DNA from: Trypanosoma brucei
Taxonomy: Eukaryota
DNA: 64,000 bases
Assembly (NCBI GenBank): GCA_000002445.1
Contig: CP000071.1
Location: 1,696,001 to 1,760,000, forward strand
Direction: 5' to 3'
Position numbers and translations under genes: made by a program. Numbering within the stretch: position 1 is the stretch's first letter; each line of letters begins with the position of its first letter. The notes beneath the pieces are model-generated. The model worked only from the letters and a program-made list of their open reading frames with translations. It was not told the origin of the DNA and made no database searches. Shown piece by piece: positions 1-64,000 of the stretch.

Positions 1-1068
1 GCCTATGTTTGCCGTCAAGTGTTGCTTGGGCTGCAATACCTCCACGCAAATCGAAAGATACACCGAGACATCAAGGGTGGTAACATTTTGCTGACGCGTG
101 ATGGTGGAGTGAAACTCGCTGATTTTGGTGTAAGCACGGAGTTGTCCCACTCCCTCTCGCGTCGTAACACATTTGTGGGCACGTTATTGTGGATGGCGCC
201 GGAGGCCATTTTGGAGCTCGATTATGACGAGAAAGCTGATCTGTGGAGTTTAGGTATTACATTGATTGAAATGGCGGAGGGCGCACCACCGTATATTGAC
301 ACTCACCCAGCGCGTGCCTTGTTTATGATTCCGAAGATGGATCCACCCTCGCTCCAGGACAAGGAACGGTGGTCGCCACAAATGACACTTTTTCTCAAAA
401 GGTTACTGACAAAGGATCACAACGCTCGCCCGACAGCCACGACAATGCTTAACGACCCCTTTGTACTACCGGAGAATATTGGTACGCAGGAGCAGCTTAA
501 AGCCGTTATAGATGAGGTGCTTGCTAAGAAAGCTTCAATAGACCCGCAACGTATGCGCGACTACACGGATTCGAGCGCAACATTCGTGGAAAGGACGTCT
601 TCCGATGGTGGAGGTGGGGATGATCACAGCACGGACAGCAGGGATGAGGTTCAGCCGCACTTAACAGCAAAGGGCCTCACCAACGCTCCCGCGAATTCGA
701 TAGAGGCGTTGGACGGGGCCGGAACTCACCTCTTCTTCCAGGATGGTACACTCCTACCACTGCCTATGCTCTACACACAGGACATAAGTTTCGATGAACT
801 TTGTGTTGGTGAGGAGCTCAATGGGCCATTTTCATTACCAGTGCCTAGTGTGGAGTCGTTGTTGGTTCCCCCTGAACAGCAGTCAACGGCTTGTCACGGC
901 GGCGAGGCGCTGGCGCACACCATGCACGTAACGGCGAAGCTGAAGGAGATGCTGTATTACCACAAGCAGCTTCCTTACTGTCGCGGTCTCACAGACGCGG
1001 AGGCAGCGAAGTCCAGGGAAATGCAGCTAAAGTATGGGTCTGTGTTGAAGAGTGTCTACCGCCTGTAG
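1..1068 (+). CDS. STE20/PAK-like Ser/Thr protein kinase, C-terminal portion; 5' end lies outside the window
   Basis: The reading frame is open from nt 1 (AYVCRQVLLGLQYLH...). It carries kinase subdomain motifs HRDIKGGNILL, DFGVS and APE, characteristic of STE20-family catalytic domains, followed by a low-complexity tail. The ORF-track start at 19 is a GTG inside the kinase domain, so the gene is truncated by the window edge. Confidence 0.85.
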   Translation, partial: AYVCRQVLLGLQYLHANRKIHRDIKGGNILLTRDGGVKLADFGVSTELSHSLSRRNTFVGTLLWMAPEAILELDYDEKADLWSLGITLIEMAEGAPPYIDTHPARALFMIPKMDPPSLQDKERWSPQMTLFLKRLLTKDHNARPTATTMLNDPFVLPENIGTQEQLKAVIDEVLAKKASIDPQRMRDYTDSSATFVERTSSDGGGGDDHSTDSRDEVQPHLTAKGLTNAPANSIEALDGAGTHLFFQDGTLLPLPMLYTQDISFDELCVGEELNGPFSLPVPSVESLLVPPEQQSTACHGGEALAHTMHVTAKLKEMLYYHKQLPYCRGLTDAEAAKSREMQLKYGSVLKSVYRL

Positions 1069-1360
1069 AGGGAGAGTCACGAAGAGGTGAAGGGTTGTGG
1101 GTTCGTCTGTCTAACTGACTGTGGTGTGGTACCCAAGACTGAAGAGGGGAAAGCAAGGGAATGGTGTAGGAAGATCCCCATTTTGTTGCAGGCCTTTATT
1201 GCCCTTTGTTTTTGCTTTTGTGCTCGCTACACGTACAGTATATCTCGCGGGCTTGGTTTTCTTTCCCTCCTCTGTCGGTGAACTACCAACGTGTTATTTG
1301 ATGTCTCCGCACGTCTGACCGAGTTGCAAAGCGGGGACGCTTTTTGGTGGTAGTCTAGGG

Positions 1361-1390
1361 CCTTCTTCGCCTGTTCCTCTTCTTCTTCCC
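1361..1390 (+). promoter_or_regulatory. polypyrimidine tract (putative trans-splicing/polyadenylation signal) upstream of the PSMD9-like gene
   Basis: A C/T run (ccttcttcgcctgttcctcttcttcttccc) is followed by AG dinucleotides before the ATG at 1458. This is the kinetoplastid trans-splicing signal architecture. Confidence 0.45.
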
Positions 1391-1457
1391 ACCGACAAAC
1401 ATTTTATAATTGGGAGTCTTGTGAGAGATAGTAGGCAGCCCCTGGGTTCTGTGAAGA

Positions 1458-2126
1458 ATGTCTGGAACTTTACTCAAGGAAGAGCTGCTACAGTTGGACA
1501 ACAAACGGCGATCCATAATGAGGGATATCGAGGAAGCCATGACATTCCTCAACTCCACACCAGTAGGGCTTCGCGGCAGTCTTGTGGACAGCGAGGGGTT
1601 CCCGCGTGATGATTGCGACCTCTACGCCGTACGTCGTGCACGGCACACTGTAAACTGCGGGCACAATGATCTTAAGTCTATCGAGGCTACCATTCACGAG
1701 AAGCTTTCGCAGCTGCATGAGGAATGCCGCGGGGAGGCGGAGGAGCAGATGCAGCGGGACAAAATGAAGAAGAAATCGGAGGACGATCAACGAAGGCGGG
1801 ACGAACAAAAGCAGGTGATGTCCAGCAAAGAACCATTCGTGCGTGTGGTAGACGTCGCGACTGGAAGCCCAGCTGAGGAAGGAGGCCTTATATGTGGTCA
1901 CCTCATAGTCCAGTACGGTGACGTAGATGCGGAAAAGGTGTTGGAAGGAGGTTTCGGCGAAATGGCGCGAGTTACATCGAGTTATGAGGGGCAGATGTTG
2001 CGAGTGTGGGTACGTTCTCCCAGTGATGATGACTGTGGTGGGGCACGAGAGCTTTTTATCGTTCCACAGAGATGGAGAGGTGAGGGTCTTTTAGGATGCA
2101 CATTTGAGCCAATGAAATTGAATTAG
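1458..2126 (+). CDS. 26S proteasome non-ATPase regulatory subunit 9 / Nas2-like assembly chaperone (PDZ domain)
   Basis: It starts at an ATG and encodes 222 aa. The N-terminal helical region (LLKEELLQLDNKRRSIMRDIEEAMTFL) and the C-terminal PDZ-like segment (VVDVATGSPAEEGGLICGHLIVQYGDV...) match the PSMD9/p27 architecture. A polypyrimidine tract lies at 1361-1390 upstream. Confidence 0.7.
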   Translation: MSGTLLKEELLQLDNKRRSIMRDIEEAMTFLNSTPVGLRGSLVDSEGFPRDDCDLYAVRRARHTVNCGHNDLKSIEATIHEKLSQLHEECRGEAEEQMQRDKMKKKSEDDQRRRDEQKQVMSSKEPFVRVVDVATGSPAEEGGLICGHLIVQYGDVDAEKVLEGGFGEMARVTSSYEGQMLRVWVRSPSDDDCGGARELFIVPQRWRGEGLLGCTFEPMKLN

Positions 2127-2546
2127 CGCATACCCGTGTGCGATCGTGGCGGTTTTCGCAAGTGATGATGCGCTTGTCTGCATGCGATAAGACGTCGTGT
2201 CTCGGGTGTGCAGTGATGGGGTGTATGCTCTCATCGCGGGGTGTCGCTGCTTCCACACATGCTAGCTTTGCGGGGGTCGTGGAAGGGGGGCTGCGGCGCA
2301 ACCAGATGCGTCAAAAACGCGGACTATTAATGTAGATGCAGTTGAACTTTGCGCAGACTCCCTGTTTTTGGAGTTGCCGCTACTCTCTCCCTTCCCCTCG
2401 GAAGTTTAATTTTGCACCAAGTTTCTGTATGTTTCGCGTCTTTCCCCTTAAAATGAACGCCTCGTCCCTGGACCAAAACACCCGGTAGCACAACCCCACT
2501 TCTACTCCGTGACCCTCTTTCTTTGAAGGTTGCACAGTGCGAAAGC

Positions 2547-5183
2547 ATGCTGTCCTCTGCGCTCGGCATGGGACATTATACCCGTATTATTTCGGTATAC
2601 GAGCGCTTCGCCGTCCTTTCCACCTGCACCATCAAGCGAGAAGTGGAGCGGATGCTGCATTCCACATGCGCGGGTACCTCGCAGCAGCAGCACCAACATC
2701 AGCAACGCCAACTTCTCACCACCGTTTGTGATTTACTTGTGAAGAGTGGCGAGTGGCGGCGTGCATTTGCCGTGGCTCAACACCTTCCGCTAGCAGAGCG
2801 ACAAGCTATTGTATCTGCGGCAGAAAGGAGGCAGGAGGGCAACGCCGTAGAACAGGGGCAGACCACATTGGGTACTTCGGCGCCTTCGAACTGCGACACA
2901 TCAGCTCCCGGTAACCTTCACAAGGCCCTAAATGAGGATCTAGTCCGGATGGCCTTTGCTTTGCAGCGGAGTGGAAAGAAAGCGGCCTTAACCAGCGGCC
3001 GGGTTGAAACTGAGGGAAGTGTTGGTGTTGATGGCGAAATGCTGAATACGCAGCAGCGGATTTTTAGGGAGTTGAGTAGGCGGCACCGGTACAGAGAACT
3101 GATTCAGTGTGTAATAAACTGGAAGTCGAGGGGATTAATCCCCGTCAAACACAAATCAGTGGCAGATGTCAGATGTGCTAGTAGTGATGGTAGCATTGAC
3201 GAGCATCACAAGGTTAGTGGAGATGGAAACGGATCTACTATGGGGGCGGGCAGCAGTAGGGAGACTGGTATTAACAGGGACATCGTATTTAACGCTGAAC
3301 AGGCGCTGCAGTCACTCATCTTCAACTCCACTTCCGGGAAACAGTGGGAGGAGGCAATGCAACACCACCAAGCATTCTTTATTCACATGCTCCGCGACCC
3401 AATGGCAGCACAGCAACTGCTGCGAAAAACAGATGTTGGGTTTTTTTCTCAACTCCTTCTATCCCTTCTTAGGGACAGCAACGCCACAACCACCACCTTG
3501 TCTTCACCGTCTCAGGCTTGTGGCTTCAGAGAACAAGCAACTCCGTGGGACACTATTGCATCGATGTGTTTTGCGCTCCGCTCGCACGTGGGGCAACAAA
3601 AGAAGGTTCTCAAGGTTGAACTTTTGCATGCATTGTTGAGTGCCTTGAGAAGGGAAGCCAAGACGGTGACAGTAACGAGGGAGAATGCTGGTTTTAACTC
3701 ACGGTCGAATGTTGTTTCCGCCGCCGCGACAAGCATGATGCGATCACTACCTGATGATATCGGTGATCGGTCTATGCGGTCTTCTGTTGAGGGGCTTTGC
3801 GTGCCGTTAGTACATCACAACGAGGCGCAGGCGCGGTTCATCGGCCTCCCTCTCTTCGTGGATTTGGCACTTGCGATGTGTGACTGCGGCGTACCGGTTA
3901 CCAATGCATTAGTTCAGTGTATGCTCCTCTGTTTGGGGAATATGCAACGCCATCGGCTAAGTGAAACGGTACCGGTTCCACAAACCAAGGCGTTGAAAAG
4001 GGAACGCGAACTGATAATGAGCTTGGTAACCGAACCACGGGCTGTGCGCTGGCTTCCTGCCTTGCGACTTTTGCAAACATGTAGCGAGCAGCACCACTTT
4101 TTGGTTACATCTGCGCATCTGCGATGCCTTCTTGGTGGCTTACAGAGTATTTCTATCCGTCAGACGTGGCCCGCTGCTCTTTCCGCTGCATCGTTCCTGA
4201 TGACCCGTCACCACATTTTCCCAGATGAAGCGTCTGTGGAGAAATTAATGCTTAACCTCCATGCGGCGTCATGGCAACGCGTGTTTGAGGTGCTGCGCCT
4301 ATACGATCGGAAGCACATCCAGCCGTCACCCACTATTCTTCGTGATTTACACGTTGTGGCAATGAAGCACAGTTCGTGGGATACGGTTCTGCGTGTTATG
4401 CAGAGCATTAAAGATGTGGGTCACCAGCAGGCAGGGTTTATGAACTATGTATACTGTTTGCGGGCTTACGGATGCGCGGGGAAGTGGAACAGCGCTGTGA
4501 AACTATTTATGCAACTGAAAGACGTTCCCCGCATCGGCCTCCCACGCCCCGCCCTCAATGAAAAGACGGTGGCAGTTCCCGTGATAGCCATGATGGAAAA
4601 CAATCATTGGGAGGAAGTCATACATTTTGCTAACACTGTGTGGAAAAAATGTGGCGCGGGATTAACAGTTGAAGGGGCTGAGGTCACCCGTGCTGCCACG
4701 CTCCTTTCTCTCGTCCACATTGGTGAGTCTCAAAGAGTAGCGACTTTCTTGAACAATTGTTGCGGGCAACGGAACGCCCGCGGTACCAACGCATCAGTTT
4801 CAGCTGACGGGAATCTAATTCCTGACACCGGATCATCGGAGGTGCTTCGGGGGATTGTGGTACGGGCGGCCCAGCTACAAACGCTTCTCGGTATGGAGCA
4901 CCTCAATTCACCTATCCGCCTCGTGTTTGATCTCCTTGGCGCCGATAAAGACGGCGATAAAGCAGAGCAATTCTCAGTGGACACTCGCAGTCGCTCCCCT
5001 CGCCCGCAGCTGTACCTTCCGCCGCAGCACATTCAGCATCAACACGAGTGGTTCGCAACGACGTTAGGCCACATGACGCGCCATGACGAGCGTCTCTTCT
5101 GCGCCGCTGCCCAACAGGCGGTGGCTGAGGCCATGTCTTCCATTGGTGTGGCACCCGTGTACCTGAAGGCGGCTCTGCTCTAA
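2547..5183 (+). CDS. hypothetical protein (879 aa), predicted helical-repeat protein
   Basis: This is a 2.6 kb uninterrupted ORF. I trimmed the ORF-track TTG start at 2523 to the first ATG (MLSSALGMGHY...). No family motif is recognised by eye; it has a His/Gln-rich stretch (QQQHQHQQRQ) and Leu-rich helical-repeat character. A polypyrimidine tract lies at 2360-2400. Confidence 0.6.
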   Translation: MLSSALGMGHYTRIISVYERFAVLSTCTIKREVERMLHSTCAGTSQQQHQHQQRQLLTTVCDLLVKSGEWRRAFAVAQHLPLAERQAIVSAAERRQEGNAVEQGQTTLGTSAPSNCDTSAPGNLHKALNEDLVRMAFALQRSGKKAALTSGRVETEGSVGVDGEMLNTQQRIFRELSRRHRYRELIQCVINWKSRGLIPVKHKSVADVRCASSDGSIDEHHKVSGDGNGSTMGAGSSRETGINRDIVFNAEQALQSLIFNSTSGKQWEEAMQHHQAFFIHMLRDPMAAQQLLRKTDVGFFSQLLLSLLRDSNATTTTLSSPSQACGFREQATPWDTIASMCFALRSHVGQQKKVLKVELLHALLSALRREAKTVTVTRENAGFNSRSNVVSAAATSMMRSLPDDIGDRSMRSSVEGLCVPLVHHNEAQARFIGLPLFVDLALAMCDCGVPVTNALVQCMLLCLGNMQRHRLSETVPVPQTKALKRERELIMSLVTEPRAVRWLPALRLLQTCSEQHHFLVTSAHLRCLLGGLQSISIRQTWPAALSAASFLMTRHHIFPDEASVEKLMLNLHAASWQRVFEVLRLYDRKHIQPSPTILRDLHVVAMKHSSWDTVLRVMQSIKDVGHQQAGFMNYVYCLRAYGCAGKWNSAVKLFMQLKDVPRIGLPRPALNEKTVAVPVIAMMENNHWEEVIHFANTVWKKCGAGLTVEGAEVTRAATLLSLVHIGESQRVATFLNNCCGQRNARGTNASVSADGNLIPDTGSSEVLRGIVVRAAQLQTLLGMEHLNSPIRLVFDLLGADKDGDKAEQFSVDTRSRSPRPQLYLPPQHIQHQHEWFATTLGHMTRHDERLFCAAAQQAVAEAMSSIGVAPVYLKAALL

Positions 5184-5308
5184 GGAACTGATCTTTAAGG
5201 AATATTTGCACCCGACTATATCTGTGTGTATGTGCAGAAAATAGTGTATCGAACTGTCACGCGACGTATCGGAGGGTAACAACCGACTTCCCAACAATAG
5301 TTGAATTC

Positions 5309-5335
5309 TTTTTTTTTTTTTGAGAGGGGGGGGGG
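5309..5335. repeat. T13-gagag-G10 homopolymer pair
   Basis: tttttttttttttgagagggggggggg lies in the spacer between the 2547 and 5926 genes. Confidence 0.85.
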
Positions 5336-5556
5336 TAACGGTATGTTACTAGTTTTCGTCTACTTCGTTTCAATCCTTTTCTGGAATTGCAACCTGCTGG
5401 GTTTCTTTTAGCGTTGTTAGTGCGTGAATAGGAGTCTCACGATTTGGCACTACCTTTATTTCCTTCCTTCTCCGTTGGCTGTATCTATTCGAAGTCAAGA
5501 AGCAACGGGAAAATAGGAAGAAAAAAGCAAATCGACCGTACTTTCGTAGACAGCGA

Positions 5557-5603
5557 GGGGGGGGGGGAAGACCTACCACAGGACTAAATCAAAAAAAAAA
5601 AAA
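5557..5603. repeat. G11 ... A13 homopolymer pair, an approximate mirror of the pair at 5309-5335
   Basis: ggggggggggg-aagacctaccacaggactaaatc-aaaaaaaaaaaaa lies in the same intergenic spacer. Confidence 0.85.
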
Positions 5604-5925
5604 TCACAAATAGAGGGAATTCAAAGTATAAAACAGTGCAAACAAAGGTGTCTTCATCCTCAAAGGGAAGTGGAAGTAGGAGATAATTTTTTTGGAGGAG
5701 GGATTAAATAAGCAGAAAAAGGTCAGTAGTCTTTTTTTGTAGCGATAACCCCCGCAGGTTTAAGAAGGGGTATAAAATATAAGAACAAAACGGAAGTCGT
5801 GCAAATTGGGTGGTGTGTTTGCCTTCTGTCAGAAAGGTAACTGAGCAGAAAACAACTTCTAAAAGAAGGTGCGGGGAACGAACGAGGTGGAAAAGCGCTC
5901 AAACAAAATCTATTCCTCCACAGAA

Positions 5926-7362
5926 ATGAACACACCACTGCATGCCGCAGCAGCGGTGGGCGACATTAGGGCTCTTGTGAGGATAAGCAGGGTTAGCAGC
6001 ACTAATGTTAACGCCGTGGATGAAGAGGGACGTACGCCCTTGCACATCGCCGCAGAGAAGGGAAATATGGAGTTTGTACGGATGTTGTTCCGGAAATTCA
6101 ACGGTGTTGACACAACGATTCTTGACAACAGTAGCAAGACGGCTGTTCAGCGGGCGCCGGTGGAACAGCAACAGCAGTTAACACTCCTCCTGTCAGTGGA
6201 GGAAGCTAATACAATTGCACGTGCTAAGGACAATTTAAACGTTAAGAGGGAGAAGGAGGAGGAGGAAAATGTGTACAAGGACCATGACGTGGAAGGCTCT
6301 GATATGGTGAACCCGCAGGTACTTCGTAAGATTGTCATCTGCCTTTTGGTGCCGTTTGTTTACCCCCTGTTAAACATGGGGACCATCTTCGTCCTCCAGT
6401 ACGCTGCCCTGACATTCGTCTTCTACTTCGTTGTGGTGGGCTATTTTCTATCGGAATTTACGATCAAGCCGCCGTGGTACCATCACCATCCAAAGAGTAA
6501 TGAGTTGACGGCCCGTGGTTGCCCTGACTATTGGAACGGTTGCGTTAACGACCCGTTCAAAGACTTGGGGCTGCAGTTCGATAACGTATCTTTCATTTCT
6601 ACAGACCAATATGTACTTCGTGGATGGCATGTCCCACCACCGAGTGATAAGCCGCGGGGAATGGGTGTCGTCCTCGTGCACGGCGGTGGTAGGGACCGTC
6701 GGGCGTGGCTCCGTCATGTTCCTTTCCTTCACAATGCAGGATACGGATGCTTACTGTTTGATTTCCGCGAGCATGGGCTGAGCGACGGTAACATGCGCGG
6801 TTTCACATATGGCATGAAAGAGAGGTTTGATGTAGTAGCAGCATGCCACTTCATGCGTTCCGAATGTGGTTACAACCGTATCTGTGCAATGGGGACAAGC
6901 GTGGGCGCGTCGTCAGCGATCATGGCTGCTGCAATTGACAAAACCATTGATATCATAGTGGCGGAGAATGCGATTCTGACCTGCGCAGCACTGCAGGATC
7001 AGCAGATCGTTAACATTATCGGCGGTTACTTTGCCAGACGAGTGTACAGTACCTTCTTTTTTAACCTCCTTCGTAGAACTGCGTCGTTCTGGCTCAACTA
7101 CCGTATAGGCAACAAGCCCAGCAAGCACTGTCAAGCGCTGCACTGTATTGCAAAAGTGTCTCCACGACCCATCTTACTTATGCATGGTACTGCCGACGAG
7201 CTCGTCCCGTGCCGCCACTCTCAGAAGTTGTTCGAAGAGGCCTCTGAGCCGAAGGAGTTGTACCTCGCAGAGGGGGCGTTCCACTGCGGGTTGCACAACA
7301 CACATAAGGAGGAGTACGAGGCGAGGGTTTTGGGCTTCCTCCAGCGGTACGGTGGGGGGTGA
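5926..7362 (+). CDS. ankyrin-repeat / transmembrane / alpha-beta-hydrolase (serine hydrolase) fusion protein
   Basis: The N-terminus has two ankyrin repeats (TPLHAAAAVGDIRALV..., GRTPLHIAAEKGNMEFVRML). Hydrophobic segments (IVICLLVPFVYPLL, TFVFYFVVVGYFL) follow, and the C-terminal domain has a GxSxG nucleophile elbow (AMGTSVGAS) plus an HGTADELVP motif typical of alpha/beta-hydrolases such as DLH/S9-like enzymes. I trimmed the GTG start at 5869 to the ATG at 5926. Confidence 0.75.
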   Translation: MNTPLHAAAAVGDIRALVRISRVSSTNVNAVDEEGRTPLHIAAEKGNMEFVRMLFRKFNGVDTTILDNSSKTAVQRAPVEQQQQLTLLLSVEEANTIARAKDNLNVKREKEEEENVYKDHDVEGSDMVNPQVLRKIVICLLVPFVYPLLNMGTIFVLQYAALTFVFYFVVVGYFLSEFTIKPPWYHHHPKSNELTARGCPDYWNGCVNDPFKDLGLQFDNVSFISTDQYVLRGWHVPPPSDKPRGMGVVLVHGGGRDRRAWLRHVPFLHNAGYGCLLFDFREHGLSDGNMRGFTYGMKERFDVVAACHFMRSECGYNRICAMGTSVGASSAIMAAAIDKTIDIIVAENAILTCAALQDQQIVNIIGGYFARRVYSTFFFNLLRRTASFWLNYRIGNKPSKHCQALHCIAKVSPRPILLMHGTADELVPCRHSQKLFEEASEPKELYLAEGAFHCGLHNTHKEEYEARVLGFLQRYGGG

Positions 7363-8550
7363 AGGCCATTCGAGAAAACAGAAGGATCAGGGATGGAAAC
7401 GAAGGGGTGCAGGAAGTGAAGCTTGGAAGGGCCGGGAAGAACGGTAAAGACCCGAAATGAATAAATAGAATGAATGGAAAAGGATTGCAGACAAAGAGTA
7501 AAGACCTGAGTGCACACGTGTCCCCGTGGTGCGTCACTCCCAAGTGCCGCCCCATCACTCGAGCGTACAGAGGGCGAGAAAGCTTCTTGGAAATCTCACA
7601 TATTACCCCTTCAGCCTTCGTCTTCTCATCCTCTTTCGCCTTTCTGGAACTCCCTTTATCAACTCCCTTTATCCTCACCACCGTGTTGTTTGCAGGAAGC
7701 TGTGGCTCCCGCCCCCCCCCCAACTGCAGTTGTAAATGAACGTATTCGCGATCTCATCCTTTCCCCCTCTCCCTTCTCTCACCTTTCTAAGAAGCATTCA
7801 ACTCTTATTTAGCCCATTTTGGGGTGTGTTCCCACAACAATAAAAGACGCCCATTTCTTTTCTCCGCCGTTCGGCGCCCTTTCTTTCAACGACTACCGTT
7901 GCTGAAGTTTATATGCATTATGAACCCCAGCGCTTTCTTTTTAAGTTTTTTCTGCGGTTGATTTTTTTTACCCTCGTTACCTTTGCGTCGCGTTACAGTG
8001 AGGTCGCAGACACAGGGCGGTCATGTGTTGATCCCAGTACAGAAAGGCCAGTCCTAAGGAGGCTTTACCTACCTTTAATCTTACCTCATATTTTCCTTTT
8101 TCCTTTTATGCACTTCCGTTTTCTTTGTTTTTGCTTTTCGCGCACACATGTATTTATTCGATCTCTAGTTGGGGTGAAGCTGCACCAGGAGCGGTTAATG
8201 GGGAATGATGAATGTCGCGAATTATATGCGAAGAATTCTGTAAATAGGAGGTGAATAATAGGAATGAAGAAATTGGTGGGATCTTTTGCGCTATAGCGGT
8301 AGCGTGCTCAATGTGGGAGGGCTCGTTGTTGTGTTATTCAATTTGTCGTTAAGAGTACCGTTTCTGCCACCTTTTCTTTTTTCCAAAAAAAAAAACACAT
8401 TGTGTGCGTGTGCGTTGGGGAGCGAAGCAGTGAACTAGTGGTTGAAAAGTGGGCCGTGTGAACTTCACCCCAACCGTTCTTGCTGTGCCCCCTCGTGCGC
8501 CGTATATTTGTGTCTAGAACACTCTAGAGCCCGTAATGGCTAAAACACGT

Positions 8551-8615
8551 CTTTTTCCCTGTCTAACTCTCCTTTCTACCCGCCTCTCTCTCTCTCTCTG
8601 TGTGTGCTTTCCCGT
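8551..8615 (+). promoter_or_regulatory. polypyrimidine tract containing (CT)8(TG)4, upstream of ELP3
   Basis: ctttttccctgtctaactctcctttctacccgcctctctctctctctgtgtgtgctttcccgtg lies about 150 nt upstream of the ELP3 ATG. Confidence 0.4.
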
Positions 8616-8763
8616 GTTGAGTTTGCTCGATGTTTAGATTGTAACGCAACAAGCAACAACGCAAACGTTAACCTCTATTCTTTCCGTGTTTGCAACGTAC
8701 AAACATAATCTTAGAATCCCATAGGGGATATTTACTTGCGTTGTTCAGGTGACTGAGGTTAGA

Positions 8764-10803
8764 ATGCTACACGCTAGTGGTAATGGCGCGGTAGGTGACG
8801 GTGAAGAGGAGTCTACTGGTTCCTTCATTCCTGACATGCAAAAAGTAAATGCAAAATTGCGTAACTTGCCTACGCTGGAACGACTCCTGCAGGAAAAAGA
8901 TCCCAATGAGTTCACAGATGAGGAAATGGGCAACGCTCTGAAGTTTGTTGAGGCAATTGCGGGGACTGAGGTGTCGACGACTCAAACCATTGAGCAACAG
9001 CTCCGTCAGCTCATGAAAAAATATTCTGTTGTAATAAAGAAATCACTGCTTCTCGCTGCATACAGGAAGTGGTTAGCAGAGGACCAACGGCGGACCGGCA
9101 ACGCCGTGTTGGAGCGTTACTTAATTTCGAAAGCCCCACGCAGTCAGTCAGGGGTGCTGGTAGTGACTGTCTTTACCTCCGCCTACCCGGAGGGGCAAAA
9201 GTTTAGCTGCAAGTGGAATTGCTACTATTGTCCCAACGAGCCCGGGCAGCCGCGTAGTTACCTCCTTAACGAACCTGGTGTGCGCCGTGCAAACCGCTTA
9301 GAATTCGACCCCTACCGCCAGTTTCAGGACCGTGTGAGGTCGCTTGTCGCTATTGGTCACCCAGCGGACAAGGTAGAGCTTTTGGTACTGGGAGGTACGT
9401 GGGAAAGCTACCCACTCTCCTACCGTGAGACTTTCATTAGGGATCTTTTTTACGCCGCTAACACATTGTATGATGATGATGCGAGTAACAGCGACTCTAC
9501 CGTTACCGAAGAGAGGAAGAGGGGTGCGACCGCCGGGGAAAGTGGAAGACCACGGCCTCCACTGGACTTACTGCAGGAGCAACTCCTGAATGAAACAGCC
9601 GCTTGTAAGATTATTGGGGTAACCCTTGAAACGCGGCCCGATACCGTGAATGAGGAAATGTTGCGGCAGCTGCGTCGGTTTGGTTGCACACGCGTACAGC
9701 TTGGTGTGCAGCACACAGATGATGCAGTCCTGCTTGCGGTCAATCGGCAATCCACGAGGGATGAGGCGGTTCACGCCATTAAGTTGCTGAAGGACAGCTG
9801 CTTTAAAGTTGATATCCACCTAATGCCAGACCTTCCGGGGTCTACACCAGAGAATGACAAGAAAATGTTTTCTGACGTTCTATACTCACCCGAGCTACAG
9901 GCTGATCAGTGGAAAATTTATCCCTGCCAAACGACGCCCTTCAGCGTTATCGAAGAGTGGTACAAGGAGGGAAAGTATCAACCCTATGGTCTTACCAATT
10001 TGATTGACGTCATTCTCTTTGCTAAACGGCGCGTTCAACCATGGGTGCGACTCAACCGTGTAGTGCGTGACATTCCGCATGATTACATACTTGGTGGAGT
10101 GGACGTGTCAAATCTCCGCCAGCTACTTGCGGTTCGCCTTGCTGAGGAGGGTTCCCGCTGCCAGTGCATCCGCTGCCGTGAGGTTAAGGGTGATGCAGCA
10201 GCTGCTGCAAAGCTTCGAGAGGCTGTGCTGGTGGAGCGGCGTTATTCGGCGAGTGAAGGAGAAGAAGTGTTTGTCTCCTGTGAATCAGCTGATGGTTTAA
10301 CACTTTTTGGTTTCCTGAGAATTCGAATTCATATAGAAAACTGGGAAACACCTTTCGAGGAGCTTAAATCGTGCGCGTTAATTCGAGAATTGCATGTGTA
10401 TGGCAGCCTTGTCCCGGCGCACACAGAGGCAGACAACGCTAAAGCACAACACCGCGGGGTAGGTACAAAGCTGTTACAGCGGGCGGAAAGCATAGCTCGG
10501 AAAGAAGGATACCACCGCATCGCCGTTATTAGCGGTGTAGGGGTGCGCAATTATTATCGTTGCAAAGGTTACGCTCTCTTTACAGGTCCCGAATCCGGAG
10601 ATTTTCTCATAAAGGAGTTGCAAGATGGCGAAGAAAGTGAAAAAGCTAAGGTGGATGACCATCAACAGTGTAGCAATGATGCGAACCAGAGGGACTCGAC
10701 ACAGGCTGCTGATGGTGGGGACGCAGCTGGTTCCGTTATTACAAGCCTGTGGAGCCGCTTAACTTCCTTTTGGCAGGGGCTTAAGCGGCCCCGAGGCCAG
10801 TGA
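8764..10803 (+). CDS. ELP3: Elongator complex protein 3 (ELP3): radical-SAM plus GNAT acetyltransferase domains, with a C-terminal acidic/Gln-rich extension
   Basis: It carries the radical-SAM Cys cluster region (FSCKWNCYYCPNEPGQPRSYL) and conserved ELP3 blocks (GHPADKVELLVLGGTWESYP, GVTLETRPD). A GNAT-type C-terminal domain follows (RHRGVGTKLLQRAE...). I trimmed the GTG start at 8749 to the ATG at 8764. Confidence 0.9.
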   Translation: MLHASGNGAVGDGEEESTGSFIPDMQKVNAKLRNLPTLERLLQEKDPNEFTDEEMGNALKFVEAIAGTEVSTTQTIEQQLRQLMKKYSVVIKKSLLLAAYRKWLAEDQRRTGNAVLERYLISKAPRSQSGVLVVTVFTSAYPEGQKFSCKWNCYYCPNEPGQPRSYLLNEPGVRRANRLEFDPYRQFQDRVRSLVAIGHPADKVELLVLGGTWESYPLSYRETFIRDLFYAANTLYDDDASNSDSTVTEERKRGATAGESGRPRPPLDLLQEQLLNETAACKIIGVTLETRPDTVNEEMLRQLRRFGCTRVQLGVQHTDDAVLLAVNRQSTRDEAVHAIKLLKDSCFKVDIHLMPDLPGSTPENDKKMFSDVLYSPELQADQWKIYPCQTTPFSVIEEWYKEGKYQPYGLTNLIDVILFAKRRVQPWVRLNRVVRDIPHDYILGGVDVSNLRQLLAVRLAEEGSRCQCIRCREVKGDAAAAAKLREAVLVERRYSASEGEEVFVSCESADGLTLFGFLRIRIHIENWETPFEELKSCALIRELHVYGSLVPAHTEADNAKAQHRGVGTKLLQRAESIARKEGYHRIAVISGVGVRNYYRCKGYALFTGPESGDFLIKELQDGEESEKAKVDDHQQCSNDANQRDSTQAADGGDAAGSVITSLWSRLTSFWQGLKRPRGQ

Positions 10804-10817
10804 TATGTGTGACTCCT

Positions 10818-10829
10818 CCCCCCCCCCCC
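10818..10829. repeat. C12 homopolymer
   Basis: cctcccccccccccct lies immediately after the ELP3 stop codon. Confidence 0.85.
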
Positions 10830-11583
10830 TATATGTTCATTGGGGATGCAGCAATATCCGCAACCAATCATATGGAGGGTGGAGCTGCGGGGGGAAGCGT
10901 ATCTACAATAGCTAAAGTTCAACTCCTCTCTGCTTCAAGGAGTCCCAGATTTTGCCGTAAGACAATGAGTGGTGTTTTCACGTACGAGTAAGGTTTTAAC
11001 TAGTTTGATGAATATTAGTATTGACAGTGTTCTATCTAATACCCTTCTGCTTTGCCGCGGCACACGATCTCTATATGTGCGCCACGTTTATTTCGGTATC
11101 TTCACTCCTTCCCTCCCCCCCCAATTCCAAACTTCCCATCTTAGCTCTTGTTGTTGTTGAACTGAAACCATTGGTGGACACCAAAAACAGTTCTTGCTAC
11201 ACGTCACCACCGCACGCTGTCGCCGGATTAGCAAGAGATATTCCAGCAGTGTTACCCAGGTGCACAATTCGGTTACGGTGTTCAAGCTGGAATTCCTCGG
11301 CGTGGGCAGTGCTCTGCCTGAGCAGCAATAAGGTCTAGCGCGACCCCGTGCGTTGGCGTTAATAACAAAGTAGTAGGTCCGCTGACGTAGAGGTGACTCA
11401 CATAGCTGGATAGGATTTAATTCTTTGGCCAACCTGTTCTGTGTAATATACTTCTGACCATAGCGGACGAAGGAGGAAGTGCTCATATCTTTTCTCTAAG
11501 GAAAAGGCGTGACCAGGCTTCGATACAGCGAAACGCAAACGTACAAACATATATACCGGTGAAGTGTGTCCCATCTCAGAAGC

Positions 11584-12114
11584 ATGGACGTCAACTGTAC
11601 ATTGATTGAGTGCCTGGACGCGAAGGACAACAAGCGTGTTCTTTTTAACTTCCTCATTCTTGACGCCCCATCACCGAGTAGCCTACCAGCATATCTGAAA
11701 GCACTGCAACGGCGGCAGGTGCGTCACCTTGTACGTGTGTGTGGTCCGACATACGACGCCACCCTCGTCGAGAAAAATGGCATTGAGGTGCACAGCTGGC
11801 CCTTCGACGACGGTGCGCCGCCCCCGCGTGGGGTGTTGGAATCCTGGTTCCGTTTGCTGGACACCGAAAAGGCCCATCTTGATTCTGGCGACATCAAACA
11901 GCCGGCCACTATCGCAATCCATTGCGTCGCTGGACTCGGCCGGGCCCCGATCCTCGTTGCTGTGGCGCTTGTGGAGTACGGCGGCTTAGCTCCACTTGAC
12001 ACCATAACGCTCATTCGTGAGCGGAGGCGTGGGGCGATCAACCAAACGCAGATGCACTGGCTTGTAAAGTACAAGAGACGTGGTGGTAATGGGGGAGGTT
12101 GCGCCATCATGTAA
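11584..12114 (+). CDS. PRL-type (phosphatase of regenerating liver) protein tyrosine phosphatase with a C-terminal CaaX prenylation box (CAIM)
   Basis: It has the CX5R active site (HCVAGLGRAP), the WPFDDGAPP WPD-loop motif typical of PRL phosphatases, a polybasic stretch (KYKRRGG) and a terminal CAIM. I trimmed the GTG start at 11566 to the ATG at 11584. Confidence 0.85.
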   Translation: MDVNCTLIECLDAKDNKRVLFNFLILDAPSPSSLPAYLKALQRRQVRHLVRVCGPTYDATLVEKNGIEVHSWPFDDGAPPPRGVLESWFRLLDTEKAHLDSGDIKQPATIAIHCVAGLGRAPILVAVALVEYGGLAPLDTITLIRERRRGAINQTQMHWLVKYKRRGGNGGGCAIM

Positions 12115-14008
12115 ACCTCTGCTGAGAGACTAAGTGATGGTGTTCTAATCTGTTTATTATCAATCGATCCGCGTACATATATATATATGTTGGTGTGTAC
12201 ATAAAGGTGAATAGGAAAATGGAAGTTAAGTAATTTATTACAAGTGATGGGTAGGGGACTGCATCCAATGCACGCGTAGGTACGCATACTCACGCTCACA
12301 TATGTAGAGGGAAAAAACAAAAAAAGAGGCGGAGGAACATGGACATGCGCGACAGTGGTGAAAATGAATGGAGAGGATCGACCTCAAGGACGATCGAAAA
12401 GGGAACGCGTTATAAAAGGTGTTGCGAACCTTTGCAGGGAGTAGTTATGAACTTCGGTTTTCACTTTGAGTCAATTAGTTCGGCTTTTTTTTGTCGGGTT
12501 GCCGTCACCCCTGTATGAGGGTGGTTGCAATATGAAGGTGGTAAAGATTTAGTGCATACGGTACTGCTCGGTACAAGTTTCTTTCCACTATGTGCCTGTG
12601 TGTATGAATTGTGTTTTTTAAAAGCAATATGCACCTCTACGTTACTTTCATTTGGTTGCCCCCCTCCCAACTTTTTCCTCCCTGTACTGTTGTTCAGACA
12701 CTTGCGAAACGCTTTCATTTGCCCATCCCCACATTCACCCCCCTTAGTCAAACATCTCGAACCTTTTGTTATCACCTTTCTTTTCTTTTTTTTTCCAATC
12801 TACACTACCTGGCACCTTTAAAGAGTGGGGAAAGGGGGCTTTTCTTCCCTTCTCTCTCTTCCGGTGTCACTTTCTCCTTTTTTTTCTTACGTTTGTTCCG
12901 TGCGAATCCCCTCGCACGTGGGGCGGACCGTTTGTCTGCTCATTTCTTTATTCCTTTCCCCGTCGTCAGAGACGGTGAGCGCATGTGTCGGAACGTGGCG
13001 TGCCAACTTGCGTATGAATGGTTGGATGGGAATTTCTTCGGTAGAATAATGGAAGAGAATGTTCTAGAGGGAAGTGTGTACTCAAACACTACCTTCCGCT
13101 GAATATGAAGCGGAATGGGCTTATGTCGAAGAGGGCGAGAGTGTAGGGGTGAGTGAAAGCGAGAGTATTTTTCAATCAAACCATTTAGGAAAGCGGTGTG
13201 CGATTAAAAGTGCGATTGACTGGGGGGAAAAATGGGGGAGGGAATGGGGTTGAAGGATACATTAATAACAAGAGAACGCAAAGGATATCAAATGGGATGA
13301 ATGGTGGAGGCTATACTTGTGAAGTCATCGAAACTGTGTGGAGAAAAGAAAACTGATAAGGAGAGGAAACGACAGAATCAGATGATACTGAATGCGAGAA
13401 GAGTGAAAAGGACAGGGGAACAAACAGAAATGTGCGAGATTATCTCAAATTGGACTGAGATTACACGACAGAGAAGAGGAAAAAGATAGTTTTGGTTTTC
13501 AGTTGGCTCAAGGGGCATTGGCGGAAACAGAAACAGAAACTGTTGTGGCTGTGGCTGCGGGTCCCGCTACAACTTCTGTCTCTTTCGGGGTACACCACTC
13601 CGTTTCCTCCAGTCACCTTTTGCTTTCATTTAATAAAACAGTCAAACAGTGGAGGCCTTGTGTATCGTGTTTATTTGCGGCCAACATTGCTTCCATTACC
13701 GTGAACCCTCCTTCCTTTCCCCTTCTACTCCCTCCCTCCCTCCCGTTGTCCGTTTTGTGTCTGTTCTTTCAATTTTACTGCAACCTGGGCTAACGTTACT
13801 ATAATTTACCCAGTCCTACTCCCCGCACCCTGACTTTCCTCGCCTACCCATATAGGGCATTTTTCGTTTTCTCCCCTCCTCCTTTGCGTCTGTAGCTGCA
13901 TCATCACTATATTTGTGTCCTCACGCTTGCCACCTTGTCCATTGTTACTTGTCACTTTTCTCCCCTAAACCACCAGTCGCTGTTTTTTTTTGTTTTTGCG
14001 GTGTAGTA

Positions 14009-14485
14009 ATGAAACACAAAGATGCTCGCGGTGGTTCGACACCGTACTTTGCCATAACGAATAACAAGACAGGCGAAGTGTTGTTGGAGGTAGCGGGGCC
14101 GCTTCCACCCACCGCGGCGTCTCCTCCCCCCGTGGAAGAGGAGTGCTGTGGTCTTTTCAACGATGCCCTTATCTTCATAACAGAGGTTCAGACGAGGAGC
14201 TACGATTTGTTCGGTCGCATTGTGGCAAAACCGACTGAGTCCCATTCAACCTCCAGCGCCTCGGCGGGCGCCGCTAAACCGCGGGATCGCTTCATGGAGG
14301 CGATAATTCCCGAGGAGGCAACAAATTCAAGTGTAATAAATTCGGCGGAGTGGGAAGTTGATGGTGAGGATGACGGTGTTAATGACGAATGCGACCAGTT
14401 TAGCACAAATAGCGGTGACGCCGGCACTGGGGTTGATTGTAACATCTTTGCAGTCGGCCCGCCGCCAAAAAGAGTGAAGAAGTGA
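14009..14485 (+). CDS. hypothetical protein (158 aa) with an acidic C-terminal region and a basic tail (PPPKRVKK)
   Basis: It is an ORF downstream of polypyrimidine tracts at 13690-13800 and 13960-13995. I trimmed the start to the first ATG (MKHKD...). No confident family assignment is possible. Confidence 0.4.
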   Translation: MKHKDARGGSTPYFAITNNKTGEVLLEVAGPLPPTAASPPPVEEECCGLFNDALIFITEVQTRSYDLFGRIVAKPTESHSTSSASAGAAKPRDRFMEAIIPEEATNSSVINSAEWEVDGEDDGVNDECDQFSTNSGDAGTGVDCNIFAVGPPPKRVKK

Positions 14486-14892
14486 TTGAGTCTGCAGAAG
14501 CCTCTGAGGTAAGTGGTGAGTGACCTGCAGATTTTTTTTTGTGAGGTACGTACGCTGCAGATGCGCTGAGGACAATATCATCGCCTTCTCCTTTTTGGTA
14601 TGCGGAGGAGGGTCACTCAAGTTGAGGTTCATGTGAAGGGGAATGAAAATGTGTGCATGTGGAAACTTCTCTTTCTTGCTCATGCGTGTCTGTAAACTAT
14701 TACAGCGATGACCGTACTCTTGCTGATTGCTCAGCAACGTCGGTAGTGGGCACCTTGTTCCTCTGATATCATCCGCTAGTTTGTGAATGTTGCGCAGTGT
14801 GCCCACCCGATGCGTCACTTAGCTCCTCTTTTTCTATGCACGCCCTTGTACATTTTGGAAATGAAGGATGGTTAGTTTCCACCTGCACTTGG

Positions 14893-15750
14893 ATGACTGA
14901 GGAGTATGTCCACACGGTTGTAGCGGGTACAATATCTGGCGCGGCTGGTGTATTGCTAGAGTACCCACTCGACACCATAAAGGTTCGGCTGCAAATGGGT
15001 GGTGGTCGTTACACCGGGTACTTCAATTGTGCATCGCGCATGATACAAGAGGAGGGTACACTTTCTTTGTACAGTGGAGTCTCCACACGCATTGTGGGCT
15101 CTGCCTTCGAGCACGCCGTTGTGTTCTCCTCGTATAAGTGGACGCTTAGAGCTGTCGGGACAGATGAACAGCATCCAAGAGTGTGGCAGATCGCACTTGG
15201 CGGAGTTGGTGGTGGGGCCATGTCTACTGTTTTGCTCACACCACTAGAACTGGTCAAGTGCCGTATGCAGGTGGCAAACGTGCAACCCGGTGCAAAGTGG
15301 CGAAACGGCAGCGTCGCCGACTGTGCTGCAAGTATTGTGCGTGAGGGTGGGCTAACGGCACTTTACAAAGGTGGGCTTGCGATGTTGGCAAGGGAAATCC
15401 CGGGAACGGCAGCATATTGCGGCACGTATGATAAACTGAAAGAGTTTCTCACACCAGAAGGGGGTTCAACCGCAAATTTGTCGATTTGGAGTTTAATGTT
15501 TGCCGGTGGATGTAGTGGTGTTGCCTTTTGGACCATATTTTTCCCTGCTGATGTGGCCAAGACGAGGATGCAAGTGGACCCCGCTTTCGCTAAAGTGGGA
15601 TTCTTGGAGGCCCTTCGCCGCATATACATAGAAGGGGGCATGCGACTGCTCTACCGGGGCTGGACGGGCACAGCTGTGCGTGCATTTCCGTCTAATGCGC
15701 TAATATTTGCGGTGTTTGATTTAACCATGTACGCCCTCACCAGGGATTAG
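14893..15750 (+). CDS. mitochondrial carrier family (SLC25) protein
   Basis: It has three tandem carrier repeats with signature motifs PLDTIKVRLQ, PLELVKCRMQ and PADVAKTRMQ. The start is uncertain: I chose the ATG at 14893 (MTEEYVH...) downstream of the polypyrimidine tract at about 14820-14832. The ATG at 14836 (MHALVHFG...) is the alternative. Confidence 0.8.
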   Translation: MTEEYVHTVVAGTISGAAGVLLEYPLDTIKVRLQMGGGRYTGYFNCASRMIQEEGTLSLYSGVSTRIVGSAFEHAVVFSSYKWTLRAVGTDEQHPRVWQIALGGVGGGAMSTVLLTPLELVKCRMQVANVQPGAKWRNGSVADCAASIVREGGLTALYKGGLAMLAREIPGTAAYCGTYDKLKEFLTPEGGSTANLSIWSLMFAGGCSGVAFWTIFFPADVAKTRMQVDPAFAKVGFLEALRRIYIEGGMRLLYRGWTGTAVRAFPSNALIFAVFDLTMYALTRD

Positions 15751-16207
15751 TGCGCCTAAGGGGAAGGAGACATTACCAGCGCCACTTGCTGGGCTGGCTC
15801 CTGCAAAGGCGAAGATGCGTGAGTTAACTTTTCTGCATCGCCAATCGATGTGGCCCATGTAAACTTTGTCGCGACCCACATTCGGTGGCACACCTTTCTT
15901 TTTCCATTTCCATTCCCTTGCGACACCACGAACGGGGGCCGTGAATCGTCGAATGGCAGAATATTGTGGCCCTTTTCGATTTGTCCGTGGAGTGTTGAGA
16001 CGCCTACTCGTACTTTATGGTCTGCAGTATCATTGCTGCGTTTTTTTTTTCCTTCATCCGTGCACTCGTGGTACCCTGTCAAATTACACTTCTATGCCCA
16101 CTCTTGTTTGTTCTCGCATTATATTCCCACAAAATGAATACTGAAGCAACAGCCACGTTAACAACTGGTGAGCACTAAAACTCTTTTTTTTTCCCCTTGC
16201 GACCCGT

Positions 16208-17344
16208 ATGGAGCATGAGAGGGGGAGTGGGCTCACTTTGGCGCCGATGAAGAAGAAGCGAGGTCAACACCAACAACATGCCATACCAGGTAGTCAGAAG
16301 CGTGTAACTGGCACTCGCATCAAAAGAGGTCTCGATGAATTGTACAATCTGGATGCGGTGCCTCAGCAACAATCACAGGAAAGTCAACCTTCGCCTGGGC
16401 GAGTAAGCAAATGTAACGACAGGGGAAAGGGGAAAAGCTCCAAGGCCTCCTCTACGGCCGAAAATCCTTTGATGCGAAGTGCGGTACAAGGGATATCTAC
16501 TAATGGTGAAAAGACTGCTGTATCGGTGGCACAGAGGAAGGAAGATGACGGACCCATTGTGGCAACTGCAATTATAAAAATGGCTGATACTTCTGAGTAC
16601 TGTGGAAGTTCACCTCCCACCGTATTTGGCTACAATTGGGAAGAGTGGAAAAGTGTCAAACAACACCTGTTCAACCCAACGGAGACGGCTGGTTCGGCGG
16701 CGGCGCGGCGCAAGGCACTCGACCACATTGAGCTTGTGTGGAAGGCTCGCGCCCGTGAGGGTCGACCACTTCCTTCCTATGTGGAATCAACAGCAATGTT
16801 ATTGGAAGCTGTTTCGCTTGATGAGAGCAACAAGATGTCATCAATAGCAATTACAGCACTCTACGGTGCCGTGATATCCCGAGCTGTCCACGTAATGACG
16901 GGTGAATTCGCGCGAGGCGCAGACGACACGTATCGAAAGAGAGCTCAGGCGATTGGCTTCCCTGAAGAAGCAGTGGAAGTACGTCAACGTGTGTCACACG
17001 GCGCTTTACCGTTATTAACGGAGTTACGCTGGGTTTGTGGATTGGTGTTGCAGTTCCTGTTTCATAACTACTGGTTAGAACAGGAACGGCATTTGCACTG
17101 TATGGAACAAGAGGAAAAGGAGGCAGAGGTGGAGGTGGAGAAAGTGAACAAAAATACAAGGGACGCACATAAAGTTGTATCCAACCACGCAACAGTGGAG
17201 GAGATGCGTTGGCTTCTTGATGCGCTTAGCGATGATTGTGAGGAAGACGAAGATACTCCGGGTGGAGATTCGTGTGAAGAATGTACTAACGACGGTTTTC
17301 ATGATGCTGATACAATCCGTGTAGGTGATTGGACGCTCTCTTAG
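16208..17344 (+). CDS. hypothetical protein, possible Las1-like (pre-rRNA processing HEPN-nuclease family)
   Basis: It is a 378-aa ORF with an ATG start. The block FGYNWEEWKSVKQHLFNPTE...RRKALDHIELVWKARAREGRPLPSYVESTAMLLEA resembles the conserved Las1 N-terminal region (W-x-EW...LF...R..LP..VEsT..Ll), and a downstream RQRVSHG resembles an R-x4-H HEPN motif. The assignment is by eye only. Confidence 0.5.
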   Translation: MEHERGSGLTLAPMKKKRGQHQQHAIPGSQKRVTGTRIKRGLDELYNLDAVPQQQSQESQPSPGRVSKCNDRGKGKSSKASSTAENPLMRSAVQGISTNGEKTAVSVAQRKEDDGPIVATAIIKMADTSEYCGSSPPTVFGYNWEEWKSVKQHLFNPTETAGSAAARRKALDHIELVWKARAREGRPLPSYVESTAMLLEAVSLDESNKMSSIAITALYGAVISRAVHVMTGEFARGADDTYRKRAQAIGFPEEAVEVRQRVSHGALPLLTELRWVCGLVLQFLFHNYWLEQERHLHCMEQEEKEAEVEVEKVNKNTRDAHKVVSNHATVEEMRWLLDALSDDCEEDEDTPGGDSCEECTNDGFHDADTIRVGDWTLS

Positions 17345-17777
17345 TTGAATAGTTGAATCTAACCGGAGACATGACGCACTGTGTGGGGTTTATATTTCGT
17401 TTAAGCGCTCCTTCACTGTGCAGCACCGAACACACGGTGGAAAAAAAACGATAATCTTAAGAATTTAAGAGTATTTGGGCTGGTAATGTTTGTTTGCTAC
17501 ACAAGGTTCAACCACGGCTTCTCATCTCAACTGTTTTTTTTTCTATTCCATTCCCTTTTAATTTTAGCATTGCTCGTTAGGAGATATCATAGTGGTGTCC
17601 AACACACGGTAGAAAGCTGTGCGGGCTGCATCGAAGAGGTTGACGTCATATAAATCCCAAAGCCACGCGCGTAGTGGCCGGTCAGGTTAAAAATAGAAAA
17701 AGACATCTTGGAAAGGAGGGAGGAAACAGAAAAGGCACGGCGAGGAGAGTACACTAACTGACAACCAGAAGGTAGCT

Positions 17778-18812
17778 ATGGAGTTCGTTGCAGAGGCACA
17801 TGGTTACCTCATCACGGGGTTAGCGCTGGATTCTCAGGGCGATCTGTTTGCTATTTGCTCATGCAGTGGTGAACTGCTACGGCTGAACAAGGAAGAAAAT
17901 ACGCTAGTTTCCATTATGGCCACAGAGGCATCACCGTATAACATAGCTATCGAGCCCAACAGCGGTAGCGTATTTATTACCGATCGCTCCGAGAACGCTA
18001 TACTTAAGCTGGAGGACGCAGCTACTGTTAGGGCTGAGCAAGAACTTAGAGAGGGAAAGGACCAGGAATCTCAGGCTGCATATACTACAGTGCAGTATCT
18101 TAACGCATTTGAGGGTCGTTCGTTCCTTGGCCCCACTGCCATTGCCTTCAGCCCTAGCGGGGAACTATTCTTCACTGATGCTGGAGCAGAAGGGGACTCC
18201 TCCTTTTCCGACCCCGTGGGGGCTGTTTATCGCACGACGATGAATCATGAACACCTCGTACCGATCTGCACGCGCGGTCTCATACGTCCTTCTGCAATCG
18301 CCGTCGCACCCGACAACAGCGTGTACGTGTGCGAACAGGGCACAAATCGTGTCCTGCGTTTCGTGCAGCGAAGTACGTTCTATGTTGGCAATGTGTTTGC
18401 GCAGTTGCAAGGCGGCATGGGACCAAGGGCCATCGCAGTAAGTCCACGAGACGGTTCCGTGTTTGTCGCACAATATGACATCAGCGCCGTAGAAGCGCCA
18501 ACTGAGGAAGGCGAAAGCGAAAAGGGGAACGAGGACGCTGGCGAAGGCGAAGGTGGGGACGACGGCAAGGTCCAGAACCAGAGCGCGCTCGAAAGTGCGG
18601 GTGAAGGAGGAATCATCACGGTGCTTGGAAGGGACGGGGATGTGCGGGGAATTGTGCGCACAATGCGGCCCTGCATAACTGCAATAGCACTGGATGCGAG
18701 TGGTGAAACGCTGTACGTCATGGAAGGAGATGAGGCGAACGGTAGTTCTAAGTTGTATAAACTGCAGGTTCTTCCTTTGGACGACCAGCAGTGTGGGGGT
18801 CAAGCGGAGTGA
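17778..18812 (+). CDS. NHL-repeat / six-bladed beta-propeller protein with an acidic insertion
   Basis: It has repeated NHL-like modules (VFITDRSENAILKL, LFFTDAGAEGD, VYVCEQGTNRVLRF, VFVAQYD, LYVMEGDEANGSSKLYKL) and an acidic low-complexity insert (EEGESEKGNEDAGEGEGGDDGK). Confidence 0.65.
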   Translation: MEFVAEAHGYLITGLALDSQGDLFAICSCSGELLRLNKEENTLVSIMATEASPYNIAIEPNSGSVFITDRSENAILKLEDAATVRAEQELREGKDQESQAAYTTVQYLNAFEGRSFLGPTAIAFSPSGELFFTDAGAEGDSSFSDPVGAVYRTTMNHEHLVPICTRGLIRPSAIAVAPDNSVYVCEQGTNRVLRFVQRSTFYVGNVFAQLQGGMGPRAIAVSPRDGSVFVAQYDISAVEAPTEEGESEKGNEDAGEGEGGDDGKVQNQSALESAGEGGIITVLGRDGDVRGIVRTMRPCITAIALDASGETLYVMEGDEANGSSKLYKLQVLPLDDQQCGGQAE

Positions 18813-19164
18813 TGTACCAAATAAATGGAATGTTTATTCCCATTCGGCACTCATATTTATTTATTATTTTTGTGCATGTACAGAGAGAAAACAAAAGTTG
18901 AGGGATCCCCCATGCAGAGTTTTGGGCACCTCCAACTAGACGAGAGCACTAATATCAGCAGTGGTGTTTTCATTAGAACGTGTCAGCTCGACGTTCCTGC
19001 AACTTGGCCCTCTTTTAATCTCAATCCACCTTTACTGAGGAACGCTTCTATCCCACCGCTCACTTGCTTGTGGGCCCGTCAACCCTCGCTCTACCTCCCC
19101 TTCCCCCCCCTTCCACACGTTTACCTGTTTCATTGCCTCATCATATACTTGATTAGCAGATCCA

Positions 19165-19758
19165 ATGGGGGAACAGGATGGGCTGAACAAGAAACCTCAT
19201 TCTCATACCAGGGGTCGCGGCATCCTTCAACATAACAGCAGCCGCCGAGGGCCCCCTCTCGGACAGAATAGTACTAACAATAGAATCAGAGGAGGCTTCA
19301 AGGCAAATAGGGGGCGCTCCAGCACTTTCTCGTCACGTGGGGGTCAAGTGCCGGACGGCACGGTTCCAGCTGCGTACATTTCCCCCTTCCAAGCGTCGCG
19401 GCCGCAGAGCGGGCAGCATTCCGCCTCCGTTGTGCGCACAAGTGTTTCAGGACCCTCGCAGCAGCAAATACTCTTTTATTCCAGCGTCCAACGGCGCGGG
19501 GGTGTCTTTACCAAGACGGCACACGAGACCACCGCACAACTTGCGCGCACGGGCGTTCTCCCTAATTCGACCGCATTCCGCAAGCGGGCCCGTCACGCCA
19601 TGGAAAGCAACGGAGATAAACCAGAAACCCTTGAGGAACGTTTTTCCAACTTGCAATCGGAGAAAACGGAGGTGGAGCTGCGCCAGGCGAAGAAACTTGT
19701 GAAGCGGAGCGGCATCAATCGCTTTGAGGACTGTGACAGCGACGGCGCGGATACATAA
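19165..19758 (+). CDS. hypothetical Arg/Gly-rich (RGG-box-like) protein, putative RNA-binding
   Basis: It is a 197-aa ORF with RGRG and RGG motifs (TRGRGIL, RIRGGFKANRGRSSTFSSRGG) and a charged helical C-terminus. The product assignment is low confidence. My reading of the printed sequence lines is off by 1 nt from the ORF-track coordinates at this locus; I used the ORF-track coordinates. Confidence 0.45.
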   Translation: MGEQDGLNKKPHSHTRGRGILQHNSSRRGPPLGQNSTNNRIRGGFKANRGRSSTFSSRGGQVPDGTVPAAYISPFQASRPQSGQHSASVVRTSVSGPSQQQILFYSSVQRRGGVFTKTAHETTAQLARTGVLPNSTAFRKRARHAMESNGDKPETLEERFSNLQSEKTEVELRQAKKLVKRSGINRFEDCDSDGADT

Positions 19759-19936
19759 AAGGAAGTTCTTTCCTGTACCTGGTTCCAAGATTGATGGGGT
19801 AACAGCGTTGTTATTGTACCTTTGGAGCAGTGGTGGATCAGAGAATAAGAAGTCAATGTATCTCTGGCTTGTCCGTATTGTAAATGCCTTCATAACTCTC
19901 TACAGTACCGTTTTGTACCGTCACGAAGCATACGTG

Positions 19937-19964
19937 CTTCTCTTATATCATTTTTTTTTTCTTG
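19937..19964 (+). promoter_or_regulatory. polypyrimidine tract upstream of the giant BLTP1-like gene
   Basis: cttctcttatatcattttttttttcttg is followed by AG dinucleotides and lies about 220 nt upstream of the ATG at 20183. Confidence 0.4.
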
Positions 19965-20182
19965 AGTTCGAAGCCACCACGAAGTGAGGGACTACAGAGG
20001 ATTAGTTCTACCCCTTCCCATTCAACTGTCCACGGGCTTTGGAGGGCCATCGTGGCGAGGGGGGCTGAGTTCTAGAGAACGAGTTCCCAGAGTCAGAGGC
20101 CACGGCGCCCTCAGGAGCATTAGTGGGACACACAGCACAAGGAAGACGTAAAGGGGTTGTCGGTAGAATAACTGGAAAAAAA

Positions 20183-23100
20183 ATGGAGCCGGGACCGGAG
20201 TCGACAGGCTTCGACACTTCTAAATTTCTCCAGTTTCTTTTCGCCACACTCTTTCTCTTCGTGTGTGTTATGGTTCTCATCATGTATCAACACAAGCTGC
20301 TCAGCTTCGCCGTTCAGACTGTTCTGCGCTATTGTTTCTTGCCATCAACCTCACGAGTTCACCTGGGCGGTCTTCTTCTGTCTCCTCCCGGATGTCGGAT
20401 ATTCTTCCAGAATTTCTTTTATCAGGACGAGAACATGACACTACGTGTCACGGACGGTTACATTTCTTTTGTTTTTTGGGATTCTTGGTTTGGTGATCCC
20501 TCATGGGCAAAGGTGCGGGATTTCATGATGAAGGATGATCTGAAGGGAACACAGTGCTTGGCAAAGGTGAAAACGAAGTGGGTGCGTGGTGTAATTGTCG
20601 ACGTTGAGCGGTCCAAGCGAAAATTACTCGTGCGTTTGGAAAGCGGGGAGCCGGTTAATAGAGAATCAGACCCCGCTCCTCTAGTCGACGATGAGAGGTT
20701 CAACAATTTGGACTGGGGCTCGGAGCTACATGAGATGGCTGATGTGGACGGTGCCTCAAATTCTGTGGTGGGACACAACGGTGATGAAAACACCAGCCAT
20801 CGTAGCAGCTATAACTTGGAGCATAGTAGAGAAAGTCACAGAACAGTCCCCACCAGGCAGCGGGAGGTGAATGTATCATGTGCATCTATTCCCTCTACTA
20901 GCGCCCGAATGTTCTACGCACCAGATTGCCGTAACAGTGATGCCAATTCGAAAGGGGGTGGCGGTGACGGAAATTACAGCAGTGTTACCGCAGTCCATGT
21001 GGAACCTGAAGTGGGAATCAACGGTGAGCCACCCGAGTCTGTAAAGCTCCTTGACATGAGCTTGGTACGCATCCAAAAAAAATGTGGTAGGGTTCGTGTT
21101 CATCTTAACGGAATGGAACTCACCTTTTACAACGCCACGGGAAACTATCGAAAGAGTGAGACCGTGGAAAGAAGCGAACAGGAGAGGAAGCCGAGGCATA
21201 ACGATTCAGTCTTCAAGAGTTTGTGGGGCATCTTCCGACCCCTTTGCAAAAGTGAGAATGATTCCACCGCTCCACGCGACCCCATGGAAGGGAGAGAACA
21301 GCGGCAGCACGAAGGGCTGGAAAGTGAGGAAGAAATGTCGAGCAGGGTAGAGGATACCGGTGTCGAGGATGTCTTTGACGGTGCGCGCACGCGAGCAACC
21401 GTGGAGCAGCACCGCCGGAAGAACACAAAGAGCATCATGCAACGCTTTTATGACTTCGTTGGGGCGGTGGAAGTGGAACTCTTCACAAGCTACGTGAACA
21501 TTGGCGGTGCTGCCGCCGAGCACCCATATTTCCTCCGTGTTGGGTTTAAGCGGGCTGATGGTCTTAGCTATTTAGCTCAAGAAGGCGTTCCGAGCGTTGA
21601 CATATGCCGTCTCGTCACGGAGGCAACGCTAGAAGAGTTGTGTGTCCGCTGGTTTCCCATGAAAAGTACTGAGGAGCAGCATGAGCCAAGAAGCGTGTGG
21701 GACAAGTGGCGGGATTCTTTCTTGCTATACTGCGAAGGTGTGCCACCAGAGCAAAAACCAGAGCCCCTACTCGACGAGCCCGCCGTCCTGATTAAGGACT
21801 ATGGGACAATCATCGGTGACAAGGAGGAATCATCGGCCCACCTCGTTTACTATCGCGACTTCCCCAACGTTTACGCTGGGGAAGAAGTCAGTTGTCAGTC
21901 TGATTTGCCAAAATCGGGTATTGAACTTCTTATTGATACACCAGACTTGTGCCATGGACCGTGGTCCAATTTTTCTATAATGCAGTTGAAAGAATATTTC
22001 GTACCCAATACATACCAGTCGGTTGAGTCACTCAAATTTGAACTAGGTAAGAAACGACCTCACGGATGCTTTGAGATTTACATCGAGCTCCTACGTGAGA
22101 CGTCTCTCATCATACCGTTTAAGCGGAAGACCATCGCACCTACTCCGCCTTTTGGGTTGTGCGACTCGGGTCGGAAGGGGATGGTAGCTGTAACGCTTGG
22201 GCGTGGTTCATCGTATGTGCAAAAGCTGAAAAATCCCCTCCCCCACGAAGAGAAACAGTGCATGGAGAGCTTACTAACGGGGTTGGATGTGTTGGTTGCG
22301 ACCAATGCGATACAGGAGGAGAGCGCGGTGTGCATGAGCATGGACAAAATTGAGCTTTTCGTTGACAAACTTAGTGACAAACCGTACAATGGGCGCAAAT
22401 TGTGGAACATTCTCCCTGTAATGGAAAATGCAGAGGTGTGGTGGCACATGGATTATATAAGCTTCTTCGGCGACCTCTGTCTTGACTGGCTATTTGTGCC
22501 GCACATGTACCATGGAAAGCCCTTCACAACTGAAGAATACAACACGTATAAGTTATTCGTGGAGGAATTTATACCAACCGTCAGGAGGTTTGAGTGTATC
22601 TTTGCAGGAACTTTCAAAATTCACCTGAATGGTAACATGCACAATGCCATTTACAGCGAAAACATCAATGACAAAGCGGCGAACGTATTCTTAACGCTGT
22701 CCACGAAAACTGGTGGTTACATGTTTGTGACGGTGCCTTCAGATTCGTATCTTCTGAGTTCCGTCACGGAAGTGCGGCGGCCGTTCGAGATATCAGTGTC
22801 AGGCATCGAGCTGTTTCTGTCGGTGCCTCACAGTCACCCGCTGCACGAACTTGTCGACATTTCCAGTCCATTTGGCTGCGTTGACAAACTATTTGTGAAA
22901 GGTATGCACACGGTCAACGTACCCAATCAAACTGTACCACAAGACATGGACCCGATAGATCCCGAGACGGGGCAAAGTAAGTTGAGGAACTATTTGGACT
23001 ACGAATTTGACATAACGGGAGTGCGCGGTCATCTAATGGCGCCGCATATCGCCACTTTCACAGAGTTGTTTGAAAACTTATTTGGAGGTTCCTCATGTGT

Positions 23101-26100
23101 AGTGCGACCAGACGAGCTTTTCTGGCCACTGTCCAAAATTCACCCAAAAATTAACACGCCGAAAAACGTCCGTAGTGCCTTCCACACGTACCTTCAGAAG
23201 GACCAACCTCCTACCAATAGTTTGGACTTCAACACAACGGTCAAATTCACTGACATTGACGTCACGCTGCGGACGGGAGAAGCTAAATCTCCCCAAGTGA
23301 ACCTGCGCTTCAGCACGCTAGATATTACCGTAATGAGACAGGCTAGTGTGACAGACATAGGCCTTACAATATCCCCAATATACGGTCGTCTTCCTGCTCC
23401 TCTTACGGGGGACCTTGCAGACTCTACATTCCTGTGTTGTGGTGATGTTTCATTGGGTATTGTAAGGCACTTTGGGCTCCCGCCATTGCGAACTTTATTT
23501 TACAGTGCGTCCGAATGCGTTGTAGATGGCATCTCCTTCTATATGACTGTGGAGCAGGTGGCATTGCTAACAGAGTTATTTACGACCCTCAGGAAACAAT
23601 TCTTTAAGAGCGATGAGGGCCTGCTTGCAGAAATTGAAAAGGCACGAACCGTAGCAGCGTATTCTGCGGACAACTGCGTACTGACCACGCCCGCACAGGG
23701 AGGGAGGCGGCGTGTACCCACAAGTGGGAGGCCGCCGGCATGCTTCAGACGCGTGCGAACTTCCTCCCTACTACCCAGGCCGCGGGGAGAGGAAAACGCA
23801 AGGTGTAAAGCCGCACGCTTAACGCTTATTCGATTTCTCACCCACGGTGGGCCGTTTCTGAAGATTCCCTTCTCCGAACTAGTTCCCGCAGTTGTGGCAA
23901 GTGGATTTCAGGAGTTTCTTGAGCAATTGGACGAGGCAGAGGACTCTGCAAAGGACTACGCAATTCATACGATACTCGTATCAATACCTTCTGTACAGGG
24001 TTGTGTGGCTGTGGGTCCTGACAATTACTTTGAGGTAAAGTTTCCATCAGGCGTCCAGCTGGTTTCAACCACCAAGAATGATCTCAACTCCAATGTGCGT
24101 ACAACAGCCGCCCTCCGTGGTATTGAATTGTGTGGATATTGCCGGAGTAGCAACCACAACATCAAAGATGAGACAAGCCCCTTTGCTGAGGTGTTTCGTC
24201 TTGAAACATCACTTCATGTACAGCGCAGCGTCGCCTACCCTTTTGACAAAGGGCTCGAAATACACAGGAAGAAGCAGCGCCACTTCGTGTTTGAACACGA
24301 CACAGACAGGTTCTTTACGTCAGCGCTTGCTCACGTGCGCAGGCCATGCATGCGGGACGAAAGTTTACAGGACTCAAAAGGGGGGGCTGACGACCCGCAC
24401 TTGTCCTTCTTTCTGAAAGGGGAAGAGGAAGAAGGAGACGAAAGGGAGCTGCGGAGTGCAGGGGTACTTCACAAATTACCAGTGTATAATCAAGATGGAA
24501 AGAACGGAGGAGACTCAGTGGAGGACTGCAAGAATGAAGACGGACCCACGGAGGCCACGCACCACCAGGGATGCGAGGGCACCGCAGCACCTCCTCAACA
24601 ACTTAAGTGCTCAGGCAGAGAAGCGGAACAATCAGCTGGAAATGTATCCACACTAACGAACACCAGAATGGGCATACCTGCGGGTGGAAGCTCGCTGGTT
24701 GAAAGTGACGAGAGCGATGGAACGAGTTTCAATAAAAGCGAAACGAACGCCTTCGCTACATGTGTGTCACAAACAGACGAGCTACTCTCCTATAGTGATG
24801 AGGATGATATGATGAAAGAGCTGTGTGAAAGCGATGATGTCTTTGAGCGCGGCATCTGTAGCACCAGCCACACCCCTGACGATGAGTTCAGTAGGCGGGT
24901 GGACCACCTTCCGGATGAGTGCAATGACTTGATAACCAACTCACTGGATTGTGTGTCGTCAGTGTCTGCATCGCCAAGAGCGTCGGAGGGTAATACTACG
25001 TTGAGTCGAAAGCTAATCACTTCCACACACTTCTTGCGCCGATTCTCCTTTGACCGTCCGGATTCCCAGAAAGACACGCCCGATGGGTGTGACAACACGG
25101 CGCATAACAAGCGTGTGATCGCGAGGGATCGAACCCACTTCCGGGCACCGATGCCCACAGTGGGTTTCGTTCCCTCGAAAAGGCCACCCACAACCCCGAC
25201 ACTTCGTATGCTGCAGCGAACAGTTGATGCATGTAACGGCAATGTTGGTGGCGAAGGTGAGAGTGCCTTCTGGAGTGCCGAGGGGGCGGGAATGTGGGCG
25301 AAGCGGACTGCCGATAACCGCAAACGCTCGCAGGAAGGCACCACGTCCAAACAGATGCATGTTGAATTCTTGGCACCACTAAACTGCCTTGTGGCACAAG
25401 ACTTTGTGGAAAAGCTACTCTTCGATGCGAACACAAGGCTTCAGTCCGTGTTTGCCACACATAACCTTTATTCTTCACTGGATGGAGGAGAAACAGCAGA
25501 CACTGCAGCGGCCCCAATGTTGCCGGTGAGGCATATGAGGCAGACAAGTGGTTTGAAGGGGATGCGGAACTTGATTAAAAGTTCATCGACTCCCGCTGAG
25601 AAGGAGATGAAGAATCTGTTTGCACGCAAGCAGCCAAGCCGAAATCGCGCGCATCAGAAGCGCTGGTATTCTGAAGTGGATATCTGGAGCGTCTGCATTC
25701 CATCCACACGAATAAGTGTTGTGACAGATTTTCCACTGCCCTCAGATAATGTGGTGCACGATGCCCGGGCACGTGGCGTTTACAGCACGCAGTTATGCGC
25801 GCGGTCGGCACAAGTGGTGATGCAACAAACACACCCACCGCCACGTGCTACAAGGCAGGATGAGACGAAAACGTTTTCGTTGTCCACCACGTGTTCATCT
25901 CTCGCTGTCATCACCCAGATCGAGCACGAACCCCTCCTTCGGAGCGATAACCCGTTTGTGAGGGTCCCAGGGATTGATTATGACAGAAAGGACACACTCG
26001 CCGTCTTATACTTTACTTCGATTCGTGGCCGCATGCGCCATCAAAACACGCAGGGTATACAAAACGGTATCTACCATTTATCCGTAGACACTATCGCCCT

Positions 26101-29100
26101 TCACGCCGCTCGCGACTTCTTCTTCTACTTGCACTCTACACTGGCGTTGTGGGAACGACTTAATGGAGCTTGGTGTGCACAAGAATATCCTCGCTGGTAC
26201 CGTGGGCGACCTTCACCAGAAACCTGGAGCAGCCACAACGATGACAACGAGGCCCGTGAGGGGAGTCACGGTGCGCCGGGAAGCTCTGTGGCGCACTTTG
26301 AACATTTACATTCTGCTGTACCAACGACCCGGAACTATGGCATTGAAGGCAGTCGCGTCTTTCAGGGTGTGGGGTCCATACGGGTTGTCCGTTTGGAACT
26401 CTTAGACGTGTCCCGCGACGGTCACTACTTGCGCGTGGACACGCGCTGTCCCAACGTGGTCGAAATAAGCCGACTGCAAGCGAAGTTTGTCGTGCGGGTA
26501 CCAATGAAGCGCGCGCACGACCCCCTGTCCGTCCCATCGAGGCCCCTTGTGAGGCAGAATTCTTCGGTGACATTGAGCTCCAGTGAAGTGTGTTCAGGGT
26601 TTGTGCCGAGTCAGGAATGGAAGCGTCGACCACCCCAACTCAGTACGGTGCAGATTCAATTTATTGGCGAAGTGGAGCATGCCGTGGCGAGGTGTTTTCC
26701 CTCACTATTGCATATCATGGGAGCGGTAAAGGGGAGCGAATGGGTAGCGGATTCGCCAATAGAAATCATATCTGAATCTAAGTGTTCCAAAACCCCGAAT
26801 GATGAGGGAGGCTCACCAGAAGTGGATTGTGGATTCTCTAGTCAACCTCGGGCAGACGCGGCGAATGATTGTAACCAGGTGACATTTAGAGGGAGCTTTG
26901 CACTCGGTAACATTGATGTGTGCATGATTCAGTCCGAAATGAACTTTCTCCAAATAAAGGGTACTGGGCTCGCGGGGTTTGGGGAAGCGCGGGCAGAAGC
27001 TATCAACTCGCGGGAGTGCGTGAAGACGCATGTTCTAACAGAAGCATTCTCTGAGCGGATTAAACGGCAATTACGTGCATGGGCGGACAGAGCCCGCACA
27101 GCCGCCCCCAAGGGTCACTATCCCACTCCTCCTTCCGTGACACCTCAGCTGCGTATGAAAAATAGCGGGTTCTTCGCAGCGGAGACCATGAGGCTGCAAT
27201 ACGTTGCAGACGTGGTAGCACCTTGTACAGATGGGTTTGAAGTTATCGATTATGAGGAGGTGAGTGAGAAAACTCACCGTCAGGATCCGCGCGTCTTCGT
27301 TGCGAGCACTAAACAGCTTCGGGTTGACATGCACCATGCTGAACAAGAAGGCCCTCGGGGTAGTGCCGAAGGGTGTAAAACGGACCCACCAGACACCAGT
27401 TGGGTAGCTGACAGCTCTGAAAAAGGTGAACAGGTCAATGTGCAAGTGGACATTGGAAGTGCGGTGCTATCACTGCCATATCGACCGAAGGCTAGTGAAA
27501 TTGTGCAGCCGCAACTTCAACAGTGGGTTCACGAATGGCTGGGCCCGTCGGTACTACAAACAATGTACACTTCGCAGACGGTTTTGGCCGGCGGCTATCA
27601 CCTCGGGGTGAGACCACAGAGCAAGATATATGCATGCTGCTGTTCTTTGCGAGTTCGTGACGCGCTTCTGCAGAGTGACCTTCCACAAAATATGACTTCT
27701 AACCTGACGATTCCCCTTGCGTCGCTTTTCTTGAATGCCTCCTCAGAGGGGCGATTGGCACTAAAGGGGCATTTGCATCCCACCAAACTATCATCGTCCA
27801 GCCCAACGTCTGGAAGACACACAATGAGTCTGCCAAATATTTTCGTTTTCTACAACAGTGATCGGCTAAGGCGTTCGGGCATGTGCCTGACAGAAACCGT
27901 GGAAGTGACCGTGTCTCCCATCATCGTTAGTCACTTGCTTTTTATTTTCAACCGGGCGTCGACCGTACGCTCAACCCTTACAAAGATTTTCAAACCAGGA
28001 GAAGCCGAACAGGTGGATCCACAGCAAAAAGTGGGAAATTTAAATCTTCAAGACAACCAGAGGAGAAAGAGTAACTTTTTACTGCTGGTCGAAGGACTCC
28101 GCATATCTTATCTCACCTCCATGACTAACATGCGCTTTTCCGCCTGGCGGTTAAAGGGGAGGATGTACACAACCGAGGATGATGACTTGTGCAGGTCCCA
28201 TATGACTCTGAAAGTCGCGAATGTGCAGGTCGCCCTTGTGGACCGTGATGACTATGATCAACTTCAAACCTTCCTTCACCAGTCGGAGTACCTTCAGAAA
28301 CGTGCGGAGAGCTCGAGTGGGAGATCTTCGAAAGAAAAACTGATGTCGTCTTCGTTGCCAAATTCACTGGATCAGGAACGAAAGCGGTCGATCAGCACGC
28401 TCAACGGGTTTATATGGGGTCTATTCGAAACGTCTCTCACATTGTCCACTGGGCGGAGTGATACAAATGAACTCCACTCAGCACTTAAAAGCATTGCTGC
28501 AACTGCGCCTGTGAGAACCTCTGTAAGTCTTCGCAGTTTGGGGAACGTGGGCAATACCGCCACACGCTGGAACGTGGCCATATTTTCACCGCTTCTTATC
28601 GCCCGCGTTGGGTTAGCTCAACTGTTGCAGCAATCAATTGATGAGGCGAAGGAACTGGCGGACAAAATGCACCGAGCTGCAAGGCGCGAAAGTCGGAAAT
28701 ACCACCGTCAACTCGCAAAATCCGCTGTGTATCAGCGTTTAACGCGCTTAGAGCGGCGGGAAAGCCAACAAATGCTTAGCACACAACGTCAACAGGTAGA
28801 GCGCCTTATTGCGTTAACAAACAATGTAATACCAGGGCAAAGTGGGGCAAGTCAGCGACGCGCTTCAATTGCGCTTTCGGTGGAACCAAGTTGTGAGGAC
28901 GTGGTGGAGGGAAGTATATTCCAAACCACCTCCGACCATAAGTTCTTCGTGACGATGACTAATTTTCTTGCTGTTGTCCCGTTTGGGGACGCGCCTTATC
29001 GTACAATATTGGAGGGCACCACCGACGCCTCCCACCGTGGATGCCCCAGTGATGTTTTATTAAACCGCAAGGACTTTGTTCCGACTATGGCGATGAAGGT

Positions 29101-32100
29101 GAAGGTGGAGGGCACTACTGTTGTGTGCCGAGCCCTCATGTCACAGCAGCGAGTGCCCCTGTTGCCAACCAAATCAGTAGGGGCACTGCGAAGCGACGGT
29201 ATCGGTGCTTTTTTGGGTGCCACTGATTCTTCCACAGGGACGAGGCAGATATTTACGTCGAAGTTTATGCTTAGTGATGCGCACTTTTACTGCAGTGACG
29301 GCTCACCGCTTGAGCGAGGCACATCAGCCAAAAGTGTGCTCAGCAGCACGCACGTATTCGGTGGTATTGGTACCCTCACGAGCCCCGGGAAGGGAGAGTA
29401 CCGTAATTCGCTTTCGAAGGTATCGTTCAACTCTATTGAAATACCTTTGCATATCAACAGGTGTGGAAGGAGCGTGAGCATTGGGTCGGTAATGGATATG
29501 AGTGCCCCGCAGATCTCCGTGTCCACACAAACTGCAAGCATCCTCAGCCAGTTCACGAATGAGATGTCGACCAAGTCTCTTTCTTCCGTCTTCCGGCACC
29601 GCGAAGGCGGCGCGGACGCGAAGACAAAATCAGCAGAGGTGATTGCAGAACCGTCTGGTATACATACAGCATCTGGTGGTCCCGAGAGATATAGGCGGGA
29701 AAGAGGAAGGAGGACACATCATACTGATCCAGAGTGCCCAGTAACTAGTGTGCTGCAACAGGCTGAACTGACGCCCATATTGTACAACTTTGACGTGACG
29801 GCACGTCTTGAAGCGGGTGAAATGTATGTTTACTCTATTCAAAGAGGTACCGCAACCAACACTAATGCGTCATCGCAGCAACTGGGAAGCACAGTGAACA
29901 AGGTAAACCGAACCTCAAAACGACAGGTGAAATTCAAACCCATTGCACCAGGCGGAGAAGCCGAGTTTCCGGGTAGTCCAAGGGTTCCGAGCGGACTTGC
30001 AGCCAAAAAGCTGATGTCTGTTCTACTTAAGATACCTCTCCCCGAAGTGACAGCAATGGTAATGGGAAGCTATGGTGGGAGCATGGCAGACGAAGAGCGA
30101 CTTATCGCCCGCGTGGAGATAAGGGAAAACACAATCGAAATAGATCCCTCCATAATTTCACTAGCCCACGAGATTGAGGAATGGGAGGTGATACAGGCTC
30201 GCGATAGTGCAGAGCACGTTGCCAATACACTGAAACTTGTCAAAGGGTGGGAGAGGGATGAAGAAATAAAACATCTCGCCCGCTACTCCACTGTTGCAGA
30301 TGTGGCGTTGCCGCTTCCCCGCGCGTTCCTGTCCGTGCTATCAAATGCAGAATTACAATCAAAGAAGGCAGTAGCGCACCAAAATTTGGGACGCTTGGGG
30401 AACTCTCACCAACCAAAGACAACATCACCACCTTCGCTACAGGATCAAGAGAAAAGGCTTCAGCATGGGCACGAGGATGCGCCAACAAATCATAGTGATG
30501 GGAAACGGAAATTACTTAGTGTGCAGATCCGTGTTACAGAGTTCCGTCTTGTGCTAACCACAGAGCCCGCGTCAAACATAAGCTTCACCCTTTCCCTTGA
30601 TGATCGAGTGGGAAGTGTTGATTTCTTTATAAAGCGGATTCAGACACCATCTACTACGTGGATTGAGGATGTACCAGTGTACAGCCCTCCTGTTGTTCTA
30701 CTACTACTATGTGTCCGCCGTCTGCGTGTGGAATGTCAAGCCAAGATGGAGGTGAAGTCCGTGGAAATGTATCTGCAAGAAGTGGAAGCGCAAGCAGCAC
30801 TACAACAGCACGATAATGCTCTGGTGCTCACGAACGTCTACGTACACCTTCCAAGAGATGCATCAAGTAGCGGAAAGATGGAGCTGACGGTGCGCGCTCC
30901 ATACGTGTCGCAGATGTTCATTTTTCAGGCGTTGTGGCAGCGTAGTTTATTAGAGTCACTGGCCAGCATAAACCGCATTTTTGATCGGGGTGCTGCCATC
31001 TTCAGGGAAAAAATGAAGGCCAATCCGTATATCCGGCGGCGCGGGGTTGCTACAAAGCAGGCGGAGAGGTCGTTAGTTGTTGCTGTTACGGGATCACACG
31101 GAAATGTGCGGGTCGACTTGGGGTCTGGTAACGCCCATTTGGTGTCTGTGGGGAGCATGAGCCTCGCACTGGTGATAGCACAGTCGTCCATTGATCAGGC
31201 GCAAAAGGTATGTATCGACGCTTCGGTGAGGAGCATCATGCTCCGCTCAGAGGGAGTTCTTTCCGGCGTGGCGAGGGTTGACACAATATATTTAAAGGGA
31301 TTCTCTCTATCTAATAGTGGTGGATCAACCAAGGTCGTGCGGTCCCCTGCAGGGCGGACGTTCCGATACTTGCTTTGTGCGCAGAAGTTGCATGCTGTGT
31401 TCAAGGAACGGCAACTGAGGGACTTACTCGAGGGCCAGGTTGGGGAAATTATCCTCAACTTCATGGACAGCACGGGCGAAGGGGTTGCGACAAACGTGAG
31501 GCTGGACGTATCCTTGAGCCGCAGTAACGTAGTCATAACGCCCAGTACGGCCCCCACTTTCGTGCGTACGTTTACCGATTGGTGTAATATTGTCGCGGAG
31601 CAGAGTGCGGCAGCGAAAATGAAGTTGGCGAAATTGGGCATGGAGACGGGCCACACCTCACCAGAAGAGGATAAGGGAGAAAGTGGTCGCCTTGCTGAGC
31701 AGGAAGTTGGATTCCATGCTTCTGGAACTCGCGCCGGTAGAGGGTCAAGCAGTCGAGAGGGTCGACCACCCTTGCATGACAATTTCAATATCACGCCATC
31801 GTTCGTTGCGATACCCGAAGAAGAAGAACAGGGTCAAGATAAGGTCATTAAAAGCAAGGATGGGACGTGCAGCAGTAGCAATAGTGATGCAGAGAGCACT
31901 TCCTATATTCCATTTATGGGCAACAAACTCACTCGTATTCCCTGCGGGTCAATAGAGGTTGTGCTTGATCGCTCTTCCATCCTTCTTGGCAACGCCTCGG
32001 GCGGTGTGGATAAGGCAGGTTGCATCATAGCGACATTCCCGCATGCAACCTTGTCGTTTGCGGAGTGTCCAAGCGAAGAGGACACTGTAGTCAAGCGGGT

Positions 32101-32797
32101 GTTAGAAATTAATACAAACAACATGGAGCTTTATCGACCCGGAGCAACGAAGGTGCTTATTCTTGGTTTCCACGGCATCAACAGGTATGAATTCTACACT
32201 CGTCAGAAAGTTGGAAGCAGTGAAGTGGGTTATGTGATGACCCTCCATCAAGTGCACCCGTGGACAGGTAATCCTGGTTTGCAGGATTTCCAGGAATTAA
32301 TTCAACTCGTCCGATCCTTCAAGGCGACGAAGAAGACCAAACCATTCCAGCGCTTCGGCGAGATTGATGACATGTGGAACGCACCTGAAGGCTCGATGCC
32401 GATGACACCACCGGGGGCGGATAACAGAGCCCCAACCAGCACAGCTGTTGTAGAGGAGGAAGGGGAGAGAGGAGGCGTCGATGCGGATATCGCCATCTCT
32501 AGTTCCAGTGTAACTGGGCTTGTAGCCACTTCATTGTCTGATATGAGTTCAAGAAAAGGCAAGAAAGCTGTGGACAAGCGCTATATGAAACCGCTGCGCA
32601 ATGTGCAGTTTGCCCCTCAGTTACGCTTCGGTGGTGCAGTTGCTGTGAACGTTGATGTAATCCTCAATTGGTTTGGTATAACTAAGAATATGCTCCCTCA
32701 TATAATCCACACCAAAGCTTGTGATGTATTGGAGGGCGTTCTTTGCTTTCTTGAGGGAGTTGCTGCGGGCCGCACCAGAAAAATTAAAGAATCCTAG
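20183..32797 (+). CDS. giant protein (4,204 aa), BLTP1 / KIAA1109 / Tweek / Csf1-like bridge-like lipid-transfer protein candidate
   Basis: It is a single uninterrupted 12.6 kb ORF. I trimmed the GTG start at 20123 to the ATG at 20183 (MEPGPESTGF...). An N-terminal transmembrane helix (FLQFLFATLFLFVCVMVLIMY) is followed by FFYQDENMTLRVTDGYISFVFW, which closely resembles the conserved BLTP1/Csf1 N-terminal motif as I recall it from human KIAA1109 (YYITEDMSIRIQDGFIIFRWW). A polypyrimidine tract lies at 19937-19964. Confidence 0.8.
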   Translation: MEPGPESTGFDTSKFLQFLFATLFLFVCVMVLIMYQHKLLSFAVQTVLRYCFLPSTSRVHLGGLLLSPPGCRIFFQNFFYQDENMTLRVTDGYISFVFWDSWFGDPSWAKVRDFMMKDDLKGTQCLAKVKTKWVRGVIVDVERSKRKLLVRLESGEPVNRESDPAPLVDDERFNNLDWGSELHEMADVDGASNSVVGHNGDENTSHRSSYNLEHSRESHRTVPTRQREVNVSCASIPSTSARMFYAPDCRNSDANSKGGGGDGNYSSVTAVHVEPEVGINGEPPESVKLLDMSLVRIQKKCGRVRVHLNGMELTFYNATGNYRKSETVERSEQERKPRHNDSVFKSLWGIFRPLCKSENDSTAPRDPMEGREQRQHEGLESEEEMSSRVEDTGVEDVFDGARTRATVEQHRRKNTKSIMQRFYDFVGAVEVELFTSYVNIGGAAAEHPYFLRVGFKRADGLSYLAQEGVPSVDICRLVTEATLEELCVRWFPMKSTEEQHEPRSVWDKWRDSFLLYCEGVPPEQKPEPLLDEPAVLIKDYGTIIGDKEESSAHLVYYRDFPNVYAGEEVSCQSDLPKSGIELLIDTPDLCHGPWSNFSIMQLKEYFVPNTYQSVESLKFELGKKRPHGCFEIYIELLRETSLIIPFKRKTIAPTPPFGLCDSGRKGMVAVTLGRGSSYVQKLKNPLPHEEKQCMESLLTGLDVLVATNAIQEESAVCMSMDKIELFVDKLSDKPYNGRKLWNILPVMENAEVWWHMDYISFFGDLCLDWLFVPHMYHGKPFTTEEYNTYKLFVEEFIPTVRRFECIFAGTFKIHLNGNMHNAIYSENINDKAANVFLTLSTKTGGYMFVTVPSDSYLLSSVTEVRRPFEISVSGIELFLSVPHSHPLHELVDISSPFGCVDKLFVKGMHTVNVPNQTVPQDMDPIDPETGQSKLRNYLDYEFDITGVRGHLMAPHIATFTELFENLFGGSSCVVRPDELFWPLSKIHPKINTPKNVRSAFHTYLQKDQPPTNSLDFNTTVKFTDIDVTLRTGEAKSPQVNLRFSTLDITVMRQASVTDIGLTISPIYGRLPAPLTGDLADSTFLCCGDVSLGIVRHFGLPPLRTLFYSASECVVDGISFYMTVEQVALLTELFTTLRKQFFKSDEGLLAEIEKARTVAAYSADNCVLTTPAQGGRRRVPTSGRPPACFRRVRTSSLLPRPRGEENARCKAARLTLIRFLTHGGPFLKIPFSELVPAVVASGFQEFLEQLDEAEDSAKDYAIHTILVSIPSVQGCVAVGPDNYFEVKFPSGVQLVSTTKNDLNSNVRTTAALRGIELCGYCRSSNHNIKDETSPFAEVFRLETSLHVQRSVAYPFDKGLEIHRKKQRHFVFEHDTDRFFTSALAHVRRPCMRDESLQDSKGGADDPHLSFFLKGEEEEGDERELRSAGVLHKLPVYNQDGKNGGDSVEDCKNEDGPTEATHHQGCEGTAAPPQQLKCSGREAEQSAGNVSTLTNTRMGIPAGGSSLVESDESDGTSFNKSETNAFATCVSQTDELLSYSDEDDMMKELCESDDVFERGICSTSHTPDDEFSRRVDHLPDECNDLITNSLDCVSSVSASPRASEGNTTLSRKLITSTHFLRRFSFDRPDSQKDTPDGCDNTAHNKRVIARDRTHFRAPMPTVGFVPSKRPPTTPTLRMLQRTVDACNGNVGGEGESAFWSAEGAGMWAKRTADNRKRSQEGTTSKQMHVEFLAPLNCLVAQDFVEKLLFDANTRLQSVFATHNLYSSLDGGETADTAAAPMLPVRHMRQTSGLKGMRNLIKSSSTPAEKEMKNLFARKQPSRNRAHQKRWYSEVDIWSVCIPSTRISVVTDFPLPSDNVVHDARARGVYSTQLCARSAQVVMQQTHPPPRATRQDETKTFSLSTTCSSLAVITQIEHEPLLRSDNPFVRVPGIDYDRKDTLAVLYFTSIRGRMRHQNTQGIQNGIYHLSVDTIALHAARDFFFYLHSTLALWERLNGAWCAQEYPRWYRGRPSPETWSSHNDDNEAREGSHGAPGSSVAHFEHLHSAVPTTRNYGIEGSRVFQGVGSIRVVRLELLDVSRDGHYLRVDTRCPNVVEISRLQAKFVVRVPMKRAHDPLSVPSRPLVRQNSSVTLSSSEVCSGFVPSQEWKRRPPQLSTVQIQFIGEVEHAVARCFPSLLHIMGAVKGSEWVADSPIEIISESKCSKTPNDEGGSPEVDCGFSSQPRADAANDCNQVTFRGSFALGNIDVCMIQSEMNFLQIKGTGLAGFGEARAEAINSRECVKTHVLTEAFSERIKRQLRAWADRARTAAPKGHYPTPPSVTPQLRMKNSGFFAAETMRLQYVADVVAPCTDGFEVIDYEEVSEKTHRQDPRVFVASTKQLRVDMHHAEQEGPRGSAEGCKTDPPDTSWVADSSEKGEQVNVQVDIGSAVLSLPYRPKASEIVQPQLQQWVHEWLGPSVLQTMYTSQTVLAGGYHLGVRPQSKIYACCCSLRVRDALLQSDLPQNMTSNLTIPLASLFLNASSEGRLALKGHLHPTKLSSSSPTSGRHTMSLPNIFVFYNSDRLRRSGMCLTETVEVTVSPIIVSHLLFIFNRASTVRSTLTKIFKPGEAEQVDPQQKVGNLNLQDNQRRKSNFLLLVEGLRISYLTSMTNMRFSAWRLKGRMYTTEDDDLCRSHMTLKVANVQVALVDRDDYDQLQTFLHQSEYLQKRAESSSGRSSKEKLMSSSLPNSLDQERKRSISTLNGFIWGLFETSLTLSTGRSDTNELHSALKSIAATAPVRTSVSLRSLGNVGNTATRWNVAIFSPLLIARVGLAQLLQQSIDEAKELADKMHRAARRESRKYHRQLAKSAVYQRLTRLERRESQQMLSTQRQQVERLIALTNNVIPGQSGASQRRASIALSVEPSCEDVVEGSIFQTTSDHKFFVTMTNFLAVVPFGDAPYRTILEGTTDASHRGCPSDVLLNRKDFVPTMAMKVKVEGTTVVCRALMSQQRVPLLPTKSVGALRSDGIGAFLGATDSSTGTRQIFTSKFMLSDAHFYCSDGSPLERGTSAKSVLSSTHVFGGIGTLTSPGKGEYRNSLSKVSFNSIEIPLHINRCGRSVSIGSVMDMSAPQISVSTQTASILSQFTNEMSTKSLSSVFRHREGGADAKTKSAEVIAEPSGIHTASGGPERYRRERGRRTHHTDPECPVTSVLQQAELTPILYNFDVTARLEAGEMYVYSIQRGTATNTNASSQQLGSTVNKVNRTSKRQVKFKPIAPGGEAEFPGSPRVPSGLAAKKLMSVLLKIPLPEVTAMVMGSYGGSMADEERLIARVEIRENTIEIDPSIISLAHEIEEWEVIQARDSAEHVANTLKLVKGWERDEEIKHLARYSTVADVALPLPRAFLSVLSNAELQSKKAVAHQNLGRLGNSHQPKTTSPPSLQDQEKRLQHGHEDAPTNHSDGKRKLLSVQIRVTEFRLVLTTEPASNISFTLSLDDRVGSVDFFIKRIQTPSTTWIEDVPVYSPPVVLLLLCVRRLRVECQAKMEVKSVEMYLQEVEAQAALQQHDNALVLTNVYVHLPRDASSSGKMELTVRAPYVSQMFIFQALWQRSLLESLASINRIFDRGAAIFREKMKANPYIRRRGVATKQAERSLVVAVTGSHGNVRVDLGSGNAHLVSVGSMSLALVIAQSSIDQAQKVCIDASVRSIMLRSEGVLSGVARVDTIYLKGFSLSNSGGSTKVVRSPAGRTFRYLLCAQKLHAVFKERQLRDLLEGQVGEIILNFMDSTGEGVATNVRLDVSLSRSNVVITPSTAPTFVRTFTDWCNIVAEQSAAAKMKLAKLGMETGHTSPEEDKGESGRLAEQEVGFHASGTRAGRGSSSREGRPPLHDNFNITPSFVAIPEEEEQGQDKVIKSKDGTCSSSNSDAESTSYIPFMGNKLTRIPCGSIEVVLDRSSILLGNASGGVDKAGCIIATFPHATLSFAECPSEEDTVVKRVLEINTNNMELYRPGATKVLILGFHGINRYEFYTRQKVGSSEVGYVMTLHQVHPWTGNPGLQDFQELIQLVRSFKATKKTKPFQRFGEIDDMWNAPEGSMPMTPPGADNRAPTSTAVVEEEGERGGVDADIAISSSSVTGLVATSLSDMSSRKGKKAVDKRYMKPLRNVQFAPQLRFGGAVAVNVDVILNWFGITKNMLPHIIHTKACDVLEGVLCFLEGVAAGRTRKIKES

Positions 32798-32944
32798 TTA
32801 TTGCTGACTGGCAGGGTACTCACTTATTCACCATCTCCCTCCATGGTCGGTAAACACGTGCCTTCAAAAAGAGTGTTTCCGGTTGCTGTATGTTGTAACG
32901 TTATTCGTTTTCGCTACTTATCTATTTTTTTCCGATCGATTTGT

Positions 32945-32963
32945 TATATATATATATATATAT
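32945..32963. repeat. (TA)9 microsatellite
   Basis: An alternating TA run lies about 150 nt after the stop codon of the giant gene. Confidence 0.8.
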
Positions 32964-33271
32964 TCTTATCGTATTTCTTCCCCTACCTCCCCCGCACGCA
33001 GGGTTTTTGCCTGCCTGCTCTGCGAAACCACCTTGAGTGGTGAGTGAAGTGTGAATTAACATATTTTTTATTTTGCATCTGATCGTTGGTGTTCAGTTAC
33101 TTGTTTCGCCGATGTACGTGGACGCTTCTCGAAGAGACGACGCCGCGTCGGGCTGATCGTAGTGCTCCTATTTAGTATTTCGCCCTTTCACTCCCATTTT
33201 ACGCCCGTTGCTCGTCCTGTTTGCACCCAATCCTATGGTCTCCTTTTGTTATTCCACCTTCATTTAGTACA

Positions 33272-34177
33272 ATGCTGAGGATTACGCTCCTAGTAGTTGG
33301 TAGGGCGCCACCAGTTATTGGATGCACGCGCAAGGCCCGTTACGCTGGTATTGACGACAACCCCACAATTACCTACAAGCCGTGGGACACGACGGAGCCC
33401 CTCATGGCGGATTACGGCTGGACAAGAGGGAAGTTGCCAAAGTTTCGCGCCCGCAGCCCTTTCCACCGGCAACAAATCGCCCGTCGCATGGTCACAGAAA
33501 TGATTCGAAAGGATTACTGCATTGTTGGAGGCGCACGTGCCCCAGCGCTGCGAATTTTAGCAGACCACGTGGTGGAACTCGCGAAGGCGGGCGACACGGA
33601 CTCGCGGCAGCAGCTTGCATATTTTCTGCATGACCCCCTGATGGTGGATAAGGCCTTTGATGAATACCCGCGTCGGTTCAAGGATATGAACGCGAAATAT
33701 GCCATGATGACGCGCCTCAAGAGTCGCCGCCGTACCGACGCAGTGGCCATGTATTTCGTCGAGTACAAGAACCGGGATATGAGTGACAATCACAAGGGCG
33801 AAGACTACAGCGCAGGACCGGAGCGTTTTTTCCTCCCACCACGTATTGTGGAAACGGAAAAGGGCATTCAGCGTCCACCGCACATGCAAATGGCATTTGA
33901 TCGTTGGGCAAGCAAATTCAAAACAGAAGAGTTTCACCATTGGTGGCGTCTCCGCCACGCGAAGCTGCGGTACTGGGGTGTGCGGAATGTGCCGCATCCA
34001 AGCGATGTTGATCCTCTATGGACAGAGAAGGAGGAAGAGGAATGGCATAACGAAATGCTTGCAAACACGGGGGAATATGAAGACTTGGATCTTGACGATG
34101 AAAGCTACACAGCGGCGGGTGAGGGTGGGGAGCCGTCCCCCGCCGGTGATGGTCCGCAGCCACAGCGAGTCGGATGA
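33272..34177 (+). CDS. hypothetical protein with an N-terminal mitochondrial-presequence-like region
   Basis: I trimmed the TTG start at 33221 to the ATG at 33272 (MLRITLLVVGRAPPVIGCTRKARYAG...), an amphipathic Arg-rich N-terminus. It has a Trp-rich C-terminal region and an acidic tail. No family is recognised. Confidence 0.5.
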   Translation: MLRITLLVVGRAPPVIGCTRKARYAGIDDNPTITYKPWDTTEPLMADYGWTRGKLPKFRARSPFHRQQIARRMVTEMIRKDYCIVGGARAPALRILADHVVELAKAGDTDSRQQLAYFLHDPLMVDKAFDEYPRRFKDMNAKYAMMTRLKSRRRTDAVAMYFVEYKNRDMSDNHKGEDYSAGPERFFLPPRIVETEKGIQRPPHMQMAFDRWASKFKTEEFHHWWRLRHAKLRYWGVRNVPHPSDVDPLWTEKEEEEWHNEMLANTGEYEDLDLDDESYTAAGEGGEPSPAGDGPQPQRVG

Positions 34178-34525
34178 AAAATGCAGTTGTTTGGAAAGCG
34201 TTTCATCTGATTGAGCCTGGCCGCGATGAAGAGCATCGGTAACTGAAGTGAATTGGGATTATGTGGAATCTTCTGCGCGTCGTAGACGATTTCTTACGTC
34301 TCTCTGCTATCGTTCTCTACATTTTCTTTTTTTGTTCGCGTACGCAACGTGCCTTCGTAACATCGTCTTCAACTTCCCTACTTGCGAAAGTGTGGACAAT
34401 GCCCTGTCTTTACTTCATTAGCTCTCTTTGTTTTAGTGTAGAGGCGGGAAAGGAGGAGAGAGTTTAAGTTTGTTGCCGGTGGAACCAGGTGAGTAGTAGT
34501 CATTTAGAGAAAAGGGTTTGCCGGA

Positions 34526-34546
34526 ATATATATATATATATATATA
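34526..34546. repeat. (AT)10 microsatellite
   Basis: A perfect alternating run lies in the spacer downstream of the 33272 gene. Confidence 0.85.
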
Positions 34547-36230
34547 AGCAAATTAGGCTCACAGTGGTAGAACTCCACTGCCGTTGAACAGGCGACAACG
34601 TTTGCCTGTTTTTTTGTAACCGCCTCTACAACTGGTGAGTGTCCCTCCCACTCCGACGGCCTGCATTTGATTGGGTAAACGCACCCAACGGTTATTGATA
34701 CGAAGAAGGAAACAAAGGCAAAAGCGAAGAGAAAATAAAGAAAAACGATGTCACCATGGAAAAAGGAGGAGGAAGTGTGCGGAAAACCTACACAATATAA
34801 TCTACAAACCTGTGAATACAATTGGCGGTCACTTCCAGATACGCACTTTACATTTGAGGCTCAGAATAGGCGCCGAAGACACATCGGTATTCTTCCCGGG
34901 TTGCAAGGAACTGAGAAATACGAGGCCCGAAAGATTCCGCCGATGGAATCACCACGCGCTGATCCATCACCCCCTGTATGGGACGCCAGACCACCAGCGC
35001 TGCCGCTGCAACCGTTATCACAACCCACTCTCAACATTCTTCCATGGTCACATGAGGGTTTACGCCAAATGATTATGGCAAACAATATGGAAGCGCAGCA
35101 CTCGTACCTGCGTGGAGTGTAGTGTAGTGGAAATTAGTAGGTGAAGAAGGGGGTCAATGATCCCCTACGTTAATGTATTGAAAATTGTCATGCTCAGAAG
35201 TACTATTACACAACTTTGACTATTTTTGGAAGACCGGAGCGGCTCCTCTATACACCTCTGGGGCAAGCGAGTGTGGTGCCGCCGGTGTGTTTCAAGTTTC
35301 TTTTTGTCGGTGTTTTGTTCTTTCTTCTTTTTCTTCTTTTTTCTTTTTTTGCTGCCGTTCACGTGGCAATCTTTTTAAATGTGGAGTATGTGGGGCTTAT
35401 GGAGTGGCCAGGGTGTACCACCTAAAGAAATTACGTAATCATCTACCTTAGAATAAACGACGGGAAGACGAGTGCTGTGGCATGCTTAAAAGCCTCGAGT
35501 TCGTTCTTCTGCGTTCAAACATACACATACTCTGCGTAATTACATGCCATGGAAGCAGCATGTGCCCTCAAGATGGTTTGGTGCTAGACCATGTGCTGTT
35601 GGATTTTGTTTTGGTTGTTATGTTTTTTTTCTTTTTCTTTTTCTTTTGCTCCTCTCCTCTCCTCTTCGCCTTCCGTTTTGTTTTTAATTTTTCGTCCCTT
35701 GTACGCGGCTGCACGCTCCTTTAGTTAACAGTTTTCGTGTTGTCTCCTTGAGGCGTTTTACACAGATATTTCGTTTTTGTTCGTTTGTAATCATCTTATT
35801 CTCGCTGGTGAGCAACTTCCCGTGCTTTCAACGTGCATGAGTTTTTTTTTGTTTTTTTTTTGTGTGTGTGGGGAGGGCCCTGTTTATGTGCAAAATAAAT
35901 AAGTATCATGAGGGGATCTTTCTCTTACATTTTGGATGACTGGCATAATAAACACACGCGTGGCGCAATTGTTGCCAGTTGGAAGGACCGTGAATAAAAT
36001 GTATTTTGCTTTTCTGTTGTCTTTTTTTTTCTTTTTTTTTAATCTCTTTTATACCTAACTTGACGCCAGTTGTTACGCCAAATCTGTAACACGGAAACAA
36101 AAGAAATGTGTTTGTATGCGGTTTGGGTTTTCTTTTTTTCTTCTTTTTCTCTTTTTTTGGAAAAAAAAATGAGGGACAAACTGTTCGGTGCAGGTAAGTT
36201 CAATAACCCTTTTGCTCGTGCAGTCACGTT

Positions 36231-36310
36231 GCCCTTCCCCTTTTTATTTTTACCTCCCTCAATTTCATTCATTTCTCTTCCGTTTGTTTCTTTTACGTCC
36301 CACTCACATT
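36231..36310 (+). promoter_or_regulatory. long polypyrimidine tract upstream of eIF1A
   Basis: gcccttcccctttttatttttacctccctcaatttcattcatttctcttccgtttgtttcttttacgtcc is followed by AG and lies about 100 nt before the ATG at 36407. Confidence 0.45.
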
Positions 36311-36406
36311 TATTGTTTCACAAAAGAGAAGGAAGGAAGAGTTCCAACTCACTTTTTTTTTACGCTTAACTTTTAATCCCCACAACTACTAAATAATCCC
36401 GCCAAG

Positions 36407-36925
36407 ATGCCCAAGAATATGGGAAAGGGCGGCAAGTCCTTTAAAGCCGGTAACGCGAAGGGAATCATGCAAAACCAAAAGCGTGAGATCGTTTTGGCTA
36501 ACCCTGACGAAAATGAGGAATATGCGCAGGTGAAGAAACCTCTCGGTAATCTTCGACTTGAGCTGCAGTTAGCCGACGGTAGCAAAGTTATTGGTGTCAT
36601 TCGAGGGGCGATGGTCCGCAAGGTTTGGATTGGTCAAGGTGATGTCGTGTTGGTTTCGAAGCGGGAGTTCAACGAAAATGATGTTGTTGATGTTATTCAC
36701 CGTTACACGCCGCAGGAGGTGCGAAAACTTGTTAAGAAGGAAATTATCCCTCGTGACTTCCGCTCAGCAGACGAGCGCGACGCCAACAACGCCCACTCCG
36801 ATTATGTGTTCGTGGCTGAGAATGACGAGGACGACGATGATGATGATGACGACGACGACGCCAAAGTCATCGACCGCCATAAGGTCGTCTTGGATGACCC
36901 GCTGGCAAACTTTGACGACCTCTGA
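36407..36925 (+). CDS. EIF1A: eukaryotic translation initiation factor 1A (eIF1A) with an extended poly-Asp C-terminal tail
   Basis: It has the S1/OB-fold core (REIVLANPDENEEYAQVKKPLGNLRLELQLADGSKVIGVIRGAMVRKVWIGQGDVVLV), a basic N-terminal tail and a D10 acidic tract. The ATG is at 36407 and a polypyrimidine tract lies at 36231-36310. Confidence 0.9.
   Translation: MPKNMGKGGKSFKAGNAKGIMQNQKREIVLANPDENEEYAQVKKPLGNLRLELQLADGSKVIGVIRGAMVRKVWIGQGDVVLVSKREFNENDVVDVIHRYTPQEVRKLVKKEIIPRDFRSADERDANNAHSDYVFVAENDEDDDDDDDDDDAKVIDRHKVVLDDPLANFDDL
36824..36859 (+). repeat. (GAC/GAT)n trinucleotide tract encoding the D10 acidic tract of eIF1A
   Basis: gacgaggacgacgatgatgatgatgacgacgacgac lies within the eIF1A CDS. 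Confidence 0.9.
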
Positions 36926-38008
36926 CAACCGTGGGGAAGGAGGGGAAGAAAAGAAAAAGAAAAAAAAGAAGTAATAAAAACAACAACAACAAAAAAAAAA
37001 AAGAAAAGAGAAATGTGACTATTTGTGAGCTCCCTCCCTCTCTCTCGGGCGATGACGGTGCCATCAGTTAGGCGCGCTATACAAGAGTGCATATTTTGAG
37101 CTTCTCACTACTTGCTCACACTATACGACTTCACTTCAGCAAACTGCTTCTCACATCTCCCTCTTTTTTTTTATTTCTTTCAAACCTCGCCATTCGGCGC
37201 CACTCCAATATGTGGGTAGTTTTCAGCATAGGTTTTTTTGTTAACCGTAAAATAGATTAAACAAGGGAAGGTGTGGAATAAAAGATGCAAGTGCGAATGG
37301 AGGAGAGGGGATGAAGTTCGATACATGTGGATATCAGACGCTTGAAGAGTAAGTGGACCGTAACTAAGCAACGACAGTAGTTAAAAGTAGCTAATCAAGT
37401 ATCCCCAAATACTGCAAAATAAAAATAGTAATAATAATAATAATGTGTGCTCCGCTGTGTTTACATGTTAGAAGTGTATGAAGTCGAGATGCGCTGGTAT
37501 GTGACATTCATCTATCGATGGTAGCATTTGCCTTTCACGTACATTATCACAAACTTCCCCCTGTTAATTACCTTTCGTTGTTTTTGTTTTTGTTTTTTTT
37601 TTGTTTTTCTCCTGCGCATGACTGTATTACCTCATGTAACCACGCTGGTTCTTCTCATGTCGTTGTTATGTTGGTCGTAAGTCTTCGATGATGATGATGT
37701 CAAATGTCTTTGGTACACAAACACGCAGGGAACCGCAACGCTCTGTTGGGCAATTCCATGTTACAGACAGTGGAAATGCTAAGTCGCCACAGTCACTCAC
37801 TTTGAGTTTTTAGTCACCGCTATTGAAACTACATGATATTTCGCAAAAAGAACGAGTGTAGCACGTGCCTTCATTTCCCATGGAGATAGGAGTCGGACAT
37901 TCCACTCAATGAGGGCCTTGAAGGGTTAGGGTTATGGGAGCGTTAAGGCTTGTTTTTGAAATATTATTAACCTGTCACGCACTACTGAGCCAGCGTGTGC
38001 ACTCGCAT

Positions 38009-38011
<3 letters not shown>

Positions 38012-38045
<34 letters not shown>
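38012..38045. repeat. (TA)17 dinucleotide microsatellite
   Basis: A perfect alternating TA run of about 34 bp lies about 250 nt upstream of the ASF1 ATG. Confidence 0.9.
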
Positions 38046-38048
<3 letters not shown>

Positions 38049-38297
38049 TTATTTGTTCAGCCCTAGTTACTTGTCGTCCACATGCTTTCCCTCCCCATCC
38101 TACCCAAGAGCAGCTAACTGCCGTGGGTGGAATTGGTGAGTACCGTCAAACTGTTTGGTGTAATATTTCGTCTACATACCTGAGTATCCACGCTCTCCTT
38201 TTTTTTTTTTTGGTTGCGCTCTCACGACAATGCAAATACGCATCAAAAATAATAATAATAACGTGACAGACAATACCGGTACTGTTTCGCTAACGCG

Positions 38298-38972
38298 ATG
38301 ACCACAGCCGGTCAGTCTGATGCATTTACACGAGTATCATTACATAGTGTAACCGCGCTCGGTAAGTGCCCTGCGCCATTTAGTGACCCAATCGCCGTGA
38401 AGGTCGTGCTCGAGGTATTTGGCTGCCCACCAAAGCACTCGATAGATGTAAAATTCACGTGGAAGCCAATATGGGACTTTCCAGTGGATCAAGTGCTTGA
38501 TGAATTTGAGGTTGGCCCACTCGCCACTGTTGGAAAGCACGAATTAGTGTTACACAGTGATCCTCCGGATGTTGCGAAAATACCGGATCCCACAGGGCCC
38601 ACGGCACTCACAATCGCTTTTACCTATAGGGGAAAACAATTCCTGCACATTGGTTACAACGCGGTTGTACTTTGTGAAGGAGAAATGCCTGATGTGTTTG
38701 AGGATGCGGCGATGTTGAGCCGACAGCTGACGCAATGCTTCAAAAAGGAGACCACCATCGCGTGGGATGAGGACCACGAAGATGTGGAGGAGAAAACAGT
38801 TATTAACGGTAAAGATAATGATATTAGCGATGTTAAGGAAAAAGATCACAATGGCCACGCGGCATATGATGACGAAGCCAAGGTACCCGAAGGGGTTTCC
38901 CCAACGAAAAAAAAAGCTAGGTGTGAAGGGAGCCTGTCACAAGAAGGAGAGAAAGAAAAGCACCACCGTTAA
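38298..38972 (+). CDS. ASF1: ASF1 anti-silencing function 1 histone H3/H4 chaperone, with an acidic/charged C-terminal tail
   Basis: It has the conserved ASF1 Ig-like core (PFSDPIAVKVVLEVFGCP...FTWKPIWDFPVDQVLDEFEVGPL...HELVLHSDPPDVAKIP...TIAFTYRGKQFLHIGYNAVV). Confidence 0.85.
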   Translation: MTTAGQSDAFTRVSLHSVTALGKCPAPFSDPIAVKVVLEVFGCPPKHSIDVKFTWKPIWDFPVDQVLDEFEVGPLATVGKHELVLHSDPPDVAKIPDPTGPTALTIAFTYRGKQFLHIGYNAVVLCEGEMPDVFEDAAMLSRQLTQCFKKETTIAWDEDHEDVEEKTVINGKDNDISDVKEKDHNGHAAYDDEAKVPEGVSPTKKKARCEGSLSQEGEKEKHHR

Positions 38973-39241
38973 ATCGTTGTTTTGAAACAATGCAATGTTC
39001 TGGTTCTTTTCTTTTGTTTTTTTTTTTAAAATTCTGTCCGAGTGCTGGTCGTTGAGTATTTGTTTTCCTGGGGTTGGGCGTGAGAGTTTCAAGTAGATAG
39101 CGCCGCTAATGTTGGATGTTTTTCTTTTTTTTTCCCCCTCCATCTTTTCCTTTCGCCTTTTATCACTAAACCCCACCCCCCCCCCTCCCTGCACACGTTC
39201 GGTGGAAACGACGTTTCTTTCGACGAAGAGAGCCCTCGACG

Positions 39242-39637
39242 ATGTTGATGGTTGTCGGACCTGATGATTCCACATTGTTTGAGTGCGAAAAATTTAGTGA
39301 TAACGATAGCGTGAATATGTCACACCAACTGACTCTTTATGCCTCAATGGACCTTCTCGACGATGCCTTGTGGAAAACAGGCGACTTTTTTCTTCCCTCC
39401 ATCGACAAACCGCTGGATGGAAAGTACTCCGTTTCCGCATATGTTGGCTTTGCGCCGATTAAACTGCTGCTCATGAAAGAACACGAGTCCGACAAGGAGA
39501 CACGACTATTCCTTAGCGAAGCCTACGGATTGTGTGTGCGATATCTGATGAATCCCTTTTCATCCCTCAAGACACCTGTCCGTGCAGTTCTTGCGGAGAA
39601 CCTTAGACGTTTATACCAACGCTTCTCCCCCTGTTAG
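39242..39637 (+). CDS. TRAPP complex subunit 2 (sedlin/Trs20-like longin-fold protein)
   Basis: It is 131 aa. LYASMDLLDDALWKTGDFFLPSIDKPLDGKYSVSAYVGFAPIKLLLMKEHE and YGLCVRYLMNPFSSLKTPVRAVLAENLRRL resemble sedlin blocks (AALDLVDENMW...[50 protein letters not shown]). Confidence 0.7.
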   Translation: MLMVVGPDDSTLFECEKFSDNDSVNMSHQLTLYASMDLLDDALWKTGDFFLPSIDKPLDGKYSVSAYVGFAPIKLLLMKEHESDKETRLFLSEAYGLCVRYLMNPFSSLKTPVRAVLAENLRRLYQRFSPC

Positions 39638-50895: not shown

Positions 50896-51393
50896 ATGCC
50901 CCCAAAGGATAACAGAAAAGTTACAAAGACAGAAAACGATTTTGCGGAGGAGGATCAGCAAATAAATGATGAAATTGTGAGAGCCAAGTTGCGGTTGGCA
51001 GCACTGGAGGCCGTTCATGCGGATCGTTTGGAGGAAATTGCGATGCTTAAGCGATCGCGCGATGATCTCTTGTCTACCTTTGAAAAGTGTGAGGGTGACG
51101 CAAACGCAGCAACTGAGGATAGACTTGATATTTTGACTGATTTTACGCGTCAGTACAAGAACGACGAAAAGTTTAAGATTGAAATTGCTACTAGGATGGA
51201 TGCCACACTCAATCGCTTGGCAGAAGAGAAGTTGAAACTTGTCGAAGAACTAAAGAAGACGAAGACTGAGTTTGAAGAGGCTATTGCTCAGGTTAAGGCA
51301 GAGTGCGAGACCCTTTACTCCCGTATTGCTGACATGGAGAGAGAGTTCGATACGATAATGATGGAAACAAAATCTGGAGATTCGACCCAGTAG
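50896..51393 (+). CDS. small coiled-coil protein (165 aa), hypothetical
   Basis: I trimmed the ORF-track start at 50608 to the ATG at 50896 (MPPKDNRKVTKTE...). The upstream extension runs through a (TA)n microsatellite and polypyrimidine sequence, so it is likely non-coding. The remainder is a charged heptad-rich coiled coil. Confidence 0.45.
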   Translation: MPPKDNRKVTKTENDFAEEDQQINDEIVRAKLRLAALEAVHADRLEEIAMLKRSRDDLLSTFEKCEGDANAATEDRLDILTDFTRQYKNDEKFKIEIATRMDATLNRLAEEKLKLVEELKKTKTEFEEAIAQVKAECETLYSRIADMEREFDTIMMETKSGDSTQ

Positions 51394-52440
51394 TTTATTT
51401 GAAATACATTTGACGACAAGCGCCCTTGTGTCAAGTCAATTCTTTGGCGAAGTGGTCTTCATCCTTTTGCCCGCGGTTGACATATTCACGTTTTAACGTA
51501 AAACACTCACGACTATATTGCTGACGTTTACTCCGTCGGTTCGCTATTCCCAGCCGCATCGCGGAATATACAACATAAACAACAGCTGTGGTAGCTTCGA
51601 GGCATCACTGGATGCCAGTTCCTTTCTGGAGTGTTACTGCTGTTAATGGATAGCTTGGGGAGTCGTAAACCGAGGTAGTTACAAGTAGCTCGTCCGCTTC
51701 AGTGTGCTACTTTAAAATCTGTGGATGTATGATTTGAGAGACTGGGTGTGAAATAAGACGCTTAAGAGGAAGACACAACTTGTTTTCGTGTGGCTGTGGT
51801 GGGGTGATGCCTTGGCAATGTGGGAAGGAGAAGTGTGTGGAAAGACCGGGGGGGGGAAAGTGAGTGATCTCCTTAGACGTACCGCATGAGGCCTGAGTGT
51901 TAAGTGAAATGACCAGTCACCGTGATCCAATTTTCAGGTGAACGGCCAAATGGCAGCTGGCACTCGTTGGGTGATGGACTGGTGGCATGAACTTATACTT
52001 CCGTAGCGGCTCTGGTTACTGGCAGTATGTTTTACATGGGGGTAATTTGTTAGCAGTACGGATGCGTGCTGGTTCTGACGGTTTGTGTGCTATTCATTTA
52101 GTATTGTTGGATTGGTCCTATAACTTCCCGGATCCTTTTTGTGGGGCTATGGTATAGTGGGCTGAAGGAGGAAGGTTGCCTGTGACACTCGAGATTGAAG
52201 TTGCACAAAAAATAGGAGCGCTGAACATGCAACAGTTTAGTGAGTCGTAGAAAACGGATATTTTACTCGAGGTGCTTACTAGGTATTGATGTAACTCTGT
52301 ATTCAGTGCAACGACGATGCTAGTTAGTTGCTGGTTAGATTTTGGTGGTTTGTCGTCGCCGAACGTCTTGCTGGGTTTTATGCATTCTCAATACTAATTT
52401 TCTCCCAGAATTTGCTCTTATTGCTTGCTCCGGATCACCT

Positions 52441-52486
52441 TCTTTTCTACGCATCAGTGCTTTTCTTTGCTTTTTTAAACGGAGGG
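52441..52486 (+). promoter_or_regulatory. polypyrimidine tract upstream of the cullin gene
   Basis: tcttttctacgcatcagtgcttttctttgcttttttaaacggag lies immediately before the ATG at 52496. The ORF-track N-terminal extension is a translation of this tract. Confidence 0.45.
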
Positions 52487-52495
52487 CTTTCTGCT

Positions 52496-54724
52496 ATGCT
52501 TGAGGAAGACCTTGAGGCCATACGGCGTATGAAAGCCGATTTTGAGGCGATCGGCGAATTGACCGACAACGAGTTCAGGTCCGACACAACTATCAGTAAG
52601 CGTATGAATCACTACAGCACTGTATACAATGCTGCCACGAGGATTACAGGTTATGATGACCCCCGTGACCCGATGGGTTCAGGTGCGGAGGAGCTCCTGT
52701 ACGTAGACTTTCAGGAGATGCTTACCCGTTACTTATTAAAACACTCCAACTTATCCGCCCCCTCAGAAATGGAGTTATTCGCCAGGATCCTAAAGGTGTG
52801 GGAGCGCTACAAAGTAATGATGAAGTGGAACGTGAATGCTTTCGCGTATCTCTCAAGGTTTTATATCGTCAACTTCTCTAAGCCTCCCCTTCGGCAGGTT
52901 GCTTTGAGGATATTTCATGAGCAAGTATTGAAGAAGTATGTGCCAACGGTAGTTCGGGTGACCCATGAACTGCTTACTGCTGAACGAAAAGGCGAGGGTG
53001 TAAACCGTGAGGACGTTCGTGAGGCTATAGAATTGCTTTCTTCAGTAACCGTTGAGCAACGCCAGGAAATATACAATGAACAGTTTTTGAAGCAGTACCT
53101 AGAACTGACAAAGGACTACTATGTTGCGCTAGTGGCGGAGTGGGGCGAATCAAGCTCCCACACGGAACTCCTGCGGCAAATTGAAGGAGCATACAACGAC
53201 GAAGATGTGAGATGTTCCTATTATTTCCCCCCGGAGGATAAGCGTGCCGTTATGGTTCAGGTGGAGGAGGTATTGTTGGATTCTAGCGTTGTGCTGGACA
53301 AATTACTGAAGTCAAAAGACGGTTTCATCGCCAAGCTAAAGAGCCGTGAGAAGAACCTTCTCAAACTCTACTACAATTTGTTGTCTAGACGTCAAAAGGC
53401 ACTTGCGTGTCTAGCAGACTTGACGAGGGATGGGATAACCGCCGAAGGCAGCGAGAAACTTAGACAATATGATAATAAGGAGAGAGATATCGACTTCAAA
53501 TCGTGCGTTGTAGACATAATGAAACTTCAGGATGAGTTCCTGACGTTGTCATCAGAATGTTTTGACGGTGACACAGCAATGCTAAAGGCTGTGAAGGAGG
53601 GCATAGAGCGGGTGTACGCTGATGGTGTTCGCCTAACGGAGACAGTGAAGCGTTTTGTGCCTATGAGCGAGCTACTGGCGCACTATGCTGACTCCATTAT
53701 TCAAGGAAGCGGGTGCTCCTCTTCACAGGAGGAGGAGTTGGATAGGGTTATTGCTGCCCTTTCGTATGTGACCGACCGTGACACTTTCCTTGCACATTCA
53801 CGTGATTTGCTCGCCCAGAGGATATTGTCCCCGAAAAAGAAGTTTGATGACAATATTGAGCGCTCATTTGCGCATCGGATTAGTCATTGCTGTGGTGTGT
53901 CTAGCACGTGCTATCTTGAGGGAATGCTTCACGACGTGGACGTTGCTGAGGGATTTAGGGCTGCAGATAAGCTTGAGGCGATGGGCGTGAAGCTTCCCTT
54001 CGCCTTCGATGCGTTGGTGCTCAAGAAAGGGATTTGGCCACCACGGATCCACAGTGAAAATTTCACACCTCCCCCTATCATTTCCGAGGCTTTACATTCC
54101 TTCGAGGCGGCCTACCTTCAAGGCACTAGGGGGCGTGTGCTCACCTGGTCCTATTCTAACAGCAGTGGAGATGTACATGCTGCGTTCAAGAAGGGTCCAA
54201 AGACGCTGGTTATGCCCGGCTTGCAGTGTTGGGTGCTTTTAGCATTTAACGGCGCCAACCAACTAACGGTCGACGATGTGGTAGGGCGCTTTGGAATGAC
54301 ATTCGACGATGCGAAGCCTGTGCTACTCTCCTTGGTGAAGGCATCCATCCTGATTAGGGAGTCGAACTTTCCAACTGTTTCCTTGCATGACATATTCATC
54401 GTGAACGATAATTTTACTAGTAAACTAAAGAAGATGAAGATAGCAATGGGGAGGGACCAAAATATTGTTGCTGCCCAGAGTGAAGAGGTTGCACGGGAGG
54501 TCGAGGAGGACAGGAAGCCCGCTATAGACGCCTGCTTGGTTCGCATTATGAAGAGCCGTCGCGTCCTTGAGCATTCGATGCTCGTGGAGGAATGTAAGGA
54601 AAGACTGCTTCCAACGTTTTCCGCCGATCCTAAGTTGGTTAAGCAACGAATAGAGGAACTAATTCGTAAGGAGTTTATCGAACGTGATGCGAACACACCC
54701 GGGTTGTACAGGTATGCCGCCTGA
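52496..54724 (+). CDS. cullin family protein (cullin-homology domain plus C-terminal neddylation/winged-helix region)
   Basis: I trimmed the TTG start at 52328 to the ATG at 52496 (MLEEDLEAIRR...). The C-terminus has the cullin signature around the neddylation lysine (IDACLVRIMKSRRVLEHSMLVEEC) and a cullin-homology domain (LTWSYSNSSGDV...VLLAFN). A polypyrimidine tract lies at 52441-52486. Confidence 0.85.
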   Translation: MLEEDLEAIRRMKADFEAIGELTDNEFRSDTTISKRMNHYSTVYNAATRITGYDDPRDPMGSGAEELLYVDFQEMLTRYLLKHSNLSAPSEMELFARILKVWERYKVMMKWNVNAFAYLSRFYIVNFSKPPLRQVALRIFHEQVLKKYVPTVVRVTHELLTAERKGEGVNREDVREAIELLSSVTVEQRQEIYNEQFLKQYLELTKDYYVALVAEWGESSSHTELLRQIEGAYNDEDVRCSYYFPPEDKRAVMVQVEEVLLDSSVVLDKLLKSKDGFIAKLKSREKNLLKLYYNLLSRRQKALACLADLTRDGITAEGSEKLRQYDNKERDIDFKSCVVDIMKLQDEFLTLSSECFDGDTAMLKAVKEGIERVYADGVRLTETVKRFVPMSELLAHYADSIIQGSGCSSSQEEELDRVIAALSYVTDRDTFLAHSRDLLAQRILSPKKKFDDNIERSFAHRISHCCGVSSTCYLEGMLHDVDVAEGFRAADKLEAMGVKLPFAFDALVLKKGIWPPRIHSENFTPPPIISEALHSFEAAYLQGTRGRVLTWSYSNSSGDVHAAFKKGPKTLVMPGLQCWVLLAFNGANQLTVDDVVGRFGMTFDDAKPVLLSLVKASILIRESNFPTVSLHDIFIVNDNFTSKLKKMKIAMGRDQNIVAAQSEEVAREVEEDRKPAIDACLVRIMKSRRVLEHSMLVEECKERLLPTFSADPKLVKQRIEELIRKEFIERDANTPGLYRYAA

Positions 54725-55037
54725 TGTACGCCAGAGTCATTGCACAGTTCCTTCGAGACATATATTTAAATGACAGGCGGAAGAGCTCACGTGTGGTGCG
54801 AGATGTTGTGGAACGAAGGGGGACGGTCATAAACACGGACACCTCACATTTGTTTTACGGGCGAAGAGTCAAAATACATAATTGTCCGTGTGTGTGATTA
54901 ACTCATTTGTCGTTGCGCTACTGGTGCACCCTCCCAACCATTCGGCGGCTTACATCTCCTTTCCCTTCCTTTTTCCCCCCTCTTCTACAATGATCGTTGT
55001 CGTTGCTGTTACTAAACACTGCACTTCGCCAGCCGGA

Positions 55038-57449
55038 ATGAAGTTGTTCATTGAAGACGTGCCGGTGTTGTTCCCCTACGAATACATATACCCTGAGCAA
55101 CTGGAATATATGACGGAGCTCAAGAAAGGTTTAGATCAGGGGGGGCATATGGTTCTTGAGATGCCCTCAGGAACTGGTAAAACGACTACACTGTTGTCGT
55201 TACTGATAGCTTATCTGCACCACCACGCGGACGAGAAGCGAAAGGTTGTCTATTGCACCCGAACTGTCGGAGAGGTGGACAAAACTGCGAGCGAACTTCG
55301 AAAAATTCTGGGTTTATGGGAAACTGAGGAAGTAGGGAGCCGGCCACTGCGCGGGGTTTGCCTAACCGCAAAGAAGAACCTTTGCATCGAACCTAGTGTT
55401 GTTTCTAGGAGACATTTAGATGATGTGGATGCCGGGTGCCGCAGCCTTACTGCGCCGTGGCAGACTGACCAGCGTTGTGTGTACTTTGACACCCTTGAAA
55501 ATCAAGGCTTTGATCTCCGCCCGGGGGCGTATTCCCTGAGCGACCTGAAGCGACTGGGCGAAGAGAATCATGTGTGCCCTTATTACTTGGCTAGGAAGGC
55601 GCTAAAGGTTGCGGATATTGTGATTCACTCGTTCCTCTACATTGTAGACCCGATCGTGGCCGAGGTGACGAAAGAGTATATGGATGAGAATACCATTGTT
55701 GTGATGGACGAGGCGCACAACGTGGATGATGTTTGCATTGAGGCAATGTCCCTTATTGTCACAAAAGATGATGCGTTTCAGGCCAAAGATAATGTGAAGA
55801 AGCTTAATGAGGCTGTCGATCGTATGAAGGCTACAAATCGGCAAAAATTACAGGAAGAGTATGACAGGCTTGTGAATGGCCTGGCGATGGCCGAACTAGC
55901 ACGCTCCGGAGAGTCCACCGCCGGCGTGTCTGTCCAAGCCCTAAACATACCTCAAGATATTGCTGAGGAGGCGATTCCAGGGAGTCTACGCCAAGCAAAT
56001 CACTTCTTGGCGTTTATGCAGCGACTAGTTGATTTCACTCATCGTGTAGTGTGCCGGATATCCCGGACATATGTTGCCGATCCACTTACCTTTTTAACAA
56101 AAGTGAAGGAGGAGTGTTCTGTAGATGTTCGCCATCTGAGATACCTAACAGAGCGTCTGAAGGTGCTACTGAATACTCTCCAGATAACGAGCGCTCACAG
56201 TTTTCACAATGTCTCGTTAATTGCGCAGATGTTCATGACACTTTCCACCCACTATACCGACGATCGGTACGAGAAACCTGGGTTTGTTGTTGTATGTGAG
56301 GCGAGTGATCCAACAAGGCCCACCATCCCGGACCCCGTTATTCGTTTAGTTTGTGTGGATGCTTCTCTAGCGTTGCGGGAAGTATTCGCCAAATACAGGA
56401 GTGTGATACTAACGTCCGGTACTCTTTCTCCACTGGACATTTATCCGAAGATGCTTGGTTTCTCACCTGTGATCGCAAAGTCATTCCAGATGACTTTGAG
56501 TAGGAAGTGCATTGCCCCTGTGGTGGTGACGAGGAGCAGTGAGAGTGTTAACATTACCGCAGAAGAGGTAACAAGCAGTTTCGTCGTTCGTAAGAATCCG
56601 GAGGCTCAGGCAACCGTATCGGCTGCCTACGAGGACCTCTTACGCGGTCTGGCCAAAACAGTACCAGACGGTATTGTTTGTTTCTTCACTGGTTATCAGT
56701 ACATGAGCGAGGTGCTTCTTGGGTGGCACCGATCCGGGTTTTTGAAGGAACTCTCGCGGCACAAACTCATATTTGTTGAAACGCAATCCGTTGACGACAC
56801 GGCGACAGCACTGGAAAGCTATCGGCGGGCATGTGATATCGGACGTGGGGCAATCTTTATGTCTATTGCACGAGGGAAGATTGCTGAGGGAATTGACTTT
56901 GACAGTCACTATGGGCGAGCGGTCGTGATGTTTGGTGTTCCCTTTCTTCCCCCAATCGATGAGCCGTTGCGACAGCGGATACACTGGATGGAGATTTGCT
57001 TAGGTATCCCTGGCAGTGAGTATCGTAATTTCGACGCCATGAGGCAGGCGTCACAATGCATTGGGCGTGTGCTGCGTAATAAGACAGACTACGGTATGAT
57101 GTTACTCGTTGACCGGCGATTTGCTTTGAACGACAAACGCAAGAAATTGCCAATATGGATTCAACAGTGTCTGAAGGAGAACACAAATCTTAGTGTCGAC
57201 GCGGCGGTCGCAGTTGCCAGGGGTTTCTTCAAAGAAATGGCCCAACCTTGGGAGTACAAACGGGACCTTGGCACCACCTTGTTTTCTGTAGAGACCCTCG
57301 CTCGTAAGGGCTTCCTTAAGCCGTCAAAAAGTTCGGTGAGTCGGAAGACTGTGGATGAGAGCCGAGCAACCACTACAGTGCCTCCTCCGGCAGAAGAGAT
57401 CATTCGCCCGGTGAGAGAGCCTGACTACAGAAAGCGGTCCCGAGAGTGA
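55038..57449 (+). CDS. XPD: XPD/ERCC2 (Rad3) TFIIH 5'-3' DNA helicase with an Fe-S domain
   Basis: It begins MKLFIEDVPVLFPYEYIYPEQLEYM, the canonical XPD start. It has Walker A (EMPSGTGKTTTLL), DEAH (VVMDEAHNVDD), the Fe-S cysteines (C-x-N...CPYY) and helicase motifs V and VI (GVPF, QCIGRVLR). I trimmed the TTG start at 54882. Confidence 0.92.
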   Translation: MKLFIEDVPVLFPYEYIYPEQLEYMTELKKGLDQGGHMVLEMPSGTGKTTTLLSLLIAYLHHHADEKRKVVYCTRTVGEVDKTASELRKILGLWETEEVGSRPLRGVCLTAKKNLCIEPSVVSRRHLDDVDAGCRSLTAPWQTDQRCVYFDTLENQGFDLRPGAYSLSDLKRLGEENHVCPYYLARKALKVADIVIHSFLYIVDPIVAEVTKEYMDENTIVVMDEAHNVDDVCIEAMSLIVTKDDAFQAKDNVKKLNEAVDRMKATNRQKLQEEYDRLVNGLAMAELARSGESTAGVSVQALNIPQDIAEEAIPGSLRQANHFLAFMQRLVDFTHRVVCRISRTYVADPLTFLTKVKEECSVDVRHLRYLTERLKVLLNTLQITSAHSFHNVSLIAQMFMTLSTHYTDDRYEKPGFVVVCEASDPTRPTIPDPVIRLVCVDASLALREVFAKYRSVILTSGTLSPLDIYPKMLGFSPVIAKSFQMTLSRKCIAPVVVTRSSESVNITAEEVTSSFVVRKNPEAQATVSAAYEDLLRGLAKTVPDGIVCFFTGYQYMSEVLLGWHRSGFLKELSRHKLIFVETQSVDDTATALESYRRACDIGRGAIFMSIARGKIAEGIDFDSHYGRAVVMFGVPFLPPIDEPLRQRIHWMEICLGIPGSEYRNFDAMRQASQCIGRVLRNKTDYGMMLLVDRRFALNDKRKKLPIWIQQCLKENTNLSVDAAVAVARGFFKEMAQPWEYKRDLGTTLFSVETLARKGFLKPSKSSVSRKTVDESRATTTVPPPAEEIIRPVREPDYRKRSRE

Positions 57450-57894
57450 TCTGATCTATTTCTTCCTATCGTCTTCTGTCTGTGTTGCGGGAGTGAAGGA
57501 GTTGTAGCCGGTAGTTTTTGTGTTGGCGGCAGGAACTGTTACGAGGGCAAGCAGGAACGTGTCTGTAACCCTCATGTGTGCATCGACATTGGGCTCTCGC
57601 GCATCGGTTCAGGGAATGTAGAGTGTCGACATATATTCCACTTTCGAGGCCGGTGAATGTGTACCTCTTTTTCACTACATGAGGGTGATAGAGATGCAGT
57701 AAAACCGATTTTTGCCCATATTGGATGGGTTTTTGTCAACTCCCCACCCCCAACGCAGTATACATTGGCATACATGCAGGTATGTGGCTTGCCTTCTACG
57801 CCTTTCGCTGTTGTTATTATTATTATTCCCTTCACAAAACAACAGGAGTGTAAACGTTTTCCCTACTACTTGCGTGTATGTGGAGACACACGTG

Positions 57895-57943
57895 CATTTT
57901 TTTTTCGGCATTTCCTTGCTTCGTTTTTCCTTTTACCTAGCAG
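57895..57943 (+). promoter_or_regulatory. polypyrimidine tract plus AG acceptor upstream of the Notchless gene
   Basis: tttttttcggcatttccttgcttcgtttttccttttacctagcag lies about 55 nt before the ATG at 57999. Confidence 0.5.
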
Positions 57944-57998
57944 AAACACTTTTGCATCGTACACCAACCCCGACTGTGTACCGCGCTGGAGTGTATCA

Positions 57999-59573
57999 AT
58001 GCCAGTCCGAAAGAAGCAACGGCGCGAAGTGGTCGTGGCAGACGCCGATGCTGGTGACTCTGGTGATGAGGACCAAAAGAGGAATGCAGTCGTTATGACG
58101 CGCCTTGTTAGTGAAACTGGGGAACCGGTGGGAACGCAAATCCTCTTGCCAGTTAACGCGACACCAAAGCAGCTGGACGACCTGCTCAACAGCATGATAG
58201 GAAAAGAAGCAGAGGGAACGCCCTATGCGTTTTTTATAGGAGGTGAGCAAGTTAACGATAGTGTCCGGGATACGCTCTTCCAGAAGCAGCGGGATGATTA
58301 TGTTGATACCATGTTGAAGGAGGGAAGGCGCGTGAGACCACAAGACGTGGAAAAACTGACTTTTGAGTTGCCAGAAGAAGCTGTTGTTGAAATTCAGTTT
58401 AAACCGCAAGCGAAGTTTAAGGTGCGGCCTGTGACACGTTGTTCGGGGAAACTTGACGGCCACAGTGAGGCTGTGCTTATTGTGAGCTTCTCGCCCGATG
58501 GTGAGCTCCTCGCCACGGGTGGTGGTGACAAAGAAATACGGCTTTGGGATGTGCATACACTGACCCCAACAGAGGAACTCAAGGGACATACCAGTTGGGT
58601 TCAGGTGTTGTCGTGGTCCCCAGACGGGAAGTACCTCGCGAGTGGGAGTAAAGATGGTTCTCTCATTGTTTGGTCAGGTAATGGGGAAAGTGGCAAATAC
58701 AAGGGAGCTCGTCACAAGGCGCACTCAGCTTATCTGACCCATGTATCGTGGGAGCCTCTGCATGTGAACTCCTCGTGCAATCGGTTTGTGTCCGCTAGCA
58801 AAGATACGACCCTTAAGGTCTGGCATACCGTGACTGGTCTTCAGTTTTCTCTTTCGGGGCACCAGGCGGGTGTGACTTGTGTGAAGTGGGGTGGGGAGGG
58901 AAGAATTTATTCATCTTCCCAAGACCGTACCATAATTATTTGGGACTCAAGTAACGGCGCCCCCCGCAGCGTGCTTCGTGGACACGCACACTGGGTGAAC
59001 TTCATTGCATTAAGCACAGACCTCGTCATTAGGACTGGTGCCTTCGACCATGAGTGCCGGAAGTTCGATACCCGTGAGGAGATGCAGCAGTACGCAACAG
59101 CGCGCTACCAGGACGTGTTGGCACGACTTGATGGCCGCGAGCGACTTGTTAGTTGTTCTGATGACAATACCATGTTCCTGTGGTCTCCTCAGCGGCAGGT
59201 TACGCCACTCGGGCGAATGACCGGCCATCAGGGTGCCATTTTCCACATCCAGTTCAGCCCCGATGGTACCATGATCGCATCTAGTTCAGCCGACAAGAGC
59301 GTGAAACTGTGGAACGCTTCAGACGGGAAGTTCATCACGACATTTAGGGGACACGTGGCGGCTGTGTATCATGTCAGCTGGAGTCTGGATTCTAGGCTTC
59401 TAGTCTCGGGGAGTAGAGACTCCACGCTGAAACTGTGGTCAGTATCCAAACGCGAGCTTGTTGAAGATCTCTCGGGACATAGCGATGAGATTTTTTCCAC
59501 TGACTGGAGTCCCGACGGCCAGCGGGTCGCCACTGGTTCCAAGGACAAGAAAGTTCTAATTTGGGTCCACTAA
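57999..59573 (+). CDS. NLE1: Notchless/Rsa4-like ribosome-biogenesis WD40 protein (N-terminal Nle domain plus 8 WD repeats)
   Basis: I trimmed the start to the ATG at 57999 (MPVRKKQRR...). The Nle/UBL-like domain (VVMTRLVSETGEPVGTQILLPVNATPKQLDDLLNSMIG...YAFFIGGEQV) is followed by canonical WD repeats (GH-x-WD). A polypyrimidine tract with AG lies at 57895-57943. Confidence 0.9.
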   Translation: MPVRKKQRREVVVADADAGDSGDEDQKRNAVVMTRLVSETGEPVGTQILLPVNATPKQLDDLLNSMIGKEAEGTPYAFFIGGEQVNDSVRDTLFQKQRDDYVDTMLKEGRRVRPQDVEKLTFELPEEAVVEIQFKPQAKFKVRPVTRCSGKLDGHSEAVLIVSFSPDGELLATGGGDKEIRLWDVHTLTPTEELKGHTSWVQVLSWSPDGKYLASGSKDGSLIVWSGNGESGKYKGARHKAHSAYLTHVSWEPLHVNSSCNRFVSASKDTTLKVWHTVTGLQFSLSGHQAGVTCVKWGGEGRIYSSSQDRTIIIWDSSNGAPRSVLRGHAHWVNFIALSTDLVIRTGAFDHECRKFDTREEMQQYATARYQDVLARLDGRERLVSCSDDNTMFLWSPQRQVTPLGRMTGHQGAIFHIQFSPDGTMIASSSADKSVKLWNASDGKFITTFRGHVAAVYHVSWSLDSRLLVSGSRDSTLKLWSVSKRELVEDLSGHSDEIFSTDWSPDGQRVATGSKDKKVLIWVH

Positions 59574-59740
59574 AAAGTTTAATTTCCCGCTGCGAACCTT
59601 TAAAAAAAAATAATGCCGGTAAAATAATAGTTAGCACGATAAGGTGGAGGGGAGAGAAGTGAATGGTAAATAGGAGGGCAGTGTTCTCCTTGCCGTGTGC
59701 GATGCACGACTGCGTTTAAGTATATACTTCAGCTGCTCTC

Positions 59741-59812
59741 TTGGTATCTCGATGTGCTTCACATTTTTCCACCTTTGAACGCAACTCCACTTTCCCCCAT
59801 TTCAAATTATTA
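59741..59812 (+). promoter_or_regulatory. polypyrimidine-rich region upstream of the desaturase gene
   Basis: gctgctctcttggtatctcgatgtgcttcacatttttccacctttgaacgcaactccactttcccccatttcaaatt lies about 130 nt before the ATG at 59945. Confidence 0.35.
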
Positions 59813-59944
59813 GTTACATCGCTGCAAGTGTGGGTTGGTCTCGCAGTCAGTCTGTGGGGGAATATACGAAAAGTAGAGAAGGGGAGTTTTACTTACTTTT
59901 ACTGTCAAAGTGAAGGCGCATAATTAACAGTAGTAAGGATAAAG

Positions 59945-61240
59945 ATGAGCGAAGCAATGGAAAGCAAGGTCTGTGACGCGCCGGCCGTGAAGAAAACTGA
60001 ATATGACATTCCACAGTGGTCAAAGGGAAACTATGAAATTAACTGGGTTGCCGTTGCTGTGCTGGCCCTCCCGCCACTTATGGGCATAGGGGCCTTGATG
60101 GCGGGTGTCCCGCTGCAGACTAACACGCTTATTGTGGGTGTTTTGTTCTACATATTTAATGGTATGATCGGTATTACCGTAGGGTACCACCGCCTTTTTT
60201 CCCACAGGAGTTTTACTGCGCATCCCATCCTCCAGTGGATTTGTGCTTTTGCCGGTGCGGGCGCTTTCGAAGGTTCAGCCAAGTGGTGGTGCCGCAATCA
60301 CCGCATTCATCACCGGTATGTTGACACTTTCAAGGACCCCTATGATGCGACTCGTGGCTTCTTCTTCTCGCACATTGGGTGGATGATCATGAAGCAGAAT
60401 TATGCAATACCGGCCAGGGTTGACGTTAGCGATTTCAAGTACAACAACATCATCCAGTTTCAGCACCGACATTTCTTCAAGATGGCCATTGCGTCTGGCA
60501 TAATTCTCCCGACGCTTGTCTGTGGCCTTGGGTGGGGTGACTGGCTTGGCGGTTACTTCTACGCAGCTATCCTGAAGATTGTATTCGTACATCACTGCAC
60601 CTTCTTCATCAACAGTCTCGCTCACACGGACCTCTTTGGTGCCGTACAAACGTATTCGGACCGCCACACACCGCACGACTCTGTGGTTTGCGCTCTCCTC
60701 ACCTTCGGCGAGGGGTATCACAACTTTCACCACGAATTCAGCCAAGATTACCGCAACGGTATTAAGTGGTATCACTACGATCCAACAAAGTGGGTCATTC
60801 GACTGTGTGAGTTCGTGGGCCTGGCGAGTCGACTTGTGCGCACTCCGAACGATATAATTAAACTGAACGTGAACAAGTTGAAGTACAAGCGACTCCTGAA
60901 GCAGGCTGCCATCTTGGAGAGGGAAATGGACGAGTGTGAACCGGCTGAGACGAAGATGTACACATGGGAAGATATTCATAGTTTGGTAGAGAAGGGAAGG
61001 AAATTGATAGTGGTTAGTAACAGGGTTATTGATCTCGACAAACCACTCAACACTGGCACAAGCTATACTCACGACAACGAAACGTTCCAATGGTATGAGG
61101 TTCACCCTGGTGGAAGGCAGGTGCTTGACCTCTATATTGGTAAAGACGCCACGAAGGAGTTTGGTAGCGGAATGCATAAGCACTCGGCAGGTGCAGAGAG
61201 CCTTCTCCATCACCTACAAGTGGGCTACTTGAATGAGTGA
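59945..61240 (+). CDS. acyl-CoA delta-9 (stearoyl-CoA) desaturase fused to a C-terminal cytochrome b5 domain
   Basis: It has the three desaturase His boxes (HRLFSHRS, HRIHHRYVDT, HNFHHEF), multiple TM helices, and a C-terminal cyt-b5 heme motif (HPGG) in ...FQWYEVHPGGRQVLDLYIGKDATKEF. The ATG is at 59945. Confidence 0.9.
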   Translation: MSEAMESKVCDAPAVKKTEYDIPQWSKGNYEINWVAVAVLALPPLMGIGALMAGVPLQTNTLIVGVLFYIFNGMIGITVGYHRLFSHRSFTAHPILQWICAFAGAGAFEGSAKWWCRNHRIHHRYVDTFKDPYDATRGFFFSHIGWMIMKQNYAIPARVDVSDFKYNNIIQFQHRHFFKMAIASGIILPTLVCGLGWGDWLGGYFYAAILKIVFVHHCTFFINSLAHTDLFGAVQTYSDRHTPHDSVVCALLTFGEGYHNFHHEFSQDYRNGIKWYHYDPTKWVIRLCEFVGLASRLVRTPNDIIKLNVNKLKYKRLLKQAAILEREMDECEPAETKMYTWEDIHSLVEKGRKLIVVSNRVIDLDKPLNTGTSYTHDNETFQWYEVHPGGRQVLDLYIGKDATKEFGSGMHKHSAGAESLLHHLQVGYLNE

Positions 61241-62757
61241 AATGTTTTCCCTCAAGGCTTTGTGGCGAGCGCGGTACATTCGGTTCGTTCGCGATGGTCG
61301 AGAGAAGATGAAAACCGTTGATGCGCGGGAAACAGGGGGGGGTTGAGAAACAATTCAAGTGACCGCAAGTGCGTTATATTTTCGACGTATGGGAAAGCCG
61401 GAAAGAGGAGATGTGAGTGTGGTTGAAGGCTGAGGGATAGAATGGAGATTTCCGTATCAAAAGCGAATAAGGTCCTCAACGTTGTGGCAGTTGTGTGCTA
61501 TTCTGGTGTAGGAATAGGTTTGAAAAAATAGGAGAGGGAGGGTACTGATGGTTTATTTTATTTTATTTTTTAAATCTTCAGTGTTACAACTTGGTTAATA
61601 TATTTAGTTCAATCGTCCTCCTCATTCTTTGCCACTCTCTCTCTAGTGCCGGTATCGACCGGTGCTGATGTAATCGGCTCCTTTATTTTCGTTTAGCATT
61701 TACCACGCGCTTTATTCGCCTTTTTAATCATTGCCCTATGTCACGTGGGCGCGAAACCCACGTGAGCCGTATAAATATACGTACACGCAGACGGATGTCT
61801 GTGTACCCCCTTCATTCTTTCTTTTACTTTGATCTTACATCACATGCTTGCGGGGGAAAATATCTTTTTCATGTATGTTTCAAAGTCTTTCCGCCTTCAG
61901 GACCTCTGCCTCTTTCCCAGAGAGAAGAGGGTGTGTTGAGTTGTTTCGGAAAGAGGCGCATAAAGGAAAGATGGGAAGCGAAAAAAAAACGGAAGAAAAC
62001 GATTGAAAGGTGTGATACTGTGGTGTTCCACGAGTGCTTCACAGTGTTAAAGGGGGAAAAGAAATGAAAAATAACACGCAGAACGAATAAGGATTTAAAT
62101 GATAGGAACGTACAAAATCTTAAATGTTGATTGGGGGGTGCATATTTGTGTGTTGGGGTGGGGAGAGGGAACGTTTGGTAAGAAGGGAGAGGAGATGTTA
62201 CAACAATTCCTTCTGTGAGGGTGGCTCATGCTGTGTTGTATGTCCCCCAGTGTGCAAAGAGGCGTTTGTGGCTTCTCTTCCACTGCTGCGCACACTAGAA
62301 TCTCCTTCAGCTGTTGACTACCATGCTGTTGGGGGTTCTCCCTCCCTCCTTTCTTTACGTCCCCTCACTTTTTTCCCCTCATCAGATCGTAGAGGAGGGT
62401 CCAGAATCTTCGGTGCTCGCTGAGGTCCCTGGTTGTCCCGCTCTGATTTGCTGTGGCGTGTACATCTTTTCTAGTACGTCCCAAGTGCCTTCAGGGGAAT
62501 GCGCGTGCTTTGGCCACGGACAGCACTACTGGTGCGGGAACGATTTCATTATTTTTCTTTTTACCCTTTAACTTTCGCTTTACTACGTGTCCGTAGTGCC
62601 CAGCACATGAAGGCTGCTTTTGTGTCGTTGTTTTGGTGGCATGCCTATTTCTTCCCCTTACCGTTTCTTTCTCCTACCGTTAAACTTGTTCATGTATTGC
62701 GCCAGAGATAGACAATTTTCCTACGGCAATAAGTCAAGAGTGAATAAATAAGAGAAA

Positions 62758-63258
62758 ATGGCTCTTTCAGAGAAAGCGTGTCTCCGAATCCGCGTAACGG
62801 TGTACACAATATTCCTCATTTCGTACCTTGTGGGAGCCGCCGTATTCGTCCGAAAGTTTTCAAACTTTATGGCCGCCTCGGGGTTTGTAGCCGCCTCCAT
62901 TTTCATCGGCCTGGCAATCGCCATGCACGTTATGGGAACTGAGGGACTTCAGAGCCGCATCCAACCCAGGAGTCTTAAGCGAGTCGTGATCATGGGCGTT
63001 CTTGTTGCAGCGGATGTTGCCTTACTGACTTTGTCAATCTACACGCTTGTGGTTGGTATTAAGAGGCGCGAAAAGTGGACGGGTGAATCCAACTTCTGCT
63101 CCTGCACCGCCATGGTGTGCGGGTTGAAATGGTGCTCTGTTTGTGTATACCTTCTTTACCGCTCCGGCACCCCATCTAACCCACCCGAATTCGACAGTTT
63201 ACGTAAGGGGGAAGAAGACGGTAACGGAAAGGAGGGCCCTCAGACGAGCATGTTGTAG
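62758..63258 (+). CDS. hypothetical small multi-pass membrane protein (166 aa)
   Basis: It starts at an ATG and has 3-4 predicted hydrophobic helices (TIFLISYLVGAAVFV; FVAASIFIGLAIAMHV; VVIMGVLVAADVALLTLSIYTLVV) and a Cys-rich loop. No family is recognised. Confidence 0.35.
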   Translation: MALSEKACLRIRVTVYTIFLISYLVGAAVFVRKFSNFMAASGFVAASIFIGLAIAMHVMGTEGLQSRIQPRSLKRVVIMGVLVAADVALLTLSIYTLVVGIKRREKWTGESNFCSCTAMVCGLKWCSVCVYLLYRSGTPSNPPEFDSLRKGEEDGNGKEGPQTSML

Positions 63259-63372
63259 GACACCTGGAGCGCATCAACAGCGGCACCCTGTCCGTGATGA
63301 AACTCCCCACTTCTATGAGAGAATGAAGAAAAGACTCGCGTGAAGATACAGACTAAATCTGGCAGCAGTAAA

Positions 63373-63386
63373 GTGTGTGTGTGTGT
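63373..63386. repeat. (GT)7 microsatellite
   Basis: gtgtgtgtgtgtgt lies downstream of the last CDS. Confidence 0.8.
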
Positions 63387-64000
63387 TTTAAAAAAGTGAA
63401 GACGTGTGGATTAATGTGTTAACGTTTTAAGCAAGACATGAGAGAGGCAAAGGGGGGAGAGTGGCAGAGTACAGTTATCTTTTTTGTGTGTGCGTTGTTC
63501 TTATCGTTTTCTTCCGTTAAATTTGTTCAAGTTTACCTATATGTATACGTGTACACGACTCAATAGATTGCGGTCGTGTTTACTTGTCCGTTAATATATT
63601 TTACGATCGTGAATTCTGTTTCTGCGTGTAAAAGGCGTGCAAATAAAAGGAGCATGGTGAACTCACTAATAACTGAATGAATGACTAATTGTGAAGTAAG
63701 GTGTTGTCGAGGAAGTATGGGGGGGCTTAACTGTAAAATGGCATCTCACGAGTTCCGTGGGAAGGTATTAGGGGATAAGCAATCAAACAAATTAGAAGAT
63801 CTTCTTTTTCTTGTGTGTTTTATTTTAGGTATTTTATTGTTATTGTTCCAACTTGGCTCATCTTTATTTTTTTCCAACCTATCAACGAGGGAAGATGGGG
63901 AGAAGAGGGGTGGTTCCACCGTCTACTTCTTCCCCTTGCGACACTTCAACCTTTTTCCATTCAACTGATAACACCAGTGGTGACGACGGTGTAATTTCCT

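What the first reader, a model, noticed from the sequence alone, without database searches (positions are those of the whole stretch)
20183..32797. 12.6 kb single-exon gene encoding a BLTP1/Csf1/Tweek-like bridge-like lipid-transfer protein
It is a 4,204-aa ORF whose N-terminus has one TM helix followed by FFYQDENMTLRVTDGYISFVFW, which closely parallels the conserved N-terminal motif of BLTP1 (human KIAA1109: YYITEDMSIRIQDGFIIFRWW, quoted from memory). The size and N-terminal topology also fit BLTP1 rather than VPS13 (no N-terminal TM) or ATG2. Bridge-like lipid-transfer proteins in kinetoplastids are barely characterised, so this gene is a good candidate for an ER-plasma-membrane lipid conduit. 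It is the only gene in the window for which several antisense ORFs above 150 aa arise by chance, consistent with long GC-balanced coding sequence.
Basis: partly seen in the sequence, partly recalled or inferred. Interest (0 to 1): 0.6.

Follow-up and report, generated by a model that had tools for sequence, protein, structure and literature searches.

The report
Trypanosome BLTP1/Csf1 lipid-bridge gene, already known
This 12.6 kb gene really does encode the Trypanosoma brucei version of the giant BLTP1/Csf1/Tweek bridge-like lipid-transfer protein, but a 2022 paper already identified it, so it is a correct rediscovery and not a new finding.

Summary
Window 20183..32797 (+) is one uninterrupted 4,204-codon ORF. 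It has a single N-terminal transmembrane-type segment (aa 12-44) and the quoted motif at aa 78-99.

The interpretation also holds. Pfam alone gives only sub-threshold BLTP1_N and Csf1_N hits. Profile-profile comparison of kinetoplastid orthologues with bona fide fungal Csf1 proteins gives 99.9% probability (E 3.7e-37, 950 columns) at the N-terminus. At the C-terminus it gives 97.9% (E 4.7e-13), overlapping the Csf1_C region. No VPS13, ATG2 or Hobbit family is hit.

It is not new. The protein is exactly XP_847415.1 (T. brucei brucei TREU927, "hypothetical protein, conserved"). It is 99% identical to XP_011775923.1, which Levine (2022, PMC7613979) named as the full-length Trypanosoma Tweek/Csf1 homologue.

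Its location, acceptor membrane, lipid cargo and partners in trypanosomes remain untested.

The parts
20183..32797 (+). Complete coding sequence of the BLTP1/Csf1/Tweek orthologue: 4,204 aa plus stop, no interruption. Identical to XP_847415.1 / UniProt Q57YI6 of T. brucei brucei TREU927.
19937..19966 (+). Polypyrimidine tract followed by AG, about 215 nt upstream of the ATG. This is a plausible trans-splice acceptor region, inferred from the sequence only.
   Evidence: read directly from the sequence and not tested
20225..20287 (+). N-terminal transmembrane helix core (aa 15-35). It is the only strongly hydrophobic segment of the protein and the presumed membrane anchor. AF2 models one continuous helix over aa 12-52.
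20414..20479 (+). Conserved N-terminal motif FFYQDENMTLRVTDGYISFVFW (aa 78-99), within the first beta-strands (aa 58-96). It aligns with LPD-3 aa 22-111 and with fungal Csf1.
20642..21079 (+). Variable, poorly conserved insert (aa 154-299) with pLDDT about 20. Its length differs between species.
21092..23098 (+). Conserved N-terminal region (aa 304-972) homologous to the Csf1_N/BLTP1_N region. It includes the GPW...FxP, IPF, DW and FIP blocks.
   Evidence: fold match
30500..31594 (+). C-terminal region (aa 3440-3804) homologous to the Csf1_C region of fungal Csf1. It is modelled as two blocks of long beta-strands, each ending in a long helix.
32609..32794 (+). Extreme C-terminal motif FAPQLRFGGAVAVNVDVILNWFGI followed by a terminal helix (aa 4143-4204). 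It is shared with a Csf1_C-bearing protein (P0034: FDPQLKITGD...LVNWLGV).

Best explanation
The gene encodes the Trypanosoma brucei orthologue of BLTP1 (human) / Tweek (fly) / LPD-3 (worm) / Csf1 (yeast), one of the five eukaryotic families of repeating-beta-groove (RBG) bridge-like lipid-transfer proteins. Shown here: it has one N-terminal transmembrane helix. Collinear homology to Csf1 is highly significant at the N-terminus (about 950 aligned columns) and in the C-terminal region (581 columns). The collinear match at the extreme C-terminus reaches significance only with HMMER, and the middle gives only weak matches. Both modelled ends have RBG-type folds. Inferred from the characterised homologues: the helix anchors one end in the ER. 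The roughly 4,000 remaining residues form a long rod whose beta-sheet groove or tunnel holds phospholipid acyl chains. The conserved C-terminal region contacts a second membrane. Lipids then flow in bulk along the rod between the two membranes at a contact site. Long, poorly conserved loops account for the length differences between species. The acceptor membrane, the direction of flow and the cargo in trypanosomes are not known.
Against: Direct Pfam scores are far below the curated cut-offs (17.2 against 100 bits; 16.4 against 98 bits), and no Pfam C-terminal family is hit directly. Kinetoplastid-only profiles give no sequence hit to LPD-3 in the PDB. The N-terminal model has low overall confidence (mean pLDDT 44.8, 5-sequence alignment). 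About 2,300 central residues were not modelled, so a continuous groove is not shown. A simple even/odd hydropathy test on the predicted strands showed no amphipathic alternation (z -0.2 and -1.0). There are no data on localisation, lipid binding or phenotype.
Confidence: 0.88

Rival explanations
1. It belongs to a different RBG family, such as Hobbit/BLTP2 (which also has an N-terminal transmembrane helix), VPS13, ATG2 or SHIP164/BLTP3, and only resembles BLTP1 through the shared fold.
Against: No Chorein_N, VPS13, ATG2 or Fmp27/Apt1 Pfam hit appears even at E<=10, while BLTP1_N and Csf1_N do appear. Sequence-profile matches are specific to Csf1 and collinear at both ends. The PDB contains Vps13 and ATG2 chains, yet only LPD-3 is hit by sequence. 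The N-terminal Foldseek score for LPD-3 is 21 orders of magnitude better than for Vps13. A transmembrane helix argues against VPS13, ATG2 and SHIP164 (Levine 2022).
Confidence: 0.04
2. It is a true BLTP1-family homologue, but in kinetoplastids it works at a lineage-specific contact and not at the ER-plasma-membrane contact the reader proposed. Examples would be ER to mitochondrion, flagellar pocket, glycosome or acidocalcisome. It might also act mainly as a tether or scaffold.
For: Homologues themselves are reported at different sites: ER-PM for LPD-3 and Tweek (PMC9649747; bioRxiv 10.1101/2023.11.06.565932), ER-mitochondria for human BLTP1 (bioRxiv 10.1101/2025.09.30.679455), and PE supply to the ER for yeast Csf1 (PMC8757616). 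The kinetoplastid proteins are highly divergent (about 19-23% identity to fungal Csf1 in aligned parts) and carry large lineage-specific inserts.
Against: Nothing here argues against it. It refines the best explanation and does not contradict it. The conserved N- and C-terminal ends suggest the end-to-end bridging logic is retained.
Confidence: 0.35
3. The long ORF is a chance open frame or a pseudogene with no functional product.
For: None, apart from the trivial presence of several long antisense frames.
Against: A 12.6 kb open frame at about 51% GC cannot arise by chance. It is conserved over its full length across kinetoplastids, with hundreds of invariant positions. It is annotated as a protein in three T. 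brucei-group genomes.
Confidence: 0.01

Closest known systems
Fungal Csf1 (for example Gaertneriomyces semiglobifer KAI8998306.1 = P0035; Cytidiella melzeri = P0005; S. cerevisiae Csf1)
   Same: Both have an N-terminal transmembrane helix followed by the same conserved motif. Homology is collinear over the N-terminal ~1,000 aa, the Csf1_C region and the extreme C-terminus. The size class is similar.
   Different: Identity in aligned parts is only about 19-23%. Pfam Csf1_N and Csf1_C do not reach threshold on the trypanosome protein. The trypanosome protein is about 800-1,200 aa longer because of poorly conserved inserts. The middle third gives only weak matches.
C. elegans LPD-3 / human BLTP1 (KIAA1109) / Drosophila Tweek; cryo-EM structure 9cap
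   Same: This is the best structural match for both models. The N-terminal transmembrane helix plus motif aligns to LPD-3 aa 22-111, and the GPW/DW blocks align to aa 283-507. The length is similar (4,204 against 4,299 aa).
   Different: The sequence match to LPD-3 was found only when a fungal Csf1 was included in the profile. Kinetoplastid-only profiles gave none. Whether trypanosomes have the LPD-3 partners Spigot and Intake is unknown.
XP_011775923.1, T. brucei gambiense DAL972 (Levine 2022, PMC7613979)
   Same: It is 4157/4204 identical and falls in the same 90% cluster. It is the published 'full-length Tweek homolog in Trypanosoma (4203 aa)'.
   Different: It differs by one residue in length and 47 substitutions. 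It is a subspecies allele of the same gene.
Other RBG proteins: Vps13, ATG2, Hobbit/BLTP2, bacterial TamB
   Same: They share the general fold of repeated long beta-strands forming a groove. They are secondary structural hits.
   Different: There is no family-specific sequence match. Vps13 and ATG2 lack the N-terminal transmembrane helix.

Membership tests
BLTP1 / Csf1 / Tweek | N-terminal transmembrane helix that anchors the protein (ER in the characterised members) | tested here: met
   The single hydrophobic segment is aa 12-44, and AF2 models a helix over aa 12-52. Insertion into the ER itself was not tested.
BLTP1 / Csf1 / Tweek | Passes the Pfam BLTP1_N (PF20413) or Csf1_N (PF21678) gathering score | tested here: not met
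   Scores are 17.2 bits against a cut-off of 100 and 16.4 bits against 98. T. theileri scores 23.7 and T. vivax 13.6. These models are long (1,119 and 1,656 positions), and no kinetoplastid protein scanned here reached their cut-offs.
BLTP1 / Csf1 / Tweek | Significant, collinear homology of the N-terminal ~1,000 aa to bona fide members | tested here: met
   hhalign gives 97.7%, E 1.4e-12 and 99.9%, E 3.7e-37 over 950 columns. hmmsearch gives 60-71 bits for the main segment.
BLTP1 / Csf1 / Tweek | Conserved C-terminal region (Pfam Csf1_C PF25038 / FSA_C-type) | tested here: met
   There is no direct Pfam hit. However, the kinetoplastid C-terminal profile hits the chytrid Csf1 P0035 and the Csf1_C-bearing P0034 in a 1.84-billion-protein search. 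hhalign gives 97.0%, E 1.1e-10 for aa 3447-3805 against P0035 2706-3058, overlapping its Csf1_C match at 2672-2954. The 10-against-3 profile comparison gives 97.9%. A single-sequence comparison with P0005 was not significant.
BLTP1 / Csf1 / Tweek | Absence of the markers of the other RBG families (Chorein_N, VPS13 domains, ATG2_CAD/ATG_C, Fmp27/Apt1) | tested here: met
   None was reported by hmmscan at E<=10.
RBG superfamily | Repeating units of about five long beta-strands plus a loop or helix that form an extended groove | tested here: met
   This was shown for the two modelled ends only, through secondary-structure patterns and top structural matches to LPD-3, Vps13, ATG2A and TamB. The N-terminal model has low confidence (pLDDT 44.8).
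RBG superfamily | The groove is continuous over the whole length of the protein | not tested
RBG superfamily | Hydrophobic lining of the groove and a hydrophilic exterior | tested here: inconclusive
The even/odd hydropathy alternation test on predicted strands showed no signal (z -0.2 and -1.0). That test is crude for long, twisted strands.
BLTP1 / Csf1 / Tweek | Amphipathic helix after the transmembrane helix and at the extreme C-terminus (Levine 2022) | tested here: inconclusive
   Helices are predicted at aa 36-52 and 4171-4203. Their hydrophobic moments (0.33-0.39) are below the protein-wide 95th percentile of 0.43.
BLTP1 / Csf1 / Tweek | Conserved helical bundle of about 120 residues near the middle (Levine 2022) | not tested
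   A helix-prone stretch is visible by eye around aa 2805-2880, but it was not modelled.
BLTP1 / Csf1 / Tweek | Binds and transfers glycerolipids at a membrane contact site | not testable with these tools
   This needs biochemistry and cell biology.

The most novel reading that the evidence does not exclude
Yeast Csf1 supplies phosphatidylethanolamine to the ER for GPI-anchor synthesis (Toulmay et al. 2022, PMC8757616). The most novel reading not excluded here is that the T. brucei orthologue is a rate-limiting lipid supply line for the parasite's exceptionally heavy GPI-anchor production (VSG coat; my own knowledge). It might also serve a kinetoplastid-specific contact such as ER to flagellar pocket. 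Either would make it important for bloodstream-form viability. Nothing in the sequence tests this.
Probability: 0.15. Interest if true: 0.6.

Novelty: already known. Interest (0 to 1): 0.25.

Why it matters
The gene is a useful entry point for studying bulk lipid transport in trypanosomes. Public records still call it "hypothetical protein, conserved" or "Transmembrane protein". No experimental work on a kinetoplastid BLTP1 turned up in the searched literature. Its presence in kinetoplastids, including Perkinsela and the prokinetoplastid Papus, supports the published view that the family dates back to the last eukaryotic common ancestor. The identification itself adds nothing beyond Levine 2022. 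This work adds explicit statistics for the C-terminal homology, a list of kinetoplastid orthologues, and two structural models.

Tried and rejected
1. A phmmer search of the full protein against PDB sequences found nothing. Kinetoplastid-only profiles (A2 full length, A3 and A5 C-terminal) also found no BLTP1 chain. The only row was a chance-level NRBF2 hit at E 0.91.
2. The third homologous-protein search, with the N-terminal alignment, returned nothing. The 8,000-candidate word filter was probably saturated by low-complexity words. This wasted the last search of that kind.
3. The C-terminal profile against a single basidiomycete Csf1 was not significant (E 0.28). The chytrid Csf1 and deeper profiles were needed.
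4. The even/odd hydropathy alternation test on predicted strands, used as a proxy for a hydrophobic groove face, gave no signal.
5. Hydrophobic-moment scans of the helix after the transmembrane segment and of the C-terminal helix gave moderate, undistinctive values.
6. The AlphaFold-database fold library (afdb50) was not available, so there was no comparison with predicted Csf1, Hobbit or Trichomonas models.
7. P0004 (6,580 aa) was too long for Pfam and for profile queries. I used a version trimmed to the query's alignment columns.
8. Tandem-repeat and Rfam scans of the whole window found nothing.
9. I considered and rejected VPS13, ATG2 and Hobbit membership and the chance-ORF explanation; see the rival explanations.

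Full report
**Observation.**
The window carries a single open frame at 20123..32797 on the + strand. All ORFs of 200 aa or more that have family matches lie on the + strand. This fits one kinetoplastid polycistronic unit. The neighbours are ordinary housekeeping genes: a mitochondrial carrier, Las1, an NHL-repeat protein, mitoribosomal L17, ASF1, an Elp3-like radical-SAM/GNAT protein, a cullin, an XPD-type helicase and a desaturase.

A Kyte-Doolittle scan finds exactly one strongly hydrophobic segment in the protein, aa 12-44. The quoted motif FFYQDENMTLRVTDGYISFVFW starts at aa 78. A polypyrimidine tract followed by AG lies about 215 nt upstream. That is what a trans-splice acceptor would look like, but this is inference only.

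Four antisense open frames of at least 150 codons fall inside the gene, and no other gene holds more than one. This follows from the gene's length and carries no further meaning.

**Identity of the sequence.**
The translated protein is an exact match to XP_847415.1 / AAZ13349.1 / UniProt Q57YI6, "hypothetical protein, conserved" or "Transmembrane protein", of Trypanosoma brucei brucei TREU927. The same 90%-identity cluster holds the T. equiperdum protein and XP_011775923.1 of T. b. gambiense DAL972. The latter is 4157/4204 identical to the window protein.

**Family assignment by sequence.**
Pfam on the protein alone gives only BLTP1_N (aa 13-101, E 1e-3, 17.2 bits against a cut-off of 100) and Csf1_N (aa 792-893, E 1.5e-3, 16.4 bits against 98). 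Nothing from the VPS13, ATG2 or Hobbit families appears even at E<=10. So direct Pfam membership fails, but the only families touched are the right ones, and the hits fall in the same order as in the profiles.

Homologue searches gave T. vivax (42% identity), T. theileri (40%; UniRef name "Fragile site-associated protein..."), and a 6,580-aa relative from a read-archive assembly (29%). With a profile of these, the search also gave a basidiomycete protein, P0005, at E 2.2e-7. P0005 is a bona fide Csf1: it scores 388 bits on Csf1_N and also carries BLTP1_N and Csf1_C.

- hhalign of the four kinetoplastid sequences against P0005 gives 97.7% probability, E 1.4e-12, aa 314-972 against 123-790.
- The alignment shows shared GPW...FFP, IPF, DW and FIP blocks. 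It also shows an aligned transmembrane helix plus N-terminal motif.

**The C-terminus.**
I searched a profile of aa 3280-4204, built only from kinetoplastid sequences, against 1.84 billion representative proteins.

- It returned 32 hits. These are mostly kinetoplastid orthologues: Leishmania mexicana (4,438 aa), T. grayi, Angomonas deanei, Perkinsela and Papus (names).
- It also returned a chytrid protein, P0035 (E 1.1e-4), and a 916-aa fragment, P0034 (E 5e-5).
- P0035 is a clear Csf1: Csf1_N 379 bits, BLTP1_N 163 bits, Csf1_C 42.5 bits. P0034 carries Csf1_C at 49 bits.
- P0034 shares the extreme C-terminal motif: FDPQLKITGD...LVNWLGV against FAPQLRFGGAVAVNVDVILNWFGI.
- A 13-sequence kinetoplastid C-terminal alignment against P0035 gives 97.0%, E 1.1e-10, aa 3447-3805 against 2706-3058. 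This overlaps P0035's own Csf1_C match at 2672-2954.

I then compared whole proteins locally. A 10-sequence full-length kinetoplastid profile against three fungal Csf1 proteins gives 99.9%, E 3.7e-37 over 950 columns at the N-terminus. It gives 97.9%, E 4.7e-13 over 581 columns at the C-terminus. Two weaker hits are collinear with these. hmmsearch with the same profile scores 121-147 bits in four to five collinear segments, including the transmembrane/motif segment and the extreme C-terminus.

**Link to metazoan BLTP1.**
An N-terminal profile that included the fungal Csf1 hit exactly one PDB sequence: 9cap_A, C. elegans LPD-3, at E 1.7e-19. The transmembrane/motif segment aligned to LPD-3 aa 22-111 and the GPW/DW blocks to aa 283-507. 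Kinetoplastid-only profiles did not reach LPD-3. The sequence link to animal BLTP1 therefore runs through fungal Csf1.

**Structure.**
*N-terminal model.* AF2 on aa 1-1150 with a 5-sequence alignment gave a low-confidence model (mean pLDDT 44.8, pTM 0.45). Structured stretches reach 60-83.

- It shows a helix at aa 12-52, then strands at 58-96 and 124-152.
- A disordered stretch follows.
- After that come many strands of 15-23 residues interleaved with helices.
- Foldseek against the PDB ranks 9cap_A first (E 2.6e-26, 668 columns). Next come the Vps13 N-terminal fragment (2.4e-5), TamAB (1.4e-4) and Atg2 N-terminal domains (3e-4).

*C-terminal model.* AF2 on aa 3440-4204 with a 13-sequence alignment gave a better model (mean pLDDT 67.5, pTM 0.64; structured parts 75-94).

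- It shows three blocks of long strands, each closed by a helix.
- It has two disordered loops, one between the second and third blocks and one just before the C-terminal strands and final helix, and a final helix at model residues 732-764.
- Foldseek again ranks 9cap_A first (E 2.6e-11), then Vps13 and Atg2.

Only 1,432 residues of LPD-3 are in the deposited model. The C-terminal match therefore reflects the shared RBG architecture and not position-specific equivalence.

A crude hydropathy-alternation test on the strands gave no signal. Continuity and hydrophobic lining of the groove are therefore not shown.

**Mechanism.**
By homology, the protein is most likely anchored in the ER by its single N-terminal helix. 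It would extend as a rod-like beta-groove or tunnel to a second membrane, contacted by the conserved C-terminal region, and carry phospholipids in bulk. This matches what the LPD-3 cryo-EM structure shows directly: a rod-shaped tunnel filled with ordered lipids (10.1101/2024.06.21.600134).

The topology, the homology and the fold of both ends are shown here. ER residence, the acceptor membrane, direction and cargo are inferred. Homologues are reported at ER-PM contacts, at ER-mitochondria contacts, and as a PE supply to the ER for GPI anchors.

**Comparison with what is known, and novelty.**
[quoted passage not shown] That accession is the 99%-identical T. b. gambiense allele of this gene. Literature searches found no other paper naming this protein and no experimental study of a kinetoplastid BLTP1.

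The finding is a correct, independently reasoned rediscovery of a published bioinformatic assignment. Novelty is "already known". What remains open is the biology in trypanosomes.

**Verdict.**
Interest is low to moderate (0.25): a specialist would not be surprised, although the gene is still unannotated in public records and is a reasonable experimental target.

Noticed in passing
window 59945-61240 (+): The ORF combines a fatty-acid desaturase domain with a C-terminal cytochrome b5 domain (Pfam). It lies in the same polycistron as the lipid-bridge gene. C. elegans lpd-3 was found as a suppressor of a desaturase mutant (PMC9649747 abstract). The proximity here is probably coincidence.
   Followed up: no
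window 34178-38297: About 4 kb has no ORF of 200 aa or more on either strand. GC is the lowest in the window, 0.42-0.45 against about 0.50 elsewhere. This is an unusually long ORF-poor stretch within a polycistron.
   Followed up: no
window 42001-44000: GC peaks locally at 0.585 and GC skew is negative (-0.127), while the rest of the window is positive. The two ORFs there (41598-42266 and 42539-43141) have no Pfam match.
   Followed up: no
window 2523-5183, 40177-41091, 46417-47847, 50608-51393 (+): These ORFs of 886, 304, 476 and 261 aa have no Pfam family at the thresholds used (E<=0.001 or E<=0.0001). They may be kinetoplastid-specific proteins.
   Followed up: no
window 24380-25282 (aa ~1400-1700 of the gene): This is the least conserved part of the protein (9-30% identity per 100-aa block to T. 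vivax and T. theileri) and is rich in Ser, Asp and Glu. Two of the four long antisense open frames (24793-25440 and 25020-25574) overlap it.
   Followed up: partly
P0004 (6,580 aa; Logan assembly): This full-length homologue is only 29% identical and about 2,400 aa longer, entirely through insertions between conserved blocks. The source organism is unknown, presumably a distant kinetoplastid.
   Followed up: no
P0030 (238 aa; hit): This short predicted protein starts like an alpha/beta-hydrolase (…IHGYLANHAAW…LPGFGDS…) and ends with the BLTP1-type C-terminal motif (FAPQLRFGGDVAVSVDVIFGWLGV). It is probably a mis-joined gene model in a metagenome or transcriptome.
   Followed up: no
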